A stretch of 64,000 nucleotides of DNA from IMG/VR virus record IMGVR_UViG_3300027541_000009, positions 186,001 to 250,000 of that record; one strand, given 5' to 3'. The translations under genes were made by a program, and so were the position numbers. This document shows positions 1-64,000 of the stretch, one piece after another. The notes under the pieces were generated by a model. That model was given only the letters and a program-made list of their open reading frames with translations. It had not been told where the DNA came from and ran no database searches. Position 1 is the first letter of the stretch, and each line of letters starts with the position of its first letter.

Positions 1-423
1 GGCGGTGGTGGTGGTGGCGGAGCTGGCGCTGATGGAGGAAGTCAAACCTATGGTGGAAGTGGTGGAAATGGACTCCAATATTCAATTACAGGAACACAAA
101 CTTATTATGGTGGTGGAGGAGGTGGTGGAGCATATCATCCATACCAATCACAAACTTCTGGTGGATTAGGTGGTGGTGGTAATGGTAATTGGTATACTGT
201 TGCTGGCGGTAATGGAACTGTTAACACCGGAGGTGGTGGTGGAGGAAATGATAGATATAGTAATGGAGAACCTGCTGGTAATGGTGGATCTGGCATTGTA
301 ATTATTGCATACAAAGACAGTTATCCAGCTGCCACTGTAGTAAGTGGAACTGTAACCAATCCAACTCGTTCCGGATATAGGGTTTATAGATTTACAACTT
401 CTGGTTCTATTCGTTTTAATTAA
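1..423 (+). CDS. C-terminal part of glycine-rich virion/tail-associated protein (5' truncated)
   Basis: Frame 1 open from base 1 to TAA at 421-423; GGGGG-rich, ends ...NGGSGIVIIAY...YRVYRFTTSGSIRFN, typical of phage Gly-rich domains. Confidence 0.75.
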   Translation, partial: GGGGGGGAGADGGSQTYGGSGGNGLQYSITGTQTYYGGGGGGGAYHPYQSQTSGGLGGGGNGNWYTVAGGNGTVNTGGGGGGNDRYSNGEPAGNGGSGIVIIAYKDSYPAATVVSGTVTNPTRSGYRVYRFTTSGSIRFN

Positions 424-437
424 TTAAGGAGAAAAAT

Positions 438-824
438 ATGGCACATTTTGCAGAAATTAATCACGAAAATCAAGTTCTTCGTGTAGTCGTTGTCGGAAAC
501 GATGATTGTAGAGACCAATATGGTCAAGAATCTGAAGAAGTAGGAATTGCATTTTGCAAGTCTCTCTTTGGAGATTATACAAACTGGAGACAAGCAAGCT
601 ATAATGGCAGTCTAAGGAAAAATTATCCATCAGTTGGATACACTTATGATGATATGAGAAATGCTTTTATTCCACCAAAACCTTATGAAAGTTGGAGATT
701 AAATGAGGCAACTTGTTTATGGGAATCTCCAGTGCCCATGCCAGAGCGAGATCCAGAAAATCCAGCAATCTATAACTGGGATGAGCAAAATCAAGAATGG
801 AAGAAGGTGGAGATTAGTCAATAA
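438..824 (+). CDS. Hypothetical protein (MAHFAE-type, usually found next to Gly-rich tail proteins)
   Basis: 128-aa ORF with AGGAG SD; motifs RKNYP..G.TYD..R.AFIPPKPYESW and WESPVP.P. Confidence 0.8.
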   Translation: MAHFAEINHENQVLRVVVVGNDDCRDQYGQESEEVGIAFCKSLFGDYTNWRQASYNGSLRKNYPSVGYTYDDMRNAFIPPKPYESWRLNEATCLWESPVPMPERDPENPAIYNWDEQNQEWKKVEISQ

Positions 825-1597
825 TGGCATATACTTTTGAAAAATATGGGACCTTTACTGGTCCCGGAACAAATGTTGAATTTAGAGATAATGACGATTT
901 TTCATTAGACCCATTTGATGGTTACTTTAACCTAAGCGATGTTTCAATGCTTTTGGTTAACACTACAGCATCTCCATCAGATTATGTTACTCTGCATTTG
1001 GATGGAAGTAGTACTTCCAATGTAACTCTAGAGAGAAACAGTGGTCCTATTCCAACTTTTAACATTGAGGCAGATCTAACTAACTTTAGTAAAGATGTTT
1101 ATATTGATCGCAATCTTGAAGTACAAAAAACTCTAACAGCAGAGAATTTAATATGGGGAGGAAGATCATTAAATTCTGCAGCTAGTAGCTGGGATGGAAA
1201 AAAAGGATTTGATATTCCCCATCCAACAAAACAAGACCACAGGCTAAGATATATTTGCGTAGAAGGTCCATCTGCAGAAGTTTATTTGAGGGGAAAACTT
1301 AAAGATTCAAATACAATTGAACTTCCAGAATACTGGAGAAATCTTGTAGATTTTGAAACACTTGGAGTAACATTAACTCCTGTTGGACATTATCAAGAAT
1401 TGTTTGTTGATAAAATTGAATGGGGTACAAAGATTATTGTAAAAAATAATTCTGGTGCCACAATCAATTGCGATTACACTGTCTTTGCTGAAAGAAAAGA
1501 TACAACTAAAAATATACCAGAATATGAAGGCTTGACACCTGAAGACTATCCAGGAGATAATAGAGAGTATGTTATTAATGGAAAAAGATATACTTGA
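824..1597 (+). CDS. Tail-associated structural protein with C-terminal FDIPHP..LRY.C.EGP domain
   Basis: 257-aa ORF; C-terminal domain of a type common at the ends of phage tail proteins. Confidence 0.65.
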   Translation: MAYTFEKYGTFTGPGTNVEFRDNDDFSLDPFDGYFNLSDVSMLLVNTTASPSDYVTLHLDGSSTSNVTLERNSGPIPTFNIEADLTNFSKDVYIDRNLEVQKTLTAENLIWGGRSLNSAASSWDGKKGFDIPHPTKQDHRLRYICVEGPSAEVYLRGKLKDSNTIELPEYWRNLVDFETLGVTLTPVGHYQELFVDKIEWGTKIIVKNNSGATINCDYTVFAERKDTTKNIPEYEGLTPEDYPGDNREYVINGKRYT

Positions 1598-2271
1598 GTA
1601 AAATACACGAATTATTTCCTTTGATAATTTATCAAGGTGATGTCCAATGTCATGAAGAATTTAAAAAAAATAATTTAGATCGTCTTCGTGATTATTGGTT
1701 TAATGGATATGAGAACGAAAGTCCTGAGTACTCTGGAAAAATATTTGTCCATTCAAAAGAAGAATATAAGTCTTTTTTTAAAGAACTTCGTACTCACATA
1801 GACAATTACTTCAAAATTCTCAATGTAGATTATAGTAAACTGAGTTATCACAACATCAAATCGTGGGTTGGATGCCATTTTAGTGATGAAGAACCACCAT
1901 TAAAACCACATACGCACAATGAATCTAATTTAAGTTATGTTTATTATCTAAAGACTGACGAAACTTCTGATAGATTGTGTATTGTTCAGGATAAAAATAA
2001 AAATGAATGTGTTGGTGGAATATTTGAAACATCCTCTCAAAACAATTTAATCAGTAATTACAATAAGTATAATTGCAATTACTATACGATTACTCCAAAA
2101 GAAGGGACAGTTGTTATCTTTCCGAGTAATGTTGGTCATTTTACGCAAAAGTTTACGGAGAGAAAAGAAGAGCGTATTGTAATTCCTGGTGATATTCGTG
2201 TTACTTTGAAAGAAGAACATTTTAACTATCACCAGAGTTCGACGCACCCCTCTCAATGGTTGGAACTCTAA
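1594..2271 (+). CDS. 2OG-Fe(II) oxygenase-family protein
   Basis: HxH (PHTH), LSYVYYL, PKEGTVVIFPS..H and RIVI motifs typical of cyanophage 2OG-Fe(II) oxygenases. Confidence 0.85.
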   Translation: MSKIHELFPLIIYQGDVQCHEEFKKNNLDRLRDYWFNGYENESPEYSGKIFVHSKEEYKSFFKELRTHIDNYFKILNVDYSKLSYHNIKSWVGCHFSDEEPPLKPHTHNESNLSYVYYLKTDETSDRLCIVQDKNKNECVGGIFETSSQNNLISNYNKYNCNYYTITPKEGTVVIFPSNVGHFTQKFTERKEERIVIPGDIRVTLKEEHFNYHQSSTHPSQWLEL

Positions 2272-2275
2272 ACCC

Positions 2276-2304
2276 TTGACACCGACCCCTGACCGTGCTA
2301 TGAT
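2276..2304 (+). promoter_or_regulatory. sigma70-type promoter
   Basis: TTGACA-17 nt-TATGAT with extended TG, upstream of two small ORFs and the tRNAs. Confidence 0.8.
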
Positions 2305-2329
2305 ACATGGGTAATCAACGGACGACCGA

Positions 2330-2512
2330 ATGCAAGACGAGTACCTCTCACGCTGTGTTGTGGACCCTATCAAGCGTACAGTGTACCTGTATTCCAGTGA
2401 AGGTTCAGAAAAGCAAGTGACCTGTGATACGGTAGATGAATTTATGAATGTGCTAGAGTTCGTTCGTGCTACAGTGGATGAAGAAACTCTCTCTTACGCA
2501 AGTCCCCTATGA
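2330..2512 (+). CDS. Hypothetical protein
   Basis: 60-aa ORF directly downstream of promoter. Confidence 0.7.
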   Translation: MQDEYLSRCVVDPIKRTVYLYSSEGSEKQVTCDTVDEFMNVLEFVRATVDEETLSYASPL

Positions 2513-2715
2513 GTCCATATAAAATTTCATATAAAGACCTCAAAGAGGAACCAATCAAGACCACTCCAGAGAATGTAAAAGAGGCAAATGAAGCACTCTT
2601 TTCAGCAAAGTGGAATCTCCCTCAAGCAGCAAAGCACTGCGGAATGTCACAAAAAGAAATGAAGTTGACATTCTGGGAGTACATCAAGTATAATCCTACT
2701 ACTTACAAAGCGTAA
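2509..2715 (+). CDS. Hypothetical protein (possible small HTH)
   Basis: ATGA-coupled 68-aa ORF; NLPQAAKHCGMSQKEM resembles a helix-turn-helix. Confidence 0.65.
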   Translation: MSPYKISYKDLKEEPIKTTPENVKEANEALFSAKWNLPQAAKHCGMSQKEMKLTFWEYIKYNPTTYKA

Positions 2716-2722
2716 GTTTTTT

Positions 2723-2806
2723 GGGGCGGTGGTGGAATCGGTAGACACACCAGACTTAAAATCTGTTGGGCTTATGCCCGTGGGAGTTCAAGTCTCCCTC
2801 GCCCTA
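2723..2806 (+). tRNA. tRNA-Leu(TAA)
   Basis: Acceptor GGGGCGG/TCGCCCT, D-arm TGGTGGAATCGGTAGACAC, anticodon loop CT-TAA-AA, long variable arm, T-loop GTTCAAGT; no encoded CCA. Confidence 0.93.
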
Positions 2807-2848
2807 TGAGGTTATACCTCTAAATAAACAAAAGTAAGGGACTATTCT

Positions 2849-3118
2849 ATGAAATACAGAATAGATGCCAGATATGTTTGGTACAATCGCGGAACACAAA
2901 TTGTTCTGATGTATTTCATAAATCAAATTCCTTTTACTTTTGACGACCTTCCAGACGAATCAATATTCGATTTGGAACTTATCAAATTAGCAGATAACGA
3001 AAGAAGATTTGAACCAGAGGACCTTTATCAAGCATCATATTACTTAATGCTTGAAGAATGTCATCCTCTTATGTTTGAACTTGAACTGGAAAATCCAGAA
3101 ATGTTACCTGTTGATTAA
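2849..3118 (+). CDS. Hypothetical protein (late promoter-like CTAAATA upstream)
   Basis: 89-aa ORF between the two tRNAs. Confidence 0.7.
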   Translation: MKYRIDARYVWYNRGTQIVLMYFINQIPFTFDDLPDESIFDLELIKLADNERRFEPEDLYQASYYLMLEECHPLMFELELENPEMLPVD

Positions 3119-3119
3119 T

Positions 3120-3191
3120 GCCCTTGTAGCTCAGTGGTAGAGCAACGGTTTTGTAAACCGTTGGTCGCTGGTTCAAATCCAGTCGGGGGCT
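3120..3191 (+). tRNA. tRNA-Thr(TGT)
   Basis: Acceptor GCCCTTG/CGGGGGC, D-arm AGCTCAGTGGTAGAGC, anticodon loop TT-TGT-AA, T-loop GTTCAAAT. Confidence 0.95.
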
Positions 3192-3209
3192 CTGAGTTCT
3201 ATAACTCCA

Positions 3210-3368
3210 ATGTCACTTATTTCACAACAAGACCGTCAAATGGTCATTGAAGCACTTGAATATTATGTTCAAAAACTTAAGGAAGATAACTGCACTCCTG
3301 CCTCTATCAGTGCATTCCAAACACTCCTTAACTGGGTCGAACTGGAGCACTTCAAACATGAAAATTAA
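3210..3368 (+). CDS. Hypothetical protein (52 aa, MSLISQQDRQ...)
   Basis: Read manually; below the ORF-track cutoff; overlaps the next start. Confidence 0.55.
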   Translation: MSLISQQDRQMVIEALEYYVQKLKEDNCTPASISAFQTLLNWVELEHFKHEN

Positions 3369-3531
3369 TCTATGGTATTGTGAGTCCATGAAGCAGTGGC
3401 GTTGGATTCTCACTGATGATTCAAGACCAATCATTAAACAAGAATCTGGTCAACAACCATTTCTCCGTGATGCTATGAATGATGTAGCAAACACTGTAGA
3501 ATATATGATGGAATGTAAGCAACCTGAATGA
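3358..3531 (+). CDS. Hypothetical protein (MKINLWYC...)
   Basis: ATG at 3358 inside track ORF 3247..3531; ATGA-coupled to next gene. Confidence 0.6.
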   Translation: MKINLWYCESMKQWRWILTDDSRPIIKQESGQQPFLRDAMNDVANTVEYMMECKQPE

Positions 3532-4151
3532 AGTCTGACTTCTATATTGATAAAGTAACAAAAAAACAATCAGAAGAACTTTTACTAAAATACCATTATC
3601 TTAAAGATATATCAAAAGGATTCAAGTCTGGATATAATTACGGACTCTTTAAAAATAATGAGTTCTCTCCTTTGAATATAGGTGGTCTTCAAGGAGTTTG
3701 TATATTCACTGGACTGCCAGTACCTGAAGTAGCGAAAGGAGCATTTGGACTTGAAAGACACGAACAACAAGGACTCTTCGAACTCTCCAGATTATGCATC
3801 AGACCTGATACACAATCTAGTGAATATAACATCACTTCTTGGTTTGTTTCAAAAGCGATTAGACAACTTCGGAGAGATACTGAAGTTAAAGCAATCCTCT
3901 CTTATGCTGATAACGATTACCATTCTGGTACAATCTATCGGGCTTGCAATTTTAAATATTACGGTCTCACGGATAGAAAAAAAGATTTCTACTATTCAGA
4001 CGGAACTAAACACTCTCGTGGAAAAGTAAAAGGTTATGAAGGTGAGTGGAAAGAACGAAGTAGAAAGCACAGATATTTAATGGTATTTGATAAACAACTT
4101 CAAAAACGCTTGACTTGGAAAGAAGAGTCATGGTATAATATTGAGGTGTGA
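3528..4151 (+). CDS. Mom-like (GNAT-fold) DNA modification acetyltransferase
   Basis: Motifs KYHYL, GVCIF.G, ELSRLC, SWFVSKAIR.L, ILSYAD..YH.GTIYRACNF.Y.G characteristic of the phage Mu Mom family. Confidence 0.8.
   Translation: MKSDFYIDKVTKKQSEELLLKYHYLKDISKGFKSGYNYGLFKNNEFSPLNIGGLQGVCIFTGLPVPEVAKGAFGLERHEQQGLFELSRLCIRPDTQSSEYNITSWFVSKAIRQLRRDTEVKAILSYADNDYHSGTIYRACNFKYYGLTDRKKDFYYSDGTKHSRGKVKGYEGEWKERSRKHRYLMVFDKQLQKRLTWKEESWYNIEV
4110..4139 (+). promoter_or_regulatory. sigma70-type promoter feeding a short ORF-less transcript
   Basis: TTGACT-18 nt-TATAAT with extended TG. Confidence 0.65.
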
Positions 4152-4161
4152 AGGAAGTGCG

Positions 4162-4195
4162 AAAAGAGACTGGGAGTAATCCTAGTCTCTTTTTT
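4162..4195 (+). terminator. Rho-independent terminator
   Basis: AAAAGAGACTGGGA-GTAA-TCCTAGTCTC followed by T run. Confidence 0.85.
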
Positions 4196-4239
4196 CGTTT
4201 AATAAATAACTTATAACGGAAACTATAAGTATTAATAAG

Positions 4240-7200
4240 ATGGGTCTCTCCAGATTAGATAATTTTCTGAAATCAGTTCGTGGTACAATTATATACGTAG
4301 ATCCCAATAGTTTAGATTCTACGGATAGTGTTGAAAATCAAGGAAACTCTCTAACTCGTCCATTTAAAACGATTCAGAGAGCATTAATTGAATCTGCAAG
4401 ATTTTCGTATCAAAGAGGATTAAACAACGATAGATTCGGAAAAACTACGATTCTATTGTATCCGGGAGATCACTTAGTAGATAACAGACCCGGATATATT
4501 CCAGATGGAGAGAATAATTATAGACTGAGAAATGGACTAACTTCAAATGATTTCCCACCATTTGATTCCACAACAAGCTTTGATTTAACCGACAGAAATA
4601 ACTCTCTATACAAACTTAATAGTGTTTATGGTGGTGTTATTATCCCTCGTGGAACATCTATCGTTGGAATGGATCTTCGTAAAACAAAGATTCGTCCCCT
4701 ATATGTTCCGAACCCAACTAATGATAACATTGAGAGAACTGCTATTTTTAGAGTAACTGGTGGATGCTATTTCTGGCAGTTCACTGTTTTTGATGCAGAT
4801 CCAAATGGAATATGCTACACAGATTATACAGATAATCTATTTGTCCCTAATTTTTCTCACCATAAGTTAACAGTTTTTGAATATGCGGATGGTGTAAATG
4901 GTGTCAGAATTCAAGACGCATTTTATCCCTCTGCTTTAGAATATGATCGTACTGATCTTGACATGTATTATGAAAAGATTGGTCTTGCTTATGGAGCATC
5001 ATCTGGTCGTGCAATTGAACCAGATTATCCTTCAGCAAGTTTAGATATTGAACCAAAAATTGATGAATACAGAATTGTTGGATCAACTGGTCTATCAGTA
5101 GGAATAAGCAGTATTAAAGCTGGTAATGGAATCACCCCAACAAATAAAATTACAGTAACCACTGTAGATAATGTTCCTGGTTTAGAACCAGATACTCCAA
5201 TCAAAATTAACGGAATAGAAGTTCCTGGATATAATGGACAATATGTAATATCGGAAAAATTAAATGATACCACATTTGTCTATAGAGTTCAAAATGCACC
5301 ACAAGTAGCTTTACCATCACCAACTGGATCTACACTCGCTTTAGCATCCGATACCGTTAACTCTGCTTCTCCATACATCTTCAACTGTTCATTGCGTTCT
5401 GTATACGGAATGTGTGGACTTCTTGCAGATGGGGATAAGGCAAGTGGATTTAAATCCATGGTTGTTGCCCAATTTACTGGAATTGGACTACAGAAAGATG
5501 ATAATGCATTTGTTGTTTATAACTCTGACACGGGACTTTATGAAGACAATACAATAACTGGTAATGAAAATATAAGTTCCAATTCAAAAGCACTCTTTAA
5601 ACCAGCATATAAAAACTACCACATCAAATGTGTTAACGATGCATTCATTCAGAATGTCTCTGTTTTTGCAATTGGTTATGCAGAGCATTTTTCTGTTGAT
5701 ACTGGTGGAGACCAATCAATCACAAACTCCAACTCTAACTTTGGTGCGAAGTCATTAGTTTCAAGTGGATTCAGAAGAAATGCTTTCCCCCAAGATGATT
5801 TTGGTTATATCAGTCATATTATTCCACCAAAGGATGTTTCCCCAACAGAATATGCAATTGAATTTGACTCTATAGATGTTCAAAAAGTTGTAGGGGTTAC
5901 TACAACAAACGAAAGGTTATACTTATACGGTCAGACTGACCCAGATGTTCTTCCAGAAACCATAAAAGAAGGATATAGAGTTGGTGCAAAAGAGAACGAC
6001 TATCTAAATCTTACACTATCGGTTAATGAGACAGTAAAAGAATATCGCTCTCGTATTGTGATGCAGAATTCTCAAACGAGTTCTGAAAAGAGTTTTTATG
6101 TTGGTAGAAGCATTGTTGGAATTAATAGCATCGATACATCAAGCATCATTTCTTTTCCAACAGCTCATAATTTCGAAAATGGAGAAACAGTTCGCATTTT
6201 AAGTAGAAATGGACATTTGCCCGATGGGTTAATTCCAAATAATATTTACTATGCAATAACGAATGCAAATCCATTAAGTGGATTGACTACAAATACAACT
6301 CTTAAACTTGCAAAAAATTTAAATGATGCAATTAATGGAAATCAGATCACAATTAACTCAAATGGTGGAATTTTAAGAATAGTCAGTAGAGTTTCTGATA
6401 AGAATCCTGGAGATATTGGACACCCTGTTCAATATGATAATATTCAGCAACAATGGTATATAAAGGTAGCAACTGCATCAAGTGAAAATACAATTAATTC
6501 TATTATAAAGACTCTTGGTGTTTCTGCATTAGGAAATGCAACTCCAAGAACTTATATAACTCGTAAAAAAGATAATAGAATTTTATCGGATAGAATTTAT
6601 AGATTAAGATATGTAATTCCTGCACAAACTGGTAGATTATATGCAAGACCACCAAGTGATGGTTTTGTTATTCAAGAATCAAATGCTTCTATTGGGTCAA
6701 CCACTGGAGAAATACAAACATATTTTGGTACAGGAACTTTATCAAATATTAATCAACAAAGAAACTTCAAATTTATTGCTGATGCAAATTGGAGTGGAAA
6801 TGTTGCGAATATTTTAACAGAATTGCCACATAATTTATCAGTTGGTTCTCAAGTTGAACTTGTCAACATTAAGAGCGAATATAATCCAATTGGCGTATCC
6901 CAAACAGGATTTAATAGAGTATTTACAGTTTCTGGCATTTCAAGCTCCAGACAATTTTCGGTTGGATTAAATACAAATCCCGGCGAATATTTAAATGATA
7001 CCACAGAAAGAGATATAGATCTTCCATACTTCAAGAGAAAGAAATATACTTCAGTTTATTATATTCAACAAAACAAAGAGGTTCAAAAATACATACCAGA
7101 AAAACAAGATGGTATATATTACTTAACTATATTAAATTCCTCAAACGCACCCACAGTTACTCCATTTACAGAAGAAAAATATTCACAATCAATAAAAGAT

Positions 7201-10200
7201 CTTTACCCACAACTAAACAGAGACAATCCAGAATCTGATCCAGATGCAGCAAATTCATTTGCAACTCCATCTTTAATTGGACAAGTTGTTGTTGATGATG
7301 TACAAAATAGTATTACTAAAGAAACTATTAATGATTTTCTTAAAGATAATGATGTTGGAGTTGGTATTACTGACATCAAATCATCATCTCAAACAAATCA
7401 TGACTTTTATACATCAATAGAACATGGTCTAAATCGAGTCACTAAAGTAAGTATTGCAAATACTGGAGCAAAATATGTTCCCGGCACATATTATAATGCA
7501 AAATTAGTCGGATTTGTTGGGTCTGCTGCAGGTCAAGATGCAACTGCAAAAGTTGTAATTGACTCTTACGGAAGTCTTTCCCAAGTTCAAATTATGCATG
7601 GTGGTAGTGCATATGGAATCGGAAATACACTTGCTGTAGTCGGTATAGCAACAACAACTGGACACACTCACGGAGTTGTTACTGTTTCGAAAATTTATAA
7701 TAATGTTGGAGATGTAGTGAGGGTTTCTGGAATTTCTTCAGTCTCCTATTTGGAATATAATGATTTATATAGAATTACCGATGTTAAGGTTGGCGCTGCA
7801 AAGAGCTTTGTGGCAGTTTCAGCAAATCCCGTGCCTAATCGAAGTTCAACTGGGGTTGGAAGAACATTCTCAGAAAATTCCTTTGTTTATTTAACTGGAA
7901 GATCTATTGGAATTTCAACGATTAGATATACCCATACAACTGGAATTGCTACGATTGTAACATTAGAAAATCATGGTTTTAGTATAGACAATACTGTTAG
8001 ACTGAGTGGAAATCAACTTCCAATTCATAATGGAAGATTCTCTATTATTAATAATGTTGGGTTAACGTCCTTTGTAGTAAATGTTGGAATTGCTACCACA
8101 GCTCAAAACAGTACAAGTTTTGGTCATGTTTATCCAGAAGGAGTAACTTCAAATTATGGAGATATAAGTCCCGATAATGAAAATATTTCTGGAAGAGTGA
8201 ATTATAATTATGCTGGAATCACTACTACTTTGCTTTTTGGTATTACCGATGCAACCACGGATAATGTGACCATCCGAGGAATTGATAATTTGGATATTAA
8301 AATTGGAGATTACTTGCAAATAGACGGAGAAGTTGTAAGAGTTAAAACAACTGTACCATCAACAATTGTTAGTGGAGATCCAATTTTTGTATTTAGAGGT
8401 GCTCTTGGTACTAAAGCAGTAAGTCACAAAATTAACTCTACAGTAAGAAGAATAAGTGTAAATCCAGTTGAGTTAAGAAGAAATTCAATTATTCGTGCAT
8501 CTGGTCATACCTTCGAATATGTTGGATTTGGACCAGGTAACTATTCAACTGCTTTCCCCGATAAGCAAGATAGACAAACTTCCACAGAAGAAGAATTATT
8601 AGCACAATCTACAAGAAGAGAAGGTGGTGTTAATTTCTACACCGGTATGAATGATAAAGGAATTTCATATGCGGGTAATAAGAAATTAAGCACAGTTACT
8701 GGACAGGAAGAAGTATTTGATACTCCAATCTTAACCGTAACTGGTGAAGATATTGGAAATGAACCGTCTCTTAATGTTTTGACTGCTATTGAAGGGACTT
8801 TTAATCGTTCTATCCGTGTTGAAGGTGGGGCAAACGGAAGAGCAATTTCTGAGTTCAATGGACCAGTAGTTTTCAATGAGAAGATAACTTCAAATTCATC
8901 TAAAGGTATTGAAGTAGTTTCTCTCTTCTTACAAGGAGATGCAGCAGTCTCAAGAAAGCATACTGTAGGAATTTCTACTCCAGCACTTGCTGGTAACCCG
9001 GGTGATGTTCATTATAACGCTATTCCATCTACGGGTGATTATATTGGTTGGGTTTATACTAATAATAATAGATGGGAAAAGTTTGGAAGAATCTTCCCAT
9101 ATTCGGAAAATGCTGTTGGACTATCTGCAAATGGAAACTTTGTTGGTGTTGCATCCAACATAGACATAAGAGGATCTGGTCCGATTAAGATTAATGGTTC
9201 TTTTGGATCTGCGATAGGTATCGCAACCATTACAGTTTCTTCCGACAATATTGCTATTGGTCTCGCTAATAGTACCTCATATGTTGGATTAACAACTCAA
9301 ATTAAGTTTGTAGGCACAAATCTTCGTGTAGATACTCAATACAATACAACAACTGGCATTTCTACAGTCAATATTATTGGACTTGGTGAAACTTCAATTT
9401 ATAGAGCAAATCAGTTTATTAAATTGAACGCAACGCCAACTAATTTCTTAAAGGCAAATGGTGCAGATGCCCCATTATCATATTCCGAAGTTACCACAGC
9501 TCTTGGATTTGTTCCCACCAACAGTTCCTCTCTTACTGGTGCATATCCATTAGGAAACTCAGCTGTTGTTGATAGTATTGATCAGGCAATTAATGGTGGA
9601 CCTTTCAATGGTTCAAGAACTGATTTCTCCATGAAGATTAATGGTACTAACTATATACCATCAGGTAATGCGGCAAACCTTATAGTTTCTATTGGGGGAG
9701 TTATTCAGAAACCAGGAACTGACTATACAGTTCTACAAACTGCTGGGGATAACACAAATACAATTCGCTTTTTAACCCCACCACAGGCAGGAAAATCTCA
9801 CTTCATAGTTGCATTAGGTGCTCAGGGTGCATTATTATCTGATAACTCTTGGAAGAACAAAGGTGAACTTGTTGTTGGATCTGCAAACAACAGTGCAATA
9901 ATTGTTGGACCTGGACCTGAAGGTACTATGTTAACAATTGATTCAACTGTAGGTGCTGGCATAACTTGGAAAAATCTATATTCAACAACATCGACTACAG
10001 CAAACAAAGTGTTAGTTAACAAGGAATTTTGTTCCGTAACTCAAAATAATACCACAATAACTTTGCCAACAAATCCAGTGGCTGGGTGGTTTGTTACAAT
10101 AAACAACACAGGCAATTTCCAAAATATTACCATCGCAAGAAATGGTAGTTTACTCATGGGACTTGCGGAAGACATGATAATGGATGTCGGTTATGTTTCG

Positions 10201-10248
10201 CTGAATCTCATGTTTGTAAATAGCACCATTGGTTGGCGATTATTCTAA
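4240..10248 (+). CDS. Large virion structural protein (tail fibre/baseplate-associated)
   Basis: 2002 aa, G/S/T/N-rich beta-type composition, late promoter ATAAATA at about 4203-4209, in tail gene cluster. Confidence 0.8.
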   Translation: MGLSRLDNFLKSVRGTIIYVDPNSLDSTDSVENQGNSLTRPFKTIQRALIESARFSYQRGLNNDRFGKTTILLYPGDHLVDNRPGYIPDGENNYRLRNGLTSNDFPPFDSTTSFDLTDRNNSLYKLNSVYGGVIIPRGTSIVGMDLRKTKIRPLYVPNPTNDNIERTAIFRVTGGCYFWQFTVFDADPNGICYTDYTDNLFVPNFSHHKLTVFEYADGVNGVRIQDAFYPSALEYDRTDLDMYYEKIGLAYGASSGRAIEPDYPSASLDIEPKIDEYRIVGSTGLSVGISSIKAGNGITPTNKITVTTVDNVPGLEPDTPIKINGIEVPGYNGQYVISEKLNDTTFVYRVQNAPQVALPSPTGSTLALASDTVNSASPYIFNCSLRSVYGMCGLLADGDKASGFKSMVVAQFTGIGLQKDDNAFVVYNSDTGLYEDNTITGNENISSNSKALFKPAYKNYHIKCVNDAFIQNVSVFAIGYAEHFSVDTGGDQSITNSNSNFGAKSLVSSGFRRNAFPQDDFGYISHIIPPKDVSPTEYAIEFDSIDVQKVVGVTTTNERLYLYGQTDPDVLPETIKEGYRVGAKENDYLNLTLSVNETVKEYRSRIVMQNSQTSSEKSFYVGRSIVGINSIDTSSIISFPTAHNFENGETVRILSRNGHLPDGLIPNNIYYAITNANPLSGLTTNTTLKLAKNLNDAINGNQITINSNGGILRIVSRVSDKNPGDIGHPVQYDNIQQQWYIKVATASSENTINSIIKTLGVSALGNATPRTYITRKKDNRILSDRIYRLRYVIPAQTGRLYARPPSDGFVIQESNASIGSTTGEIQTYFGTGTLSNINQQRNFKFIADANWSGNVANILTELPHNLSVGSQVELVNIKSEYNPIGVSQTGFNRVFTVSGISSSRQFSVGLNTNPGEYLNDTTERDIDLPYFKRKKYTSVYYIQQNKEVQKYIPEKQDGIYYLTILNSSNAPTVTPFTEEKYSQSIKDLYPQLNRDNPESDPDAANSFATPSLIGQVVVDDVQNSITKETINDFLKDNDVGVGITDIKSSSQTNHDFYTSIEHGLNRVTKVSIANTGAKYVPGTYYNAKLVGFVGSAAGQDATAKVVIDSYGSLSQVQIMHGGSAYGIGNTLAVVGIATTTGHTHGVVTVSKIYNNVGDVVRVSGISSVSYLEYNDLYRITDVKVGAAKSFVAVSANPVPNRSSTGVGRTFSENSFVYLTGRSIGISTIRYTHTTGIATIVTLENHGFSIDNTVRLSGNQLPIHNGRFSIINNVGLTSFVVNVGIATTAQNSTSFGHVYPEGVTSNYGDISPDNENISGRVNYNYAGITTTLLFGITDATTDNVTIRGIDNLDIKIGDYLQIDGEVVRVKTTVPSTIVSGDPIFVFRGALGTKAVSHKINSTVRRISVNPVELRRNSIIRASGHTFEYVGFGPGNYSTAFPDKQDRQTSTEEELLAQSTRREGGVNFYTGMNDKGISYAGNKKLSTVTGQEEVFDTPILTVTGEDIGNEPSLNVLTAIEGTFNRSIRVEGGANGRAISEFNGPVVFNEKITSNSSKGIEVVSLFLQGDAAVSRKHTVGISTPALAGNPGDVHYNAIPSTGDYIGWVYTNNNRWEKFGRIFPYSENAVGLSANGNFVGVASNIDIRGSGPIKINGSFGSAIGIATITVSSDNIAIGLANSTSYVGLTTQIKFVGTNLRVDTQYNTTTGISTVNIIGLGETSIYRANQFIKLNATPTNFLKANGADAPLSYSEVTTALGFVPTNSSSLTGAYPLGNSAVVDSIDQAINGGPFNGSRTDFSMKINGTNYIPSGNAANLIVSIGGVIQKPGTDYTVLQTAGDNTNTIRFLTPPQAGKSHFIVALGAQGALLSDNSWKNKGELVVGSANNSAIIVGPGPEGTMLTIDSTVGAGITWKNLYSTTSTTANKVLVNKEFCSVTQNNTTITLPTNPVAGWFVTINNTGNFQNITIARNGSLLMGLAEDMIMDVGYVSLNLMFVNSTIGWRLF

Positions 10249-10265
10249 ATTAGGAGGTTACTAAA

Positions 10266-10472
10266 ATGTCTCAAACACAAGTAGATTTAATTTTAGATGG
10301 AGCAGTGGGGACTGCAGATATTGCCAATTCTGCAGTCACAACTGCAAAAATTGCTGACGGGAATGTTACGGCAGCAAAAATTGCTGCCGCAACTATCACA
10401 AAAGATAAACTTGCTGCTGATGTTTCTTTTAAGACTCCATTTACAACAAATGGATTTTCTAATCCTATTTGA
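10266..10472 (+). CDS. Small protein with (V/I)TxAKIA repeats
   Basis: 68 aa, AGGAGG SD; repeats of the type seen in tail-fibre shafts. Confidence 0.65.
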   Translation: MSQTQVDLILDGAVGTADIANSAVTTAKIADGNVTAAKIAAATITKDKLAADVSFKTPFTTNGFSNPI

Positions 10473-10736
10473 TTAGGTTCCGTCTTCTTTGATTACAATA
10501 ATATTGTAAGCACCGCATGTTGCACTAAATGATTGATTTGCGGAGAGAACAATTTCATTAGGAAAAACAAGAGGCTCACGACCTTTTGCTATACTTGTTG
10601 AACCTCCAGTAAGGGATATTCCACCCCAATTCATCAAAGTACAATTTGCCATGAAGTTTATCACTAATCTTACATTTTGACCGGTGCTATTGGTATATGT
10701 TGCATTAGTACTTCCACTTAAAACTTGAGAAGCCAT
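10473..10736 (-). CDS. Hypothetical late protein
   Basis: 87 aa, fills the gap exactly; minus-strand TATAAATA upstream. Confidence 0.7.
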   Translation of the reverse strand: MASQVLSGSTNATYTNSTGQNVRLVINFMANCTLMNWGGISLTGGSTSIAKGREPLVFPNEIVLSANQSFSATCGAYNIIVIKEDGT

Positions 10737-10760
10737 ATTAATTCTGAAATACTTTTATAA

Positions 10761-10772
10761 TATTTATAAATA
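10761..10772. promoter_or_regulatory. Bidirectional T4-type late promoter
   Basis: Palindrome TATTTATAAATA gives TATAAATA on both strands between divergent genes. Confidence 0.75.
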
Positions 10773-10798
10773 AGTAAAAAGGTAGGCGCTCTCCTCCA

Positions 10799-13720
10799 AT
10801 GGGAATAAATAAGAATTTTGTTGTCAAAAACGGTTTAGAAGTAAACAATAATCTTATCTTTGCCGACGCTACAAACGATAAAGTTGGTATTGGTACTACC
10901 GTAACAAGAGCAACTTTAGATGTTCGTGGTGGTATTGCCGCAACTCATATAAATTTAACCGGAATTGCAACTTTCCAAACTCTTGTACTTGAAGGACCAG
11001 TAGCTGCAGGAAGTCTAACAAGTTTAGGATCAACTGGACAGTATCTAAGAACAACTTATAGTGGAGTTGAGTGGTCAAGTTTTCCTAATTTTAGAACGGT
11101 ACAAACTTATACTGCTTTTGATGGACAATTTGAGTTTCCATTTACTCATACACCAAATGAACTTGATGTTTTTGTCAATGGTGTAAAATTATCAAGTTCA
11201 GAATACTATGATAGCAGTGTCGATGTAACTTTAGTTTCTTCAACAAATCAGGGTGATATTGTAGAACTTGTTGGTTATGGTGTGCTCGGCGCATATACTG
11301 GCGGATCAACTATTAATGGTATTACAGTTCTTGATGAAGGAACACCTGTAGGTACAGTTGATTTAGTTACATCAATTAACTTTGTTGGCGGTGATGTAGT
11401 TGCTGCTGGCACGGGTGCAGGAGTTACAGTATTCATTACACCAACTGACATAAACTATATCGATGGTGATGCAAGAATCACTGGAATATTGACTGTAGGT
11501 TCTTCAAGTGTAACTATAAATGGTCCACAAAATAAAATTGATACTGGAACTATCACAACTGACGAATTAAATGTAACTGGACAACAATATTCAAGTTTAA
11601 ATTTTACAAAGACAGTAGATAATCCAGTTTCTATTGGATCAACAGAAATAATTTTAGACAGTAGTTCCGATATTATAGTTGGAGATAGAATTACTGTAGT
11701 TGGAGTGCTAACTTCAGCACCTGTTGTTGCAATAACTACAACTGCAGTTACTCCATATAATAGAACATTTTTAAATACTTCAACAGCAATTAACACTGGA
11801 ATAGGTTCAACAGCAATTGGTGTTGCAAGTACAATTGGAGTATCTGTTGGAAGTTCTATCAGTATCGTTGGTATTTTTACAGATGTTCCAGTTGTTGGAT
11901 TCTCAACAATTTTAGTTCAAAGTGGTTATGTTAATGCGGTTTTAATCAGTCCCGGATTTGCAAAAACCACTGTAATCCCGATTAATTCTCCAGTAGGATT
12001 CTCAAGTAGAGTTACTCAAAAAGATGTAGTTCAAATTGGAGCATCCAGCACAATATCAACCGGAATTAGTTCTGCAAGTTCTGTATTGGTACAAAGATTT
12101 GTAAATTCTTCCGGTCTTTCTGTAGGAAATGTATCAATATCTGCGGGTATTGTTACTGCATCATCTGGTATTATAACATACTATGGTGATGGACAATATT
12201 TACTTGGCGTAAGTGTTGGTAGCACCCAATATTGGAATAAAACATCAGTTGGAATTCATACATTATCTAATGTCGGCATAGGAACAACGGCAAAATCAGC
12301 ATATTCTTTAGATGTAAATTCTGATATTAACTTTGGTGGTTCATTATATCAAAATGGCAGTCTTTTTGTCGCTTCGCGTTGGACTACTGGAGCAGGAACA
12401 ACAATTTACCGACAAAGTAGAGTTGGTATAGGTACAACAAAAGCAGATACTGACTTGCATGTACAAGGAGATCTTAAAGTAACGGGAAATATCTTAGATA
12501 AAGATGGAAATTTTGGTTCTTTGGGTTATGTCTTAGGAAGTGATGGTTCTAATGTTTCTTGGATTAATAGTTCAACATTAGGAATCCAAGGTGCTCAAGG
12601 AATTCAGGGACTTGATGGTATTCAAGGTCTCATGGGAATTCAGGGAAATGAAGGTTATGTTGGTCAAGATGGTTCCCAAGGTTCTCAAGGTGTTCAAGGA
12701 ATTCAAGGTAGATCAAATCAAGGTGTTCAAGGTCTTCAAGGTTCTAATGGAACACAAGGCACTCAAGGCACCAGTGTTCAAGGAAGAGAGGGAGCCTTTG
12801 CTGGTCAGGGAGCGCAAGGAACTGAAGGTTCACAAGGAACTCTAGGTCCTCTCGGCAATACAGGTCCACAAGGTGTTCAAGGTACTCAGGGACTTGCTGG
12901 ACAAGATGGTGTATTATTGAATGTTGGGTCTTCTGGTTCATTTAATGTTGTTCTAACATCATCCTCCGCAGGAGTTACTACTCAAATTTCAAGTTCAGAT
13001 TCGTCAAAACCATTTGTTTTTGACACATCTATTCCCGGTGTTGGAATTGGAACAACAACAATCAGTAGCAATTTGCATATTGGTGCTGGTAGAACAACTC
13101 CTAATGGAGCTCCAATCAAAGTTAATGCAGGATCTTTATTAACAACGCCAGAATCAAATGCAATTGAATATGATGGAGTGAATCTATTCGTAACACAAAA
13201 TGATATTACAAATGGAACTAAGAGAGCATTTATTGACTCAACGCAATTTTATAGATTAAATGCAAACGGTAGTGATATTAGTGCAACAACGGCAGAAACC
13301 TCAGTTTCTTGGTTTGGAAACAATGTAGGAGTTTCACTTCTCTCTGGACATTATTATGAAATTGACTATAATCTCTTCTTCACGAAAACGACAGCAGGAA
13401 CTTGCACATTGCTCTTCAGTTCTTCTTCCGGGTCTGGATTTGCATCATTAACTGCAACTGGTAATGTTACTGGTAATATTGACATTGTTGGTGGAAGAGT
13501 ACTTGCAGGAACTGGTCAAACAGTCACAATGTCTCCATCAGCATCTATTATTAATGGTGCAGGAGGATTGATTCAGGTTAAAGGACTTGCTATACCATCT
13601 GCAGACTGCAGAGTGACTTTAAAAGCATTTGTCAGTGCTGGTACAATTACGCCGCTTAAGGATAGTTATCTAAAAATTAGGTGCTTAGGAAATTCAGACT
13701 CAATTGGAAATATTGCTTAA
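10799..13720 (+). CDS. Tail fibre protein with collagen-like G-X-Q domain
   Basis: 973 aa; KNFVVKNGL N-terminus, VGIGTT repeats, G-X-Q triplets at about 12580-12910. Confidence 0.85.
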   Translation: MGINKNFVVKNGLEVNNNLIFADATNDKVGIGTTVTRATLDVRGGIAATHINLTGIATFQTLVLEGPVAAGSLTSLGSTGQYLRTTYSGVEWSSFPNFRTVQTYTAFDGQFEFPFTHTPNELDVFVNGVKLSSSEYYDSSVDVTLVSSTNQGDIVELVGYGVLGAYTGGSTINGITVLDEGTPVGTVDLVTSINFVGGDVVAAGTGAGVTVFITPTDINYIDGDARITGILTVGSSSVTINGPQNKIDTGTITTDELNVTGQQYSSLNFTKTVDNPVSIGSTEIILDSSSDIIVGDRITVVGVLTSAPVVAITTTAVTPYNRTFLNTSTAINTGIGSTAIGVASTIGVSVGSSISIVGIFTDVPVVGFSTILVQSGYVNAVLISPGFAKTTVIPINSPVGFSSRVTQKDVVQIGASSTISTGISSASSVLVQRFVNSSGLSVGNVSISAGIVTASSGIITYYGDGQYLLGVSVGSTQYWNKTSVGIHTLSNVGIGTTAKSAYSLDVNSDINFGGSLYQNGSLFVASRWTTGAGTTIYRQSRVGIGTTKADTDLHVQGDLKVTGNILDKDGNFGSLGYVLGSDGSNVSWINSSTLGIQGAQGIQGLDGIQGLMGIQGNEGYVGQDGSQGSQGVQGIQGRSNQGVQGLQGSNGTQGTQGTSVQGREGAFAGQGAQGTEGSQGTLGPLGNTGPQGVQGTQGLAGQDGVLLNVGSSGSFNVVLTSSSAGVTTQISSSDSSKPFVFDTSIPGVGIGTTTISSNLHIGAGRTTPNGAPIKVNAGSLLTTPESNAIEYDGVNLFVTQNDITNGTKRAFIDSTQFYRLNANGSDISATTAETSVSWFGNNVGVSLLSGHYYEIDYNLFFTKTTAGTCTLLFSSSSGSGFASLTATGNVTGNIDIVGGRVLAGTGQTVTMSPSASIINGAGGLIQVKGLAIPSADCRVTLKAFVSAGTITPLKDSYLKIRCLGNSDSIGNIA

Positions 13721-13764
13721 TTATTTCGCTCCAATTCTAAATAAGACATAGGAGATCTACAAGA

Positions 13765-15018
13765 ATGGCATACAACAGAGAACTATCGCAGTTTGCATCT
13801 TATTTGGGTGTAAATGATGCGGCTAAAAGAATAGGAATATTAACAGATATAAATGTTTCTGGTGTTGTTACTGCCAATTATTATCATGGAGATGGTAGAT
13901 ATTTAACTAATATTGTCGCATCATTTGTTCCAACGGGTCCAGCAAAATCAATTCAATTGAATAATGGTGGATATCCTGCGGGTGCAAATAACTTTTTTTA
14001 TGATACAGGTACTGATAATGTTGGTATCGGAATTTCAACTCCAACATCAAAATTTCATGTAACTGACACTTCTCTTTTTACTGGAATTTCCACATTTACA
14101 AATACTACGCTTTTTAGAGGAAATCCAGTTATAATTGGATCTGCCACTTCAACTGGCACTCCATCACAATCACTTCAAGTAACTGGCAACGCATATATAT
14201 CATCAAGACTTGGAATTGCTCTTACAGTTACGCCAACAACTCAAGTTTCTATTGCCGGAACTTTAGGATTATCTGAAGTTGGTGGTACTGGGAATAGAAC
14301 TCTGATAACATCAACTACAGGTGGATTAATCATTAATCATAATGATTCTCAAGATATTATATTCCAGACTAACTCTACAAATAGATTTAGATGGAGACAC
14401 GCTTCAAGTGCTCTATTAATTGGCGCAGATACCCCAACTGGAACGGCAAACCAAAGACTTCAAGTTGCTGGCGGTGCATATTTTAACGGATCTTTGGGTA
14501 TTAATTTTGCTGCTCCAACATCAGCTCTTTATGTTGATGGCGATTCTTTCATATCCGGAGTCACAACATCAGCAAACTTTAATATAACAGGACAATACAG
14601 AGCAGGCAATGTACCAGTTATTGATTTCAACCGAAGATTATTAAATATCACAGCAGGTGCAATCGTTGGTATAAACTCTAATGGAATATATGTTGGTGCA
14701 GGTCTTACGACATTAGACTTTGTTGGAACTGGAGTAAGCGTTAGGGTCAATAACTCAACTTCACGAATTGAAGTTGCAATGAGAGATGAAGGTATTCTTG
14801 GATCATATGTTGAAGATGCAAAAGATATGTTTGGGCATCTACCTTTTGAAAAAAGAATATTAGCGAATGAAACAATCACAATTGGAAATCAAAATACAGG
14901 AGTCTCGTCAAGTTATGTTGTAGGAAATTTTGCAAAGTTAGTGATAGATTTTAACGGAACTTTAAACATTGATTCCAATAAGGTTGTAGTTATAAATCCA
15001 CTGGGATTAAATAAATAG
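13765..15018 (+). CDS. Tail fibre-like structural protein
   Basis: 417 aa; YHGDGRYLT and NVGIG.. motifs; CTAAATA late promoter upstream. Confidence 0.8.
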   Translation: MAYNRELSQFASYLGVNDAAKRIGILTDINVSGVVTANYYHGDGRYLTNIVASFVPTGPAKSIQLNNGGYPAGANNFFYDTGTDNVGIGISTPTSKFHVTDTSLFTGISTFTNTTLFRGNPVIIGSATSTGTPSQSLQVTGNAYISSRLGIALTVTPTTQVSIAGTLGLSEVGGTGNRTLITSTTGGLIINHNDSQDIIFQTNSTNRFRWRHASSALLIGADTPTGTANQRLQVAGGAYFNGSLGINFAAPTSALYVDGDSFISGVTTSANFNITGQYRAGNVPVIDFNRRLLNITAGAIVGINSNGIYVGAGLTTLDFVGTGVSVRVNNSTSRIEVAMRDEGILGSYVEDAKDMFGHLPFEKRILANETITIGNQNTGVSSSYVVGNFAKLVIDFNGTLNIDSNKVVVINPLGLNK

Positions 15019-15049
15019 ACTATAAATAACTAAAAAACAAATTAGGGAT

Positions 15050-16312
15050 ATGTCTCAACTAAATGTTGATAATATTGCAAATAGATTAGGGACAGGTGGA
15101 CCTACTGTTCCTGCTTTGACATCTACGGGTAGCATTACTGTTCAAGGAAATCTGAATGTAACTGGAATTACAACTCTTTCTTCAGCCAATTTCCCCTCGG
15201 GATTTACCGTTTCTAGTGGTACTATTACTGCACCTACTTTTACATCAAATACTGCTTCAGGCACCGCGCCATTTACAGTTTCATCTACAACTAAAGTAAA
15301 CAATCTGAATGCAGATTTACTTGATGGATATGATAGTTCGATATTTTTTAATGCAGGAAATCTTAGTTCTGGTACAATACCAACTGCAAGATTAGCATCA
15401 GGTACTGCTAACTCAGGAACTTTCTTAAGAGGTGATCAAACTTGGCAACCAGTCACATCTGCCGATTATAACTCTCTTGAGCAGATTTTTGGCGGAACAA
15501 GAAAAAGTATTTCGGCAATCTATAGTATTAATGCAAGACAAAATACTCTGAATGGTTGGGCAACTAATGGTCCTGCTGTAGCTGCTGGTCCATTGGTCAG
15601 CGATCTTCGTGCATATGGTGCCAATGGACAGTCTGATGCCGAACAGTGGTCTTGGTTTGGTTTAGGATTTATCCCAAGAGTAAATGATAGTACTTATAAT
15701 TATGGAGATACTGGACAAAATTATCCTCTCACTAGACAGCAGATGAATGTGACTGGGAATAATATAGGTTCTCAAGCTCTATCAGGAGCATATCCAAACA
15801 GTACTTCTTACAACCCCGTAAGCATCTTAATGATGCCAATTCGTAATCATTCCAACATTTCTAAGACAATTACAATTTATGGAATGCATTCATCATATTG
15901 GTCATCTGGACATGATGGAAGTTCTTTGTGGGTATATTCTCCGGGACAAAACGGAACTTATAGTGGAGTAACATCTGGTACTTGGACAAATCTTGGGCAA
16001 AGAACTGGTAATAGTAGTTACGGACTTACTTGGTCGGCAAACATTACAATTCCAGCACAAACAACTTATGTTGTCATGCAAGTTGCAACATCATACTATT
16101 GGACAAATACTGGTGGTATTTTTTGGATGTATGACCAAAATAAATTCTATAATTTATCATCTACTTTTTCTGATCCATATATTCAAGTTGATAGTAGAAT
16201 GATTAATACTATGAAATTTGCTGATTGGTATAGATACGGTCTAACTTCAACTAATCAGTATCAATTCTACAAAGTTTATAATGCATGTGCAGACATGTAT
16301 GGTAATAGATAA
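15050..16312 (+). CDS. Tail fibre protein (possible receptor-binding tip)
   Basis: 420 aa; NLNADLLDG and GTANSGTFLRGD motifs; aromatic-rich C-terminus; TATAAATA at 15021. Confidence 0.8.
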   Translation: MSQLNVDNIANRLGTGGPTVPALTSTGSITVQGNLNVTGITTLSSANFPSGFTVSSGTITAPTFTSNTASGTAPFTVSSTTKVNNLNADLLDGYDSSIFFNAGNLSSGTIPTARLASGTANSGTFLRGDQTWQPVTSADYNSLEQIFGGTRKSISAIYSINARQNTLNGWATNGPAVAAGPLVSDLRAYGANGQSDAEQWSWFGLGFIPRVNDSTYNYGDTGQNYPLTRQQMNVTGNNIGSQALSGAYPNSTSYNPVSILMMPIRNHSNISKTITIYGMHSSYWSSGHDGSSLWVYSPGQNGTYSGVTSGTWTNLGQRTGNSSYGLTWSANITIPAQTTYVVMQVATSYYWTNTGGIFWMYDQNKFYNLSSTFSDPYIQVDSRMINTMKFADWYRYGLTSTNQYQFYKVYNACADMYGNR

Positions 16313-16330
16313 TATAAAAGGAGTACTCTA

Positions 16331-16798
16331 ATGGCATACGTACAATTTAACGAACAAAATATTAGTACAGTTCAAGTATCATCTGAACAAGAAGGTGATG
16401 GTTGGTATTTAATTCCAACTGAACATGAAGGTCATAGTTTTTATAAACTTGTTGATGGGGAAGTAGTTCCATTCTCCGAAACTGAGGTTGAACAATTTAA
16501 TCGCAACACATTTAAGAAAAGTTATCAAACAGAATTAAAAACTAAAGTTTCTTTAGTTTTAACTGAAACTGATTGGTTAGTTCAAAGACATTCTGAACAA
16601 TCTAGTTCTAATGGAGAAACATCTTTATCCGATGCGGAATATTCAAGTTTAGTTGAATATAGATCAAATCTTCGTTTTCTTTCTAACGAAGATTTATATC
16701 CTGAAGAATATGTCTTTCCAGAATTTCCTCTGAAAAACAGATATTCGTTCAGTTCAATAAGTGATTTAGAATCTTTACTAAATTTAATTCCAAATTGA
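16331..16798 (+). CDS. Tail fibre assembly chaperone-like protein
   Basis: L.ETDWLVQR...YRSNLR.L motif directly after a fibre gene. Confidence 0.7.
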   Translation: MAYVQFNEQNISTVQVSSEQEGDGWYLIPTEHEGHSFYKLVDGEVVPFSETEVEQFNRNTFKKSYQTELKTKVSLVLTETDWLVQRHSEQSSSNGETSLSDAEYSSLVEYRSNLRFLSNEDLYPEEYVFPEFPLKNRYSFSSISDLESLLNLIPN

Positions 16799-16991
16799 AC
16801 TTGAGGTAGACACTCATAAAACTGTCCACTGACCTCCCAAAACCGACTTGGGAGGTTTTATAATGTCTAAAGACACCTGAGAAACGAATGAGGTACTCAA
16901 ATCTGAACCGACTGATTTTTGTCGGCAGTTTTGTATGGGTTGCTCATTGGGCAACCAAAGTAACCGAAGCAGTGTTTAATGCACTATTCTG

Positions 16992-17417
16992 ATGCTTACA
17001 TTATACACCAGTGGATACAACTATAGCAAGCGTCGTTGCAATCAAGTTGTAGATTGGTTCATTTCCAAACACCTTCCAAGATATAAACTTGAAATCATTG
17101 TCAATCATCGTGGAATGTTACGCGATGGAGTTTATGGTTGGGTAGGAGTAATTGGTTGTAATTGGAGACCAAGATGCTTTGAGATTGAACTACACAATCA
17201 TATGGACCCTGACCATTACACCAGAACCCTTCTACACGAACTCTGGCATGTTTATCAGCATGTTATGGGTGCTCTGAAGGATAAGCACGGAAAGAGGTAC
17301 TGGAGGGGCATAGACCACTCTGAGACGGACTATGAAGACCAACCATGGGAACAACAAGCATTTCAAATGGAAGAAGTGCTTTTCAATGAATACTTAGACT
17401 ACTTGACACAACACTGA
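16992..17417 (+). CDS. HExxH metallopeptidase-like protein
   Basis: TLLHELWHVYQH and downstream Y..QPWE..A motif. Confidence 0.7.
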   Translation: MLTLYTSGYNYSKRRCNQVVDWFISKHLPRYKLEIIVNHRGMLRDGVYGWVGVIGCNWRPRCFEIELHNHMDPDHYTRTLLHELWHVYQHVMGALKDKHGKRYWRGIDHSETDYEDQPWEQQAFQMEEVLFNEYLDYLTQH

Positions 17418-17431
17418 AAACTCTGTACAAT
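17403..17431 (+). promoter_or_regulatory. sigma70-type promoter
   Basis: TTGACA-17 nt-TACAAT. Confidence 0.75.
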
Positions 17432-17455
17432 GACCTTTGTGGAGGTTGAAAAACT

Positions 17456-17674
17456 ATGATCACTATGAAAGCTCCTAAGACCAAGAAGAAATTTGTAAGT
17501 GTAACACCGCTAAGTTCCAAGGCAAAGAATCGCTTTGTGAATATCATGCAATCACTTCATACAATGGAAGTGGAACAAGAAACTGATAACATGTTATTTT
17601 TGGTTTCTATCAATCGACAATACTGCACTTGGATTCCCAAGTCTGGTAATGAACATTGGAAAATTGAGAAATGA
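17456..17674 (+). CDS. Hypothetical protein
   Basis: 72 aa after promoter, GGAGG SD. Confidence 0.7.
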   Translation: MITMKAPKTKKKFVSVTPLSSKAKNRFVNIMQSLHTMEVEQETDNMLFLVSINRQYCTWIPKSGNEHWKIEK

Positions 17675-17982
17675 TTGGATTGATTGCTGCGTTGACTTGT
17701 GGAATTTCTACATACTATGGAGTCGGAGACGGATTTCATGGAAAAGTTACTGCGAATGGTGAGCGGTTTGACGCTTATCGTTGGACTGCAGCTCACCCTT
17801 ATCTACCTATGGGTTCACGCATACGGGTGACAAATCAAGACAATGGTAAACAAGTTATTGTTCGTGTAAATGATCGTGGTCCATACTCACATGCTGATTT
17901 GGATCTTTCTTATGCTGCTTTTGCTCACATTTCTTCTGTAAAAAAAGGTAACGCTGTCGTTTGTTGGAGGGTTGTTGGATGA
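17671..17982 (+). CDS. rlpA: RlpA-like (DPBB) lytic transglycosylase-family protein
   Basis: YYG...FHGK.TANGERFD....TAAH..LP.GS..RVTN..NGK.VIVRVNDRGPY...DLSYAAF signature. Confidence 0.9.
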   Translation: MIGLIAALTCGISTYYGVGDGFHGKVTANGERFDAYRWTAAHPYLPMGSRIRVTNQDNGKQVIVRVNDRGPYSHADLDLSYAAFAHISSVKKGNAVVCWRVVG

Positions 17983-18356
17983 AAAAACTGATTGTTCTTG
18001 CTGCACTATTGTTTGGTTCTCCTGTTTTTGCACAGTCTGCACCAGTAGTTCCTAAGGTAAAAGTTTATCGTCCTTTTGTATATGAAACAAACTGTATTTT
18101 AGAGTATGGTGTTCAAACCTATGATGATGTTTGTAAAGTCATTGAAACTCGTGAAACTGGTGGAGCATTGAGAACTCGTAACATTTTCTCCAATAAGTTT
18201 GGTTTGACTATCAAAGGACGGTTTGATAAAGAGAAAGGATATGTGACTTGGGATAGTCACAACAAATTTGAATATAAGTTTGATTATAAAGTTGGTGGTA
18301 GTGGTTGGACTTATGTAATGCCAGGTGTTCTTCTTGAAAATATTAGTTGGGACTGA
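17979..18356 (+). CDS. Hypothetical exported protein
   Basis: Signal-peptide-like MKKLIVLAALLFGSPVFA; ATGA overlap. Confidence 0.7.
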   Translation: MKKLIVLAALLFGSPVFAQSAPVVPKVKVYRPFVYETNCILEYGVQTYDDVCKVIETRETGGALRTRNIFSNKFGLTIKGRFDKEKGYVTWDSHNKFEYKFDYKVGGSGWTYVMPGVLLENISWD

Positions 18357-18529
18357 TGAAAGTTACTGAACATAACATTCAAGATACAGACTTGAATTTG
18401 GACGATATTATCGAACTAATTCGATTGGTTAAGAAAGAATCAAAAGAGCATGAAGATCGTGCTGTTTTGCTACGCTATGGTGTTTTGATTGGTAAGTTGG
18501 TCTGCCTTCGACATGACTTAATTTCTTAA
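18356..18529 (+). CDS. Hypothetical protein
   Basis: TGATG-coupled ORF. Confidence 0.55.
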   Translation: MKVTEHNIQDTDLNLDDIIELIRLVKKESKEHEDRAVLLRYGVLIGKLVCLRHDLIS

Positions 18530-18573
18530 AAAATTATAAACTACCTTAAATAGTAGTAGAATAGGAGAAAACC

Positions 18574-18738
18574 ATGGTTGTATTTCTTACTGCAACCATT
18601 ATTACTTGCTCTGACGCATTGAGTGTGATTCAACGCATTTCTAAAGTTGTGGGATTAACTGAAGTTCAAAGAACAGAAATTATTCAAGAAATCCGCAAAG
18701 TTATTCCTTCCTGTCCCGTTAAAGTAGTAAAACAATGA
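18574..18738 (+). CDS. Hypothetical protein (54 aa)
   Basis: AGGAG SD, read manually (MVVFLTATIITCSDA...). Confidence 0.6.
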   Translation: MVVFLTATIITCSDALSVIQRISKVVGLTEVQRTEIIQEIRKVIPSCPVKVVKQ

Positions 18739-18908
18739 ATGAAGAATCTCAAATTGACAAGTGGAATCGTGGACTGACTCTCTTTGAGGAAAGTGTATTG
18801 AAACCAGATCCTGAACTTCGCAACTGTGCTCATAACCAAAAGTGTTTTAATGAACTTATGGCAGTTCGTGAACAAGTCCTACAATATCTTAAGACATTGA
18901 GACAATGA
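18735..18908 (+). CDS. Hypothetical protein (57 aa)
   Basis: ATGA-coupled on both sides, read manually. Confidence 0.6.
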   Translation: MNEESQIDKWNRGLTLFEESVLKPDPELRNCAHNQKCFNELMAVREQVLQYLKTLRQ

Positions 18909-19144
18909 GTTCTTATACCTTTTGGTTGATTATATTTGCTTTTGTTTTGTATTTTATTGCTACAGACCAATCAGTAGCGAGGGCATTTTATATGCTAACT
19001 CAACTAGCAAGAGTACAGTATGAAAAGACAAAGTGGTGGATTTTACATAATCCAGCAAATCCAATTGTAAAGTATTTTATGTGGAGAAGAGCATATAAAC
19101 TTGCGAAGGAATTGCAACAGGAGTTAAAATCAAGAAATAAATAA
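18905..19144 (+). CDS. Hypothetical membrane protein
   Basis: N-terminal hydrophobic segment. Confidence 0.65.
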   Translation: MSSYTFWLIIFAFVLYFIATDQSVARAFYMLTQLARVQYEKTKWWILHNPANPIVKYFMWRRAYKLAKELQQELKSRNK

Positions 19145-19164
19145 ACATTATCTGAGTAATACAT

Positions 19165-19482
19165 ATGCTCTCCACTCAATACCGTCTTCGCCTTGAAGCA
19201 ATCTGTGAGCGAATTGTAAAAGGCGAATCTGTAGAGTTAAGCGACATGATTTGGGCAGAGAAGTTGGCAAAAGCAAATCGTTCCGCTGCAACACTTCTAA
19301 GGCAAGCAAGACGCCGTGCTGCAAATCCAGATATGCAAGAAGGAAGTTTAGATGACTTTATGAACGCATTGGATTTGGGTGATCCCGACCCTTCAAATCA
19401 CCGCACTGGATTCAATGGAGCTGATGATATTATTGATTTCTTCACAGGAGACAAACCAGACGATTGGCGACAAAGAGACTGA
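19165..19482 (+). CDS. Hypothetical protein
   Basis: 105-aa ORF with phage-like codon use. Confidence 0.75.
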   Translation: MLSTQYRLRLEAICERIVKGESVELSDMIWAEKLAKANRSAATLLRQARRRAANPDMQEGSLDDFMNALDLGDPDPSNHRTGFNGADDIIDFFTGDKPDDWRQRD

Positions 19483-19703
19483 TGAAATATTTACTTTTAC
19501 TTTTGCCATTTGCAACTCTACCCGCAAGTGCTATCACTTGGAGAGAGTTTTGGGAACCTTTTGAACCAAGAGTTTATTATAGAGAACCAATTTGCACAGA
19601 AGTTGTGTATCGTGAAGAATATGTGCCAGGCAATAGATGGAATCCTGGATATGTAAGGACTTGGAGAGAACGAGTCAGAGTTCCTTGTTCAATTTATAAT
19701 TAA
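19482..19703 (+). CDS. Hypothetical exported protein
   Basis: MKYLLLLLPFATLPASA signal peptide. Confidence 0.65.
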   Translation: MKYLLLLLPFATLPASAITWREFWEPFEPRVYYREPICTEVVYREEYVPGNRWNPGYVRTWRERVRVPCSIYN

Positions 19704-19812
19704 GTTGTATTAAGCAATCCACATAAACCTCCTAGATAGTGGTAGAATAGTAAGGTCATAAAAATGAACTGAAAACTCTTTATTATGATATTCTTTGTGC
19801 GTGGAGGTCATT

Positions 19813-19986
19813 ATGCACAATTTAATTTCTTACAATCAACTTGCTGGGTGGAAAAAAATCGGTAATACGCTAGATGAGTTTATAGACCAGCACGAAATTA
19901 TGAATTCATATTTTGAATGTCTAACTGAATGTGATGAGGATACGCAGAGTTGTAGAAGAATATGTAGAAAACTCTTGACCACATAG
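19813..19986 (+). CDS. Small Cys-rich hypothetical protein
   Basis: GGAGG SD; C-x3-C-x6-C-x3-C C-terminus. Confidence 0.65.
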   Translation: MHNLISYNQLAGWKKIGNTLDEFIDQHEIMNSYFECLTECDEDTQSCRRICRKLLTT

Positions 19987-20064
19987 ACCAGTTTAAAGTC
20001 TGTCCATTCACCCTTGACTTTCGCGGTCAAGGGTTTTATAGTAGGTGCATAGACATCCAAAGCA

Positions 20065-20619
20065 ATGACCTACACAGCAAAACTCAAAGTTTCTTTTGAT
20101 ACTGAATGGACTCCAAGTTATTCGTCTGGAATGTATGACGACGAAACTCTTCCTGAGGAGCATTATACTTTTGAGATTCCCTGTGAAGACATCAACACCA
20201 TTCAACTCTTCCGTTTCTTTGGAACTGTTGCCCGCACGATGGGACATAATGAAATTGGTATTATGAAAGGTGCTTGTTCGCTTGCATTTAATGATATGCG
20301 TAGTGAAGAAGATATGCGTAAAATTTCGGAAGAGTTTGAGCTGATGATGTCAGAGGATTATTCTAAAGAACTCCGTAGGTTGGAAGATGAGATTTATGAT
20401 CTGAAAGCAAAACTTTCACGCTGCCAGCAACCCGAAAATCCTCAATATACCGATGAGGAAATGTCAGCAATGACTCATCAAGAATGGAATGGTGTTGTTC
20501 CTGGGTCTCCTGAAGCAGTTGAGAAAGGTTGTAAGTGTCCTGTAATGGATAATGAAGAGATGCCTGAAGAACGCAAGTGGGTTAATGCTGATTGTCCTAT
20601 TCACGGTAAAGTAAAATGA
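20065..20619 (+). CDS. Hypothetical protein (C-terminal GCKCPVMDN..CPIH)
   Basis: First gene after a class-2 promoter. Confidence 0.75.
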   Translation: MTYTAKLKVSFDTEWTPSYSSGMYDDETLPEEHYTFEIPCEDINTIQLFRFFGTVARTMGHNEIGIMKGACSLAFNDMRSEEDMRKISEEFELMMSEDYSKELRRLEDEIYDLKAKLSRCQQPENPQYTDEEMSAMTHQEWNGVVPGSPEAVEKGCKCPVMDNEEMPEERKWVNADCPIHGKVK

Positions 20620-20813
20620 CTGAACGAGCACAAGAATTTATGAATGAAGTATGGGAACACCGAAATAATTTCGGTGCTGATACTGAAGAAAAGTTAGTTT
20701 CTGCTATTCTTTGTCTTGCTGCAGAAAAAGTGCAGTTCTTTACGGCTCAAGATGGTAGAATTGTTTTGGATAAAGGTGATATGATTCGACTTGCAGAGGA
20801 ACTAAACCAATGA
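20616..20813 (+). CDS. Hypothetical protein
   Basis: ATGA-coupled. Confidence 0.65.
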   Translation: MTERAQEFMNEVWEHRNNFGADTEEKLVSAILCLAAEKVQFFTAQDGRIVLDKGDMIRLAEELNQ

Positions 20814-21103
20814 AAATCTTTCAAGTCGCAAAATGGGGTGTAAGAGAGGATTATGGTAAAGAGTTCTACCTATCACTCTTTCTTACTGAACGATATTCAC
20901 TGCTTCAAGTTGCAGTTGATTTTGGTGAATATGGTAAGTGGATTGAGTGGCCTTATCTTCAAATCTCTATGGGATATGGTAGACTGTTTTCCTTTCTATT
21001 CTCTCTTGGTCGTTTAGGATTTACTTTTGATATCTGGGGGAGAAACTGGCGTGATGAGTTGTTCTATCAAGCAAAAGATTATATGAAGTTGAAAGATGAC
21101 TAA
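20810..21103 (+). CDS. Hypothetical protein
   Basis: ATGA-coupled. Confidence 0.65.
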   Translation: MKIFQVAKWGVREDYGKEFYLSLFLTERYSLLQVAVDFGEYGKWIEWPYLQISMGYGRLFSFLFSLGRLGFTFDIWGRNWRDELFYQAKDYMKLKDD

Positions 21104-21254
21104 ACCTCTACCTGACAAAAGAGAACTTGATATAATGTGGACTGTTGCAACCAGTACCAGTTTGGAAACTGGCACAAGACCTAACATCCATTTTGCCAGG
21201 ATGCTGTATGATGAGTTCAACGACATCAAACCCCCAGTAGGACTTGGAAAATGA
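21096..21254 (+). CDS. Hypothetical protein, paralog of 30993..31166
   Basis: LPDKRELDIMWTVATS motif; read manually. Confidence 0.6.
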   Translation: MTKPLPDKRELDIMWTVATSTSLETGTRPNIHFARMLYDEFNDIKPPVGLGK

Positions 21255-21550
21255 GTGGTGGACATTTTGGTAACTGTGGTTACGATTACTACAAAGTTTA
21301 TCAGTTTGCTGATGAATTGGAAGATGAGATTCTCAAAAATGGTCAGAAACGTGAAGATGGTGGATACTATGGTGAAGAGTATTATCCTGCTTTTGAACCA
21401 GAAACTATCGAATATCTAAAAGAACAACTGCCAAAAATGAAAAAGATGGCAGAGATTATGAGGCATATTGATTATCTGTATTCAGGTGATCATGGTGAAG
21501 ATAGTTTTATGGAACGGGTGAAAGAAGTGGAGGCTAAGTATGAAATTTGA
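21251..21550 (+). CDS. Hypothetical protein (MSGGHF..; IDYLYSGD.GE.SF)
   Basis: ATGA-coupled 99-aa ORF. Confidence 0.7.
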   Translation: MSGGHFGNCGYDYYKVYQFADELEDEILKNGQKREDGGYYGEEYYPAFEPETIEYLKEQLPKMKKMAEIMRHIDYLYSGDHGEDSFMERVKEVEAKYEI

Positions 21551-21758
21551 TGGAATTGATTGGGCAGTTTTGTTTGTATTTTTTATTGCAATCGTTGCTG
21601 GTGCTATCATCACCTATGATGCCCAACAACAACGAGTATTATTCCAACAAACATACAATAAAAACTTGGAGTGTCGTCAAGCACTCAAAGACCAAACAGT
21701 AGTAAGAGTGAATGAGATTTGTGGAGAAGTTCCTGTGATTGGAGATTTTGTGAAATGA
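21540..21758 (+). CDS. Small membrane protein (ICGEVP family)
   Basis: N-terminal TM; paralog of 22850..23077. Confidence 0.65.
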   Translation: MKFDGIDWAVLFVFFIAIVAGAIITYDAQQQRVLFQQTYNKNLECRQALKDQTVVRVNEICGEVPVIGDFVK

Positions 21759-21912
21759 ACCAATATTATAACGACTATCCAAAAGAACCTATTGGTGGTG
21801 GTAATCCTTATTACTGCTGTTCTTATTGTAAGATAAGTGACCCACAAATCAACGGAGAACTTAAAAATCATACAGAATGGTGTGAGTATCGTATTCAAAA
21901 GGAACTTGGAAA

Positions 21913-22095
21913 ATGATTGAACTTCGTATCGTTGAGAATGAACTGGGAGTGAAACCAGACATTCAGTATCGGTATCATATTTTTACTACTGATGCTTCTG
22001 GTAATTTATGTCCTCCCATCCTTTATGATTGTGAGGAATGGAGTGAATGGAAAACTGCTCCTTATGTAAATGTAGAGGAGATTGAAAATGATTGA
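21913..22095 (+). CDS. Hypothetical protein
   Basis: ATGA-coupled. Confidence 0.55.
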   Translation: MIELRIVENELGVKPDIQYRYHIFTTDASGNLCPPILYDCEEWSEWKTAPYVNVEEIEND

Positions 22096-22239
22096 AATCA
22101 AAAAATCTTATGTCTTGGAACTAACAGAACAACAAGCAAAAGAACTCTATTGGATTTTGAGAGATGTAAATTTAGAAACTGATAATACACTAAAACTTGT
22201 TTATCATGAACTAAAAAAATTATTTGATGCGGGGATACG

Positions 22240-22530
22240 ATGAACGAAACACTTAATAAGAACCTCACACTCATTCAGGAGGTTGCTACAAAGGCACTTG
22301 AAGAACTCAAGAATTCCACAGAACGATTTGGTGGTGTAAATTATGCTGACCTACGAGTGGTTGATGTGTGGGTGAAATATAGTATTCACGAAGAGGATTT
22401 GGAGTATGGTGTGTTGATTGAAGAATGTTCTCCAACTGCTTATGATTTTCAGGATTATATGTTAGAATACCTGAAAGATAATCTGCCTAATAATTTGGGG
22501 TGGAGCATTTATGTGGAGTTGGATTGGTGA
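22240..22530 (+). CDS. Hypothetical protein
   Basis: ATGA-coupled 96-aa ORF. Confidence 0.65.
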   Translation: MNETLNKNLTLIQEVATKALEELKNSTERFGGVNYADLRVVDVWVKYSIHEEDLEYGVLIEECSPTAYDFQDYMLEYLKDNLPNNLGWSIYVELDW

Positions 22531-22849
22531 TGACTAAAACTCAATCAGCATTAGAACGAGTTATTATTGAACTTGATAGTTGGTGTGATAATTGGACTCC
22601 GACATCTTATAATGACCCTCGCATTAGTTTGAGACAGATTGCTGACCGTGCCCGTGATGTTTTAGAACAGGAGAAAAATGACTATGATTTTAGATGAAGA
22701 AGTCATCAAACTTGTAAAAGAACACTTTGAAGAAGATTGGGATGAAAATGATGGTTGGGAGTATTCTGGAAACTTTGATGCCTTTGTGAAGTTTGCCCAA
22801 GAAATCTTTCAAATGGGTTATAATGAAGGTAGTTATGATATGTCCTACT

Positions 22850-23077
22850 ATGAGTGAAATGAAACCCTTTATCTTTATCTTCATCATTCCACTTCTCATC
22901 ATTACTGGTTATTTCCTTTCTATGGAACTACTGAATACTTACAATACTCAAAAGGACAGAGAGATGTTCTTGAAATCTTATGAGATTGTGATAGAATGTA
23001 GGAAGTCTTATAATGTGATTAATTCCGCAACTAACATTTGTGGTGAAGTTCCTGTATTTGTGAGTTCTGTAAAATGA
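22850..23077 (+). CDS. Small membrane protein (ICGEVP family)
   Basis: TM segment; ECR...ICGEVP shared with 21540. Confidence 0.6.
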   Translation: MSEMKPFIFIFIIPLLIITGYFLSMELLNTYNTQKDREMFLKSYEIVIECRKSYNVINSATNICGEVPVFVSSVK

Positions 23078-23274
23078 CTAAATGCACCTGTTCTTACATT
23101 CAAATAGGAACCAAGACCTCCAATAGCAAAAACCTCAATCCAGATTGCCCATTACACGGAACTGATAGTGTGTGGTATAATAGTCCAGAACAAGTCAATA
23201 AACGAAAGGATAGGTCTCAACGACTTCGGGAACTTTATGATGCTGCTCGCAAAGCAAGGGAGAATGTGAAATGA
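23074..23274 (+). CDS. Hypothetical protein (CTC...CPLH)
   Basis: ATGA-coupled. Confidence 0.6.
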   Translation: MTKCTCSYIQIGTKTSNSKNLNPDCPLHGTDSVWYNSPEQVNKRKDRSQRLRELYDAARKARENVK

Positions 23275-23525
23275 AAGTTTATTCACTCTATCACAACGAA
23301 ACTTATGTTGCTTCCTTTCCAAATAAGGAAGATGCTGTTTTCTATGGTAAGCAATTCTATGAGGATGGATGGTCTTGTAATATTATTGAAGAGTATTTGA
23401 GTAAATCTCCACCACTTTATAGCACTCCTTATATTCCACCTGCTTCAAGCACTACTCCTACTATTCATAATGTAGTAAAAGCAGAACCTTATAAAGATGT
23501 GAGAGCAAATTGGGAGGAGAAATGA
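23271..23525 (+). CDS. Hypothetical protein
   Basis: ATGA-coupled. Confidence 0.6.
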   Translation: MKVYSLYHNETYVASFPNKEDAVFYGKQFYEDGWSCNIIEEYLSKSPPLYSTPYIPPASSTTPTIHNVVKAEPYKDVRANWEEK

Positions 23526-23664
23526 CTTACGAAGTTCAAACTTGGGATGATGCAGATAAAACTGTGTATTATGAAACCGTAAAGGATGCTATTGATTATG
23601 AGAGTGCTCGTGATATAATTGTAGAGAAGTATCCAAATCGTAAAGTAATTGCTGTAATTAGAAA

Positions 23665-24024
23665 ATGAATTTACTTGAAACACTTGAATACTTTCTCACA
23701 GAAACCGCAGCAGATATGGATGGTTTGTCTTGGGAAATCCGTGAGGAAACTAACTTTGAGGACAACAACATAGACCATTTGACTGAATGTTATGATTTCA
23801 ATAAAGAACTTTATGATAATCTCAAACAAATCAAACTGATGATTGAAGAGAAAGACCCAGTAAAACAAATCCTCAACGACCCTAATGATGAACTGATTGA
23901 AAAGTTTGTGGAAAAGAAAAAAGAAGTTAATGATAAACTGATTGAGAATGTGCTAAAATGGTCTGATAAAGTTTTAGATGGTATTGATTTGAATGAAAAA
24001 CTACCCGATGAAGAAAATGACTGA
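23665..24024 (+). CDS. Hypothetical acidic protein
   Basis: 119 aa, coupled. Confidence 0.65.
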   Translation: MNLLETLEYFLTETAADMDGLSWEIREETNFEDNNIDHLTECYDFNKELYDNLKQIKLMIEEKDPVKQILNDPNDELIEKFVEKKKEVNDKLIENVLKWSDKVLDGIDLNEKLPDEEND

Positions 24025-24189
24025 ACCAACAGACACAGAAATCCTTGAATTTCTACTCAATCAATTCAAGATGTGTTCTCCTAAAATGAATGGAGAACAC
24101 GATTGGGTTTTTATGAATAGTGGATTTCCTATGAGTAGAGCAAAAGGTAAAAGTGCCCGTGATGCTGTGATTGCTGCGATGAGGGCAAG

Positions 24190-24438
24190 ATGACTGAAAT
24201 TGTTAATCTTGAAGAATGTGTTGATTATGTCGTCAAAGTTGTTCGCAGAGACGATACAACTCTTTATGGTAAAATTAGAAATTCTCCCACCTATCCAGAT
24301 GATGACCGTCCTTTTGTATTTGATTTGGGAAATGGTGGGGGACTTCGTTATAGTAAATATGGTAGAGTAGTAAAAAAGGCAAACAAACTTGATATTATTT
24401 GGATTAAAAAAATAGCAAAGGAAACCTGTGATGACTGA
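24190..24438 (+). CDS. Hypothetical protein
   Basis: ATGA-coupled. Confidence 0.6.
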   Translation: MTEIVNLEECVDYVVKVVRRDDTTLYGKIRNSPTYPDDDRPFVFDLGNGGGLRYSKYGRVVKKANKLDIIWIKKIAKETCDD

Positions 24439-24637
24439 AAGAAAACCTATACAAATCTCTGGTGATATGGTATTATGTTCCGACAATACCTTATGGAAAC
24501 TTGATGGTAGTTGGTGGGCAAAACTTGCTCCCATTCCTACTGACGAAGAATACGAAGAACAACGAGATGCCAGATTGGAATGGCATAACAAACTTACAGA
24601 AGCATTATATGAACGAGGTAGTTGGAGTAAAAAATGA
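24431..24637 (+). CDS. Hypothetical protein
   Basis: Coupled ORF. Confidence 0.6.
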   Translation: MTERKPIQISGDMVLCSDNTLWKLDGSWWAKLAPIPTDEEYEEQRDARLEWHNKLTEALYERGSWSKK

Positions 24638-24685
24638 CTTATAAATAAAATGTCTATAGAAACCGCAATTCTCTACGGACAGATT

Positions 24686-24706
24686 AGGTGCTTTCGGGCA
24701 CCTTTT
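24686..24706 (+). terminator. Rho-independent terminator (TTCG loop)
   Basis: AGGTGCT-TTCG-GGCACCT-TTT. Confidence 0.75.
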
Positions 24707-24743
24707 CTATTATAAATACTAATGCGGTTTCTGTAGAATAACG

Positions 24744-25529
24744 ATGACTTACCAAAGTCCAAGAATTTACATATACAAAATTACCTTTGAAGAAGTTCCA
24801 TATTACTATTATGGAGTTCATAAGGAAAAATACTTCAACGAAGAATACTGGGGTTCTCCTACAACAAACAAGTGGTGTTGGGAACTTTATACACCAAAGA
24901 AACAAATACTTCAATTTTTTGATTATACGGATGAAGGTTGGTTGAAAGCACAAGAAATTGAAGAAAGATTGATAAAACCATTTTTTAATACAGATAAATG
25001 GTGTCTAAATGAAAGTTGTGGTGGTAAAGTATCTCTAAAAGTTTTGCGTGAAAGTGGAAATAAATGTTATGAACTTGGTTTAGGAGTTCATTCACTAACC
25101 AAAGAGCAAAGAAGTGAAAATGCTAAAAGAACTGGTAAAATTTATGGAAAAAAAGGAGGTGAAAGAGTATATCAACTTGGTGTTGGAGTTCACGGAAGAA
25201 CAAAAGAACAGATGAGTGAAGATGGGAAACAAGGAGGAAAAAAATCATACGAACTTAAAATAGGAATACACGGAAGAACCAAAGACCAGATGGTTGAAAA
25301 TGGTAGAAAGTGTGGAAATAGAACATATGAACTTGGAATTGGAATACACGGACAAAGCAAAGAAAAAATGACGGAAAATGGAAGAAGAGGTGGAAAAATA
25401 GGAGGTAAAAAAACAAGTTCTCAAAGATGGATGTGTCTTGAAACTGGATTTATCACAAACGCAGGTGCTCTTTCAAATTATCAAAAGAAAAATGGAATAG
25501 ACATCACTAAACGAGTGAGAGTGGTATAA
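24744..25529 (+). CDS. Seg-like GIY-YIG homing endonuclease with four C-terminal repeats
   Basis: IYIYKIT....YYYYGVH..Y.GS N-terminal nuclease motif; four Y(E/Q)L..G(V/I)H..(T/S)K(E/D)...E.(G/A)..G repeats; TATAAATA at 24711. Confidence 0.8.
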   Translation: MTYQSPRIYIYKITFEEVPYYYYGVHKEKYFNEEYWGSPTTNKWCWELYTPKKQILQFFDYTDEGWLKAQEIEERLIKPFFNTDKWCLNESCGGKVSLKVLRESGNKCYELGLGVHSLTKEQRSENAKRTGKIYGKKGGERVYQLGVGVHGRTKEQMSEDGKQGGKKSYELKIGIHGRTKDQMVENGRKCGNRTYELGIGIHGQSKEKMTENGRRGGKIGGKKTSSQRWMCLETGFITNAGALSNYQKKNGIDITKRVRVV

Positions 25530-25609
25530 GGACACTTTACAAACTGGAACAAGGTGCCTTTACAGGGCACCTTTTTTGTTGTATACTGACCTTATGAGTA
25601 ATCACTTAA

Positions 25610-26185
25610 ATGAATAACGATTGGAAACCAACTGAAATCAACGAAGGACAATCAACAAACTGGGAACCAAGGAAGCAACACCCCGAAGAAGTCGCAAATG
25701 GACTTCGTGATGCTTTTAGACAAGCAATCAAAGATGGTGTGATGGATGCTACTCCTTATTTTAAATCTATGACTTTCAAATCTGATATTGAAAAAACAGA
25801 AGCAGAAATCAAAGTGCTTCAAAAGAAACTTGAACTCCTCAAAGAGATTGAGACACATAAATCTCAACCAAGAATGTATCTTGAAAACTCTGGGAAGTAT
25901 GAGGTTGTCTCTTATAATGGTGAGAATTATTATCGTCTGGAATATCCAACTGATGTTATTTGGTATAAGAAAAAGAAACCTGCTGATGGTATGATGCTGG
26001 TTCGTATTACTGATGGTGAAACTCGTCGTCTGCTTGAAGGACTTTGGTTTAATGAGGTGCGAAAGGGAAATTATACTTATGTGGGTGAAGAATGGTTGCC
26101 TGATGAGTTAGAATATGAAGAAGATGAGATGGGATATAATCAAGGATGGAATGATTGTTTGAACGAAATCAAGAGGAAAAACTGA
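25610..26185 (+). CDS. Hypothetical protein (C-terminal WLP..GWNDC module)
   Basis: 191 aa, first gene after class-2 promoter. Confidence 0.7.
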   Translation: MNNDWKPTEINEGQSTNWEPRKQHPEEVANGLRDAFRQAIKDGVMDATPYFKSMTFKSDIEKTEAEIKVLQKKLELLKEIETHKSQPRMYLENSGKYEVVSYNGENYYRLEYPTDVIWYKKKKPADGMMLVRITDGETRRLLEGLWFNEVRKGNYTYVGEEWLPDELEYEEDEMGYNQGWNDCLNEIKRKN

Positions 26186-26186
26186 A

Positions 26187-26495
26187 ATGACTGAACCAGA
26201 AATCATCGTAGAAAGAAAAAAATACGGAAGATGTGCTGTGGATTATACTATGAGAGTTTATCAAAAACTTGATGAAGAAACCATAATGATTGATGGTGTG
26301 AAGTATCAAAAAGTAGAAGAACCAAAACCACAAACACTTTATGAGATGTTCTGTAAAGAACAATTGGAGTTTGTAAATAGAGAAGTTATTTGTGATATTG
26401 TTGAAAGATGGTTGCCTGATGAAGATGGTGGTGATGATAGATATGCTTGTGGTTGGAATGATTGTGTTGAGAAGTTGAAGTTGAGGTTGAAATGA
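26187..26495 (+). CDS. Hypothetical protein (WLP..GWNDC module)
   Basis: 102 aa. Confidence 0.7.
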   Translation: MTEPEIIVERKKYGRCAVDYTMRVYQKLDEETIMIDGVKYQKVEEPKPQTLYEMFCKEQLEFVNREVICDIVERWLPDEDGGDDRYACGWNDCVEKLKLRLK

Positions 26496-27055
26496 TTGAA
26501 CCATTAAACCATAAATTAGATGTAAGTAAAATCAAAACACTCACAGATGTAAAGAATGTCTTTGAGTGTATGAATTTGTATTCTTATGCTGAAGAAGACC
26601 ACGAAAAGTATGAACTCCTCAAAGAATACTTCACAATTCCAAACGAAGCACAAGAAATCAAATTTGAACTACCACGCAAGTCATTAGAAGAAATCTCACA
26701 AGAGTTTGATGAGAAGATTGATAAACATATTGAGAGTATCAAGCATAAGTTTGCTGAACTCAAATGTCATCAAGAGTATTACTACAATCAAAAGTTCAAT
26801 AGAATTATTGAGAACTTTAAGTATGCGAAGGAACACGGACAATTCCCAGTCAGACTTACAGTAGGTAATTTAGATTGTTCTACTCTTGGTGTGAGCAGTG
26901 CTGTAGATTGGACTACAGAATTTAGAATTGGTAAAGATGTGGTAGGATACTGGGACATCAAACCAAACATCAAAGTGTATCTGGAAAAGAAACCAAATGT
27001 GATTGTGAGATACTTTACTAAGCTACTTCTTGACTTTACTTGGAACGACAAGTGA
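26492..27055 (+). CDS. Hypothetical protein
   Basis: 187 aa, ATGA-coupled. Confidence 0.7.
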   Translation: MIEPLNHKLDVSKIKTLTDVKNVFECMNLYSYAEEDHEKYELLKEYFTIPNEAQEIKFELPRKSLEEISQEFDEKIDKHIESIKHKFAELKCHQEYYYNQKFNRIIENFKYAKEHGQFPVRLTVGNLDCSTLGVSSAVDWTTEFRIGKDVVGYWDIKPNIKVYLEKKPNVIVRYFTKLLLDFTWNDK

Positions 27056-27131
27056 CACTTTCTAAACTGGCACAAGAGCATCCCACAGGTGCTCCTTTTG
27101 GTTGTATAATGACTTCATAACAAACAAACCG

Positions 27132-27305
27132 ATGCACTACGAAACTGACATCATCATTCATCAGTATTCATCTGATGGTGATTTTTATTACAAACTCAAA
27201 GTCACAGATGTAATGAATATGGATTACTACTATGAGGGTAGTGCTTCCACACTTGATGATGTTATGGAATGTATCCAACTCCATCTCAAACAACACCAGA
27301 ACTGA
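27132..27305 (+). CDS. Hypothetical protein
   Basis: First ATG after class-2 promoter. Confidence 0.6.
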   Translation: MHYETDIIIHQYSSDGDFYYKLKVTDVMNMDYYYEGSASTLDDVMECIQLHLKQHQN

Positions 27306-27306
27306 A

Positions 27307-27528
27307 ATGACTGATACACAAAAACTTCAATTCCTTCTCACCAAACTTCAAGAAACTGCAGACAGTAAGCATTGTTATGATGAATGTGGTGATGATTATT
27401 CTCCTTCAGACGCTGGAAATTATGATGATGCTTTTGATGCGGGATTTGAGTATGGTGAAATAACATTTGCTCGTGATTTGCTTCAACAACTTAAACTTCA
27501 AACACAAATTGAACCTCATTTGAAATGA
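27307..27528 (+). CDS. Hypothetical acidic protein
   Basis: MTDTQK start inside track ORF 27232. Confidence 0.6.
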   Translation: MTDTQKLQFLLTKLQETADSKHCYDECGDDYSPSDAGNYDDAFDAGFEYGEITFARDLLQQLKLQTQIEPHLK

Positions 27529-27854
27529 CTGCCTTCACTTACAAAGGATACGGACGCATCTACACTAATCCAGAACACATTCAAGTTGTAGAAGATATTA
27601 TCAAATTACTTGATGAGTTTGAGTGGAGTTATTATCCAGAAGGACTTGTAGCATCTTGGGATATGTATCCAAATGTTGAGTATGTTGGTAAGTTTGAATT
27701 GGATGGAGAAAAGTTCAAAGAATTCTGTAAAAAAGCAGACATTCCTGTGTTTATCTTTGATGCTGGTATGAATGATTATCCTTCTGGATATTATCCTACA
27801 GAACCTTTGAGTAAAGAAGAAATCAAAACACTTTCTTATGGAGAACTGAAATGA
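27525..27854 (+). CDS. Hypothetical protein
   Basis: ATGA-coupled. Confidence 0.7.
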   Translation: MTAFTYKGYGRIYTNPEHIQVVEDIIKLLDEFEWSYYPEGLVASWDMYPNVEYVGKFELDGEKFKEFCKKADIPVFIFDAGMNDYPSGYYPTEPLSKEEIKTLSYGELK

Positions 27855-28177
27855 CTATCAAAGCAACTGAACTTCTCAAACTCTTTTCCAAAGCAAAGCA
27901 ACTTGATTTAAGTGTTGAAATTCGTGAGGACAAAGATGGTGATTATATAGTTCGTATCTACGAAATGTACCACCCAGAAGGATTTGATGAAACAGTATTC
28001 ATCAATCAACAAGGTGAAACTAATTGGGATAAGAGATGTTATAGTTTTGATTATATGATGGATGTTCTTGATGAAAAGTTAGAAGAAAAACGACAAGAAG
28101 AAATCAAAGAACAAAAACGACAAGAACTTCTTGCTCGTTTGACTGATTTTGAAAAGGACTTGCTTGGAGTAAAATGA
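27851..28177 (+). CDS. Hypothetical protein
   Basis: ATGA-coupled. Confidence 0.7.
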   Translation: MTIKATELLKLFSKAKQLDLSVEIREDKDGDYIVRIYEMYHPEGFDETVFINQQGETNWDKRCYSFDYMMDVLDEKLEEKRQEEIKEQKRQELLARLTDFEKDLLGVK

Positions 28178-28359
28178 CTGAACGAGTAAAATTCAAAACT
28201 ATCACACGAGTGATTGACCCAAAGACACGCATTCATTATCTGGATGCTGTTGATGAGAATGGATACCATTGGTCTGCTCAAATGACCCACCAAGAAGAAC
28301 CTTGGATTATCTACAAAGAAGTTTGGAAAAAAGACCCACAGCAACCTTATGACACTTGA
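28174..28359 (+). CDS. Hypothetical protein
   Basis: ATGA-coupled. Confidence 0.6.
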   Translation: MTERVKFKTITRVIDPKTRIHYLDAVDENGYHWSAQMTHQEEPWIIYKEVWKKDPQQPYDT

Positions 28360-28615
28360 AGAAATCCTAGAAGAATATGGACAGGAAGTATTAGACACAT
28401 ACTACGAACTGTTCCCAGACAAAAGTATTTCAAAGTTTCCTGACCGTTTCTGTGGTTTTGTTGGTGAATATTCTGATTTTGTGTTAGACTGTTACTATTC
28501 AACGGGTAGTGATGAACTTGAACCTATTGAACACTTTGAAAACGGAGTGTTTCAAGAGTATTATTACTACGACGAAAAAACCTCAACTGGATTTGTATTT
28601 TATAATGAACGATGA
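28349..28615 (+). CDS. Hypothetical acidic protein
   Basis: 88 aa, coupled. Confidence 0.65.
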   Translation: MTLEEILEEYGQEVLDTYYELFPDKSISKFPDRFCGFVGEYSDFVLDCYYSTGSDELEPIEHFENGVFQEYYYYDEKTSTGFVFYNER

Positions 28616-28848
28616 AACCAAAAAACGCAGGATTTGACGGAGCAAAAGGTATCAATCTCAATCATCCTGCTATGGAGGATGGTGGTATCTTTCAGTTGAG
28701 AAGAGGTAAAAAACCATTACAACCAGATAAGTATAATCTCAAAAACCAACTACTCTGGTATTATCCTGACGATGAGGATGCTAAACTTTATTATTGTAAT
28801 GAGAACAACCAACTATTTGAGTTGGATTTTATACCTGTATCACAATGA
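28612..28848 (+). CDS. Hypothetical protein
   Basis: ATGA-coupled. Confidence 0.6.
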   Translation: MKPKNAGFDGAKGINLNHPAMEDGGIFQLRRGKKPLQPDKYNLKNQLLWYYPDDEDAKLYYCNENNQLFELDFIPVSQ

Positions 28849-29147
28849 CTAATGAAGATATGCCTTGGGTGATTGGACTAACTGATGAAGAAATCCAACA
28901 ACTCCGCACCAATAAACAAGAACTCACAGAATACGGCAAACAGAAAATCCGAGAACTTATGAATAAAAAACCAACTCTTTATAATAAACTAGAAGAGTGG
29001 GTTGATTATGGAAACTTCGCACAATCCAGAGATGTTCTGGTAAATGAGATTGTGAATATCGTAAAGGATTGGTTGCCGAAAGAACACGAAACTAACAGTT
29101 ATAAGTGGAATGAGTGTATTAGAATGATTAGGGAAAATCTACGATGA
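28845..29147 (+). CDS. Hypothetical protein (WLP..WNEC module)
   Basis: ATGA-coupled. Confidence 0.65.
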   Translation: MTNEDMPWVIGLTDEEIQQLRTNKQELTEYGKQKIRELMNKKPTLYNKLEEWVDYGNFAQSRDVLVNEIVNIVKDWLPKEHETNSYKWNECIRMIRENLR

Positions 29148-29821
29148 CTGATGGTAAGTTGAGGTTTTATGATAAAGGAAAAGAAACTCTCACAATTGAT
29201 GATAGTTCTTGGGGAAAAGTCCAAACTCCAGAAACACAGTTGCACATCAAAGAAATGACCCACGAAGAAATGCTTGAAGAAGCGGCAAAACGAGAAAAAG
29301 AGAATGAAGTATTAAAGATTGCTATTGATTTCATTGAAGAACATTCAGAAGCAATGAAACAACTTCGTAAGATTGAGCATGAAGAACTAATTGAAGAACT
29401 GCAAGCAAAGAAAAAAGAAAACTTCCAACTGGTTGCCGATGCTTGTATGAAAGAATATGAGCAGAAGTATCATCGTGATGTATTCCCAGTGGATGAGCAT
29501 TGGGTGTATATGGTTTCCGAATATTTCGGCACAGGGGAGGGTCAAACTGTGTGTGTTATGATGACACAGGCAAATCCTGGTCATAAAGAAGATTTTGAAA
29601 ACTCTACCAATAAGTATGTTGCTTGTACTACACAGCAATATCGTGCTGTAAGGGCATTTCATGAGCAGTTTGGCACTTGGTATCTTCATGGTCTCAGATT
29701 TCTCAGTAAAGAAGATTTCTTCAGTGAATATTCATACTACATTCCTCCAGCAATGATGAAGCTCCTTAATAGAAGTTGCTTCAAAGACTTCTACACCCGT
29801 GTTCATTATAACTTCTCATAA
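29144..29821 (+). CDS. Hypothetical protein
   Basis: 225 aa, ATGA-coupled. Confidence 0.75.
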   Translation: MTDGKLRFYDKGKETLTIDDSSWGKVQTPETQLHIKEMTHEEMLEEAAKREKENEVLKIAIDFIEEHSEAMKQLRKIEHEELIEELQAKKKENFQLVADACMKEYEQKYHRDVFPVDEHWVYMVSEYFGTGEGQTVCVMMTQANPGHKEDFENSTNKYVACTTQQYRAVRAFHEQFGTWYLHGLRFLSKEDFFSEYSYYIPPAMMKLLNRSCFKDFYTRVHYNFS

Positions 29822-29966
29822 TGGACTTCACAAAACGCCAACTGGTTCTATTGACAACTGCCCTTACTTTGTTCTATGATGAGATTGCAAAGACAGCACC
29901 TTCTGAAATGAAGTTGGAAGTTATGGAACTTGCACAGATGATTCAAGATGCTTATGAGGAAGTAGA

Positions 29967-30152
29967 GTGAGTAGATTTACTGAAAACCCAGACGAAATTG
30001 TACTTCAAGACATTCAAATGTTTCATCTTGAAAGTATGAATGAACGCACCTTATGGGTTGGTGTGTATACTGAAGACGATAAAATCTATCACTTGAATAT
30101 TTCTGCGGATGGTGATAAACTGAGGTACTATTGGAGTGATGAAACCCCGTGA
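29967..30152 (+). CDS. Hypothetical protein
   Basis: GTGA-coupled. Confidence 0.6.
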   Translation: MSRFTENPDEIVLQDIQMFHLESMNERTLWVGVYTEDDKIYHLNISADGDKLRYYWSDETP

Positions 30153-30499
30153 GATTTGAAAATCCAACGAAATGGGAACTCTTTCTTGATGGATTCCATA
30201 ACTTCTGGAACTGTCTGGATTGTTATAATGACGGGGATGATTGGGGATATAGTGAGTTCTGGGAAGGTTTATCTTTGGGATGGTATATGGAGTACATCTA
30301 TCCTTATGATGACCCATACAATATCACTATTTCACCTGAACGCAAGTTGAGGTTAGACCAAAAACCACCAGTCATTTATGTATCAGAAGAAGCATATGAT
30401 GCTCTTGTAGAAGCAATCAATCAACCACCAGAATATAATGAAAAGATTGCTAGATTATTAAGTCGTAAAGCACCTTGGGAAGATGAACGAGAAATCTAA
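30149..30499 (+). CDS. Hypothetical protein
   Basis: 116 aa; C-terminus (VSEEAYDALVEAINQPP..N..IARLL) recalls DUF1778-type tails. Confidence 0.65.
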   Translation: MRFENPTKWELFLDGFHNFWNCLDCYNDGDDWGYSEFWEGLSLGWYMEYIYPYDDPYNITISPERKLRLDQKPPVIYVSEEAYDALVEAINQPPEYNEKIARLLSRKAPWEDEREI

Positions 30500-30655
30500 A
30501 ATCTACTACAATATCTGGTGTTGTGCCTATCAACGCAGAGGGATGTACAAAGGAACAGATAGGGAGCACAGAGAGCATGAAACTATCCGTATGTGTCTTG
30601 ATATGAAAGACGTAAAGTTTTACCAATTTGATACTGAAAAACCGCATTATCTCTA

Positions 30656-31009
30656 ATGACTTGGATCGATTACTACATTAACCACTGCTGGTTTACTGGT
30701 TGGCAAAACATTCGCGGATCATTTCGTATCTGGCGTGATTTGATTTCTGGAAACTATAAGGACTATGCGCTGATGTGGTATGACGACCCTTATGAAGAGT
30801 GTTTGTCTTGGTTTTGGCAATGTTTAGGTGATGACGATACTTTACCCAAGGAGTTTCTTGAGCATCTGCAGCAAATGGCAGAAGATGTAAAGACTGGTAA
30901 AGTTAAAACAATTCCATTTACCCTAGAAATGATTGATAAACTTGATGACCTTGTTGGTGATATTGAAGTTGATTTAAATGAAAAGTTACCCAATGAAGAC
31001 ATTACCTGA
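30656..31009 (+). CDS. Hypothetical protein
   Basis: 117 aa, TAATG-coupled. Confidence 0.7.
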   Translation: MTWIDYYINHCWFTGWQNIRGSFRIWRDLISGNYKDYALMWYDDPYEECLSWFWQCLGDDDTLPKEFLEHLQQMAEDVKTGKVKTIPFTLEMIDKLDDLVGDIEVDLNEKLPNEDIT

Positions 31010-31166
31010 TAAAAACGAATTGCGTATTATGTGGAGTGTTGCTACTTCATCCGCAATTGAATCTAGACAACCTGCATATGAAATCTTTGCCAATCTGTTG
31101 TATAATGATTTAAACGATAAAGAATTTCCTATTAAACTTGGGGAGAAGAGTGATGGGGATGTTTGA
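30993..31166 (+). CDS. Hypothetical protein, paralog of 21096..21254
   Basis: LPDKNELRIMWSVATS. Confidence 0.6.
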   Translation: MKTLPDKNELRIMWSVATSSAIESRQPAYEIFANLLYNDLNDKEFPIKLGEKSDGDV

Positions 31167-31545
31167 CTATTTGAGGTCTTCCTATGATCTTGGAGAACAA
31201 TTCACAAATGTAGAACTACACACCAAAGATATTGAAGACGGAATAGGTGGCACAATGTCTCACTATTGGTTAGACCCTCACGGATATTTGTATCATATTG
31301 ATTTCTCCCACACTGCAGACTTTGTAGAACTCAAAGAAGGTGATGAAGGATATGATTCTATACATCTGTGGTGTAACTTTAAGTGGGTTCCCAATGGCAA
31401 TCACGGAAAAATTAGTCCTTGTATGATTACCAAATATGTTGAGGTTTATCCTCCAACTTGGGACGGTGAATGGACTGACTGGCCTCGCTGTAAAATCCAC
31501 TTCAAGTATGGTAGACTTATGGACTATGAGTTTGGAACACGATGA
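31153..31545 (+). CDS. Hypothetical protein (MGMFDY...TKD family)
   Basis: MGMFDYL N-terminus, F..GRL C-terminus, a common phage family. Confidence 0.75.
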   Translation: MGMFDYLRSSYDLGEQFTNVELHTKDIEDGIGGTMSHYWLDPHGYLYHIDFSHTADFVELKEGDEGYDSIHLWCNFKWVPNGNHGKISPCMITKYVEVYPPTWDGEWTDWPRCKIHFKYGRLMDYEFGTR

Positions 31546-31859
31546 TTTCTACTGAACTGTTTCCTCATGAGAATCACCCATACCGATTAGAGTTTGGTGA
31601 AAAGAAAAATCCTACGGTTTGTTATTTTTCTTGCGAAGAACACTTGCAAAAATATCTAGAAAGGTATAGACTGGATAGTAAGACAACAAAGATTGATTAT
31701 CGTGATGGAAAACCCATTGAGTCCAGTAAAAAACACAAGAGAAGTGTGGAACAAAAGTCTAAACCAAAAAGTGACGGAAGTTCAAGTACAGTTCGCAAAC
31801 GAAAACCCAGCGTGGATTCCAATCGAAACACTACTCGCTCTACAAAGTCTAAAAAATGA
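31542..31859 (+). CDS. Hypothetical protein with basic tail
   Basis: ATGA-coupled. Confidence 0.65.
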   Translation: MISTELFPHENHPYRLEFGEKKNPTVCYFSCEEHLQKYLERYRLDSKTTKIDYRDGKPIESSKKHKRSVEQKSKPKSDGSSSTVRKRKPSVDSNRNTTRSTKSKK

Positions 31860-32139
31860 TACAGGTAATTGAAAATGAAGATGGATCTTTCGATATCTCC
31901 TGGGATGAAAATTCTCCTACGGAAAGTATTCTCAACACCTGGACTGAAAAAGACTTCATCAAAGTCATTATGGAACATCTTCAAAAACTGAAAGACGATG
32001 GATGATAAAACCAAACTCATTCTTGCTATGATGCAGATTGATAATCTTACTGAACTACTAAAAGGAAATCAGTATCAAGACTTTCTATACAGTAAACTAA
32101 TCTCCACACGAATTGAACTACAGAGGCAACTGAATCATT

Positions 32140-32358
32140 ATGAGTAAACAGTTTTATGACGACGATGCTTTTTATGTGGAGCAAAAAAGTTGGGGTACTT
32201 GGCAATCACATTATCCAGATGGTGGTGGGATTATCACATCACTAACTGAAGACCAATGTGTAACTGCTACTCGTTGGTATTTAAAAGCAAAACAAGACGG
32301 TGAGTTTGACAAATCACCTGATAAAACTTATGATTCAACTGTTGGAGGAAAACTATGA
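32140..32358 (+). CDS. Hypothetical protein (ends TVGGKL)
   Basis: 72 aa. Confidence 0.65.
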   Translation: MSKQFYDDDAFYVEQKSWGTWQSHYPDGGGIITSLTEDQCVTATRWYLKAKQDGEFDKSPDKTYDSTVGGKL

Positions 32359-32499
32359 CTATTCGCAATTTTGTAGATAAAAACGGCAATTCGTGGGAAT
32401 GGGTTGAGACAGAAGAGACTGTAAAAGCAGTTCAAGAACTTGCAAAGTTTGCTGGTAATTACAACGGACCTCTTTATGCACCACATCCTGATTTGAAAA

Positions 32500-32718
32500 A
32501 TGAACAATAAACCCCTAACGCCTGAAGAAGTACAGCAAGCAGCAGAACAATTCTTTCCTTTGTTTCGCATTGTTAATAGTCGTATGCCTACAAATGCCAC
32601 AACAGAAGACACGCTCAAGGTAATGGAAACGGTCTGTAATCTTGCACACAAACTTCGTTTAGAAGAAGAAAAGATTAAATTTGGATTCAATAAGAATGAA
32701 AATGCGACTGAATCCTAA
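32500..32718 (+). CDS. Hypothetical protein
   Basis: ATGA-coupled. Confidence 0.65.
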   Translation: MNNKPLTPEEVQQAAEQFFPLFRIVNSRMPTNATTEDTLKVMETVCNLAHKLRLEEEKIKFGFNKNENATES

Positions 32719-33022
32719 TCAACAATTTTGGGCAAATATCTTTCGTTGTGCTGTAGAAAGGTCTAACATTTACTTTAATGAAAAAGACCTCGATAGACAC
32801 GCAAGAGAGCATACAACTGTCGTATTAGCGTTACAAAAAGGAGAACAATTTTGGAAAGAACTGCTGTAGAATATCCCTATCATGTTCTTGATAAGACTAC
32901 TCCTTGGTATGAGTGGTTGTGTTACTGCGAAATCTGCCACCAATTAAATGCTCCAGGACAACCATCTTTGGGGCGTTTTATGTCATATAGGCGTTACTTA
33001 AAATCTGTTGGACTTCTTGATA

Positions 33023-33244
33023 ATGATTAGAAAATTTATTGAATGGTTTTTTACTTCAACAGAAATTTTTGTTGAAGATGATGTTTATTCAAAGTTACTT
33101 GAACTTGAATTGAGAATTGAAGCACTTGAAGCGGAAAGTGTAGAGAATAGCAATTGCTTTTATGAACTCTCTAATTCTATTGATGCAGTTGATGCACGCA
33201 TAGATATTCTGACTCTTGAAAATTGGAATAAAAACGATGTATGA
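33023..33244 (+). CDS. Hypothetical coiled-coil protein
   Basis: TAATG-coupled. Confidence 0.55.
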   Translation: MIRKFIEWFFTSTEIFVEDDVYSKLLELELRIEALEAESVENSNCFYELSNSIDAVDARIDILTLENWNKNDV

Positions 33245-33416
33245 ACTCGATGATTTTGAAAAGGCTCTTGCACACTTTGGCACAAGAGTCGATGTAATTA
33301 TTGCAATGGAAATGGGAGGCAAATTAGATGCTGACGCTGCTTACAAAAATATTAAAATGGAACTCAAGGAACTCAAACGAGTTCGAAAGTCTATCAAGAA
33401 AGACAAGGATTTGTGA
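33237..33416 (+). CDS. Hypothetical protein
   Basis: MYE.L..FE.AL.HFGTRV..I.AMEMGGK pattern. Confidence 0.6.
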   Translation: MYELDDFEKALAHFGTRVDVIIAMEMGGKLDADAAYKNIKMELKELKRVRKSIKKDKDL

Positions 33417-33526
33417 TAAGTGTGGAGTGGTGAAACCACTTGACAAAGACCACTATCAGGTGGTAAAATACTTCCGCGATGGTTTCTCTTACTATTGCCA
33501 CGATTGCTCTAAACACAAACCAAGAA

Positions 33527-34093
33527 ATGACTGACTTTGATTACAAAAAGTATTCTCTTGAGAATCTTGAAAATTGGATGCATGATGCAATGTCTTCTGG
33601 TGAAGCAACACCAAAAGAGATTTATGATGTAATTGTTGGTGTAGTAAAAGATAATTACTACACATATAAACAAAAAACATCTGAAGCATATGAACTTCTT
33701 GGACTTTTGAATAGTGGTGTTGATAATAACAAATATAAGGATTATCTAAATGAAATCTTGAGTTGTGATAAAGATAACTCTTCACCAGAGTGTAAAAGTG
33801 CTTGGGATGATTTTTGGGAAGATATTGATAATCGCTCAGAAAAATCCAAAGTCCATATAACTGAAGATGGAGACCTTTATCCAGTAAAAGATAGAGTAGT
33901 AAAGTGGCAACTTCCTGTTGAAGAATGTAAAGATACTGATACTGATGAGACAGAATATTTTATCAGTTTCCCTGATGATTTATTAGAAGCAGCAAATCTG
34001 AAGGAAGGTGATACTGTGGAGTGGATTGACCGTGGGGACGGTAGTTTTGAGTTGCGTAAAGTAACTAAACCACTTGGAATGGATGAGTGTTGA
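33527..34093 (+). CDS. Protein with C-terminal AbrB/MazE/SpoVT-like DNA-binding domain
   Basis: YFISFPDDLLEAANLKEGDTVEW.D.GDGSFELRK matches the AbrB-fold pattern; start ATG 33527. Confidence 0.7.
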   Translation: MTDFDYKKYSLENLENWMHDAMSSGEATPKEIYDVIVGVVKDNYYTYKQKTSEAYELLGLLNSGVDNNKYKDYLNEILSCDKDNSSPECKSAWDDFWEDIDNRSEKSKVHITEDGDLYPVKDRVVKWQLPVEECKDTDTDETEYFISFPDDLLEAANLKEGDTVEWIDRGDGSFELRKVTKPLGMDEC

Positions 34094-34270
34094 TGTATAC
34101 AATCAAACTTCTTGCACCCGCTGCTTTAATGTTATGTGCCGAAAGTGCATTATCTAATCAAGGATATTGTGCTCTTGACCAACCCAAACCATCTGTGGTA
34201 AGATACTACGAAGCTGGTAAGTCCTGTTATGTTGAAGGGACTTTTTACACTAAATGCGAGGACCGATTAA

Positions 34271-34495
34271 ATGGCACTAAGTAAACAAACTTTAGATCAT
34301 ATCTTGGAAGCAGAATCACATCTTCGTGCTGCTATTCGTGTTGCATCTACATCAGAAAAACCATTAGTTGTAAAACAACTGTCACAAGTTCTTCTTGATA
34401 TGGAAAACTGCAAAAAAATCGAAGAACTGATGGATATGTTGGAAGATAGAAAACCAGGAAGTCGTGGTAGTTTTGGTTCTTTCTTCAACGATTAA
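34271..34495 (+). CDS. Hypothetical protein
   Basis: 74 aa. Confidence 0.65.
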   Translation: MALSKQTLDHILEAESHLRAAIRVASTSEKPLVVKQLSQVLLDMENCKKIEELMDMLEDRKPGSRGSFGSFFND

Positions 34496-34588
34496 GAACT
34501 GTTAAACAATCCCAAAGAGAATATTAAGAAACCACACAACCCCCTTAAATAGTGTTAGGATATGGACATAATCACGGGAGCAAAACTT

Positions 34589-34753
34589 ATGACTCTTCCT
34601 TCAAAGGGAAATAAAAAACTTACAGACGAAGAGTTTAATGAAATGACTGCACTTAAAAATGTAATCAATCAACGCCCTGCTGCTGTAGTTCCTGAGAAGA
34701 TGGAGCAATTTACTGAGTATCTTGTGCGAAGTTTGAGAGAAAAGGGTGGTTGA
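34589..34753 (+). CDS. Hypothetical protein
   Basis: GGGAG SD; follows composite promoter at 34543. Confidence 0.6.
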   Translation: MTLPSKGNKKLTDEEFNEMTALKNVINQRPAAVVPEKMEQFTEYLVRSLREKGG

Positions 34754-34765
34754 GTTTCTGGGGGG

Positions 34766-34793
34766 TTGACAACCCTCTTTTTTATGCTATACT
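34766..34793 (+). promoter_or_regulatory. sigma70-type promoter of dam overlapping an upstream terminator; probably leaderless mRNA
   Basis: TTGACA-16 nt-TATACT (extended TG), ATG 7 nt downstream; GGGGGTT-GAC-AACCCTC-T6 hairpin. Confidence 0.7.
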
Positions 34794-34799
34794 TATCCA

Positions 34800-35651
34800 A
34801 TGAACAAAACTTTTCTTAAATGGGCTGGCAATAAAACAAGAGTTCTGCCCCATCTTATTCCCCATATTGGTTATCCAAAGCGTTATTGTGAACCCTTTGG
34901 TGGTAGTCTTGCTGTTGCTTTGAATACACCAGCACAGCAATATATCCTCAACGATGTGAATAAGGATTTGGTAGCAATCTATCAGAATTTGGTAAATCCA
35001 AATGATGATAGTTTCATTCAATACTGCGAAGAACTATTCACGCCAGAGAATAATACAAGAGAAGTATATTTGGAGTTGCGAGAGCACTTCAATCAAGCAA
35101 CAGATACTACAGAGAGAGCAAGGTTATTCATTTATTTGAATAAGCACTGTTTTAATGGACTATCAAGATATAATAGCAAAGGAATGTTTAATGTTCCTTA
35201 TGGTAGAGAAGTTGTAAATAAGGATACTGGGGAGAAAGAAATACAAAGTGCTTACTTTCCCAGAGAGGAAATGATGAACTTCAGGATGTATTTCTTATCC
35301 AAACAATTGGTGAGGTTCACATCACTTTCTTTTGAAGATTCATCTCTGTATGAGGATTTGGAAGCAGGTGATGTTGTCTACTTTGACCCACCGTATGTTC
35401 CTGCATCAAATACTGCAAATTTCACAAGTTATGCGACTGATGGATTTACTTCTGACCAACAAGTTCAGTTAGCACAACTTGCAGAATCTCTTTCATCTAA
35501 AGGTATCAAAGTGATTGTATCAAATCACGATGTTCCTATTACAAGAGAACTCTACAAAAATGCTACAATCTATCAAATTCAAGTAACTAGAACGATTGCT
35601 GCAAAAGGCGGCAGTAGGAAAAAAGCAAGTGAACTCATAGCAGTTTACTAA
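34800..35651 (+). CDS. dam: DNA adenine methyltransferase (Dam/D12 class)
   Basis: LKWAGNK, YCEPFGGS, LNDVN, YLNKHCFNGL.RYN..G.FNVPYG, VVYFDPPY, SNHD motifs. Confidence 0.93.
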   Translation: MNKTFLKWAGNKTRVLPHLIPHIGYPKRYCEPFGGSLAVALNTPAQQYILNDVNKDLVAIYQNLVNPNDDSFIQYCEELFTPENNTREVYLELREHFNQATDTTERARLFIYLNKHCFNGLSRYNSKGMFNVPYGREVVNKDTGEKEIQSAYFPREEMMNFRMYFLSKQLVRFTSLSFEDSSLYEDLEAGDVVYFDPPYVPASNTANFTSYATDGFTSDQQVQLAQLAESLSSKGIKVIVSNHDVPITRELYKNATIYQIQVTRTIAAKGGSRKKASELIAVY

Positions 35652-35697
35652 CTTGGATCCTCTAAAGTGTACCTATAATGTAAGCAACAAACTTGAA

Positions 35698-36111
35698 ATG
35701 TCCACCCGAGCACGAATCGGTCTTGAACTTAAGAATGGTTCTATTCTCTCTGTGTATCACCACTGGGATGGTTATCCTGAATGGTTGGGTCGTATCCTGA
35801 ACACTCATTACAACACTCGTCAGAAAGTTGCTGACTTGATTGATGGTGGTGATATGTCTTGCTGCTGGACTGATGACCGCTGGAATGATAGTGCAGTGAA
35901 GGGTGTTTATGGACCCAACTATTATTCTTATCGTAACGATGATTGTCCTCCTCGTCTTGATGCTGATTTGTGTGAGTATCTTCTGCCTGCTAATGGTGAA
36001 GAGTATGCCTATGTCTTCCGCAACGGTGAATGGGTGTGCTACAATATGAATTGTTATGAACAAAAACTTCCTGAAGTGATTGAAATCCCCTCTGCTGCGC
36101 TTGCTGTTTAA
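35698..36111 (+). CDS. Hypothetical protein (MSTRARIG..SVYHHWDGYP family)
   Basis: Widespread phage family motif YxHWDGYP...EEYAY; follows repeat copy 1. Confidence 0.8.
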   Translation: MSTRARIGLELKNGSILSVYHHWDGYPEWLGRILNTHYNTRQKVADLIDGGDMSCCWTDDRWNDSAVKGVYGPNYYSYRNDDCPPRLDADLCEYLLPANGEEYAYVFRNGEWVCYNMNCYEQKLPEVIEIPSAALAV

Positions 36112-36128
36112 TTCTTAGGTAAATTATT

Positions 36129-36536
36129 ATGAAACAACAAAACGGATTTATTGACCCTGCTGTTGCTGCTATTGCTGTCGGTGTGGTTGTGATTGGTGGT
36201 CTCATCTTTATTGGTGGTCCACAATATAATGTGTGGCAGCAATCTCTTGCTGGTAAAGCAGAGTTGCAAAAAGCAGAATACACTCGTCAGGTAGCAGTTC
36301 TTGAAGCACAAGCAAAGAAAGATAGTGCTCAACAACTTGCTGATGCTGAAATCATCCGTGCTACTGGTGTTGCTAAGGCAAACCAAATCATTGGTGATAG
36401 TCTGAAGGACAACCGTGAGTATCTTCAGTATCTTTACATTACTGGTCTTGAAGAAGGATCTAACAAAGGTAATGTGACCATCTATGTTCCCACCGAAGGT
36501 GGTATGCCTGTTCCTACTCTTCAAATGAGCAAATGA
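36129..36536 (+). CDS. Membrane-anchored SPFH/HflK-like coiled-coil protein
   Basis: TM helix, then AEIIRA.GVAKANQIIGDSL...YLQYL..YVPTE.GMP. Confidence 0.7.
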   Translation: MKQQNGFIDPAVAAIAVGVVVIGGLIFIGGPQYNVWQQSLAGKAELQKAEYTRQVAVLEAQAKKDSAQQLADAEIIRATGVAKANQIIGDSLKDNREYLQYLYITGLEEGSNKGNVTIYVPTEGGMPVPTLQMSK

Positions 36537-37019
36537 ACAAAAAGTACATTGTTGTTGGATTGATTGGTTTTGCAGTTATTCTTGGTTGGAATGTCTTTCT
36601 AATCCAGCGTGATGACAAAATGTATGATGCTTACTATCGCTCTAAGGCAATAGAGAATCTCAAGAAACCACCCTCTATAGAAATCAGATGAGTATTGTAC
36701 TCGGTGTAGCAATCTACGCAGCACTGGTTGCATTTGTATCCTCCATTATGCTATATTACTTAAAGGTAATGTATTCACGCGAAGAAGCAAAACTTAAGGA
36801 GAAATCCAAATGATCCCCAAACGACTCCGTGACCTTATTAAACAAGCAGAAATGGACAAAGTAGCAGAAGAGTTCTGGAAAGAAGTTGAGCGTGAAGCAG
36901 CGAAACTTGAGGTAACTGTTGACTACTATCTCGCTGAGTTTTACTAATGACTTTTATTCTTGGTATGGGAATCGGTATTCTTTTGACTGTAGGAGTTTCT
37001 TTTATAGTTGCTTCCGACA

Positions 37020-37048
37020 TTGACAATAACGACAACTAATCTTAAACT
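37020..37048 (+). promoter_or_regulatory. sigma70-type promoter
   Basis: TTGACA-17 nt-TAAACT. Confidence 0.65.
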
Positions 37049-37071
37049 TAAGAGGTAATTTACAAAGACAA

Positions 37072-37314
37072 ATGGCACAAAAGTTTCTTTACATCGTTGA
37101 CCACTACATTCCTTTTCCGTCCAGTGAATACGGTGGACTTTGGAATGTGATTGCGGAAAACGACAATGAATGTTTTGATTTGATTTCTGCAGAAGATTCT
37201 GACAATTTTTATGAGCAACACTATACTACTCTTCGTGAAAATGTGTTAAGCGCGAGGACTTATGCGCTTGCTGAGGATGTAGAATCTGCAGTAGTTGAAT
37301 CTTTTACAACCTGA
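37072..37314 (+). CDS. Hypothetical protein (VDH.IPFPSSEYGG)
   Basis: 80 aa after promoter. Confidence 0.7.
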   Translation: MAQKFLYIVDHYIPFPSSEYGGLWNVIAENDNECFDLISAEDSDNFYEQHYTTLRENVLSARTYALAEDVESAVVESFTT

Positions 37315-37470
37315 TGACTCACCACGTTACTCACACCAATAAAATGGTGTTTGATTTGAAGAAACAGTACCAAGAACGTATTGAACAACTGCAAAGTAAA
37401 ATTGCAGAACAAGAACACGAAATCTCACAACTGCAGAAACAAATTGAGTATATGTCGCGTGACAAGTTCT

Positions 37471-37752
37471 ATGATTGCTGAGTTTCCGCATAAAGCACCC
37501 GAAAATTATTATTATGAGTTCGAAGAGTTCAAGCGTGGAGTTATTGCTATATGGTTGTATTGCAATCGTAAGTTTGATTACAATAATGGTGCTCCCACAA
37601 GGACAATCTGGGGATTCTACAAATCCAAGACCAGAGAATACTTTGCCCCAATCAATAGTAAGACAGTTGGTGCTCGTGTAAATATCAACGACACGCGAAA
37701 CTATTCAGCAATGCCTATCAAGCAGTCTCCATTGGATGCGTTCTTTGTATGA
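37471..37752 (+). CDS. Hypothetical protein
   Basis: ATGA-coupled start 37471. Confidence 0.7.
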   Translation: MIAEFPHKAPENYYYEFEEFKRGVIAIWLYCNRKFDYNNGAPTRTIWGFYKSKTREYFAPINSKTVGARVNINDTRNYSAMPIKQSPLDAFFV

Positions 37753-38012
37753 CATACAAACCACAAGTCAATGATTATGTTGAATGGACAAAAGGTGTTG
37801 AAGGTTGGGTTTATTTTAGGGATGACGAATATGTTACGATTGAGTATGTTGTTCGTCCTAAAGACCAAGTAAACTATCACGCCTGCCCCATTCACGCAAA
37901 TGAAAGATTGCTTGTTGTTTGTTATAAAGAAGATTGGAAACATTTAAAGTATGTTAAATCAAGAAAATCAAGATATGAAGAAGAACAGAACTGTCTGGCG
38001 ATTGCTTGCTAA
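37749..38012 (+). CDS. Hypothetical protein
   Basis: ATGA-coupled. Confidence 0.65.
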   Translation: MTYKPQVNDYVEWTKGVEGWVYFRDDEYVTIEYVVRPKDQVNYHACPIHANERLLVVCYKEDWKHLKYVKSRKSRYEEEQNCLAIAC

Positions 38013-38241
38013 GGCACTTGGAGAAAAAGCAAGTAAATGTGATAAAGAAGCGGATAAGGTAGCACTTATCCGCCTTTTGATGTTTTTGAGCATTTTTATT
38101 ACCAACTGCTTCATTATCGCTAATGCAATTCGACATTGGAATGATGAGACTAAGATAGAAGTATTTGTTGAAACTTCTAGTATGCCAGAATATCAAACTC
38201 CACCTATGAGAGTTGCAAATAAACCCCTTGAGTTTGAGTAA
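37975..38241 (+). CDS. Hypothetical membrane protein (WR..AKALGEK..IRHW)
   Basis: TM segment. Confidence 0.65.
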   Translation: MKKNRTVWRLLAKALGEKASKCDKEADKVALIRLLMFLSIFITNCFIIANAIRHWNDETKIEVFVETSSMPEYQTPPMRVANKPLEFE

Positions 38242-38270
38242 CAATAAATAACTAAAAAGTTATTCATAAG

Positions 38271-38915
38271 ATGGACGCTCAAGACATTCGCAATCTTCAA
38301 GAAGCATATATGGAAGTTGTTGAAAACCAGCAACTTGATGAGATGCCATATCAAGTAATGGGTTCTCCTGATGGAAAGAAAGAGAAGAAGATTGGTAAAC
38401 CAGTAAAGAGTAGAAAGTATGCTGACGCAAGAGCAGCAGAACTTGAAGATACTCATAAAAAAACAGGTGGCAAATATCGTTCACAATATGTTGAGGATTA
38501 TGACCTATACGACATCATTCTTTCGCACCTTCTTGATGAAGGATATGCTGATACTGAACAAGCAGCAACGGCAATTATGGGGAATATGAGTGAAGAGTGG
38601 AGAGAGAGTATTATGATTGCTGAAGGAATGACTATGAAGGACTTCAAGGCAAATCGTCAGAAGAATAAGAGGAGATCTGCTTCTGCTGATGCTGAGAAGA
38701 GAGGTCATGTAGGTAAGGAATGGTATAACAGTGGTAGAAGATATTCTCCAGATGAAGCAAAGAGAAGTCGTGCAAATATGGATGATGAAGAAAGACGCAC
38801 GAGACATCGTAGTGCTGTAGATCCTGATAATGAGGATGATAATAACTACTCTGCAGATAAGACGAAGAATCCTAAGAAACTTCGTAAGCAAAAAGCAATG
38901 GGAGAATTAGGATAA
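38271..38915 (+). CDS. Late, highly charged protein; candidate internal head protein
   Basis: ATAAATA promoter at about 38244; LQEAY and LDE prohead-protease-like sites. Confidence 0.65.
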   Translation: MDAQDIRNLQEAYMEVVENQQLDEMPYQVMGSPDGKKEKKIGKPVKSRKYADARAAELEDTHKKTGGKYRSQYVEDYDLYDIILSHLLDEGYADTEQAATAIMGNMSEEWRESIMIAEGMTMKDFKANRQKNKRRSASADAEKRGHVGKEWYNSGRRYSPDEAKRSRANMDDEERRTRHRSAVDPDNEDDNNYSADKTKNPKKLRKQKAMGELG

Positions 38916-38916
38916 A

Positions 38917-39165
38917 ATGCTAACATTTAGAGAGTTCTACGAAATCTGCGAAGCAAAAAGACCAGACACTCCACCTCAAGCAGTTCCTGGAACTTACAAG
39001 AGGAGTGATACTGGTGTGCAAACTTATACTCTTCAAAGATATGAAGGTCCAGAAGGGAAACCAACAAAGAAAGAAGTTAATAAGTTAATTGTAAAGCGTA
39101 GTGGCGGAAAAGAAGTAACAAAGAGACTGAAAAAGTTAGCAAAATCTGTTAAAAAAATTGATTGA
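38917..39165 (+). CDS. Candidate internal head protein
   Basis: MLTFREFYEICEA N-terminus resembling T4 capsid-targeting sequence; basic body. Confidence 0.6.
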   Translation: MLTFREFYEICEAKRPDTPPQAVPGTYKRSDTGVQTYTLQRYEGPEGKPTKKEVNKLIVKRSGGKEVTKRLKKLAKSVKKID

Positions 39166-39205
39166 TTTTTACTTGGATCCTCTAAAGTGTACCTATAATG
39201 TAAGC

Positions 39206-39352
39206 ATGAAACAAATTATGGACTGCTTCGATGACATTCAAATTGAAGAATCTAATGGATTTGATTTTATTGAAAAAGATCTAACTGAACTCATTGAAGA
39301 ATCTAACGACTTCAATCTTAATGAGTATCTTAACTCCAACTATGATTACTGA
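39206..39352 (+). CDS. Small acidic hypothetical protein
   Basis: Follows repeat copy 2. Confidence 0.55.
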   Translation: MKQIMDCFDDIQIEESNGFDFIEKDLTELIEESNDFNLNEYLNSNYDY

Positions 39353-39412
39353 CAGTTTCTAAACTGTCCACCAAATCACCCACACAGAACACTTTTCCTT
39401 TATTATTCTCAA

Positions 39413-39613
39413 ATGACTGAACACATCCCCAACGTGCTCCCTCACATTCAAGAACTGAAAGATGCTTGGCGTCGTCAAGATTTTATCTTTACTAAGCAGC
39501 AACAAGAAGAATATGATTTGCTTCTTGCTACTCGCCGCGAACGTGTAAAGCAATTCTATACTGAAGGACGAGTATTCAAGGGTTCATATAAAGCAAAGGA
39601 AGTAGAGTTCTAA
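39413..39613 (+). CDS. Hypothetical protein
   Basis: ATG just after class-2 -10. Confidence 0.7.
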   Translation: MTEHIPNVLPHIQELKDAWRRQDFIFTKQQQEEYDLLLATRRERVKQFYTEGRVFKGSYKAKEVEF

Positions 39614-39640
39614 ATACTAAAAAGTAGTGTTTAGATAACA

Positions 39641-40249
39641 ATGAAAACCTTTCAGGAGTTTATGTCTATTTGCGAAGAAGTTGATGACAAGTCAAAAGCA
39701 CTTGGATTCCAAGCAACAATCAGAAAAGCAAGACCTGGCGGTCGTATTGGTGCTGAACGCAAAAAGACAACTCCTGAAAAACGCCGTATGAAAGCAGTTG
39801 GCGGTGGTAAAATGGAACCAGCAAAAGAATACAAACCACGCAAGGATATTGGAAAACCAAAGGGTTCACAAATTCAACAACCAGAACAAGAGCGTGGATC
39901 TGCTAGAGAAAGACAACTGGCAGCAGCAAAAGAGGAAAGAAGAAAAGCAGCACAGGCAAGAATTGCTGCTAAGAAAGGTGGAGAATCACCAGCACCAGCA
40001 GCAGAAAAACCAAAAGCAAAAGAAGTAGTAAAAGCAGCAACTAAACTTCTTTCTAAGAAGAAAGCAACAGCAGAACCCGCTCCTGGATACAAACCACAAA
40101 AAGCATCTGGTCTAAGCAGACAAGAAAGATTGCATGTTACAAGAAAGGGAGAACAGAAACTCCGCGATCTTGTAATTGCAGGAGAAAGAGAAAGAGGTAA
40201 AAACATTAAGAGTGAGAAAGACCTCCAACACCGATACACTTCTCGCTGA
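39641..40249 (+). CDS. Candidate internal head protein (K/R/A-rich)
   Basis: CTAAATA late promoter at 39610; MKTFQEFMSICEE similar to T4 capsid-targeting MKTYQEFIAE. Confidence 0.7.
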   Translation: MKTFQEFMSICEEVDDKSKALGFQATIRKARPGGRIGAERKKTTPEKRRMKAVGGGKMEPAKEYKPRKDIGKPKGSQIQQPEQERGSARERQLAAAKEERRKAAQARIAAKKGGESPAPAAEKPKAKEVVKAATKLLSKKKATAEPAPGYKPQKASGLSRQERLHVTRKGEQKLRDLVIAGERERGKNIKSEKDLQHRYTSR

Positions 40250-40308
40250 TACTTACTTGGATCCTCTAAAGTGTCCCTATAGTATAAGCACTCAAACGAA
40301 ACAACATT

Positions 40309-40464
40309 ATGCTCTGGCAAGACCGCAACGGTAACTGGTTCAGCACTGTTTCTCCTATCGACATGAAAATTGAGCGAGCAATGATTGAAGCAAACGCTAA
40401 CAAAGTCTGGGAAGAAAAAGAGCGTTCTGGTGATTGGTTGTTTGATGAAATGTTTGGCGGTTGA
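40309..40464 (+). CDS. Hypothetical protein (51 aa)
   Basis: Read manually, between repeat copy 3 and a class-2 promoter. Confidence 0.6.
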   Translation: MLWQDRNGNWFSTVSPIDMKIERAMIEANANKVWEEKERSGDWLFDEMFGG

Positions 40465-40554
40465 TTAACTGTCCGCCAGCACCCTTTCCAAGCGTCAGGA
40501 AGGGTGCTATAATGTCTTTTAGATACCAAACCACCTGAAACTCTGTAATTCGTA

Positions 40555-41742
40555 ATGATTCCTCATCTGATCAATCTTCGTCCTCACCAAGAACGCGGAG
40601 TTGCTGCTATGCAACAGCATGATAAAGGTCAAGTCATTGTTCCTACTGGTGGTGGCAAGACTCTGAAGATGATCTATGATTGTCTGCGTGAGTTGCAGTC
40701 ACAAACTCCCCAGACCATTGTTGTTGTTGCTCCGCGTATTCTTCTGGCAGAGCAACTGTCTTCGGAGTTCCTGGAGTTTATCACTAACGCTGCTGTTTTC
40801 CATGTTCACAGTGGCGAAACTCATCACGAGTCTTCTACTCGCCCTCAAGAGATTCGCAACTGGGTTGATGCTAATGCCGACAATCATCGCCTGATTGTAA
40901 CCACCTACAACTCTCTGTCGCGTCTTCAAGTGGCAGAAGTTGATGTGGATACCATTTACTTTGACGAGGCACATAATTCTGTTCAGCGTCACTTTTTCCC
41001 TGCAACTGAGCACTTTGCTGCTAATGCACGCCGCTGCTACTTCTTCACTGCTACCAGGAAGACTTCGCTCACTCCTTCTAAACCTGGAATGAACGATCGT
41101 GATGTCTATGGAGATATTATTTGCCGCGTTTCTGCTCCTGAACTTGTTGATGGAGGATACATTATTGCTCCTAAGATTGTAGCGAAGAAGTTTGATGTAC
41201 TTGCACCAAAGCAGGTAACTGCTGAATGTGACAGTAGCAATCTGATGGACACTCTGGAGGATATTGATTGCAAGAAAATCCTGGTATGTGTTAAGTCTGC
41301 GAAGCAACTTATCAACCTGATGTCTCATACTGACTGTGCTTCCCAACTAAATCAGCGTGGTTATTCTTACCTCTACATCACCTCAAAAACTGGAGCGATT
41401 ATTGATGGTAAGAAAGTCAATCGTGAAGTATTCTTTGACACGCTCAATTCTTGGGGTCGTGACCCTAACAAGAAGTTTGTTTGCTTCCATCGCTCTATTT
41501 TGAGCGAAGGAATTAATGTCAGCGAACTAGAGGCGGTCGTCTTTCTTCGCAATATGGATGTGATTGAAATGACCCAAACTATTGGTCGGGTTCTTCGCCT
41601 TGGCGGCAAAGAAAAGGTCTTCGGTCTCTGTGTGGTGCCTGTATATTCCAAAGTTGGAGTATCTACAGAGCGAGCACTCCAGCGAGTTGTTGATGCTGTG
41701 TTTGAGAAGGGTGAGATGGTTGATAGTGTAGTGCGGCGGTGA
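40555..41742 (+). CDS. Superfamily 2 (DEAH; ResIII-like) helicase
   Basis: LRPHQ, PTGGGKT, VVAPRILL.EQ, FDEAH, FTAT, LSEGIN, QTIGRVLR. Confidence 0.9.
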   Translation: MIPHLINLRPHQERGVAAMQQHDKGQVIVPTGGGKTLKMIYDCLRELQSQTPQTIVVVAPRILLAEQLSSEFLEFITNAAVFHVHSGETHHESSTRPQEIRNWVDANADNHRLIVTTYNSLSRLQVAEVDVDTIYFDEAHNSVQRHFFPATEHFAANARRCYFFTATRKTSLTPSKPGMNDRDVYGDIICRVSAPELVDGGYIIAPKIVAKKFDVLAPKQVTAECDSSNLMDTLEDIDCKKILVCVKSAKQLINLMSHTDCASQLNQRGYSYLYITSKTGAIIDGKKVNREVFFDTLNSWGRDPNKKFVCFHRSILSEGINVSELEAVVFLRNMDVIEMTQTIGRVLRLGGKEKVFGLCVVPVYSKVGVSTERALQRVVDAVFEKGEMVDSVVRR

Positions 41743-41855
41743 GTCTCGCCTAAGAACCCAGTCACAGTCAGGGGTCAAAACCTGATTTTTCTTCAATTCT
41801 ACTGCAGCGGTGTCATAGGTCATCCACTGCAACCAAATTCCTGATTTTTACTAAA
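41743..41855. repeat. Copy 1 of duplicated ~110-bp intergenic element
   Basis: 38-bp identical core (41786-41823) with 47971-48008, similar flanks. Confidence 0.85.
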
Positions 41856-41869
41856 GTATAGATTTTACC

Positions 41870-42565
41870 ATGGATTTCGTTGAGTTCGTTCCTGCTTACA
41901 ACCGAATTAAAGCAAAAGGTTTCATAAAGTCTCATCGCAAAGGTGATACTGGAGTTGGTCATACTTTTGAACAAGAACTTGGTTTGACTGAGAATTGTAT
42001 CTCTGGTCCAGATATTGATGGAAAAGAGTTGAAAGCAGCAAGGAAAGGTGCTGGTGGAAAACAAACTCTCTTTACAAAGGAAGGTGAATGGCAGATACCT
42101 CAATTAAAGTTCCTAGAAACTTTTGGATTTCCTCACACAAAACACATTGGGGAATTGTCTGGACAATCTACTGTGACAAGAACCAAAAACAACAGAGGAT
42201 TTTGGATTCATACTGATGATGAATATGTTTCCATAAAGCACGAAGAACTGGAGATTGTTAGGTGGGATTGGGATTCACTTATTAAACAGTTTGCTCACAA
42301 ATTTCCATCTTGTGTTAAAGTATTTGCCGATGTTGAAGTTCGTAATGGTATAGAGTATTTTCACTACAATGAAGCGTATGTCTACATTTCTATTGATAAA
42401 AATCTGTTTCGTAAGGCAATCGAAGATGATGTAATTTCTATTGACTTACGACTGAGAACCCAGTATAATGTTGGCACTGGTAAGGGTGTTCGCAATCGTG
42501 GCACTTGCTTTCGTATAAATCACTCAAATATGGATAAATTGTTTGTAAAAGAGGTTCTTGAATGA
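41870..42565 (+). CDS. MvaI/BcnI-family restriction endonuclease
   Basis: GDTGVGHTFEQELGL.EN....PD..G.ELKA..TLFTK and C-terminal IDLR....RNRGT.FRI. Confidence 0.8.
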   Translation: MDFVEFVPAYNRIKAKGFIKSHRKGDTGVGHTFEQELGLTENCISGPDIDGKELKAARKGAGGKQTLFTKEGEWQIPQLKFLETFGFPHTKHIGELSGQSTVTRTKNNRGFWIHTDDEYVSIKHEELEIVRWDWDSLIKQFAHKFPSCVKVFADVEVRNGIEYFHYNEAYVYISIDKNLFRKAIEDDVISIDLRLRTQYNVGTGKGVRNRGTCFRINHSNMDKLFVKEVLE

Positions 42566-43425
42566 AGGATGTTATTCTTTATGGTGACTGCCGCTCAACT
42601 CTTAAACATTTTGTAGACGCTGGTGTAAAAGCACAAATGTGTGTGACCTCTCCACCATACTACGGTCTGCGTGATTACGGTAACGAAGATAATCAAATTG
42701 GTTTAGAAGAGTCGCCTGAAGAGTTTATCTCCCAACTGGTAGAGGTGTTTCGCGGTGTGCGTGATGTTCTTACAGATGATGGCACATTGTGGGTTAACAT
42801 TGGTGATTCTTATTACAACTATCGTTCTGGTAAAGGTCAGACACTACCTAAGCAATCTGTGGCATCTAACAACCAAGATTTGCCACAAATACGAAATCCT
42901 AGAAGAGGAAATAAACTTGAGGGTCTAAAGGATAAAGATTTGATTGGTATTCCTTGGATGCTAGCATTTGCTTTGCGTGCAGATGGTTGGTATCTACGAC
43001 AGGATATTATTTGGAGCAAACCAAATCCAATGCCCGAAAGTATGAAAGATCGATGTACCAAATCTCACGAATATATCTTCCTCTTATCTAAGAGCAAGAA
43101 CTATTATTTTGATGTTGATTCGATTAAAGAACCCACTGTAGATGGCAAGGAATTAAAACGGAAACGTAGTGTATGGGAAGTAACAACTAAACCATACAAA
43201 GGTTCTCACTTTGCAGTTTATCCTCCAGAACTTATTGAACCTTGTATTATTGCTGGTTCTCGTGAAGGTGACACTATTCTTGACCCATTTATGGGTAGTG
43301 GGACTACTGCTGCTGTTGCCAAATCTTTGGGAAGGAATTATGTTGGATGCGAACTTCACGAGGAGTATGGTAAATTGATTGAAAAGAGAGTTAGTGAAAC
43401 TGTTGGTCTTACCAAGTTTATGTAA
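42562..43425 (+). CDS. N4-cytosine/N6-adenine DNA methyltransferase (beta class)
   Basis: VTSPPY catalytic motif before DPFMGSGTT SAM motif; ATGA overlap with the endonuclease. Confidence 0.92.
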   Translation: MKDVILYGDCRSTLKHFVDAGVKAQMCVTSPPYYGLRDYGNEDNQIGLEESPEEFISQLVEVFRGVRDVLTDDGTLWVNIGDSYYNYRSGKGQTLPKQSVASNNQDLPQIRNPRRGNKLEGLKDKDLIGIPWMLAFALRADGWYLRQDIIWSKPNPMPESMKDRCTKSHEYIFLLSKSKNYYFDVDSIKEPTVDGKELKRKRSVWEVTTKPYKGSHFAVYPPELIEPCIIAGSREGDTILDPFMGSGTTAAVAKSLGRNYVGCELHEEYGKLIEKRVSETVGLTKFM

Positions 43426-43427
43426 CG

Positions 43428-43607
43428 ATGAAAGAAGGATTTACAATGTTCAAGGATACATATGCTGCAATTCCGTTTGGGAATCAGTATCTTATCATTC
43501 ACAATGGTCAGCAACTTGAGAAAGTTTGTAGGACCGAAAGTTCTGCGCGAAAGTATATCACAGACCACAAAAAAGGTAAGTCAATGGCAAAACTTCCAGT
43601 GAATTAA
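43428..43607 (+). CDS. Hypothetical protein (59 aa)
   Basis: Read manually; stop abuts repeat copy 4. Confidence 0.6.
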   Translation: MKEGFTMFKDTYAAIPFGNQYLIIHNGQQLEKVCRTESSARKYITDHKKGKSMAKLPVN

Positions 43608-43654
43608 ACTTGGATCCTCTAAAGTGTACCTATAGTGTAAGACGCATTTACCCT

Positions 43655-43897
43655 ATGCCTCGCGCTCGCAAGCAAACTGCTAATGTCTCTGTTGCTCCCG
43701 AAGTGTCCGTCCCACAGGTACTGATTACTCGTGAACAATACTTCCAAGACATTCAGGTTCGCTGGCAAATCCATCAGTATGAAGTCAACAAACTTCGTGA
43801 AGATGTGGTGAAGTTCACTCAAACTGTTTCGCCTTATGTGAAGCAAGTATTGAACTTTATTGAACAACAAATATCTGCCCGTCGTGTGGCAGTATAA
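43655..43897 (+). CDS. Hypothetical protein
   Basis: After repeat copy 4. Confidence 0.65.
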   Translation: MPRARKQTANVSVAPEVSVPQVLITREQYFQDIQVRWQIHQYEVNKLREDVVKFTQTVSPYVKQVLNFIEQQISARRVAV

Positions 43898-43965
43898 AAA
43901 CTGACACAGGAGCACTTGCAATTTAGCAAGTGCTCCTTTATTGTACCTTTGTTCGTAAAACTTCA

Positions 43966-44169
43966 ATGATTTTCCTCACTGTTCCTGGTCACGGTTGCGT
44001 CTATACTCTGTCGCAAGAAGATGGAGATGAGTTATATTATTCTCCCATTATGCAAAATGGCACTGTAGATCTTGAAGCGTTTGCTCCCGTAGGTCTTGAT
44101 GATGTAGATATGGATGAAATGGAACTCTTTGATATTCGCAATCGTCTTGCTAAACTGATGCAAGTTTGA
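43966..44169 (+). CDS. Hypothetical protein
   Basis: After class-2 promoter. Confidence 0.6.
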   Translation: MIFLTVPGHGCVYTLSQEDGDELYYSPIMQNGTVDLEAFAPVGLDDVDMDEMELFDIRNRLAKLMQV

Positions 44170-44207
44170 TTGATTGAAACTTGGATCCTCGAAAGTGTAC
44201 CTATAGT

Positions 44208-45125
44208 ATGAGTAAGCAACCAATGCAAAATAAGCACCTTGAGCACCCTGAAGATGAAATCCTGACGGGTAATCTATCTGTTCTTGATTGGTTCTCTGAG
44301 GTTGATAGTTTTATCAGCGTCAAGATGGATGGTGCTCCTGCTATTGTTTGGGGCACTAATCCTGAGAATGGTAAGTTTTTTGTCTGCACCAAAGCAGCAT
44401 TTAACAAGCAAAAGATTCGCCTTTGCTATAACGAAGATGACATCTTTACTCATTTTGGTGGACAACCAAGGGTAGCACAAATCCTCATCTTCTGTCTGGA
44501 TTATCTTCCTCGCACTAACAATGTGTATCAGGGAGATTGGATTGGTTTCGGTAAAGGGTTGGATACATTCACGCCCAACACGATTACCTATCGTTTTCCT
44601 GAAGTTGTGCGTCAAGAGATTATCGTTGCTCCACATACTTACTACACTGGTGAGCGTCTGCCTGAAATGGTAGCACATCCTATCACTAGCAAGTTTGCAA
44701 GCACAAAGAAATGTTTGTTTGTGCAACCTGCTGTGTCGCTGAATCCTTATCGTGAAGATTTGGAGGATGTGTGTAACTTTGCTAAACAAATGAGCACTCT
44801 GTGTGAGTTTGTGAGCGACAAGAAAGCATCACAAATCAAAAAAGAGATTAACGCTTGCATCCGAGAGCAACGCACCATCCGTGAGGATGAAATTGCAGAA
44901 AAATGCGATTGTGACATCAACCTCATCAGATTGTGGAAGTTGGTGAAGTCTATCAAGGATGATTTGTTCCTGTTCATTCATGAAGAGGATGACATTGAAT
45001 GTTTCCTCTGGGATGTTGCAGGTTTCCACGAGGGTTATGTCATTCATAACAAGTTTGGGTCTTACAAAGTAGTTGATCGTGAGGTATTCTCTCATGCCAA
45101 CTTCACAATCGCAAAGAGTTGGTAA
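44208..45125 (+). CDS. KxDG-motif (ligase/nucleotidyltransferase-like) phage protein
   Basis: N.HLEHPED, SVKMDGAPAIVWG, YQGD, EGYV, YKVVDR..FS..NF; resembles covalent nucleotidyltransferase motifs I, IV and V. Confidence 0.6.
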   Translation: MSKQPMQNKHLEHPEDEILTGNLSVLDWFSEVDSFISVKMDGAPAIVWGTNPENGKFFVCTKAAFNKQKIRLCYNEDDIFTHFGGQPRVAQILIFCLDYLPRTNNVYQGDWIGFGKGLDTFTPNTITYRFPEVVRQEIIVAPHTYYTGERLPEMVAHPITSKFASTKKCLFVQPAVSLNPYREDLEDVCNFAKQMSTLCEFVSDKKASQIKKEINACIREQRTIREDEIAEKCDCDINLIRLWKLVKSIKDDLFLFIHEEDDIECFLWDVAGFHEGYVIHNKFGSYKVVDREVFSHANFTIAKSW

Positions 45126-45153
45126 CTTGGATCCTCGAAAGTGTACCTATAGT

Positions 45154-45585
45154 ATGAGCACTCCTACGATGCAAGCACAAGCACAACAAACTATTGCAGA
45201 GAATGTGTATAAGAACACTCTGCTGCTGATTGAAGCACTGAAAGACAACTATCGTCAGTATTCTATTCGCGGTCACCAAAAGTTCGTGAATGATGCTGAT
45301 AATCAAGAGTATCATCAGCGCAAGATTGATGAACTCAAGTCTGGCAAGTGTGACATTGATTATACTGTTGAGACTGGCAAAAAGTATCACAAAGTCATTC
45401 TGGTGAATGGTGGTGGATCGAGATCGGTTCACTGTTTTATCGACAAGCAAAATGGAGGCGTTTTCAAGTCAGCGTCGTGGCGTAGTCCTGCAAAGGGTGA
45501 GCGATACAATCTCTTGTTAATTAAGGACCGTGAATGGTTGTTTGAGAACGCAGATTGGTCGTCCGGATATCTTTACAAAAGGTGA
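45154..45585 (+). CDS. Hypothetical protein (GKKY.K..SVHCFID..G.V.K.ASW..PAK family)
   Basis: ATG supplied by repeat copy 6. Confidence 0.75.
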   Translation: MSTPTMQAQAQQTIAENVYKNTLLLIEALKDNYRQYSIRGHQKFVNDADNQEYHQRKIDELKSGKCDIDYTVETGKKYHKVILVNGGGSRSVHCFIDKQNGGVFKSASWRSPAKGERYNLLLIKDREWLFENADWSSGYLYKR

Positions 45586-46074
45586 TTATTGCAAATAGTA
45601 ACCTTTGGACTTTTTCCCTTTATAAAGGTCTCCCCTATCAATTTTATGTTCTCTACAAAACTTTCCAAGATTAAAAACTTCTACTATTTCTCCAGTTGGT
45701 GTTACTAACCGATGAACTTTTGCTAATGCCAACTCCGTGTTTTTTTGATTACTGCACCACTCAAGATTACTGACATTGTTGTTTGTTTTTACGCCATCAA
45801 TGTGATTAACTTGAGGGAGATTATTTGGATTTGGAATGTAAGTTTCTGCGACCAAACGATGAACTTTTTTTAACTTCTGTCCTTCTTCCGTTTTAATCCA
45901 AACAGTCAAGTATCCCTTGCAATGATTATTAAATCTTCTTTTTTTTGGTTCTTTATCCAATACTACTCCCCACCCATCTCTTCCACGATTGCGCCAGTAT
46001 GACCAAACTTCACCGTTTTCTGTGATAAAATAACCTTTATGTTCTGGGTGTTCTTTCATCTTTAATACCTGCAT
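45586..46074 (-). CDS. HNH homing endonuclease
   Basis: VHRLVAETYIPNPNNLPQVNHIDGVKTNNNVSNLEW; minus-strand TATAAATA at about 46085-46092. Confidence 0.9.
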   Translation of the reverse strand: MQVLKMKEHPEHKGYFITENGEVWSYWRNRGRDGWGVVLDKEPKKRRFNNHCKGYLTVWIKTEEGQKLKKVHRLVAETYIPNPNNLPQVNHIDGVKTNNNVSNLEWCSNQKNTELALAKVHRLVTPTGEIVEVFNLGKFCREHKIDRGDLYKGKKSKGYYLQ

Positions 46075-46109
46075 ACTGTGTTATTATTTATAACCTATCT
46101 GTACGCAAA

Positions 46110-46334
46110 ATGAACTACCTTTGTTTTGTTGATGGTTTGCTAGAATACGCTAGTTCAGACCCTTCTTCTTTCGCTCACTATCAGTTAGTGTATGCTGAAG
46201 AGCACAAAAATGCTAATGTTCAGTATCTTACTCTGACTGACGAAGAGTATGACGAAATGTTCCCTTATGAGGAGGATGAACAACCTTACCTTGATGGTTG
46301 GGAAGATTCGATTTTTGATGGAAATGAAGAATGA
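46110..46334 (+). CDS. Hypothetical acidic protein
   Basis: 74 aa. Confidence 0.65.
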   Translation: MNYLCFVDGLLEYASSDPSSFAHYQLVYAEEHKNANVQYLTLTDEEYDEMFPYEEDEQPYLDGWEDSIFDGNEE

Positions 46335-46588
46335 GCACAATCCCTGACACTGAAATGACTTATGATGAACAAATCAAAGAAATGACTGTCACAAAGTCTC
46401 TCAAACTTTTGCGTGATGGGTTCAAGAACGAACTTGCCACTGCTCTATTCGCAGATGAGCGCACAACTGAACTCTTTGCCCAACTGATTAGTGAGTTTGT
46501 AGAGACAAACATTCCTGTGGTTGATGATGAGAACCAGATGGAACTTTCTATGATGCTGTTGGAAACTCTTGACATTGTAGCACGATGA
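46331..46588 (+). CDS. Hypothetical protein
   Basis: ATGA-coupled. Confidence 0.65.
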   Translation: MSTIPDTEMTYDEQIKEMTVTKSLKLLRDGFKNELATALFADERTTELFAQLISEFVETNIPVVDDENQMELSMMLLETLDIVAR

Positions 46589-46839
46589 CTTACTCTAACC
46601 TTTCAAAGATTCGCCCCAAACTTCGCACACAAGGAAACATTACAGGCAACTTCGGAAAACCCAAATCTAAGGGAGGTTCTACACTCAATGACATCGGTGG
46701 TAATGGTAACATAGGTGCGACACAGAATGAATACTTGAATCGTCTCTATTATGCTTTTGATAACACTACCGACTCTAAACTTCGTCACTTCATTTATACT
46801 GAAATCAAAAAGATTCTCATTCAACAAGGAAAGTGGTGA
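46585..46839 (+). CDS. Hypothetical protein
   Basis: ATGA-coupled. Confidence 0.7.
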   Translation: MTYSNLSKIRPKLRTQGNITGNFGKPKSKGGSTLNDIGGNGNIGATQNEYLNRLYYAFDNTTDSKLRHFIYTEIKKILIQQGKW

Positions 46840-46877
46840 GTGATTCTTACTTGGATCCTCTAAAGTGTACCTATAGT

Positions 46878-47120
46878 ATGAGCACAACCACTGAAATGGA
46901 TCAAGTCTTTCACTATGTCACCAACTGGAAAGAAGGTAAGGTGATGCAAATGTTCATTCAACAAATCACCCCTGAGTATCAAGAATGTGACCACAAATAT
47001 GTTGCTATTGCTCTCAATCCTGTAACTAACAAGAGCATGGTAATGTCTAATCCTCGCAGTCATTATGATACTCTCCAGTGGGTTCGTAAGTTCTGTGGTT
47101 CTTTCTCTCTTCTGTACTGA
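46878..47120 (+). CDS. Hypothetical protein
   Basis: ATG supplied by repeat copy 7. Confidence 0.65.
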   Translation: MSTTTEMDQVFHYVTNWKEGKVMQMFIQQITPEYQECDHKYVAIALNPVTNKSMVMSNPRSHYDTLQWVRKFCGSFSLLY

Positions 47121-47292
47121 TTATGAACAACTATCGACTCTTGATTGAGTATAAAGTCCCCAACAGTGCAGAGACTTACTATGAAGAAAGGTTCATCAAG
47201 TCTCGTTCATCTTGTGGTAAAATCGCTGATGATTACCTAGCACAAGACCGCACAAATCTTATCCGCTCTGTTGAAGTTACCCCTGTTTAATT

Positions 47293-47562
47293 ATGTACCG
47301 CACTCTTTCTGAACTTCGTGACTCTATCAACCAAATGATTGAGAGTCAAGGTGAGAACGCTCCCTGTGCTGCGTTTGTATTCACTCAACACGATGTCGTT
47401 GAGTTTGATGGTGAGGACAATCAAGAGAAGTATTTTTCTTCTCTTTTCACTCAAGATGTGCTCGCTGATGTAGGCGGTTCCGACTACATTTACGAACAGA
47501 TTGGTGAGGTGATTGATGATTCAATCCGTGACCGTAAGCAAATGTCCATCTACGCTAACTGA
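47293..47562 (+). CDS. Hypothetical protein
   Basis: 89 aa. Confidence 0.7.
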   Translation: MYRTLSELRDSINQMIESQGENAPCAAFVFTQHDVVEFDGEDNQEKYFSSLFTQDVLADVGGSDYIYEQIGEVIDDSIRDRKQMSIYAN

Positions 47563-47722
47563 TTATGACTAACAAAACACAACTTTTTGAGTTTCTGTAT
47601 GAAACTTGCAAAAAGAATAATGGTGTCTTAGAAGATACTTTGCGTAACTACATTGACTCCTTAGATGAGGTGGAACTTTGCGAACTTGAGGATTTTCTTG
47701 TCAACAACTTTGGAGATGATTG

Positions 47723-47917
47723 ATGACTGACGGTTACACTTTCAATCGCGTTAATTTTACTCCTAATGAGGAAAGTTGTATTCTTAAGTTTCTCAATCAA
47801 GCACGAGAATGTGGGTATCCTAGTGCAAACGAAGAATGGTATCCTGTGATCGATTCTATCTTCCAAAAATTCTTTAACTCTAACTTGAAAGAGGCACAAG
47901 AGTGGCAAACCCTGTGA
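47723..47917 (+). CDS. Hypothetical protein
   Basis: TGATG-coupled. Confidence 0.6.
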   Translation: MTDGYTFNRVNFTPNEESCILKFLNQARECGYPSANEEWYPVIDSIFQKFFNSNLKEAQEWQTL

Positions 47918-47928
47918 TTCTCACTTGT

Positions 47929-48041
47929 GTCTCACTGAGAACCCAGTCCACCACTGAAGCAAAAACCTGTTTTTTCTTCAATTCTACTGCAGCGGTGTCA
48001 TAGGTCATTCACTGCAGGGAAATCCTCAATTTTTTCTAAAA
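47929..48041. repeat. Copy 2 of duplicated ~110-bp intergenic element
   Basis: See copy 1 at 41743. Confidence 0.85.
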
Positions 48042-48054
48042 TACAAACAAACAC

Positions 48055-48198
48055 ATGAAGTACATCGTTGAACTCTACGTTGGTGGCAAAGTCTTCAAAG
48101 AAGAAGTGCAAGCAACCAACCCAAAAGATGCCCGTGAGACTGCACTGGCACGAAATCCTCACGCAAAAGTTGTTGCGGTCAATGTAAGTTTTCGTTGA
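48055..48198 (+). CDS. Hypothetical protein (MKYIVELYVGGKVF..A.NP.A family)
   Basis: 47 aa, read manually; its TGA lies in the left extension of repeat copy 8. Confidence 0.65.
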   Translation: MKYIVELYVGGKVFKEEVQATNPKDARETALARNPHAKVVAVNVSFR

Positions 48199-48232
48199 TT
48201 CTAACTTGGATCCTCTAAAGTGTACCTATAGT

Positions 48233-48403
48233 ATGAGCAACACTTTCACCGTCCGTTTCGTATCCGATGCTCTGGATTCTCCCGAGTATATTGGACCTTT
48301 CTACACTGAAGATGACGCCCAAGACTATTGCGATGCCCGCAACGGTTCGCTATCACTTTCTGGGATTCCTTCCTGGGTTGCCTGTTACTCTGTCGTTGAC
48401 TGA
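48233..48403 (+). CDS. Hypothetical protein (YIGPF motif)
   Basis: Only in-frame ATG is at the repeat's right edge. Confidence 0.6.
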   Translation: MSNTFTVRFVSDALDSPEYIGPFYTEDDAQDYCDARNGSLSLSGIPSWVACYSVVD

Positions 48404-48540
48404 TTAGTAATGCGAATTGCTTTCCTGATTGCTACTATTGCACTTGGTTTTAAAGTTGCAATTCCTGCTTATGCGACGGTGAATGAGTATCAAGAACGCC
48501 AAGCAGATCAGTTCTGCCAAATTGACCCTAACTACTGCAA

Positions 48541-48783
48541 ATGATGCAATTCCAAGTTACTGAAATCGCTTTTGATTTTGATGATGAATGTCCGTATTGT
48601 GGCGAGAATCAATCTCCAGAACACGATGCAGAATGTGATGGATTCTTGGAGTTTGATTATGCCACTCAAGCAACAATCGGTCAAATCTGGGAGGCAGATG
48701 ATGAAGAAGATTTAGTAGAAGAGATTACAACTGCCTACGGTTGGTGTATCAAATCCATTGATTATCGCCACATCTTGAAATGA
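48541..48783 (+). CDS. Hypothetical protein (WEADDEEDLVEEIT..GWCI)
   Basis: 80 aa. Confidence 0.65.
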   Translation: MMQFQVTEIAFDFDDECPYCGENQSPEHDAECDGFLEFDYATQATIGQIWEADDEEDLVEEITTAYGWCIKSIDYRHILK

Positions 48784-48809
48784 TTTCCCTCCCTAACTTC
48801 ACAAACAAA

Positions 48810-49034
48810 ATGACACTTACTCAAGACCAATACGATAAACTGCTTGCACTCTACATTGAGTCGATTGTTGATGGTATGGACCTCGACAGTTTGGTACAAT
48901 TTGCAAGCGATACGATTGAAGAGAATCTCCGCGAAACTTGCTCACTTCCAGAAGAGTTAATCGAAGAGATTTCACGACTCTATGATGAGGATTATGTGAA
49001 CGATTTGGTGGAAAGTGTAACACAAGAAAGTTGA
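48810..49034 (+). CDS. Hypothetical protein (IVDGMD..L)
   Basis: Acidic; stop lies in repeat extension. Confidence 0.65.
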   Translation: MTLTQDQYDKLLALYIESIVDGMDLDSLVQFASDTIEENLRETCSLPEELIEEISRLYDEDYVNDLVESVTQES

Positions 49035-49085
49035 TAGCAACTTGGATCCTCTAAAGTGTACCTATAGTATCACCGCAATTCCACA

Positions 49086-49676
49086 ATGTCCAAACTTACC
49101 ACTTTGCAGGTATCTGCCAAACTGAATGTAACTGATTTCAGTGCATTTGATAAACCTGGCAAGAACAAAGGTGCTCGCGGGCAACTGTTAGAAATTGTCC
49201 TTGGAGTTCCTAACTCTTCTGACCTCAAAGATTTGGAGGATGGAGAGATTAAGACTTTTACAGTTGGTGAATCTATTGCTGCCACACAGTTGAAGCATTG
49301 TCTATCTGAAATCATTGAAGATTCTGTGTCTTTTGATGATAGTAAGGTTGGACAGAAACTGAAGCAAACTGTATATGTTGGATTCACCCGTGAGAACGAT
49401 TATGTAGGTTCTGTTGTACTGAATGAGGAAACTCATCCCGAACACTATCAGGAACTGCGTGAGGATTATGAGTTCATTTGTGAGCAGATTCGCCGTGCAT
49501 TTGATATTGAAAGCGAACTGAATACAATCACTGGACCTAACGGATTGCTGCAGATTCGCACCAAAGCATCTAAAACTAACGGTCGCTATGTTCCTCTCCG
49601 TTTCGCAGGTGTGACGCTTAAGGATAAAGGAATGGCATTTTATTTGTGTGGTTCATTCGGTCGCAATCTTTTCTGA
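49086..49676 (+). CDS. MutH/Sau3AI-like PD-(D/E)xK endonuclease
   Basis: NKG..GQLLE..LG...S....D...GEIKT N-terminus and LQIRTKAS...AFYL C-terminus typical of the MutH/Sau3AI fold. Confidence 0.75.
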   Translation: MSKLTTLQVSAKLNVTDFSAFDKPGKNKGARGQLLEIVLGVPNSSDLKDLEDGEIKTFTVGESIAATQLKHCLSEIIEDSVSFDDSKVGQKLKQTVYVGFTRENDYVGSVVLNEETHPEHYQELREDYEFICEQIRRAFDIESELNTITGPNGLLQIRTKASKTNGRYVPLRFAGVTLKDKGMAFYLCGSFGRNLF

Positions 49677-49710
49677 TAGCAACTTGGATCCTCTAAAGTG
49701 TACCTATAGT

Positions 49711-49893
49711 ATGACTAACACCTCTTTCGACTTCCAAACCGACATCACTCCTGCACTTCTGGAGTTCATGTGCAACAATCACACAGATTTGAATGATTGT
49801 GTAGATTTCGTTTGCAATGTCTTTGACCTTGATGCAACTGACGAACTGATTGATTATGTTGCTGATGAGTTCGACGCTTTCTTCGGCAACTGA
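49711..49893 (+). CDS. Hypothetical acidic protein
   Basis: ATG at repeat copy 10. Confidence 0.6.
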   Translation: MTNTSFDFQTDITPALLEFMCNNHTDLNDCVDFVCNVFDLDATDELIDYVADEFDAFFGN

Positions 49894-49924
49894 TTCACAC
49901 TCACTGTTTTACCACTAAATCACA

Positions 49925-50107
49925 ATGACACACTACAATCCTTACGTTCAAAATCTCATTGAAATGGGATATGATGCCCAAGATTGTTACGCTGTTGCTG
50001 CAGTAGGTGAATTGAACCCTACTTATCCGCGTAACATTCACGGTCGCATCTTTGAGACTGAAGAAGAATATAAGCAAGCAGTTGCTGATTATATCAACGG
50101 TTTGTGA
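49925..50107 (+). CDS. Hypothetical protein
   Basis: 60 aa. Confidence 0.65.
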   Translation: MTHYNPYVQNLIEMGYDAQDCYAVAAVGELNPTYPRNIHGRIFETEEEYKQAVADYINGL

Positions 50108-50152
50108 TTCGTAAGAGTCACTAACTTGGATCCTCTAAAGTGTACCTATAGT

Positions 50153-50383
50153 ATGAGCACTTACACTTCACCTCTCACCTCTAAAGTCTACGAAATCGTC
50201 AAGACTTCACACACACGAAACGCATGGGATTCTGAAGGCAATTTGACTCCTTATGTGCAATCTGTCTTTGACATCTATCACGAAGGCAAAAAAGTTCAGT
50301 TTGCATTAACTGCTGAAGGTGTTGCTGAGAGTGTAGCACATCTTGAGAATCCTGGTCGTGATGTATCTTCCCGCTTTGACTGA
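50153..50383 (+). CDS. Hypothetical protein
   Basis: Only in-frame ATG is at repeat copy 11. Confidence 0.65.
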   Translation: MSTYTSPLTSKVYEIVKTSHTRNAWDSEGNLTPYVQSVFDIYHEGKKVQFALTAEGVAESVAHLENPGRDVSSRFD

Positions 50384-50676
50384 ATGAGACGACAGAAAGT
50401 GAAAACAATTCTGTTAATCTTTATCGTTGCGAGTATCCTATCACCAGGAGTTCGTAACATCACTGCCACCACATTACACACTGTTGCTGACATTATTGCA
50501 CCCCATGATTGAGACTGATTTCTACATTCTTTCCGAAGAACAATTTGCACAATTCTCACAACTTGCAGAGGAAATCAATGTGAGTATTGATTATTATTTG
50601 TGTGAGTTTTGTGATGTATCTGGACCTTTGATTGAAGTGTGATACTAACTTGGATCCTCTAAAGTGTACCTATAGT

Positions 50677-50880
50677 ATGAGCACTTCCCAAATGTCCCAA
50701 ATGTCTAAAGTCTACGCTGTGATTGGCGGTTTGGATTATGAAGGTGAAGACTTCAAATCTCTCCGCTTGTTTGATTGCTTCTCCGCTGCAGATGCTTACC
50801 TGAAGCATCTGGAAGCAAACTACGATTATGCTCTACTGGAAACCCGTGAGGTGAATGTAGAGTCTGCAATCGTTGCTTGA
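50677..50880 (+). CDS. Hypothetical protein (G.DYEGE)
   Basis: Single gene between repeat copies 12 and 13. Confidence 0.65.
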   Translation: MSTSQMSQMSKVYAVIGGLDYEGEDFKSLRLFDCFSAADAYLKHLEANYDYALLETREVNVESAIVA

Positions 50881-50933
50881 TTGCAACTTGGATCCTCTAA
50901 AGTGTACCTATAGTATAACCACAACTTCCAACC

Positions 50934-51251
50934 ATGCGAAAGATTGAACTCCAAATGAATAAAGCAATCATTGATTGCAAAGACTGGAAAAATGACAACA
51001 CTGAAGTTCTCTATTCGCCCGAAAGAGATGCCTCTTATGTGTATCTTCACGGCAATCATATTGCAACGATTGGTGATACCTTCCTTGAACTTTACACCTG
51101 TGGTTATAGAACTGTAACCACCAAATCACGTCTCAATGCTATTCTGAAAGTTCATGGAAATGATGCTCGTATCTTTCAACGTGACTTTGAATGGTTTGTG
51201 ATTGATAACGGCAACAAAGTTCCTTTCACTGAAGGTATGGTGCTTAACTGA
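50934..51251 (+). CDS. Hypothetical protein (MRKIE..LHGN.IA..TTKSRLNA family)
   Basis: Widespread phage family motif. Confidence 0.8.
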   Translation: MRKIELQMNKAIIDCKDWKNDNTEVLYSPERDASYVYLHGNHIATIGDTFLELYTCGYRTVTTKSRLNAILKVHGNDARIFQRDFEWFVIDNGNKVPFTEGMVLN

Positions 51252-51410
51252 TGACTAACGAACAAAAGATTGAGGCATTACCCACAATCCGTACCTTCCC
51301 ATATACGATTGGTCTCCGTACATACTTCTCGGAAGAAGAATATCAAAAAGCACTCCACGATTTCCTGACTTGGAGAAACCACCAACAGAGTAAAAGGAAC
51401 CGCACTAATG

Positions 51411-51713
51411 ATGACTAACGAACAAAAGATTGAGGCACTGACTAATCTTCTGGACAACGTGATTCACTCTCTGAGTATGAAACAATACGAGATTGAAGAT
51501 GCAACTGAATCTCATAAGTGTGAAGTAGAAGCAGACAACTATTACCAAAAGATGCTCACTCTAACTGAATCAAACAAAATGTTCACGATTCGCTACTTTA
51601 CACCGTATCAACAACAGTGGAGAACGCAAACATTCTCTACACTAGATGAAGCAAATCGTATGATTGAGTTCTACAAATCATGCGGAAGTCCTGCTGAACT
51701 CATTAACAACTAA
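51411..51713 (+). CDS. Hypothetical protein (possible two-module fusion)
   Basis: MTNEQKIEAL start duplicated at 51251. Confidence 0.6.
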   Translation: MTNEQKIEALTNLLDNVIHSLSMKQYEIEDATESHKCEVEADNYYQKMLTLTESNKMFTIRYFTPYQQQWRTQTFSTLDEANRMIEFYKSCGSPAELINN

Positions 51714-51720
51714 TCTTCCA

Positions 51721-51957
51721 ATGTTACTCTCCAAACAGTCATTCAACAATCAACAAGTTCTCCCTTTCATAGTAAAGAAAGAGGATGAATATACTGAAGA
51801 AGGTAGTTACTCACTTCACCTATTCTCCCGAATCGTTATCACCAAGGAAGGAAAGAAATACCGATACTTACCTTTACGATTTGAAGGAGAAGAAGCACGA
51901 TTCCGCAAACGTAGTGATGCAGAGGATTATGCAAGGTACAGATTAGCACTTGATTGA
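51721..51957 (+). CDS. Hypothetical protein
   Basis: ATG 51721; followed by terminator. Confidence 0.6.
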   Translation: MLLSKQSFNNQQVLPFIVKKEDEYTEEGSYSLHLFSRIVITKEGKKYRYLPLRFEGEEARFRKRSDAEDYARYRLALD

Positions 51958-51968
51958 TGATACACAGT

Positions 51969-51993
51969 GACCCCACATCAGGGGTCTTTTTTT
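51969..51993 (+). terminator. Rho-independent terminator
   Basis: GACCCC-ACATCA-GGGGTC-T7 between convergent genes. Confidence 0.75.
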
Positions 51994-53005
51994 ATGCTTT
52001 TTCGTACCATCTATAACCATAAGCATTGCACCAAGTTTGCCCATTGTTTATACGTTGAATGTTGTTTTTGATATTAGCAACGCCACTATAATTACCATCA
52101 CCTTTGATAAAGAATGACGCCTCACTCATACTACCAAATTCTACGATTTCGTTGGTTTTAATACTTACACCATAGACAGGTTTCTTTCTTTTTTCGTTGC
52201 TAATTGCAGCAATTTTTTTATAGTGTTCTATTGAATTTGTTTTTGTTGCTGGTGTCCAATCTGTTGGTTTTGATCTAAAGAAATACCAACCTTTTACCTG
52301 TAATTTGCTATTGTCGGGACTGTTAAGTGAGTGATGAATAGCGTGATTATTTGTACGATTTCCTTGTATTTCTTCTGCCGCATCTGCCATTGATTTCCAC
52401 ATCTTTTTACGCCCTAATGTTGGATTGATTCCATATACAGCACCACGAACATTTACTCTCTTTTCTATTACTTTAGGTGTTTCACCTTTCCAAGCCCATC
52501 TATATCCAAGTGCTTGAAATGTCACACCTTTAATGCAAGCAATTATCCCAGTTTTTCCCTTTTTATTTCCACAACTATCAGCAGCAATTCCTACACTCTC
52601 ATAGTCTCTAACCCATTCACCTTCTAATGTATAACAACTCACTGCTTTGGAATGTGGATGATTTGCCCAATACTTTTTTGGTTTCTTTACACCATCACCA
52701 CCTAATGTAATGTTATATCCATTCTTACCACAAGTATCAAGTTTGTTTATCCAAAAGGTTTCACGTTCATTAACATTATCATCGCTACATTCTTCCAATA
52801 CTCTAAACTTAAAGTTATCTGCTCCGTACTTACATATGGCACGAACAATAGGCATAGAGTGAGATGAATTGTTCTCTGCTAAATTATCCTTACTTCTTGC
52901 GTTCTGTAGGTGTTGCTTCCATCTATCATATGGGTTGGGTTGTGTAGTCTTTCCCACATAGAGTTTGCTATTCTCAAGGTTGGTGATTGAGTAGATGTAT
53001 GCCAC
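51992..53005 (-). CDS. GIY-YIG homing endonuclease with NUMOD1-like repeats
   Basis: YIYSITN..N.KLYVGKT..RW.QH..KYG.DNF..LE..RE..WI..GYN; repeated F/Y.S...AA...I...GY.W modules; minus-strand TATAAATA at 53032-53039. Confidence 0.9.
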   Translation of the reverse strand: MAYIYSITNLENSKLYVGKTTQPNPYDRWKQHLQNARSKDNLAENNSSHSMPIVRAICKYGADNFKFRVLEECSDDNVNERETFWINKLDTCGKNGYNITLGGDGVKKPKKYWANHPHSKAVSCYTLEGEWVRDYESVGIAADSCGNKKGKTGIIACIKGVTFQALGYRWAWKGETPKVIEKRVNVRGAVYGINPTLGRKKMWKSMADAAEEIQGNRTNNHAIHHSLNSPDNSKLQVKGWYFFRSKPTDWTPATKTNSIEHYKKIAAISNEKRKKPVYGVSIKTNEIVEFGSMSEASFFIKGDGNYSGVANIKNNIQRINNGQTWCNAYGYRWYEKA

Positions 53006-53065
53006 TGAATTGATGAAAAATGTACTTGCGTTATTTATATTTAAGTGCTGAAATAATGATATTAG

Positions 53066-53129
53066 TTTTCCACAATGTTGTGGAAAAAGTATAATAAATG
53101 TGTGGAAAAACTGTTAGAATTGTGGAAAA
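53066..53129. promoter_or_regulatory. Cluster of four DnaA-box-like 9-mers (TTTTCCACA)
   Basis: TTTTCCACA at 53066 (+) and TGTGGAAAA at 53079, 53101, 53121. Confidence 0.7.
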
Positions 53130-53174
53130 CTTATAGTCATTTAAATGTCTCTGGGGGTCGTTATCTTACAGGTC

Positions 53175-53204
53175 ATTCTATCACACTCGCCCCCAAAATG
53201 TCAA
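53175..53204 (-). promoter_or_regulatory. sigma70-type promoter pointing toward the DnaA boxes
   Basis: Minus strand TTGACA-18 nt-TAGAAT with extended TG. Confidence 0.6.
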
Positions 53205-53277
53205 TACCCCCGCGTTCTCAAATCCCCACAATCCCCCCGCATAAATCCACCGACCCCTGATAAATACCCCCAGACCA

Positions 53278-53306
53278 TTGACAAAAACCGCCCAGCATCT
53301 TATAGT
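53278..53306 (+). promoter_or_regulatory. sigma70-type promoter
   Basis: TTGACA-17 nt-TATAGT. Confidence 0.75.
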
Positions 53307-53333
53307 AGTTTCATAACACACAGGAGCGAACTT

Positions 53334-53507
53334 ATGTCAGTTGCATATCAGCAGGCACAGAAGCAGCGTTATAGGATTACTCTGGATCTATCAGTGTTCG
53401 GTGACTTCGACCCACACCAGATTGATTGGGAGAAGTTATTCAAGTTGGAACCTGCAGAGAAGTGTGATGCTTATGTTGAGGACCTAAGTACACCTGACCG
53501 ATGGTAA
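53334..53507 (+). CDS. Hypothetical protein
   Basis: AGGAG SD; start 53334 within track ORF 53145. Confidence 0.7.
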   Translation: MSVAYQQAQKQRYRITLDLSVFGDFDPHQIDWEKLFKLEPAEKCDAYVEDLSTPDRW

Positions 53508-53588
53508 TTTGGTATCAATTTATACCATATAAGGCGTTTTTATTTTGTTAACATAAAGCATAAATAATCGGGTCTTTATGTTAACAAA

Positions 53589-53768
53589 ATGAGAACACTA
53601 AAATATAAACATTTGGGCGACATGAGGATTATACGAGTCGCCCAAATAACCACTGATATTCTACCTCAACTGCAAGAGGTTATGCAACAGTTAGAGGAGA
53701 ACGGTGAGGATAGTCGTGAGGTGATATTGCGCGTCTTAAGTGATATCGAAGACCGTCTGGGTAACTGA
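53589..53768 (+). CDS. Hypothetical protein (59 aa)
   Basis: Read manually; start lies in a 17-bp hairpin arm; stop abuts repeat copy 14. Confidence 0.55.
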   Translation: MRTLKYKHLGDMRIIRVAQITTDILPQLQEVMQQLEENGEDSREVILRVLSDIEDRLGN

Positions 53769-53822
53769 AACTTGGATCCTCTAAAGTGTACCTATAGTGT
53801 AAGGACAACCACAAACCACTAA

Positions 53823-54026
53823 GTGACTCAAATCGAACTGAACACCGCTATCGAGAATGCCTTCCAACTTTGTGCCGCTCAGAGTTGGGAACTGTTCGAC
53901 GCCTGGTATGAGCGTCTGCACAATGTTCAGGTGATTGATAACATTGAGCACATCACAGAAATCGAAGCAGAGCATAACGAAACGAACCTCAATCTGATGC
54001 TCGCTGGTGTTATGCCTTCTGCCTGA
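53823..54026 (+). CDS. Hypothetical protein
   Basis: GTG start after repeat copy 14. Confidence 0.6.
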   Translation: MTQIELNTAIENAFQLCAAQSWELFDAWYERLHNVQVIDNIEHITEIEAEHNETNLNLMLAGVMPSA

Positions 54027-54060
54027 TTTCGTCTCTTAATTAACACTCACAACACACACA

Positions 54061-54318
54061 ATGACTGTTACTTTCCAAGCAAATCTGACCGATACTGAGT
54101 ATAACGGTTGGACGAATTATGAGACCTGGAATGTTGCTCTCTGGATTCAAAATGATGAGGGTTTCTATAGTCTTGCCCGTGAGGTAGGTAACTATGAAGA
54201 CTTCGTAGATGCTCTGGAAGCGTGTTCTTTCAATTCCCTAAAAACGCCTGACGGAGTATCATTCAAAGACCCCAAGATTAACATCCTTGAGATTAACTCT
54301 GACGTGTTCGATTTCTGA
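54061..54318 (+). CDS. Hypothetical protein (YNGWTNYETWNVALWI.ND family)
   Basis: Widespread phage family motif. Confidence 0.8.
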   Translation: MTVTFQANLTDTEYNGWTNYETWNVALWIQNDEGFYSLAREVGNYEDFVDALEACSFNSLKTPDGVSFKDPKINILEINSDVFDF

Positions 54319-54404
54319 CCTTAAGTAACAACAAGGGGGGAATAAGATGCGCCCTATAAAGACACTTACTCAACACACACTGATTTACACTTTTCTTCTT
54401 CATT

Positions 54405-54575
54405 ATGTCCAAGCAAGTTCTTCTTTCTCTGCTGGCACAAGGTAACAACGGCAGCGAAATTCTGTCCATTCTGGATGCAATCGTTGCTGATAATGTTGCT
54501 GGTTTCGATTATATCGAGTCGCCGCAACTTGAGTCGGCACTGGGTATTCCTACTCTGGAAGAGATTGCCTTCTGA
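54405..54575 (+). CDS. Hypothetical protein (56 aa)
   Basis: Read manually; host-like codon use. Confidence 0.6.
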   Translation: MSKQVLLSLLAQGNNGSEILSILDAIVADNVAGFDYIESPQLESALGIPTLEEIAF

Positions 54576-54624
54576 TTGTTAGTAACTGTATGCCCCTTGG
54601 TTGTTAGACAGAGCGTGAGCGATG

Positions 54625-54653
54625 TTGACACTGAGGGGCGTTTATGTTATGAT
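54625..54653 (+). promoter_or_regulatory. Strong sigma70-type promoter with no immediate ORF
   Basis: TTGACA-17 nt-TATGAT with extended TG. Confidence 0.7.
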
Positions 54654-55130
54654 TGGCAGTGATGCTTATCGGCAGTTAATTGCCGCCGATTTGTTATAGC
54701 GCCGCGCGGCGTTGTTATAAGCCCGCCGATGCCCCCCCCCCTTATTAAAAAAAGCAAACTACCCTAACCTACAGAGGTGACAAATCGACCGATAAATATC
54801 AATCTCATAAAAATTTTCCGGAGGTATTTCTAAGTGTTTGGATGGATTCACAAGAACGGTAAGAGTCGCCCCAATAAAAATAAATCAAAAGGTGCAGCAA
54901 GAACTTGTGCTCAAAAGAATGCTGCGAGAAAGCGAAAGAAGAAAAAATGAGAAGGAGAACACCATATTGGAATTTTTGGAGAGTGATACTCGCAGGTTGG
55001 ATAATCAGATATCCAAAAACAATGGGTAGAATTGTATTAATCCCCCTGGGGGTTTTTGTTGTATTGATATATAATGCGTTAGTAAAATAAGTTTTTACTA
55101 AAAAATTTTCCGGAAAAAGTTTAATAAAAA

Positions 55131-55322
55131 ATGGAAAAAATATACCACATATACGCAGGGGATAAGTGTTTATTCCACTCTATTAAAGAAGATGAGTTCT
55201 CGACCACTTGGAATACTCTGAAGAATATGGTGGAAATTATGAAAACTGATTACAATGCAGAGGATTTATCCTATGAGGAACTTATTGTAAATAAGGAAAT
55301 TATTTTGAACTCCTCTCATTGA
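55131..55322 (+). CDS. Hypothetical protein
   Basis: 63 aa. Confidence 0.65.
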   Translation: MEKIYHIYAGDKCLFHSIKEDEFSTTWNTLKNMVEIMKTDYNAEDLSYEELIVNKEIILNSSH

Positions 55323-55372
55323 CAAAAGCATATATAGACTGTTAAAATTGATGTTGAAGGTTATTTTAACTT

Positions 55373-56140
55373 ATGGCAAAAGGATTCACTGTTAAAACTG
55401 TAGCACCAAAGAAGTCCACTGAAGAATGGGACTACGATGCGATTAAAGAAAGGATGAAGGGTAAGAGTATTGTATTCTGTCTTCCTGGACGAGGATGCTC
55501 TTATATCTTTTTGAAAGCATTTGTACAACTTTGTTTTGATATTGTACAAAATGGAATGAGTATTCAAATTTCTCAAGATTATTCATCAATGGTTAACTTT
55601 GCACGATGCAAGTGTCTTGGAGCAAATGTTCTCCGTGGACCAAACCAAAAACCTTGGGATGGAAAACTTCAATATGATTATCAGCTCTGGATTGATAATG
55701 ATATTGTTTTTGATTCTAACAAGTTCTGGCAGCTTTGTGATTTAGCTCTTTCTGCTGAAGGAGAAGAGAAAGAAGTTGTTGCAGGTTGGTACGCAACAGA
55801 AGATGGTCACACAACTTCTGTCGCACACTGGTTAGAAGAAGATGATTTCCGTAAGAATGGTGGTGTAATGAACCACGAAACTGTGGAATCAATCAGCAAG
55901 CGTCGTAAGCCATTCACTGTAGATTACACAGGTTTTGGATGGGTTATGATTAAGAATGGAGTCTTTGAGAATCTTGAGTATCCTTGGTTTGCTCCGAAGA
56001 TGCAAGTCTTTGAGTCTGGTAATGTTCAAGATATGTGTGGCGAAGATGTTTCATTCTGTCTTGATGCCAAGGATGCGGGGTTTGATATCTGGTGCGATCC
56101 TCGCATTAGAGTTGGACATGAAAAAACTCGCATTATCTAA
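55373..56140 (+). CDS. Glycosyltransferase-like (GT-A fold) protein
   Basis: WIDNDIVF (DxD), TGFG..MIK..VFE, GEDVSFC, D....VGH; TTGACA-18-TAAAAT promoter at 55319. Confidence 0.75.
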   Translation: MAKGFTVKTVAPKKSTEEWDYDAIKERMKGKSIVFCLPGRGCSYIFLKAFVQLCFDIVQNGMSIQISQDYSSMVNFARCKCLGANVLRGPNQKPWDGKLQYDYQLWIDNDIVFDSNKFWQLCDLALSAEGEEKEVVAGWYATEDGHTTSVAHWLEEDDFRKNGGVMNHETVESISKRRKPFTVDYTGFGWVMIKNGVFENLEYPWFAPKMQVFESGNVQDMCGEDVSFCLDAKDAGFDIWCDPRIRVGHEKTRII

Positions 56141-56287
56141 TGAACTATCACGTACTTTATAAAGGACGTAAAATTTATATGAACCTCACTACAGATGAAT
56201 GTCTTGAGGTTCTTCAAGACTTATCTGAGCGTTTTTACTCGGGTGATGATATTGATCCTAATTTAATTGAACTGGAGGAAATTAACA

Positions 56288-56428
56288 ATGGCTAAAGGTG
56301 GAAGTAATAAAACCGTATTTGAACCAGGAGCACCTAAAAAGACTCGTCAAGGACGTTCTGCTCGAACACTTCTCAGTGCAACCTCTCGCAATGGACGTAA
56401 GAAAAGGTATCGTGGTCAAGGGAAGTAA
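56288..56428 (+). CDS. Small basic peptide (KKTRQG...YRGQG)
   Basis: GGAGG SD; read manually. Confidence 0.6.
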   Translation: MAKGGSNKTVFEPGAPKKTRQGRSARTLLSATSRNGRKKRYRGQGK

Positions 56429-56656
56429 ATGCTTCAATTAAATCCACAAATCCCAACCATTACCTTTTGGGGTAATGGTTGGGCTTTTTTTGTAATTGAC
56501 CGTTCTCAAGAACACGATCTTGAATGGGTAGTTTTTCTAGATAGTAATGGGGAATGTTGGACTTTTAAAAACTCTGATATTCGTATTCAGAAGAACTATA
56601 CTCTTCATAGAAATAATCCAATCGGATTTTCTTCATGTACTACTCAGATCCAATAG
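56429..56656 (+). CDS. Hypothetical protein (MLQLNP.IP family)
   Basis: 75 aa. Confidence 0.65.
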   Translation: MLQLNPQIPTITFWGNGWAFFVIDRSQEHDLEWVVFLDSNGECWTFKNSDIRIQKNYTLHRNNPIGFSSCTTQIQ

Positions 56657-57273
56657 ATGAATGGAACTCAATTCACAAGGAAGATCTGTGGGTATATAAT
56701 AAACTGTTTCTAGCACGCTCTCTGGGGCACCTATGTGGTCCTGTAGGCGCATCTGTACCATCTCCAGACTACTATATCGTCCGACCAAGTATTAATTTAC
56801 TCGGTATGGGACGATTTTCTCGTATAGAGTGGATTGATAATTCTACAGATCATCTTCACCCAGCAGAATTTTGGTGTGAGATATTTCAAGGAGAACATAT
56901 TAGTGTAGATTTCAGAGATAGAAAAGCATAATTGGTTGTCTTAGGTGATAGATATGATAATAAGTCATTGTATAAATGGAAGAAATGGACTAAAATTGAC
57001 AAAGATATTGAATTTCCTTTGATTCTAAACAACTTAAAAGGTAATTATGAGTGGATTAACTGTGAATTTATTGGCAATAAACTGATTGAAGTTCATTTTA
57101 GACGCAATCCAGACTTTCGTTATGGCAATTCAGTTGCAATTCCCGTTTGGAAAGGAGAAAAAATACAAAAAATAGAAGATTTTACCTTTGTTAAAGACGA
57201 AGACTATCTAAGAGAAGGGTTTTACATCGACACCCGGGATAGCAACCCCGTAAAAAGTTCTGATTTTAACTAA
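56635..57273 (+). pseudogene. ATP-grasp-like gene interrupted by in-frame TAA at 56929-56931 (or sequencing error)
   Basis: Two track ORFs in the same frame separated by one stop; YIVRP..NL.GMG, EIFQGEHISVD and IN.EFIG..LIEVH.R read as one domain. Confidence 0.55.
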
Positions 57274-57285
57274 TCAGGAGCAAAA

Positions 57286-57447
57286 ATGGACCAAAAAATG
57301 CTGAGGGAAATCGCAAACGACGATATGAATCCCAAAAAACACGATTTTTTCCACCAAAATGAAATTCATTCAAAAATTCGCAATGATGAAGACTATGATG
57401 ATTGGGAATATGGAACAGAACCTCTTTATGAATCAAAAAATCGGTAA
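57286..57447 (+). CDS. Hypothetical protein (53 aa)
   Basis: AGGAG SD; read manually. Confidence 0.6.
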   Translation: MDQKMLREIANDDMNPKKHDFFHQNEIHSKIRNDEDYDDWEYGTEPLYESKNR

Positions 57448-57472
57448 TAAATAAGATAGAATTATAACTAAA

Positions 57473-57874
57473 ATGCCTTTAGAAAGGGTAAGTAAAGGAT
57501 TTAAAGACATTAGTATGTCATTTCAGAGCAATCCTCTGACTAATGACTTGATTGCTATTAACAATGCAAATGCGATTGCTCGTTCCATTCGAAATATTGT
57601 CTTTACTTACCCTGGTGAAAAATTTTTTAATGAAGGTTTTGGTTCCAAAATTAATCGCTCTCTCTTTGAAAACCTAGATCAACTGACAGCTGAAAACATT
57701 AAGGATGAAATAGAGTATTCTATTTCAAACTATGAACCAAGAGTTTCTTTAAATCAAGTGGTCGTAATTCCAGATTATGATAACAATTCATTTGACGTAT
57801 TAATTTCTTATAGAATTGTCGGTATTGATGTTACACCTCAACAGTTACAGTTTGTTTTGCAACCTATTAGGTAA
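57473..57874 (+). CDS. gp25: Baseplate wedge subunit gp25
   Basis: FKDIS.SF..NP..NDL, AI.RSIRNIV.T.PGEK.F...FGS, YEPRV; late promoter ATAAATA at 57447. Confidence 0.92.
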   Translation: MPLERVSKGFKDISMSFQSNPLTNDLIAINNANAIARSIRNIVFTYPGEKFFNEGFGSKINRSLFENLDQLTAENIKDEIEYSISNYEPRVSLNQVVVIPDYDNNSFDVLISYRIVGIDVTPQQLQFVLQPIR

Positions 57875-59806
57875 ATGCCATTAACAAATTTTTCAAATCT
57901 GGATTTTAACCAGATAAAAGCTTCTTTAAGAGACTATTTAAAAGCAAACTCAAATTTCACCGACTATGATTTTGAGGGATCTAATTTATCGTCTATACTT
58001 GATGTTTTAGCATATAACACATATATTACCTCATATAACGCAAACATGGTTGCGAATGAGGTTTTTATTGATAGTGCTACTCTTAGAGAGAATGTTGTTG
58101 CCCTCGCTAGGAATATTGGATATGTTCCTAGGTCAAGAAAAGCAGCAAGAGCTACGGTAAGCTTTTTTATTGATACCTCAAATATCACTCCTGTTCCAGC
58201 ATCAATAACTCTAAAAAAAGGAATTGTAGCAACATCATCAAGTTCTTTTGGAAATCAATCATTTGTTTTTTCAATATTAGATGATGTGACTGTACCAGTA
58301 ATTAATAAAGTAGCAACATTTAATGATTTAAAAATATATGAGGGTGTACTGCTAACAACATCTTTTACTTATTCTTCGAGAAATCCAAATCAAAGATTTA
58401 TATTACCCAATCCTGGCGTAGATACTTCTTTAATCTCAGTATCAGTAAAAGATGACCAGAATTCAACCTCTTTGGTCAATTATTCTTTACAAAATAGTGT
58501 CTTTGATGTAGATAAGGATTCTACTGTCTATTATATCCAAGAAATTGAAGACGAAAGATATGAATTGCTTTTTGGTGATGGTATTTTATATGGCAAAAAA
58601 CTTGAGAATGATAATTTTATAGAAGTTAATTATATTGTATCAAATGGTGATAGTGGAAATGGAGTAAATCAATTTGCTTTTTCCGGAAGATTAACATATA
58701 CCAGAAATTCTGTAGAGTATACAGTAAACTCAGGAATTTCTTTGTTGGCAACTGGGTTAATTTCTTCTGGTGGAGAAAACATAGAAACTGTAGAATCTAT
58801 TAAAAAATATTCAACAAGAATATATGCTTCCCAGAATAGAGCGTTGACTGCTAGTGATTATGAATCATTAATACCTTCAAAGATTTATCCAGAAACGGAA
58901 TCAATATCAGTTTTTGGTGGAGAAGAGTTGATTCCTCCCCAATATGGAAAAGTTTTCATAAGTATTAAACCAAGGACTGGAGATTTTATTCCCAATTTAA
59001 TAAAAGAAAATATTAAAAGAGATTTAAAGAAATACGCAGTGGCAGGAATTGTTCCTGAAATTTTAGATCTTAAGTATCTCTATATTGAGGTAGATTCTAA
59101 AATTTATTATAATACAAATTCCGCACAAGGATCTGATTATGTTTCGAGTATTGTTCAGTCAAATACCAATAAATATGCAGAATCAACCGAATTGAATAAG
59201 TATGGAGCAAGATTTAAATACAGTAAATTTCTTAAGATAATAGATGATAGTCATCCAGCAATAACATCAAACATCACTAAGATTCAAATGAGAAGGGATT
59301 TAAGAGTAGTCTTAAATTCTATAGCAGAATATCAGATTGGATTCGGCAATGCATTCCATATTAAGAGTATGAATGGATACAATGTGAAATCTACAGCATT
59401 TACTATTTCCGGAATACAAGGTTCTGTTTACTTATCGGACATCCCAGATACTAATGGAAATACTGGAAGCATGTTCCTTTTTACTGTACCAAGTGTTAAT
59501 TCCAATGATGCAACTATAGTAAGAAGAAATGTTGGTAGAATTGATTATGTCAAAGGAATAATTACACTCAATCCAATAAATGTTTTATCTACCGATAAAG
59601 TAAAAGATGGACAATCAATCATTGAAATTTCAACTATTCCAAAATCAAATGATGTTATCGGATTACAGGATTTATATTTGCAGCTAGATATTAATAACAG
59701 TATATTTGAAATGATTACTGATCAAATATCATCAGGACTTGATCCATCTGCATCAAATTACATAGTAACTTCAAGCTACAGTAACGGGAATTTAGTAAGA
59801 CAATAA
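57875..59806 (+). CDS. gp6: Baseplate wedge subunit gp6
   Basis: LDF.QIK..L, FTDYDFEGS.LS...DVLAYNTY, FGDG..GKK, QNRA.TA.DY, P.YGKVFISIKP. Confidence 0.95.
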   Translation: MPLTNFSNLDFNQIKASLRDYLKANSNFTDYDFEGSNLSSILDVLAYNTYITSYNANMVANEVFIDSATLRENVVALARNIGYVPRSRKAARATVSFFIDTSNITPVPASITLKKGIVATSSSSFGNQSFVFSILDDVTVPVINKVATFNDLKIYEGVLLTTSFTYSSRNPNQRFILPNPGVDTSLISVSVKDDQNSTSLVNYSLQNSVFDVDKDSTVYYIQEIEDERYELLFGDGILYGKKLENDNFIEVNYIVSNGDSGNGVNQFAFSGRLTYTRNSVEYTVNSGISLLATGLISSGGENIETVESIKKYSTRIYASQNRALTASDYESLIPSKIYPETESISVFGGEELIPPQYGKVFISIKPRTGDFIPNLIKENIKRDLKKYAVAGIVPEILDLKYLYIEVDSKIYYNTNSAQGSDYVSSIVQSNTNKYAESTELNKYGARFKYSKFLKIIDDSHPAITSNITKIQMRRDLRVVLNSIAEYQIGFGNAFHIKSMNGYNVKSTAFTISGIQGSVYLSDIPDTNGNTGSMFLFTVPSVNSNDATIVRRNVGRIDYVKGIITLNPINVLSTDKVKDGQSIIEISTIPKSNDVIGLQDLYLQLDINNSIFEMITDQISSGLDPSASNYIVTSSYSNGNLVRQ

Positions 59807-59807
59807 A

Positions 59808-62800
59808 ATGACAAAGAAAAGAGTAAAATTTAATACCATTTTAGAAAGACAGCTACCTTCTTATGTAAGGGAAGAATTTCCTTTAGTTGCTGAATTTTTA
59901 AAACAATATTATCTTTCTCAGGAATTTACTGGAGCTCCTTATGATTTGATACAAAATATTGATCAATATATTAAATTAGATGAAATTAAGAGCAATACAG
60001 ACTTTGCGATTCTTTCAAATGATATTTCATTTGATGATGATGTTATTACGGTCTCCTCAGAATCTGGAACTATTGGTTTTCCAGATTCCTATGGTTTGAT
60101 TAAAATTGATGATGAAATTATAACCTACGAATATAAAACTTCAAATTCTTTTGTTAATTGTATCAGAGGTTTTAGTGGAATTTCTTCTTACTCAAATGTT
60201 GGAATAAGCACAAGTAGAACTAATTCTCTATCGGATTTATCTGATCAACTCGTATTCGAATCAACAGAATCTAAAGAGCATTTATCTGGTTCAAAAATAA
60301 CTAATTTAAGTTCGTTATTTTTAAAAGAGTTTTTAAAAAAGATAAAGTATCAATTAATTCCCGGATTTGAAGGGAGGGAATTATATAGTAATTTAGACCA
60401 ATATCTATTTCTAAAACAATCAAAGGATTTTTATTCCTCAAAGGGAACAGATATTTCATATAAGATTCTATTTAAAGTTTTATATGGAGAAGATGTTGAT
60501 ATTGTAAAACCACAAAATAGTCTAATTAGACCATCAAATGCTGGATTTAATGTCATCAATGCTTTAGTTGTAGAATCTATAGAAGGAGACCCATATAATT
60601 TAAGAAACTCTACTTTATTTCAAGATGAGTATGGCGATATAACCAAATGTTATGCTTCAATATCTGATGTAGAAAAAATTTATTCTACGGAAGGAAAAGA
60701 GTATTATAGATTGGGATTTGATGGTGGGTATAATAGAGATATTGGTGTAAGTGGAGCACTATATGGAAACTTTTCCATACATCCCAAGACAAGAATAATA
60801 GGTGACGTAAATCCAGATGTATCAACAATTGATGTAGATTCTACAGTTGGATTCCCCTCTAGTGGTGATTTATTTGTAACTTATGAAGATGGTACAACAG
60901 GCGTAGTTTCATATGCATCAAAAAGTCTGACTCAGTTTTTTGGATGTGTAAATATAACTAAAAAAATATTCGATGCTTCTGATATTTCTTTAAATGTATT
61001 TGCATACGGATCCTCAAGTCAATCGGATAGTAATGAGACTATAAAAGTTAGAATTAATTCGGTACTAAATGAGGTGTCTCTTGTTGATGATGAAGCAGTT
61101 TATTATCAAATTTCGGGTGATAATGCAATAATTAGAACTTTAGGTGCTGATTCTATAGATCCAATTTCAAATAGTTGGATTTTTAACATCCAAACTACAT
61201 ACGAAGTTAAAGAAATATCCGTATTCAATTCTTCATCAAAAATTTATAGTGTAAAAACAAGCGATAAACACAATTTTGCAACTGGAGACTCGGTTAATTT
61301 AATTTCAAATAATGGTTCTAAAACTGTATTGTCCATTATTGGAGTTGTTTCAGATACTGAGGTTTATATTGGAAGTAATATTGCTGTTCCGACAAATTTC
61401 AAATATACTATAGAGAAAGTACTGACTAAAGTTAGACATACTCTATACAACGAACTATCAAATCAAAATGCAAATGTTCAAAATATTTACAAAATAAAAG
61501 AAAAAACTTTAGTTGCGTCTCCATCATTACCATTTTATAATGGACAGTCTCTCAATGCTTCTGATAGATCTTTATATATTAGTGGTACTTTTCCTGCCGG
61601 AGATACTTTTAGGATAACAAATCAAAAAGATCATGGATTCTATACGGGAGATTGTATTTACTACGAATCTTCGGGAGAAACTAGTGATATTCCAAGATCA
61701 TTATTTGATAGTGGAGTTTATTATATAAAAAGAGTAGATGCAAATAATGTACAATTTGCCAAAAGTAGTTCAGATATTCAGAATTCCAAATTCTTAAAAA
61801 CAGAAGAAAACATAAATGTAGCATCTGATAAAATTATTCTCCAACAATTCAAATCAAAATCATTAATATCACAAAAATTACTTAGAGAAATTTCTTTACC
61901 ATATAATGATGGGAAGAATTATGAAACTTTTCCCGGACCTACCGGAATTCTTATTAACGGAACAGAAATATTAAATTATAAATCTAAAGATATAATTTAT
62001 TATGGACCCGTAGAAAGTATTGATGTTTCTTCAGGAGGTTCTGAATATGATGTTATTAGTCCTCCTGTTTTAGATATAACTGATTCTATTGGAATTGGTG
62101 CTACTGGATATTGCGCCGTTTCTGGTGGTTTATTTGAAATTAGATTATTAGATCCCGGTTTTGATTATGTTTCAAAACCAACAATAAGAATTACTGGGGG
62201 AAATGGAGTTGGAGCTGTAGCAGATGTATCAACTAAATTTATAGATCATGAAGTATTTTTCAATTCTGAGCAAAAGTTTAATGAAGTTAATATAATTAAC
62301 AACTCCATTGGTTTTTCTACTTATCATAAATTTAGAAATGCAGAAAAAATAACATATTATACAAATAATCAAAAAGGAGTTGGTGGAATTTCGACAAATG
62401 CGGAGTATTATGCCCGCGTTGTTGACTTAAAGACTTTAACAATCCATAATAGTGCCGAAGATGCTCTTGTTGGGATTAATACCGTTTCTTTAACCACATA
62501 TGGTATAGGTAATCATTCATTCAAATGCATCAATAAAAAACAAGTTATTTCTACCATTAATGTTCTAAACCCAGGATTTGGATATCAAAATAAAATAAGA
62601 ACTACCTCACCTTCGGGGATTAATACATCAACTAATAGTATTAATATAAATGAACACGATTTTAATTCTGGAGAAATAGTCAGATATACTAGCAGTGGAA
62701 CAGCAATAGGTGGATTAACTAAAAACTCTGATTATTATTTGACTAAGATCGACGACAATAATTTTAAGCTATCAATTGTTGGGGTAAGTTCATCCAATCA

Positions 62801-64000
62801 AGATTTTTATTATACAACAAATCAATATGTAGATTTAACCTCTAGAGGAACTGGAGTACACTACTTTAACTATCAACCAATTTCTGTTGAAGTTGTGGGA
62901 GAAATTGGGGTTTCAACATCTGCCGGTGTGGATTTTGCGGCAAAAATTCAACCAGTTTTTAGGGGAGAAATAACATCTTTCCATTTACAAAATGGAGGAA
63001 GATCATATGGAACACCTGAAGTATTGAATTACCTCAGAGAACCACTTTTGATTTTAAGACAAGGAAAAAGTTCAGAAATAGTACCAATTATCAATAATGG
63101 AAGAATAGTAGAAGTTTTAGTTAATAATTCTGGTTATGATTATAATAATGCACCAACTATCAACATATCTGGAGATGGATTAGGCGCTGTTTTGGTGCCA
63201 ATTGTTGAAAATGGTCAAATTAAACAAGTAAAAATAATAAATGGAGGAATTGGATATTCTCAAAAAAATACTTTTATTACAGTCCAAGATTCTGGTTCTG
63301 GGGCAACATTTAAATCAAAATTAAAATCATGGAATATAAATTTAGTGAGTAGGAATTTTAGCAATACAACTCCAGATGATGGATTCGTATTTTATAATTC
63401 ATACACTAAAGGTGGTCTTCAGTACTCTCATTTATATGCACCAAGAAAACTTAGAGAATCAATATATTCTGTAGATCCTACAGGAAGACCATCTTATGGA
63501 AATTTTGATTTAAGTAGAGTAGGAGGAAGTGAAGTATCTTCGACTAAACATTCTCCGATAATTGGTTGGGCATATGATGGGAATCCAATCTATGGTCCAT
63601 ATGGATACGCTAAAAAGGACGCTTCCGGTGGCGGTTCAATAACACAGATGAAATCTGGGTATAAACTTGCACCAGTATCAAGTGATAGACCATCTGAAAA
63701 AATATACCCATTAGGGTTTTTTGTAGAAGATTACAAATATTATACTCGACTAAATCAAGATGATAGTGTTTTGGATGAGCATAATGGTAGATTTTGTGTT
63801 ACTCCAGAATTTCCCAATGGAGTATACGCTTATTTTTGCACAATAGCAGCGACAACTACCAGAACATCTTCAAGTCCATTTCGAAATTACAGGATACCCG
63901 TATTTCCATATCTTATTGGAAATACTTTCAAGTCACGTCCAAATGAATTCAATTTTAAAGCCTCTTCAAATCAAGATGATATTGACTTAAACAAAACTGA
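59808..64000 (+). CDS. gp7: Baseplate wedge initiator gp7-like protein (3' truncated)
   Basis: ATG at 59808 right after gp6 (MTKKRVKF..QLPSYVREEFPL..EFLKQYY; KDFYSSKGT..S..ILFK.LYG; later HSPIIGWAYDGNPIYGPYG); runs off the window so absent from the ORF track. Confidence 0.8.
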   Translation, partial: MTKKRVKFNTILERQLPSYVREEFPLVAEFLKQYYLSQEFTGAPYDLIQNIDQYIKLDEIKSNTDFAILSNDISFDDDVITVSSESGTIGFPDSYGLIKIDDEIITYEYKTSNSFVNCIRGFSGISSYSNVGISTSRTNSLSDLSDQLVFESTESKEHLSGSKITNLSSLFLKEFLKKIKYQLIPGFEGRELYSNLDQYLFLKQSKDFYSSKGTDISYKILFKVLYGEDVDIVKPQNSLIRPSNAGFNVINALVVESIEGDPYNLRNSTLFQDEYGDITKCYASISDVEKIYSTEGKEYYRLGFDGGYNRDIGVSGALYGNFSIHPKTRIIGDVNPDVSTIDVDSTVGFPSSGDLFVTYEDGTTGVVSYASKSLTQFFGCVNITKKIFDASDISLNVFAYGSSSQSDSNETIKVRINSVLNEVSLVDDEAVYYQISGDNAIIRTLGADSIDPISNSWIFNIQTTYEVKEISVFNSSSKIYSVKTSDKHNFATGDSVNLISNNGSKTVLSIIGVVSDTEVYIGSNIAVPTNFKYTIEKVLTKVRHTLYNELSNQNANVQNIYKIKEKTLVASPSLPFYNGQSLNASDRSLYISGTFPAGDTFRITNQKDHGFYTGDCIYYESSGETSDIPRSLFDSGVYYIKRVDANNVQFAKSSSDIQNSKFLKTEENINVASDKIILQQFKSKSLISQKLLREISLPYNDGKNYETFPGPTGILINGTEILNYKSKDIIYYGPVESIDVSSGGSEYDVISPPVLDITDSIGIGATGYCAVSGGLFEIRLLDPGFDYVSKPTIRITGGNGVGAVADVSTKFIDHEVFFNSEQKFNEVNIINNSIGFSTYHKFRNAEKITYYTNNQKGVGGISTNAEYYARVVDLKTLTIHNSAEDALVGINTVSLTTYGIGNHSFKCINKKQVISTINVLNPGFGYQNKIRTTSPSGINTSTNSININEHDFNSGEIVRYTSSGTAIGGLTKNSDYYLTKIDDNNFKLSIVGVSSSNQDFYYTTNQYVDLTSRGTGVHYFNYQPISVEVVGEIGVSTSAGVDFAAKIQPVFRGEITSFHLQNGGRSYGTPEVLNYLREPLLILRQGKSSEIVPIINNGRIVEVLVNNSGYDYNNAPTINISGDGLGAVLVPIVENGQIKQVKIINGGIGYSQKNTFITVQDSGSGATFKSKLKSWNINLVSRNFSNTTPDDGFVFYNSYTKGGLQYSHLYAPRKLRESIYSVDPTGRPSYGNFDLSRVGGSEVSSTKHSPIIGWAYDGNPIYGPYGYAKKDASGGGSITQMKSGYKLAPVSSDRPSEKIYPLGFFVEDYKYYTRLNQDDSVLDEHNGRFCVTPEFPNGVYAYFCTIAATTTRTSSSPFRNYRIPVFPYLIGNTFKSRPNEFNFKASSNQDDIDLNKT

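What the first reader, a model, noticed from the sequence alone, without database searches (positions are those of the whole stretch)
40555..43425. Lytic phage carrying an apparently complete type II-like restriction-modification pair behind an SF2 helicase
Seen in sequence: an MvaI/BcnI-family nuclease is translationally coupled (ATGA) to an SPPY-type MTase, downstream of a ResIII-like helicase. Established: MvaI and BcnI cut CCWGG and CCSGG and pair with m4C MTases; orphan MTases are common in cyanophages but coupled REase-MTase pairs are less so. CCWGG and CCSGG sites do occur in this window, so protection would be needed if that specificity holds. Inference: used for host DNA degradation or exclusion of co-infecting phages.
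Basis: partly seen in the sequence, partly recalled or inferred. Interest (0 to 1): 0.6.

Follow-up and report, generated by a model that had tools for sequence, protein, structure and literature searches.

The report
Mobile restriction-modification cassette in a cyanophage
A T4-like virus of marine cyanobacteria carries an apparently working pair of genes, a DNA-cutting enzyme and the methylase that shields the virus's own DNA, which moves between virus genomes as a unit and is probably used against unmethylated DNA of the host and of rival viruses.

Summary
Window 41870-42565 encodes an MvaI/BcnI-family endonuclease. Its stop overlaps (ATGA) the start of a beta-class SPPY methyltransferase at 42562-43425, and an SF2 helicase lies upstream at 40555-41742.

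The nuclease looks active:
- All four MvaI catalytic residues are invariant in 121 homologues.
- The model matches MvaI-DNA (TM 0.81).
- dN/dS is 0.08-0.19.

Residues that read the central base pair resemble MvaI rather than BcnI, so CCWGG is the likelier site. This is inferred, not shown.

The two genes are adjacent with an NTGA overlap in all 35 related loci examined.

The helicase is not part of the system. It is a conserved cyanomyovirus gene found in 419 phage records, and its 80 closest relatives lack both genes.

Compared with the nearest relatives, the pair is an exact 1.57 kb two-gene indel. Elsewhere it sits in at least five other contexts, for example between uvsX and gp41.

The methyltransferase belongs to a cyanophage family that is mostly orphan. 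The nuclease forms a phage-only clade and is present in only one of 50,697 GenBank phage records, though it is common in marine metagenomes.

Verdict: a real type IIP R-M cassette that is mobile among cyanomyoviruses, and a new member of a known kind. Its biological role is untested.

The parts
40256..40285 (+). Copy of a 30-nt promoter-like repeat that opens the transcription unit holding the helicase and the R-M pair
   Evidence: The repeat has 14 copies, all on the + strand, with 0 expected by chance. The next copy downstream is at 43609.
40555..41742 (+). SF2 helicase. It is the left neighbour and a conserved cyanomyovirus gene, not part of the R-M system
   Evidence: Pfam ResIII/DEAD/Helicase_C and phrog_16. 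Found in 419 cyanophage records. The 80 nearest relatives lack R and M.
41766..41787 (+). Weak terminator-like hairpin after the helicase
   Evidence: Consensus scan: 7-pair stem followed by a T run. Function not shown.
41861..43427 (.). Two-gene cassette: an indel relative to the nearest relatives
   Evidence: Homology with L188-L191 stops at window 41738-41860 and resumes at 43428-43494.
41870..42565 (+). MvaI/BcnI-family type IIP restriction endonuclease (231 aa)
   Evidence: PF15515 6.7e-39. PDB MvaI 6.5e-15 and BcnI 4e-9. Catalytic residues E34/D48/E53/K55 are invariant in 121 homologues. Model pLDDT 92.4, TM 0.81 to 2oaa. dN/dS 0.08-0.19.
42441..42469 (+). Candidate internal sigma-70-type promoter (TTGACT-17-TATAAT) for the methylase, inside the nuclease gene
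   Evidence: 11 of 12 consensus match. Both hexamers are identical in 8 of 19 distinct loci with nuclease identity from 41% to 100% (7 excluding the window's near-identical copy L005). Neighbouring synonymous sites vary, and the rare Asp codon GAC is kept.
42562..42565 (+). ATGA stop/start overlap
   Evidence: Read directly. The position is conserved as NTGA in all paired loci.
42562..43425 (+). Beta-class SPPY DNA methyltransferase, predicted N4-cytosine (287 aa)
   Evidence: PF01555 4.1e-57. PADLOC MTase_II 1.5e-108. Motif IV lies before motif I. It is the only N6_N4 methylase in the record.
43428..43607 (+). 59-aa ORF. It is the right flank, conserved in relatives that lack the cassette
   Evidence: Synteny with L188-L191. 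No family hit.
43609..43638 (+). Next copy of the 30-nt promoter-like repeat, marking the end of the unit

Best explanation
Window 41861-43427 is a two-gene type IIP restriction-modification cassette in a lytic T4-like cyanophage.

The first gene encodes a monomeric PD-(D/E)XK endonuclease of the MvaI/BcnI family. It most likely recognises a CCWGG-type site and cuts the two strands one after the other. The second gene encodes a beta-class SPPY methyltransferase that most likely makes N4-methylcytosine in the same site.

Inferred mechanism:
- The packaged genome arrives already methylated from the previous cycle, so no delay of the nuclease is needed. This fits the fixed R-before-M order and the lack of a controller gene.
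- The pair is transcribed within an early-type unit that starts upstream of the helicase.
- The methylase is translated by coupling to the nuclease and probably also from its own promoter inside the nuclease gene, so replicating phage DNA stays protected.
- Any unmethylated target DNA in the cell is cut, both the host chromosome and co-infecting phages that lack this methylase.

The cassette is an accessory, mobile unit that is gained and lost among cyanomyoviruses. Its distribution suggests it persists mainly as a competitive or selfish element, with host DNA cleavage as a side benefit. The upstream helicase is only a neighbour.
For: Shown:
- Family membership, fold and catalytic residues.
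- Purifying selection on both genes.
- R-M adjacency with an NTGA overlap in 35 of 35 loci, across nuclease identity of 41-100%.
- An exact two-gene indel against the nearest relatives.
- At least six insertion contexts. One identical nuclease protein occurs in two of them.
- An empty uvsX|gp41 junction in this genome, which is filled by the cassette elsewhere.
- 173 CCWGG sites in the genome that would need protection.
- SPPY in all 83 methylases but one orphan. SPPY is reported as the N4-cytosine hallmark, and R.MvaI is blocked by N4mC (PMC2532716).
- The residues MvaI uses for the central W pair are conserved (R194 = MvaI R209; T69 and C213 where BcnI has H77 and H219).

Inferred:
- The site.
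- m4C as the modification.
- Timing of expression.
- The targets in the cell.
Against: - No biochemical or methylome data exist. The cut site and the methylated site are predicted only from residues.
- The two outer-G contacts differ from MvaI (H223 and H225 are Arg here).
- k-mer statistics give no site-specific signal. CCWGG is depleted in methylase-carrying loci, not relaxed, and the comparison is confounded by lineage.
- No strong promoter lies directly before the nuclease, and a hairpin precedes it, so its expression level is unknown.
- The record is only about 78% complete, so 'no integrase' is not proof of a strictly lytic life style.
Confidence: 0.75

Rival explanations
1. The molecular system is the same, but its selected role is host-chromosome degradation for nucleotide recycling and host shut-off, as in chloroviruses. 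Competition or selfish spread would be secondary.
For: - R-before-M order with no controller, inside an early-type unit.
- The genome is self-protected while 173 own sites exist.
- Chlorovirus R-M enzymes are reported to degrade host DNA (PMC7253447).
- An active nuclease would unavoidably cut unmethylated host sites.
Against: - Distribution is patchy even among the closest relatives.
- The cassette has many insertion sites, and the R and M histories are decoupled.
- A generally useful scavenging function would be expected to be fixed.
- In marseilleviruses a similar pair did not degrade host DNA.
Confidence: 0.3
2. The pair is a working R-M system but its site is not CCWGG. It could be CCSGG, CCNGG or a different sequence.
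For: - Identity to MvaI and BcnI is only 23-26%.
- Two MvaI guanine contacts are replaced: H223 and H225 are Arg.
- The MvaI minor-groove residue N28 is Asp here.
- The methylase is unrelated in architecture to the partners of most cellular homologues.
Against: - MvaI T68, D207, R209 and R230 equivalents are nearly invariant.
- The two histidines that BcnI uses for the central S pair are absent in all but one (the H77 position) and in all (the H219 position) of the 121 homologues.
Confidence: 0.35
3. The nuclease is a strand-specific nickase with a MutH-like role in phage replication, recombination or repair, directed by methylation state rather than acting as a restriction enzyme.
For: - The family is structurally related to MutH (weak MutH hits).
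- Single substitutions turn BcnI into a nickase.
- One insertion site lies inside the recombination/replication module, between uvsX and gp41.
Against: - The fold and recognition lobe match MvaI and BcnI (TM 0.8), not MutH (TM 0.4).
- The gene is accessory and mobile, not core.
- It is always tied to a methylase, as an R-M pair would be.
Confidence: 0.07
4. Helicase, nuclease and methylase form one three-component, ATP-dependent (type I/III-like) restriction system.
For: Adjacency in the window and in L001 and L021. The helicase matches the ResIII Pfam family.
Against: - The helicase occurs in 419 cyanophage records without the nuclease.
- Its 80 closest relatives lack R and M.
- The cassette sits elsewhere in most loci.
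- A hairpin and a 127-nt gap separate them here.
- MvaI-family enzymes need no ATPase (PMC1874612).
Confidence: 0.03
5. The nuclease is a decaying remnant and only the methylase, acting in anti-restriction, is functional.
For: - Orphan versions of the methylase dominate.
- The nuclease lacks a strong promoter of its own.
Against: - The frame is intact.
- The catalytic tetrad is invariant in 121 homologues.
- dN/dS is 0.08-0.19, similar to the methylase.
- No truncated copies were seen in 35 loci.
Confidence: 0.05

Closest known systems
MvaI R-M system (Kocuria varians; CC/WGG, m4C) and R.BcnI (CC/SGG)
   Same: - Same Pfam family and same two-lobed fold.
- Same E-D-E-K active site.
- MvaI-type residues at the central base-pair contacts.
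- The partner methylase carries the SPPY motif that M.MvaI also has.
   Different: - Only 23-26% identity, and two guanine contacts are changed.
- The partner is a 287-aa methylase with motif IV before motif I.
- Most cellular homologues of the nuclease sit next to methylases of about 410-430 aa with motif I first.
- The carrier is a lytic phage, and there is no controller protein.
Chlorovirus R-M systems (e.g. CviAI) and Marseilleviridae R-M pairs
   Same: - Virus-encoded, adjacent, type II pairs of prokaryotic type.
- Under purifying selection and present in only some lineages.
- Related viruses carry orphan methylases proposed as self-defence.
- In melbournevirus the nuclease is expressed before the methylase (PMC7253447).
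   Different: - Those are eukaryotic giant viruses with other enzyme families (GATC and others).
- Here the carrier is a T4-like bacteriophage and the cassette moves among several genomic sites.
Free-standing homing endonuclease genes of T4-like phages (Seg/Mob type)
   Same: - Presence/absence polymorphism.
- Seamless insertion between conserved genes, such as uvsX|gp41 and helicase|next ORF.
- GIY-YIG and HNH genes lie nearby in the same window.
   Different: - It is a restriction enzyme with a short, frequent site, and it needs a methylase for self-immunity.
- No evidence was obtained that it cuts the empty site or drives its own copying.
Orphan DNA methyltransferases of cyanomyoviruses ('T4-like GC 38', annotated dam or cytosine methyltransferase in P-SSM2, P-SSM4, P-SSM7, S-SSM5, P-HM1 and others)
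   Same: Same family: 64-72% identity over the full length, the same TSPPYY and FxGSGT motifs, and often the same place next to the helicase.
   Different: - Those have no nuclease upstream.
- In the methylase tree the paired ones fall in three places, not one clade.
Annotated 'restriction endonuclease II' plus methylase of Prochlorococcus phage P-SSM4 (PSSM4_046/047)
   Same: An adjacent R-M-like pair in a cultured cyanomyovirus, in the same neighbourhood next to the GC 38 methylase and the helicase.
   Different: An unrelated nuclease family. It has no PF15515 match and no similarity to P0002, and it has its own PHROG.

Membership tests
MvaI/BcnI restriction endonuclease family (PF15515) | Profile match above the curated cut-off over the full length | tested here: met
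   134.7 bits against a cut-off of 25, residues 11-225 of 231. PDB MvaI 6.5e-15 and BcnI 4.2e-9.
MvaI/BcnI restriction endonuclease family (PF15515) | Catalytic residues Glu36, Asp50, Glu55 and Lys57 of MvaI | tested here: met
   E34, D48, E53 and K55 align to them. They are invariant in 121 homologues.
MvaI/BcnI restriction endonuclease family (PF15515) | Two-lobed fold (catalytic plus recognition lobe) that clamps DNA | tested here: met
   AlphaFold model with pLDDT 92.4. Foldseek TM 0.81 to MvaI-DNA (2oaa) and 0.80 to BcnI-DNA (2odi). The next unrelated hits have E above 0.03.
MvaI/BcnI restriction endonuclease family (PF15515) | Recognition of CCWGG or CCSGG with cleavage after the second C, acting as a monomer | not testable with these tools
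   Only residue mapping was possible. MvaI T68, D207, R209 and R230 are conserved. H223 and H225 are Arg. BcnI H77 and H219 are absent. This points to CCWGG but does not prove it.
Type II restriction-modification system | Adjacent nuclease and methylase genes whose linkage is conserved in relatives | tested here: met
   35 of 35 loci have the pair with an NTGA overlap, down to 41% nuclease identity.
Type II restriction-modification system | Methylase and nuclease act on the same site, and methylation blocks cleavage | not testable with these tools
   Needs cloning plus cleavage and protection assays, or a methylome.
Beta-class N4-cytosine DNA methyltransferase | N6_N4_Mtase fold with motif IV before motif I, and SPPY rather than DPPY in motif IV | tested here: met
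   PF01555 4.1e-57. TSPPYY at 29-34 and FMGSGT at 243-248. SPPY is described as unique to N4C enzymes in PMC2532716.
Beta-class N4-cytosine DNA methyltransferase | Product is N4-methylcytosine | not testable with these tools
   Needs SMRT or nanopore data, or chemistry.
M.MvaI-type partner methylase | Same architecture as the methylases that accompany cellular MvaI-family nucleases | tested here: not met
   Seven of 10 sampled bacterial and archaeal partners are 406-432 aa. In the 4 of them with an N6_N4 match, its motif-I part lies at the N-terminus. Only 2 of 80 genome loci have the P0003 type, and both are marine MAG contigs that look like phage. M.MvaI itself was not available for comparison.
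Type I/III (helicase-dependent) restriction system | The helicase subunit co-occurs with the modification and nuclease functions | tested here: not met
   The helicase is in 419 cyanophage records without the nuclease. Its 80 nearest relatives lack R and M. The cassette is found at other sites.
Mobile (homing-like) phage gene cassette | Filled and empty versions of the same site between conserved genes | tested here: met
   Helicase|59-aa-ORF site: filled here, empty or with other cargo in L188-L191. uvsX|gp41 site: empty here, filled in L010-12, L034-36 and L184-185.
Mobile (homing-like) phage gene cassette | The nuclease cuts genomes lacking the cassette and is copied into them by repair | not testable with these tools
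   Needs mixed-infection experiments.

The most novel reading that the evidence does not exclude
The nuclease is a weapon in phage-against-phage conflict among marine T4-like cyanophages. On this reading, the widespread 'orphan' SPPY methylase of cultured cyanomyoviruses (P-SSM2, P-SSM4, P-SSM7, S-SSM5 and others) is the matching immunity. The nuclease gene would spread like a homing element by landing next to, or travelling with, that methylase.

This would explain:
- why the orphan methylase is so common;
- why the R and M histories are decoupled;
- why the same cassette appears at several junctions between core genes.
Probability: 0.3. Interest if true: 0.75.

Novelty: new member of a known kind. 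Interest (0 to 1): 0.5.

Why it matters
Complete restriction-modification pairs are well known in bacteria and in a few giant viruses, but are rarely noted in lytic T4-like phages.

This cassette has at least 90 protein clusters in marine metagenomes, some on contigs of about 195 kb. Yet it appears in only one unannotated GenBank phage record, and no paper in the searched library links MvaI with cyanophages.

If active, it gives cyanophages a way to tell their own DNA from other DNA by methylation, much as T4 does with hydroxymethylcytosine. It also offers a concrete function for the abundant 'orphan' cyanophage methylase, and it adds a virus-against-virus layer to the ecology of Prochlorococcus and Synechococcus.

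It is directly testable with cultured phages that carry the orphan methylase. It may also yield a new MvaI-type enzyme.

Tried and rejected
1. Helicase as part of the system: rejected.

2. Inferring the site from k-mer avoidance: inconclusive.
- CCWGG Markov O/E is 0.71 in this genome.
- It is 0.43 in paired loci, 0.40 in orphan-methylase loci and 0.80 in methylase-less helicase loci.
- The control word GGWCC is just as low in the orphan set, and CCGG is almost absent there. The contrast therefore reflects lineage or host, not this enzyme.

4. First genome-collection scan with a broad nuclease alignment failed for lack of a conserved stretch. It was repeated with a narrower alignment.

5. Gp23 family search in the genome found nothing, but the control genomes were silent too, so it says nothing. 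T4-like identity rests on polB-uvsX-gp41 instead.

6. P-SSM4 'restriction endonuclease II' as a relative of this nuclease: rejected, no similarity.

7. A single origin of pairing in the methylase tree: rejected. At least 3-4 changes are needed.

8. A controller (C) protein: none fits in the 127-nt gap, and the downstream 59-aa ORF belongs to the flank.

9. The large representative-protein search and the complex prediction were not used, because no claim here needed them.

10. No alternative genetic code was used.
Full report
**What is there**

The window is part of a 204,829 bp IMG/VR virus record.
- 40555-41742, 395 aa
- 41870-42565, 231 aa
- 42562-43425, 287 aa

Pfam assigns them as follows:
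- ResIII/DEAD/Helicase_C for the first.
- MvaI_BcnI for the second (6.7e-39, 134.7 bits against a cut-off of 25).
- N6_N4_Mtase for the third (4.1e-57).

PHROGs and PADLOC agree: DNA helicase phrog_16, REase_II models, and MTase_II at 1.5e-108.

The nuclease stop and the methylase start overlap as ATGA. The methylase has TSPPYY near its N-terminus and FMGSGT near its C-terminus, which is the beta-class motif order.

The carrier is a T4-like cyanophage:
- polB, uvsX and gp41 are contiguous.
- Two photosystem reaction-centre genes are present.
- The helicase and tail-fibre genes match Synechococcus and Prochlorococcus myoviruses.
- No integrase was found, but the record is only about 78% complete.

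The window has 38 CCWGG and 16 CCSGG sites, and the record has 173 and 69.

**Is the nuclease real and active?**

- Against solved structures the only sequence hits are R.MvaI (6.5e-15) and R.BcnI (4.2e-9).
- The MvaI paper names Glu36, Asp50, Glu55 and Lys57 as the active site (PMC1874612). In the HMMER alignment these are E34, D48, E53 and K55 here.
- All four are invariant in 121 homologues.
- An AlphaFold model built on 22 homologues has mean pLDDT 92.4.
- It superposes on the DNA-bound forms of MvaI (TM 0.81) and BcnI (TM 0.80). Nothing unrelated comes near.
- Between diverged copies, dN/dS is 0.08-0.19 for the nuclease and 0.04-0.10 for the methylase. Several pairs are close to synonymous saturation, so these values are rough.
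- No truncated or frameshifted copy was seen in any locus.

**Which site?**

MvaI reads the central T:A pair with Arg209. It reads the flanking G:C pairs with Thr68, Asp207, His223, His225 and Arg230. BcnI reads the central C:G pair with His77 and His219.

Here the equivalents are as follows:
- T66, D192, R194 and R215 are conserved and almost invariant in the family set.
- The two BcnI histidine positions are Thr or Asn, and Ala or Cys, as in MvaI.
- The two MvaI histidines are Arg.

This favours a CCWGG-type site over CCSGG. At 23-26% identity it is a prediction, which I put at about 0.55-0.6.

SPPY in motif IV is described as the mark of N4-cytosine methyltransferases, and R.MvaI is blocked by N4mC at either cytosine of CCWGG (PMC2532716). 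An m4C methylase would therefore be a fitting partner.

**Linkage**

They are not.
- Loci fetched through the nuclease, through the methylase, or by exact protein look-up all show the nuclease directly followed by the methylase.
- The stop and start overlap at the same position. It is ATGA here and TTGA or GTGA in most others.
- This holds in 35 of 35 loci, down to 41% nuclease identity.

**The helicase is a neighbour only**

- Its relatives occur in 419 GenBank phage records, all cyanophages.
- It is one of the gene clusters present in 14 of 16 cyanomyoviruses in the comparative study PMC3037559.
- Only one of those records also has the nuclease.
- The 80 closest helicase relatives in IMG/VR (61-93% identity) carry neither the nuclease nor this methylase type nearby.

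**A mobile two-gene cassette**

Nucleotide homology with the four nearest relatives runs through the helicase and its downstream spacer to window 41738-41860. It resumes at 43428-43494, the first base after the methylase stop. The pair is therefore an exact indel of about 1.57 kb.

At the same slot the relatives have nothing (194 nt) or unrelated ORFs of 170, 188 or 335 aa with no family match.

Elsewhere the same cassette lies in these contexts:
- between uvsX and gp41, a junction that is empty in this genome;
- in an island of 2OG-Fe(II) oxygenases and small ORFs;
- after CP12;
- after a Mom-family gene;
- after an Eco57I-like gene, where the nuclease protein is identical to one found at the uvsX|gp41 site.

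**Two gene families with different histories**

The methylase belongs to a cyanophage family:
- It has at least 591 IMG/VR relatives.
- About 39 GenBank cyanophage records carry it at 64-72% identity, where it is orphan and annotated either as dam or as cytosine methyltransferase.
- In S-SSM5 and several metagenomic loci it follows the helicase directly, with no nuclease between.
- All 83 distinct copies but one orphan, paired or orphan, keep TSPPYY, and all keep FxGSGT. Conservation is even along the whole length.

In a methylase tree the paired copies fall in three places:
- a main clade (13 paired, 1 orphan; support 97);
- a second clade (support 99);
- one isolated copy inside an orphan clade.

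At least 3-4 gains or losses are needed.

Pairs of loci can have nearly identical methylases but very different nucleases. Examples are pN 0.03 against 0.31, and 0.10 against 0.38.

The nucleases from phage loci nevertheless form one supported set (99), apart from about 100 cellular homologues.

In 185,579 species genomes the nuclease family has 334 hits scattered over bacteria and archaea:
- Their partner methylases are mostly about 410-430 aa with motif I first, a different architecture.
- Only two marine MAG contigs carry the phage type, and they look like mis-binned phage DNA.

So this is an MvaI-type nuclease teamed with a phage-typical methylase, not a transplanted MvaI system.

**Regulation (partly inferred)**

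- A 30-nt repeat occurs 14 times on the + strand of the window, with 0 expected by chance. It looks like a phage promoter element.
- One copy precedes the helicase unit (40256) and the next follows the 59-aa ORF after the methylase (43609). None lies directly before the nuclease.
- A weak hairpin follows the helicase.
- Inside the nuclease gene, 93 nt before the methylase start, lies TTGACT-17-TATAAT.
- Both hexamers are identical in 8 of 19 distinct loci (7 excluding the window's near-identical copy L005), with nuclease identity from 41% to 100%.
- The surrounding synonymous positions differ, and the rare GAC codon is kept.

This suggests the methylase can be made independently of the nuclease as well as by translational coupling. 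No controller protein is present. That fits a phage whose incoming DNA is already methylated.

**Role**

An active nuclease would cut every unmethylated target in the infected cell. Two roles are proposed for virus-encoded R-M systems:
- host DNA recycling in chloroviruses;
- exclusion of competing viruses in marseilleviruses, where orphan methylases are read as self-defence (PMC7253447).

The patchy, mobile distribution here and the abundance of the orphan methylase in related phages fit the second role better. Homing endonuclease genes also lie in the same region: HNH at 45586-46074 and GIY-YIG at 51992-53005, both on the - strand. Nothing here tests either role.

**What did not work**

- Word statistics could not identify the site.

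**Prior knowledge**

- No paper in the searched library mentions both MvaI and cyanophage.
- Searches for cyanophage restriction enzymes or m4C found only general statements about methylases.
- P-SSM4 has an annotated but unrelated 'restriction endonuclease II' plus methylase in the same neighbourhood. R-M-like pairs in cyanomyoviruses are therefore not wholly unseen at the annotation level.

**Verdict**

The feature is real and well supported as a type IIP R-M cassette. The helicase link is coincidental. The site and the role are inferred. It is a new member of a known kind, of moderate interest. The phage-against-phage reading would be considerably more interesting if experiments bear it out.

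Noticed in passing
window 35652-53800 (14 copies, e.g. 40256-40285, 43609-43638, 44180-44209, 46850-46879): A 30-nt repeat (consensus CTTGGATCCTCTAAAGTGTACCTATAGTAT) occurs 14 times, always on the + strand, mostly in front of small ORFs, with 0 expected by chance. It is probably a phage early-promoter element. The same motif recurs in the related loci L190 and L191.
   Followed up: partly
window 34800-35651 (+): A second DNA methyltransferase of the D12 (Dam) class (PF02086, 6.3e-60). The phage therefore carries both an adenine-type and a cytosine-type methylase.
   Followed up: no
window 45586-46074 (-) and 51992-53005 (-): HNH (PF13392) and GIY-YIG/SegE-like (PF01541) endonuclease genes on the strand opposite to their neighbours. 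They are typical free-standing homing endonucleases, lying a few kb from the R-M cassette.
   Followed up: no
window 33479-34093 (+): A 204-aa protein with a C-terminal MazE/AbrB-type antitoxin-like domain (PF04014, 4e-6).
   Followed up: no
whole record G000: GGCC is strongly avoided, with 23 sites in 205 kb (Markov O/E 0.27, zero-order 0.10). GATC and CTAG are at about half of expectation. This suggests pressure from other restriction systems.
   Followed up: partly
orphan-methylase loci (subset of L017-L100), 322 kb pooled: CCGG is almost absent, with 1 site in 322 kb (Markov O/E 0.01), and CCSGG with it. Helicase-anchored loci of the window's own lineage keep CCGG at O/E 0.38. This is a striking lineage-specific avoidance and is unexplained.
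   Followed up: partly
L019 1359-3004 (P-SSM4) and L020 4445-4990 (P-TIM68): - P-SSM4 has an annotated 'restriction endonuclease II' plus methylase directly upstream of its copy of this methylase family.
- P-TIM68 gp050, next to its copy, gives a weak PvuII-endonuclease match (E 0.002, below cut-off).
- The methylase/helicase neighbourhood looks like a hot spot for R-M-like genes.
   Followed up: partly
L009 5297-5956; L186 1799-3307: - A Mom-family DNA-modification gene (PF25680, 1e-21) lies directly upstream of the nuclease in one relative.
- An Eco57I-family gene lies upstream in another.
   Followed up: no
L189 2973-3539; L190 11206-11718; L191 10120-11127: The slot that holds the R-M cassette in the window carries unrelated ORFs of 188, 170 and 335 aa in the nearest relatives. 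None has a Pfam or PHROG match. These are alternative cargo of unknown function.
   Followed up: partly
L101 (MAG labelled Rhodopirellula) and L102 (MAG labelled Euryarchaeota TMED129): These MAG contigs carry the phage-type nuclease plus methylase with the same 4-nt overlap. They are probably cyanophage contigs binned into cellular MAGs.
   Followed up: no
L004 (IMG/VR contig of 284,050 bp): A 284 kb contig holds an identical helicase, nuclease and methylase. With the CheckV estimate of 78% completeness for the 205 kb record, the phage genome may be about 260-285 kb, which is large for a cyanomyovirus.
   Followed up: no
window about 2718-2807: This stretch matches tRNA-Leu genes of several Synechococcus phages at 85-91% identity.
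   Followed up: no

What the first reader, a model, noticed from the sequence alone, without database searches (positions are those of the whole stretch)
49032..49712. MutH-like gene precisely bracketed by 39-bp identical direct repeats
Seen in sequence: TGATAGCAACTTGGATCCTCTAAAGTGTACCTATAGTAT occurs identically at 49032-49070 and 49674-49712, including the normally variable N4 (AGCA), and encloses only the nuclease gene. This is the pattern expected if a circular one-gene cassette recombined into an existing repeat. It is the best single example supporting the cassette model.
Basis: partly seen in the sequence, partly recalled or inferred. Interest (0 to 1): 0.65.

Follow-up and report, generated by a model that had tools for sequence, protein, structure and literature searches.

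The report
Cyanophage promoter-like repeats shuffle small genes
The two identical 39-base repeats around a MutH-like nuclease gene are two of 14 copies of a promoter-like spacer that heads each small-gene unit in a freshwater T4-like cyanophage, and relatives show such units being gained, lost and swapped by recombination inside these spacers, a process already known from T4-like coliphages.

Summary
In detail: an exact 39-nt direct repeat lies at 49032-49070 and 49674-49712 and encloses one ORF (49086-49676). That ORF is MutH/Sau3AI-like by profile and by fold.

The pair is not special. Its 32-nt core has 14 same-strand copies across window 35650-53800. Another pair shares 43 identical nt, and two more share 39. 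Only 3 of the 7 extra bases are variable.

The genome is a T4-like cyanomyovirus assembled from river metagenomes. Each relative carries its own version of the repeat: identity is 0.84-0.96 within a genome and 0.51-0.85 between most genomes.

The predicted empty site exists. In one relative the left gene joins the right gene through a single repeat, with the rest of the gene order unchanged. About ten further contigs join a more distant left-gene homologue to the right gene in the same way. At least seven lineages carry the nuclease at this site, so it is old here, not newly inserted.

In one relative the homology breakpoint lies inside a chimeric repeat. This matches PeSL-type modular shuffling (Arbiol 2010), here without the stem-loop.

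The promoter role, circular intermediates and the direction of change (gain or loss) remain untested.

The parts
49032..49070 (+). Left copy of the repeat: stop codon TGA of the upstream DUF7326 gene, T, three variable bases (AGC), then the 32-nt core
   Evidence: Exact match; in-register family alignment
49086..49676 (+). MutH/Sau3AI-family PD-(D/E)XK nuclease gene (196 aa, P0001); D49, E54 and K56 form the candidate catalytic triad
   Evidence: phrog_15364 at E 1.9e-76. Family profile against PDB: MutH E 3e-16, Sau3AI 5e-5. 27 of 55 family members hit Pfam MutH. AF2 model pLDDT 96. Top Foldseek hits are MutH 2aor/2aoq/2azo, probability 1.0, TM 0.65. D49 and K56 invariant in the family alignment
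49674..49712 (+). Right copy of the repeat; its TGA is the nuclease gene's stop codon, and its last two bases plus the next G form the ATG of the downstream ORF
48810..49034 (+). Left neighbour gene (gL), DUF7326 family
   Evidence: Pfam PF24012, E 2.8e-19; homologues used to find relatives
49711..49893 (+). Right neighbour gene (gR), 60 aa, no known family
   Evidence: 86 relatives found in IMG/VR, 80 kept
35650..53800 (+). Array of 14 copies of the 32-nt core. Core starts: 35650, 39170, 40254, 43607, 44178, 45124, 46848, 48203, 49039, 49681, 50123, 50647, 50885, 53769. All are intergenic and co-oriented with the genes
50123..50678 (+). Another repeat pair, with 43 nt identical in register, bracketing two small ORFs; it shows that the 39-nt pair is not exceptional
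34800..35651 (+). D12-class (Dam-like) N6-adenine DNA methyltransferase at the head of the array; a possible functional partner of a GATC-type nuclease (inference only)
   Evidence: Pfam PF02086, E 6e-60

Best explanation
The window is part of a T4-like cyanomyovirus (Kyanoviridae-like) assembled from river metagenomes.

The 39-nt repeats are two of 14 copies of one intergenic element. Each copy has three parts: the stop codon of the preceding ORF; a 32-nt promoter-like core with a conserved AAAGTG box and a -10-like TAGTAT; and, in half the copies, the next ORF's ATG. Each copy heads a unit of one to a few small genes in the phage's variable small-gene region.

The MutH-like nuclease gene is one such single-gene unit. 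Because the copies are near-identical and co-oriented, the phage's general recombination machinery can cross over between them. This has three effects: it deletes, inserts or swaps whole units; it creates chimeric repeats; and it keeps the copies within one genome alike (concerted evolution). The identity of the two flanking copies is a consequence of that array-wide homogeneity, not a footprint of one insertion.

Shown here: the repeat family; genome-specific repeat versions; occupied and empty alleles with one versus two repeats; a breakpoint inside a repeat; the MutH-type fold.

Inferred: that the element is an early promoter; that exchange is by homologous recombination; that circles may be intermediates.
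For: - Repeat family of 14 copies, all on one strand and all intergenic.
- The homologous nuclease gene in S-CAM7 is flanked by a different repeat, a G/C hairpin plus TACAAT, which precedes nearly every small gene there.
- Ten relatives each carry their own version of the repeat. Identity is 0.84-0.96 within a genome and 0.51-0.85 between most genomes; only L037, L038 and L032 share a version.
- Empty-site allele in L039 (same contig as L058 and L047): gL at 84% aa, one repeat, then gR 92%, g49925 95% and g50934 95%, in window order.
- About ten more contigs join a gL-like gene to gR through one repeat. MutH lies directly upstream of gR in 7 lineages. At least 5 state changes are needed on the gR tree, against 11-15 with shuffled labels.
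- L076 and L067/L068 share a 98-99% identical gR unit. Homology starts inside the repeat, and L076's copy there is a chimera of two repeat versions.
- Unit order differs among relatives. An extra unit lies between MutH and gR in L037/L038. The order is permuted in L066. G001 is 99.7-100% identical up to 47917, then mosaic, and has no nuclease homologue.
- The mechanism has precedent in T4-like phages, including detected mini-circles (PMC2839356, PMC4122927).
Against: - Promoter function is not demonstrated. The consensus scan did not call the repeats.
- The best reading is TTGGAT, a 17-nt spacer, then TAGTAT, which matches only 7 of 12 consensus positions. The -35-side box differs completely between repeat versions.
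- In 7 of 14 copies the downstream ORF's only plausible ATG overlaps the -10-like hexamer. A transcript started from that promoter would therefore lack it.
- No stem-loop is present: MFE z-scores are about 0. The element is therefore not a full PeSL.
- No read-level evidence exists for circles or deletions in this population. Unitig depth of the nuclease unit equals that of its flanks.
- The exact empty allele rests on one 5.2-kb metagenome contig. The other empty sites involve more divergent gL homologues.
- Within-genome homogeneity could also reflect selection by a genome-specific DNA-binding factor rather than gene conversion.
Confidence: 0.75

Rival explanations
1. One reading: a 642-bp circular one-gene cassette recently recombined into a resident repeat in this lineage, and the identical 39-nt flanks are the footprint of that event.
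For: The two flanking copies are identical, including three otherwise variable bases. An empty-site allele exists. PeSL mini-circles are documented in RB49/phi1.
Against: The same gL-MutH-gR order occurs in diverged lineages with other repeat versions (L054-57, L076-78, L079/80), and gL-MutH adjacency occurs in L037/38 and L040. Occupancy is therefore old. Other repeat pairs are as long or longer. Homologous insertion does not predict identical upstream flanks. The right-hand TGATAG is shared with L029. The three-base match has an empirical chance of about 0.1 per pair.
Confidence: 0.1
2. The nuclease is a free-standing homing endonuclease. It cuts genomes that lack it near the gL/gR junction and is copied in by repair, which would explain its sporadic presence at one fixed site.
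For: The unit holds only a nuclease gene. It shows presence/absence polymorphism at the same gL/gR site in many lineages. The same region holds a GIY-YIG Seg-like gene. T4-like phages are known to carry free-standing homing endonucleases (general knowledge).
Against: The closest solved relatives are MutH, Sau3AI, MvaI and BcnI, which are short-site nicking or restriction enzymes and not known homing enzymes. Non-nuclease units in the same array show the same indel and permutation behaviour. The gene is also found next to other neighbours (L032, L053, L097, S-CAM7). Nuclease sequences have diverged to 76-92% aa like their flanks, with no sign of a recent sweep.
Confidence: 0.07
3. An integron-like system: the repeats are attC-type sites used by a site-specific recombinase that captures promoterless cassettes.
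For: The layout looks like an array of short ORFs separated by a conserved about 40-nt element on one strand.
Against: No tyrosine integrase (PF00589) is found in the 204.8-kb record, which is 78% complete. The repeats have no hairpin or inverted-repeat structure. The copies are near-identical in sequence, unlike attC sites. Each unit carries its own promoter-like box. The crossover seen in L076 is a simple homologous junction.
Confidence: 0.02
4. Nothing mobile: these are ordinary tandem regulatory sites of a polycistronic region, and gene-content differences arise by unrelated illegitimate events.
For: The repeats are simply the regular intergenic elements of this region. The nuclease unit's unitig depth equals that of its flanks in four runs.
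Against: Indel boundaries coincide with repeats in every compared case: L039, L067/68 against L076, and the extra unit in L037/38. A chimeric repeat marks a breakpoint.
Confidence: 0.05

Closest known systems
PeSL (promoter-early stem-loop) cassettes of T4-like phages RB49/phi1, PST/T4 and nt-1/KVP40 (Arbiol et al. 2010, PMC2839356; Comeau et al. 2014, PMC4122927)
   Same: A conserved repeated intergenic regulatory motif, concentrated in a variable region of small ORFs of unknown function. Indels and replacements between relatives are bounded by the motif. Chimeric motifs mark the junctions. No dedicated recombinase is found.
   Different: There is no stem-loop or terminator half; S-CAM7's version does have one. 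The match to the sigma-70 consensus is weak. The stop codon of the upstream gene, and often the ATG of the downstream gene, lie inside the repeat. The host is a cyanobacterium. Repeat versions are strongly genome-specific. Mini-circles have not been tested.
Integron gene cassettes (attC sites plus IntI)
   Same: A one-strand array of short gene units separated by a recurring site; units are present or absent between relatives.
   Different: There is no integrase and no attC-type secondary structure. The repeats are conserved in sequence rather than in structure. Each unit has its own promoter-like box.
MutH (E. coli, H. influenzae) and the type II enzymes Sau3AI, MvaI and BcnI
   Same: Full-length profile match, the same fold, and a conserved D...E-x-K motif.
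   Different: P0001 itself misses Pfam's MutH model. It is about 30 aa shorter than MutH. It is phage-encoded with no MutS/MutL context. Its target sequence and methylation sensitivity are unknown.
Free-standing homing endonucleases of T4 (Seg, Mob)
   Same: A lone nuclease gene between conserved genes, sporadically present among relatives, with its own promoter.
   Different: The nuclease family is different. Non-nuclease neighbours show the same mobility. No target-site evidence exists.

Membership tests
PeSL regulatory cassette | Repeated conserved intergenic motif concentrated in a hyperplastic region of a T4-like phage | tested here: met
   14 copies in 18 kb, and nowhere else in the 204.8-kb record. 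T4-like context: gp6 baseplate, Kyano_Gp96, and homologues only in Synechococcus myophages
PeSL regulatory cassette | Sigma-70-type early promoter (-35 and -10 boxes matching the consensus) | tested here: inconclusive
   The -10-like TAGTAT (TATAGT/TATAAT) is conserved in all repeat versions. However, the consensus scan does not call the sites, the -35 side varies between versions, and no TSS data are available
PeSL regulatory cassette | Adjacent stable stem-loop (terminator) in the same element | tested here: not met
   MFE of -5 to -14 kcal/mol with z about 0 for all 14 copies. S-CAM7 units fold into G/C hairpins with z as low as -5
PeSL regulatory cassette | Indels and replacements between relatives bounded by the motif; chimeric motifs at junctions | tested here: met
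   L039 empty site; L076 chimeric repeat at the homology breakpoint; extra or permuted units
PeSL regulatory cassette | Excised mini-circles carrying one motif plus the ORF(s) | not testable with these tools
   Only Logan unitigs were available, and they break at each repeat
Integron cassette array | Tyrosine integrase (IntI) | tested here: not met
   No PF00589 match in the record; the positive controls matched. The record is 78% complete
Integron cassette array | attC sites: imperfect inverted repeats that fold as hairpins | tested here: not met
   No structure beyond that of shuffled sequence
MutH/Sau3AI nuclease family | Sequence-profile membership | tested here: met
   Family profile against MutH chains E 3e-16 over the full length, Sau3AI 5e-5. 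27 of 55 members hit PF02976. P0001 alone has no Pfam hit
MutH/Sau3AI nuclease family | MutH-type PD-(D/E)XK fold | tested here: met
   AF2 pLDDT 96.2. The top five Foldseek hits are MutH, followed by Sau3AI and MvaI
MutH/Sau3AI nuclease family | Catalytic Asp, Glu-x-Lys | tested here: met
   D49 and K56 are invariant in the 55-sequence alignment. The DGEIK segment aligns with MutH's GVELK. The equivalence to MutH D70/E77/K79 comes from general knowledge
MutH/Sau3AI nuclease family | GATC recognition and methylation sensitivity | not testable with these tools
   Needs biochemistry
Free-standing homing endonuclease | Cleaves the cognate empty site and is preferentially inherited | not testable with these tools
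   Only the sporadic distribution was observed

The most novel reading that the evidence does not exclude
The MutH-like nuclease acts on the array itself. In the window and several relatives the repeat carries a GATC (GGATCC or GGATCG) in its upstream box, and those versions co-occur with the nuclease gene. Nicking at unmethylated or hemimethylated GATC in the repeats, set against the phage's Dam-like methylase, could stimulate recombination between repeats or could time early transcription. That would make the nuclease a driver of the shuffling rather than a passenger.
Probability: 0.05. Interest if true: 0.75.

Novelty: new variant of a known kind. Interest (0 to 1): 0.4.

Why it matters
This extends repeat-mediated modular shuffling of accessory genes, described for T4-like phages of enterobacteria and vibrios, to abundant freshwater and estuarine T4-like cyanophages. 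A published analysis of the cyanophage S-PM2 found no dense PeSL arrays (PMC4503421).

Three points may be useful beyond this locus:
- A promoter-like repeat without a terminator hairpin appears to be enough for such shuffling.
- The repeats evolve in concert within each genome.
- Metagenomes give natural pairs of occupied and empty sites, and of chimeric repeats, with which to study how phages trade small genes, including nuclease and methylase genes likely involved in phage-host or phage-phage conflict.

For annotation, identical repeats around a gene in such arrays should not be read as insertion scars.

Tried and rejected
- Megablast of 47000-52000 against GenBank phages gave no match. The phage was identified through protein searches instead.
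- The sigma-70 and terminator scan did not flag the repeats and found no more sites than in shuffled sequence.
- Reads were laid from four river-metagenome runs. All were Logan unitigs that end in every repeat copy. The listed 'joints' have sides of 29-39 nt, which is the repeat itself. Nothing can be concluded about the 642-bp circle or a deletion allele. Unit depth equals flank depth.
- G001 was examined as a possible empty allele. It lacks the nuclease, but the whole segment is replaced and reordered and carries a different repeat type, so it is not a precise empty site.
- An exact gapped pattern for the empty junction, scanned over JGI metagenome contigs, found only the contig already known.
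- The GATC-in-repeat to MutH link has a strong raw association (15/1/3/37) but only 5 independent contrasts, p 0.25. Many GATC-version array fragments lack the gene, and G001 is a counter-example. It is kept only as a low-probability lead.
- Rfam found no family in 35000-54500.
- No integrase was found.
- P0001 alone against Pfam and PDB gave nothing. The relation to MutH appeared only with the family profile and the fold.

Full report
**1. The observation**

The 39-nt string is present without mismatch at 49032-49070 and 49674-49712 on the + strand. No such match occurs in 100 dinucleotide-preserving shuffles. Between the copies lies one substantial ORF, 49086-49676 (196 aa, P0001). The description is therefore accurate.

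The pair belongs to a larger family.
- The 32-nt core (window 49039-49070) occurs 14 times with at most 3 mismatches. All copies are on the + strand and intergenic, between 35650 and 53800.
- These are the only copies in the 204,829-bp virus record that holds the window.
- Compared in register, copies 50123/50647 share 43 identical nt. Copies 48203/50123 and 48203/50647 share 39 each.
- Of the seven bases that extend the flagged pair beyond the core, TGA is the stop codon of the upstream ORF in both copies, and TGAT sits at that position in 9 of 14 copies. Only three variable bases are shared.
- That triplet is not random across the family (act x4, tct x2, agc x2, tga x2). About one pair in ten matches by composition alone.

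**2. What the genome and the gene are**

P0001 matches phrog_15364 (E 1.9e-76). By tblastn it has homologues only in Synechococcus myophages: S-CAM7 at 70%, S-RIM8 at 58%.

Other genes in the window fit a T4-like cyanophage:
- a gp6-type baseplate protein and Kyano_Gp96;
- a Dam-like D12 methylase;
- an MvaI/BcnI-family endonuclease with an N4/N6 methylase;
- a helicase;
- a GIY-YIG endonuclease.

The runs that hold the sequence are river metagenomes. A 284-kb relative that carries the identical nuclease gene is rated complete.

P0001 alone hits nothing in Pfam or PDB. An exhaustive search gave 194 cluster representatives. A 55-sequence alignment of them supports the MutH assignment:
- 27 members hit Pfam MutH;
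- the profile matches MutH chains at E 3e-16 over the full length, Sau3AI at 5e-5 and BcnI at 1e-3;
- the AlphaFold model (pLDDT 96) finds MutH as its five best PDB matches, followed by Sau3AI and MvaI;
- D49 and K56 are invariant, and the DGEIK segment aligns with MutH's catalytic GVELK.

'MutH-like' is therefore right at the level of family and fold. Target site and biological role are untested.

**3. What the repeat is**

Each copy has the same layout:
- It begins with stop codons. The upstream ORF ends in the TGA of TGAT in most copies, and copy 44178 has TGA in all three frames.
- A 32-nt core follows. The part shared with all relatives is an AAAGTG box, then 5-6 nt, then TAGTAT.
- Seven of the 14 copies end in an ATG that opens the next ORF.

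A promoter-like reading is available in the window's version: TTGGAT, a 17-nt spacer, TAGTAT. Two copies read TATAAT two bases upstream. This matches only 7 of 12 consensus positions, and the consensus scan does not report the sites.

There is no hairpin. Folding energies equal those of shuffled sequence, and Rfam finds nothing.

In S-CAM7 the homologous nuclease gene is flanked on both sides by a quite different repeat: a G/C-rich hairpin plus TACAAT and an about 20-nt leader. That repeat precedes almost every small gene there. This is the classical PeSL layout of Arbiol et al. 2010.

I therefore read the window's element as the early-promoter half of such a unit, with moderate confidence. 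The embedded ATGs remain unexplained. gR, g50153 and g48233 have no alternative start. Where a second ATG follows 15-18 nt later, it is always in frame.

**4. Relatives**

*Near-identical genomes.* Scanning IMG/VR with the core gave contigs 100% identical to 48200-50200. It also gave G001. This contig is 99.7-100% identical to window 35268-47917 and then becomes a reordered mosaic of 72-88% pieces. It lacks the nuclease and uses another repeat type.

*Repeat versions.* Contigs encoding 88-92% identical nucleases, and loci found with the left neighbour gL and the right neighbour gR, show that every genome has its own version of the repeat. Mean identity is 0.84-0.96 within a genome and 0.51-0.85 between most genomes; three contigs share one version. 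This is concerted evolution of the array.

- In L039 (also fetched as L058 and L047) gL (84% aa) is followed by a single repeat. Then come gR (92%), g49925 (95%), g50153, g50427, g50677 and g50934 (95%). This is the window's order minus one [repeat + nuclease] unit.
- About ten further contigs join a gL-like gene to gR through one repeat.
- The nuclease lies directly upstream of gR in seven distinct lineages that carry several repeat versions.
- On a tree of gR the state 'nuclease adjacent' needs at least five changes, against 11-15 for shuffled labels.
- The nuclease has thus been at this site for a long time and has been lost, gained or uncoupled repeatedly. The tree is unrooted, so gain cannot be told from loss.

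*A crossover inside the repeat.* L076 (occupied) and L067/L068 (empty) share a gR unit that is 98-99% identical, while everything to its left is unrelated. The homology begins inside the repeat. L076's copy at that place has the 5' half of its own repeat version and the 3' half of the L067 version. L054 carries similar hybrids.

*Other rearrangements.* Units are also inserted (an extra unit between the nuclease and gR in L037/L038) and permuted (L066), and the nuclease has other neighbours in L032, L053, L097 and S-CAM7.

**5. Mechanism**

The best-supported account is homologous exchange between near-identical, co-oriented regulatory repeats. It deletes, inserts and swaps promoter-bounded gene units and homogenises the repeats. 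This is the PeSL model (PMC2839356, PMC4122927).

The flanking 39-nt identity follows from the array's homogeneity. It is not an insertion scar. Homologous insertion would not equalise the upstream flanks, and the right-hand TGATAG is shared with L029, so it is ancestral to the nuclease gene's 3' end.

No integrase is present in the record. Circles of 642 bp are plausible by analogy but could not be tested. The available runs are Logan unitigs, which end in each repeat, and the nuclease unit's depth equals that of its flanks.

**6. Comparison and novelty**

The system works like PeSL shuffling but fails one defining PeSL feature, the stem-loop. Its promoter identity is also unproven. I therefore file it as a variant of that kind, not as a strict member.

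A paper on the cyanophage S-PM2 found no dense PeSLs (PMC4503421). I found no paper describing such arrays in cyanophages in four further literature searches.

Integron-type and homing-endonuclease readings are weaker; see the rival explanations.

One speculative lead remains. Repeat versions containing GATC co-occur with the nuclease gene (raw counts 15/1/3/37), but there are only five independent contrasts (p 0.25) and there are counter-examples (G001).

**7. Verdict**

The cassette idea is right in its general form and is already known for T4-like phages. The specific reading of the 39-nt identity as the trace of a recent circular insertion is not supported. Interest is moderate.

Noticed in passing
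window 41777-41858 and 47962-48043: A second intergenic repeat: 82 nt, 87% identical, with a 9-bp hairpin (CTGCAGCGG...CCACTGCAG). The near-identical relative G001 stops matching the window at 47917, next to copy 2, and lacks 47918-48047. This element may be another recombination or termination site.
   Followed up: partly
window 44178-50678 (repeat copies at 44178, 45124, 46848, 48203, 49681, 50123, 50647); L030: In 7 of 14 copies the last two bases of the repeat plus G form an ATG that opens the next ORF. gR, g50153 and g48233 have no other start. Where a second ATG follows 15-18 nt later it is always in frame (4 of 4 in the window, 5 of 5 in L030). This is hard to reconcile with TAGTAT being the -10 box of that gene's own promoter. 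It suggests read-through translation, leaderless starts or an RNA-level role.
   Followed up: partly
window 34800-35651, 41870-43425, 49086-49676, 51992-53005 (minus strand): The small-gene array carries several DNA-conflict genes: a Dam-like D12 methylase, an MvaI/BcnI-family endonuclease overlapping an N4/N6 methylase (an apparent restriction-modification pair), the MutH-like nuclease, and a GIY-YIG Seg-like endonuclease on the opposite strand.
   Followed up: partly
gR-anchored loci L048-L112; pattern loci L128-L221: Repeat versions with GATC in the upstream box co-occur with the MutH-like gene. Rows: GATC+/MutH+ 15, GATC+/MutH- 1, GATC-/MutH+ 3, GATC-/MutH- 37. Only 5 phylogenetically independent contrasts exist (p 0.25), and many GATC-version fragments lack the gene.
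   Followed up: partly
whole window: Four-base palindromes are depleted relative to Markov expectation: GGCC O/E 0.09, ACGT 0.23, GATC 0.40. This is typical of restriction avoidance. 15 of the 109 GATC sites are the GGATCC sites, nearly all of which lie in the repeats.
   Followed up: no
L028 (G001:C1:50500-61000), minus strand: The part of G001 that diverges from the window uses a different repeat family of about 96 nt, with 5 copies. It shares a GTGTA..CTATAG centre with the window's repeat but not its flanks. One genome can therefore carry two repeat types side by side.
   Followed up: partly
window 51249-51277 and 51409-51437; 50153-50383 and 50677-50880: There are tandem paralogues inside the array. 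Two adjacent ORFs start with an identical 29 nt. The ORFs behind the 43-nt-identical repeat pair share an N-terminal SKVY motif. Both point to local duplication of units.
   Followed up: no
L001 (S-CAM7, MT586120.1 57775-66362): The marine phage S-CAM7 has a dense array of at least 13 hairpin-plus-TACAAT units before nearly every small gene. It is a full PeSL-like array in a cultured cyanophage, and its record annotates all these genes as hypothetical.
   Followed up: partly

Follow-up and report, generated by a model that had tools for sequence, protein, structure and literature searches.

Clusters of binding sites for the replication initiator DnaA have been described on phages and plasmids as well as in bacterial origins. 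In phage lambda, DnaA boxes downstream of pO are footprinted by DnaA, and DnaA stimulates pR-dependent activation of the origin (PMC3985674 and papers cited therein). The cyanobacterial form of the box, TTTTCCACA, is described as species-specific for cyanobacteria, and oligonucleotides carrying it were used in DnaA-binding assays (PMC4674748). E. coli datA and the DnaA-box clusters of B. subtilis are groups of high-affinity boxes outside the chromosomal origin that titrate DnaA, and iteron plasmids and P1 oriR combine DnaA boxes with an AT-rich region and iterons. By contrast, T4-type replisomes are not known to need DnaA, and the T4 R-loop origins oriF (uvsY) and oriG (gene 34) consist of a promoter with a downstream AT-rich unwinding region. 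Cyanophage promoters are able to use host transcription factors to sense host physiology, as with PhoB boxes at pstS and NtcA sites. We describe here a T4-like virus of cyanobacteria with four perfect copies of the DnaA box of its host within 64 bp of a conserved control region, a feature shared by many related viruses, which suggests that the virus reads or exploits the replication state of the host.

We analysed a 64,000-nt stretch of IMG/VR record IMGVR_UViG_3300027541_000009 (positions 186,001 to 250,000; hereafter the window), for which an earlier note had reported four cyanobacterial-type DnaA boxes, the first two inverted and the last three 22 and 20 bp apart, next to an AT-rich stretch in non-coding DNA of a T4-like phage. 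This observation is correct. Boxes 1 and 2 form a near-perfect palindrome with 10-nt arms and a 2-nt centre, and boxes 2–4 are direct repeats with start-to-start spacings of 22 and 20 bp that were also recovered as one repeat family (Table 1). Only one further exact copy was found in the window, against 1.73 copies expected in shuffled sequence, and four sites within 64 bp has a Bonferroni-corrected Poisson probability of about 2e-8. The relaxed consensus TTWTNCACA was not enriched across the window (10 found, 13 expected), indicating that the signal is the cyanobacterial form and its clustering. Positions 53030–53065 are 80.6% A+T, and the 56-bp stretch 53010–53065 is at the 97.5th percentile of the window, which is unusual but not extreme. 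An ORF that overlaps the boxes (53075–53260) is not conserved, since relatives with an identical neighbouring gene have different sequence there; the stretch is non-coding.

The T4-like assignment was likewise correct. Pfam and PHROG scans identified genes for gp6 and gp25 baseplate proteins, a helicase, an MvaI/BcnI-type nuclease with a methyltransferase, and HNH and GIY-YIG endonucleases. The gp6 protein is 73.5% identical to that of Synechococcus phage S-SM2 and 72.3% identical to that of Bellamy. Megablast of the region against 50,697 phage records found nothing, and relatives were reached only by distant blastn, in which similarity was detectable only with cyanomyoviruses, and by protein search. 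Four IMG/VR contigs carry the identical region, as do 14 runs typed as DNA and six RNA-labelled runs of river metagenomes; the window is therefore a T4-like cyanomyovirus from a river or estuary. The runs were examined as assembled contigs. Over positions 51900–54900, three of the RNA-labelled runs gave a nearly identical set of contig pieces, with similar relative depth, to a DNA run of the same series, consistent with phage DNA carried into the RNA libraries or with even transcription, so these runs say nothing about transcripts. Elsewhere in the window, a repeated 34-nt promoter-like element has a spacer as conserved as its hexamers; it looks like a repeated early-promoter cassette of the hyperplastic region, and also produced high word depth and a backward-pointing joint in the read layout. 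The T4-type late promoter core ATAAATA occurs 14 times on the plus strand and three times on the minus strand, typically 26–39 nt upstream of ORF starts, including those of long ORFs at 4240, 10799 and 15050 and of the putative gp25 gene at 57473.

Table 1. Positions of the features discussed in the text, numbered from the first nucleotide of the window.
Position	Strand	Feature	Remarks
53066..53074	+	DnaA box 1 (TTTTCCACA)	Left arm of the inverted pair; overlaps the -35 of a candidate rightward promoter
53079..53087	-	DnaA box 2	Right arm of the 22-bp palindrome 53066-53087
53101..53109	-	DnaA box 3	22 bp from box 2
53121..53129	-	DnaA box 4	20 bp from box 3; about +39 to +47 of the leftward transcript
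23907	-	Further exact copy of the box
53006..53065	.	AT-rich remnant of the conserved AT-rich array found in relatives	Left part of the array replaced by the endonuclease gene
53142..53209	-	Conserved single-copy 68-nt block with a leftward sigma70 promoter and a conserved initial transcribed segment	-35 TTGACA at 53204-53199, 18-nt spacer, TG-extended -10 TAGAAT at 53180-53175; inferred start near 53167
53067..53095	+	Candidate rightward promoter covered by boxes 1-2	TTTCCA, 17 nt, TATAAT; inferred start near 53102 falls in box 3; weakly supported
53210..53277	+	Conserved C-rich block	Contains AAATCCCCACA (53220-53230) and a late-promoter-type GATAAATA (53259-53266)
53278..53306	+	Rightward sigma70 early promoter of the small-gene cluster	TTGACA, 17 nt, TATAGT
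53334..53507	+	Small conserved early gene (57 aa, phrog_12516)	Anchor used to collect relatives
51992..53005	-	GIY-YIG homing endonuclease gene	Downstream of the leftward promoter, with the box array inside its inferred 162-nt leader; junctions at about 51990 and 53010
53140-53165 and 53036-53056		One copy, plus a degenerate one, of a repeat of about 37 bp	Flank the box array
53771-53804	+	34-nt promoter-like element (TTGGAT-type -35, TATAGT/TATAAT -10)	Nine more copies between 35652 and 50920, all on the + strand; ten in total with at most 3 mismatches
4202, 10766, 15022, 19137, 24712, 38244, 53260, 53560, 57447		ATAAATA late promoter core	Conserved copy 12 nt upstream of the early -35 in the hub
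41870-43425 (+) and 45586-46074 (-)		MvaI/BcnI-family restriction endonuclease gene directly followed by an N4/N6 DNA methyltransferase gene; free-standing HNH endonuclease gene on the opposite strand	Type II R-M-like pair in a lytic phage
57875-59806		gp6 baseplate wedge gene

We next examined the context of the boxes, which the earlier note had not described: neither the promoters, nor the hub, nor the adjacent homing endonuclease had been seen. The boxes lie in the 328-bp spacer between the endonuclease gene and the small early gene, in which a promoter scan identified two near-perfect, back-to-back sigma70 promoters. A profile (nhmmer) model grown from 53140–53212 matched once in the window, once in the complete S-SM2 genome and in 120 related loci. 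The conservation profile of these loci is that of a true sigma70 promoter: the -35 hexamer, the TG and the first, second and sixth bases of the -10 are nearly invariant, the spacer is free, and a strongly conserved initial transcribed segment follows. An Rfam scan of 52500–54000 gave only chance-level hits, indicating that no known RNA family explains the conserved block. The start sites are inferred from promoter geometry; with the leftward start so placed, the four boxes lie at about +39 to +102 of a transcript that in this phage continues into the endonuclease gene. Thus, the boxes closely flank promoter elements or lie in the leader, as in a DnaA-regulated promoter, although the response of transcription to DnaA level was not measured. 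Boxes 1–3 also cover a rightward promoter match (10 of 12 positions), but a -10-like hexamer between boxes was not significantly enriched in relatives (0.38 against 0.28 in shuffles), and this promoter is only a weak candidate. Between the two divergent promoters (53190–53277) the conserved C-rich sequence forms six runs of four or more G on the minus strand, giving it G-quadruplex potential, and in relatives contains a nearly invariant 12-mer, AAAATCCCCACA, whose last bases resemble a DnaA-box core.

To determine whether the boxes are conserved, we compared the hub with those of related phages. At the syntenic place, and without any endonuclease gene, S-SM2 has one 1-mismatch box, TTCTCCACA, followed by two exact boxes 21 bp apart. 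The 190,789-bp S-SM2 genome contains only three exact boxes, two of them in the hub, and this is its only cluster of three or more near-matches. Among other cultured phages, S-SCSM1 has two boxes, and 48 ACG-2014d isolates share a four-box array with 11-bp periodicity. By contrast, Bellamy, SynMITS9220M01 and S-SRM01 have the hub without DnaA boxes, and S-B05 and P-TIM68 lack the hub; blastn of more distant hub types against isolate genomes found nothing useful. Using the small early gene as an anchor, we found 474 viral contigs that encode a relative, and analysed 80 of these. In this sample, which was chosen without regard to boxes, 45 of 47 exact boxes lie within 200 bp to the left of the promoter block. 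Across 108 distinct hubs, 42 of which were ascertained through box pairs, there are 230 exact boxes within 700 bp of the block and three in 520 kb of flanking DNA. Positional enrichment in related hubs is about 200- to 290-fold. In more distant hubs, however, large arrays also lie upstream of the leftward promoter, so one geometry does not fit all cases. Four homologous four-box arrays keep their boxes (96% identity) and spacing while the spacers have diverged to 53% identity; the value for the boxes is inflated by our selection rule of at most one mismatch. Hence, the two sequence outcomes that the earlier note had said would count against it, namely no conservation in relatives and a motif equally frequent elsewhere, were both looked for and neither was observed.

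An unbiased scan of viral contigs for two boxes 20–23 bp apart returned at least 116 loci, of which 67 link to this phage group by tblastx of the flanks and 44 carry the same promoter block, with up to eight boxes in some of these hubs. About 49 of the 116 contigs with phased TGTGGAAAA pairs do not belong to the cyanomyovirus group (L084, L088, L105, L128, L144 and others, in our numbering of loci); some have 6–7 boxes and 55–65% G+C, and they could be other phages, plasmid-like elements or bacterial origin fragments filed as viral. Adjacent exact boxes in the 108 hubs are spaced 11–12 or 20–22 bp when direct and 13 or 23 bp when inverted, which are whole helical turns. A partial scan of genome contigs with the same search pattern gave a taxonomically mixed sample that we used for box grammar only, not for frequencies; 21 cyanobacterial genome loci from this sample show the same extra spacings (11, 12 and 13 bp) and share a preference for C on both sides of the box. 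The commonest single-base variants in the hubs are at positions 1, 3 and 6, and six of the seven position-3 variants give TTATCCACA, the canonical DnaA box. None of this proves binding, but it is what DnaA sites look like.

We also compared the content of the 300 bp to the left of the promoter block (the slot) in 45 distinct close relatives. Of these slots, 17 hold DnaA boxes, nine hold the core ATTCTCAATAA, often as an inverted pair, 14 hold a 7-1-7-like sequence with a GAATTC-centred palindrome, and five hold none of these. The types never co-occur, and the two alternative motifs are absent from 190 kb of flanks, where the DnaA box occurs twice. The alternative operators were seen in relatives among L008–L082, in SynMITS9220M01 (L319:1200–1290) and in S-SRM01 (L323:1010–1070). 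The core ATTCTCAATAA matches the Anabaena FurA consensus, AAATAAATTCTCAATAAAT, and the site in the promoter of FurA itself (PMC4005646). The third type resembles Fur-family 7-1-7 boxes. Phages whose small gene is 98–100% identical carry different cassettes, indicating that swapping is recent. No gene family within 3 kb co-varies with cassette type.

In most relatives the leftward promoter has no ORF downstream and points at a conserved AT-rich tandem array to the left of the slot. In the window, the endonuclease gene replaced about 45 bp of this array. Relatives L015, L059, L073 and L080 carry different minus-strand genes at the same point, suggesting a homing hot spot that could drive cassette exchange. 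Between the cassette and the leftward promoter, relatives (e.g. L053:2230–2380 and L065) have one to five tandem repeats of about 37 bp with the core TATAAATGTGCTGAGGTCTTGTG. The unit resembles the sequence just upstream of the rightward promoter, and could be an iteron or a promoter-derived duplication.

The functional interpretation in the earlier note, which offered a host-DnaA-assisted origin, a datA-like sink or a DnaA-controlled promoter that senses host state, is supported in part: that these are selected DnaA-type boxes is strongly supported, but which of the three functions applies is not settled. We consider it very probable that host DnaA binds these sites, although binding was not assayed. 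For function, our preferred reading, to which we assign a probability of about 0.45, is that the array is an exchangeable host-regulator input on the leftward early transcription unit of a single-copy hub that many cyanomyoviruses share. This reading is supported by the fixed placement relative to a conserved promoter and by the mutually exclusive alternative operators that match host regulators, and lambda provides a phage precedent. The sequence comparisons themselves establish the identity of the 9-mers to the cyanobacterial DnaA box, their clustering, conservation and oriC-like spacing, their placement 0–200 bp downstream of a conserved leftward sigma70 early promoter, and the presence of Fur-family-type operators in the same slot in sister phages. 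What we infer from these is that DnaA, probably as an ATP-dependent oligomer on one face of the helix, occupies the leader of the leftward transcript and would gate it by roadblock, by promoter-proximal looping, or by occluding the weak convergent promoter that the boxes cover. In this view, the output of the hub would depend on the replication and energy state of the host, and titration of host DnaA by replicating phage DNA would be an unavoidable side effect. This reading is tentative: sites at +39 to +102 are not at a classical repressor position, no expression data exist, and the leftward transcript has no known function in relatives that lack the endonuclease.

An attractive but unlikely alternative is that the hub is a replication origin, in which a strong early promoter fires leftward across DnaA boxes into an AT-rich unwinding array, with host DnaA helping to open the DNA or stabilise an R-loop, as a hybrid of T4 oriF/oriG logic and oriC logic. 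The hub is a single-copy, unusually long non-coding region with an oriC-like box grammar, an AT-rich array and iteron-like repeats in relatives; S-SM2 encodes gp59, gp32 and gp41, which could load on opened DNA, and in lambda DnaA already acts through transcription near the origin. However, initiator sites would be expected to be conserved among close relatives, whereas 28 of 45 (62%) have no DnaA box in the slot, and 23 of those 28 hold unrelated operators there. The AT-rich array is truncated in this phage, to about 60 bp, yet the phage is abundant in many river samples; given this remnant, whether an oriC-type unwinding element is present was left undecided. The same holds for DnaA-trios, for which we saw no trinucleotide periodicity by eye next to the boxes but ran no formal test, and for a T4-type R-loop origin, since the conserved leftward promoter points at the array in relatives but here also serves the endonuclease gene; neither replication starts nor RNA-DNA hybrids were mapped. 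GC-skew analysis, which had been suggested beforehand, showed no strand-compositional switch and was uninformative in both genomes examined: cumulative skew is monotonic in S-SM2 and shows only a shallow local dip in the window, although skew is a weak test in T4-like phages. Cassette swapping favours an interchangeable regulatory input over an indispensable origin core or a pure sink, but does not exclude an origin role, and the two readings merge if the hub is an R-loop-type origin whose promoter is gated by whichever host regulator the cassette recruits.

It is also unlikely that the array is purely a decoy that soaks up host DnaA as phage DNA multiplies and shuts down host initiation, with the Fur-type cassettes likewise titrating Fur. 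The sites are perfect-consensus and therefore presumably of high affinity, with two to eight per genome, swapping is compatible with alternative decoys, and titration by multicopy boxes is established for datA, B. subtilis clusters and Fur titration assays. A sink could sit anywhere, however, yet the boxes are confined to a 200-bp slot with fixed orientation relative to a promoter, and only four are present here; this argues against position independence but does not decide the matter, since no IHF site was sought and DnaA-ATP hydrolysis was not measured. Binding by a phage-encoded protein or another host factor, with the DnaA-box identity being convergent or mimicking the box to compete with DnaA, is doubtful but not excluded, including for a binder encoded elsewhere in the phage genome. 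Mutually exclusive operator cassettes do resemble the immunity-type modules of other phages, but no gene within 3 kb tracks cassette type, two cassette types match consensus sites of host regulators (DnaA and FurA), and spacing and flanking-base preferences match cyanobacterial chromosomal clusters. We rejected the possibility that the boxes arose by chance or are functionless cargo of the abutting endonuclease cassette, given their clustering probability, their conservation against diverging spacers, and the arrays at the same site in S-SM2, L011, L016 and many other relatives without the endonuclease. We also set aside an RNA-level function, such as a hairpin formed by boxes 1 and 2 or UUUUCCACA repeats in the leftward RNA, because distant hubs carry arrays upstream of the promoter, the spacing follows the DNA helical repeat, and the alternative cassettes match protein-binding DNA consensus sites.

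Cyanomyoviruses kill a large share of marine and freshwater picocyanobacteria, and their replication depends strongly on host physiology and light, but how they sense the host and where they start replication is not known. Perfect, phased host DnaA boxes at one conserved site in dozens of lineages, three of them cultured phages (S-SM2, S-SCSM1 and ACG-2014d), give a concrete and testable handle on these questions. If confirmed, the presence of Fur-family-type operators in the same slot in sister phages would mean that phages swap host-sensor modules, a regulatory principle not previously described, and the boxes would be the first link between DnaA and a T4-type phage. A more speculative and unlikely possibility is that the hub, with a plug-in slot for host global regulators (DnaA boxes, Fur-type boxes or a third operator) exchanged between co-infecting phages, possibly with the help of homing endonucleases that target the site, is also the long-sought replication origin of these phages, with a host-RNA-polymerase promoter firing into an AT-rich array gated by DnaA. 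Phage replication would then be tied to the light- and energy-dependent replication licensing of the host.

We found no paper describing such an array: full-text searches for cyanophages together with DnaA boxes, DnaA or origins of replication returned only incidental co-mentions, and papers containing the 9-mer together with DnaA concern bacterial origins. As far as these searches show, DnaA and Fur-family sites have not been described in cyanophages, in which they would be borrowed host-regulator inputs like the PhoB and NtcA sites, but as alternative cassettes in one slot. Cyanobacterial oriC clusters have the same 9-mer, 11- and 21-bp phasing, occasional 13-bp inverted pair and flanking-C preference as the phage arrays, but the phage locus has no dnaN or dnaA neighbourhood, and its boxes are dispensable among close relatives. 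Like datA and the B. subtilis clusters, the array is a cluster of presumably high-affinity boxes outside a chromosomal origin, but position and orientation are strictly fixed next to promoters. Like iteron plasmids and P1 oriR, the hubs of relatives combine DnaA boxes, an AT-rich array and tandem repeats, but no Rep-type initiator gene is adjacent, and the 37-bp repeats resemble the region upstream of the promoter rather than classic 19–22-bp iterons. Like oriF and oriG in T4, the hub has a promoter that in relatives points at an AT-rich array, and, as judged in S-SM2, it lies a few kb upstream of gene 25, as oriF does in T4, but T4 uses MotA-dependent middle promoters and no host initiator sites, whereas here the promoter is sigma70-type and carries DnaA boxes. 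As in lambda, host DnaA boxes lie downstream of a phage promoter and would link transcription near a replication control region to host DnaA; the lambda sites, however, are weak and few and serve a phage that uses the host replisome, whereas those described here are perfect-consensus and phased, are exchangeable for Fur-type operators, and sit in a T4-like phage with its own replisome.
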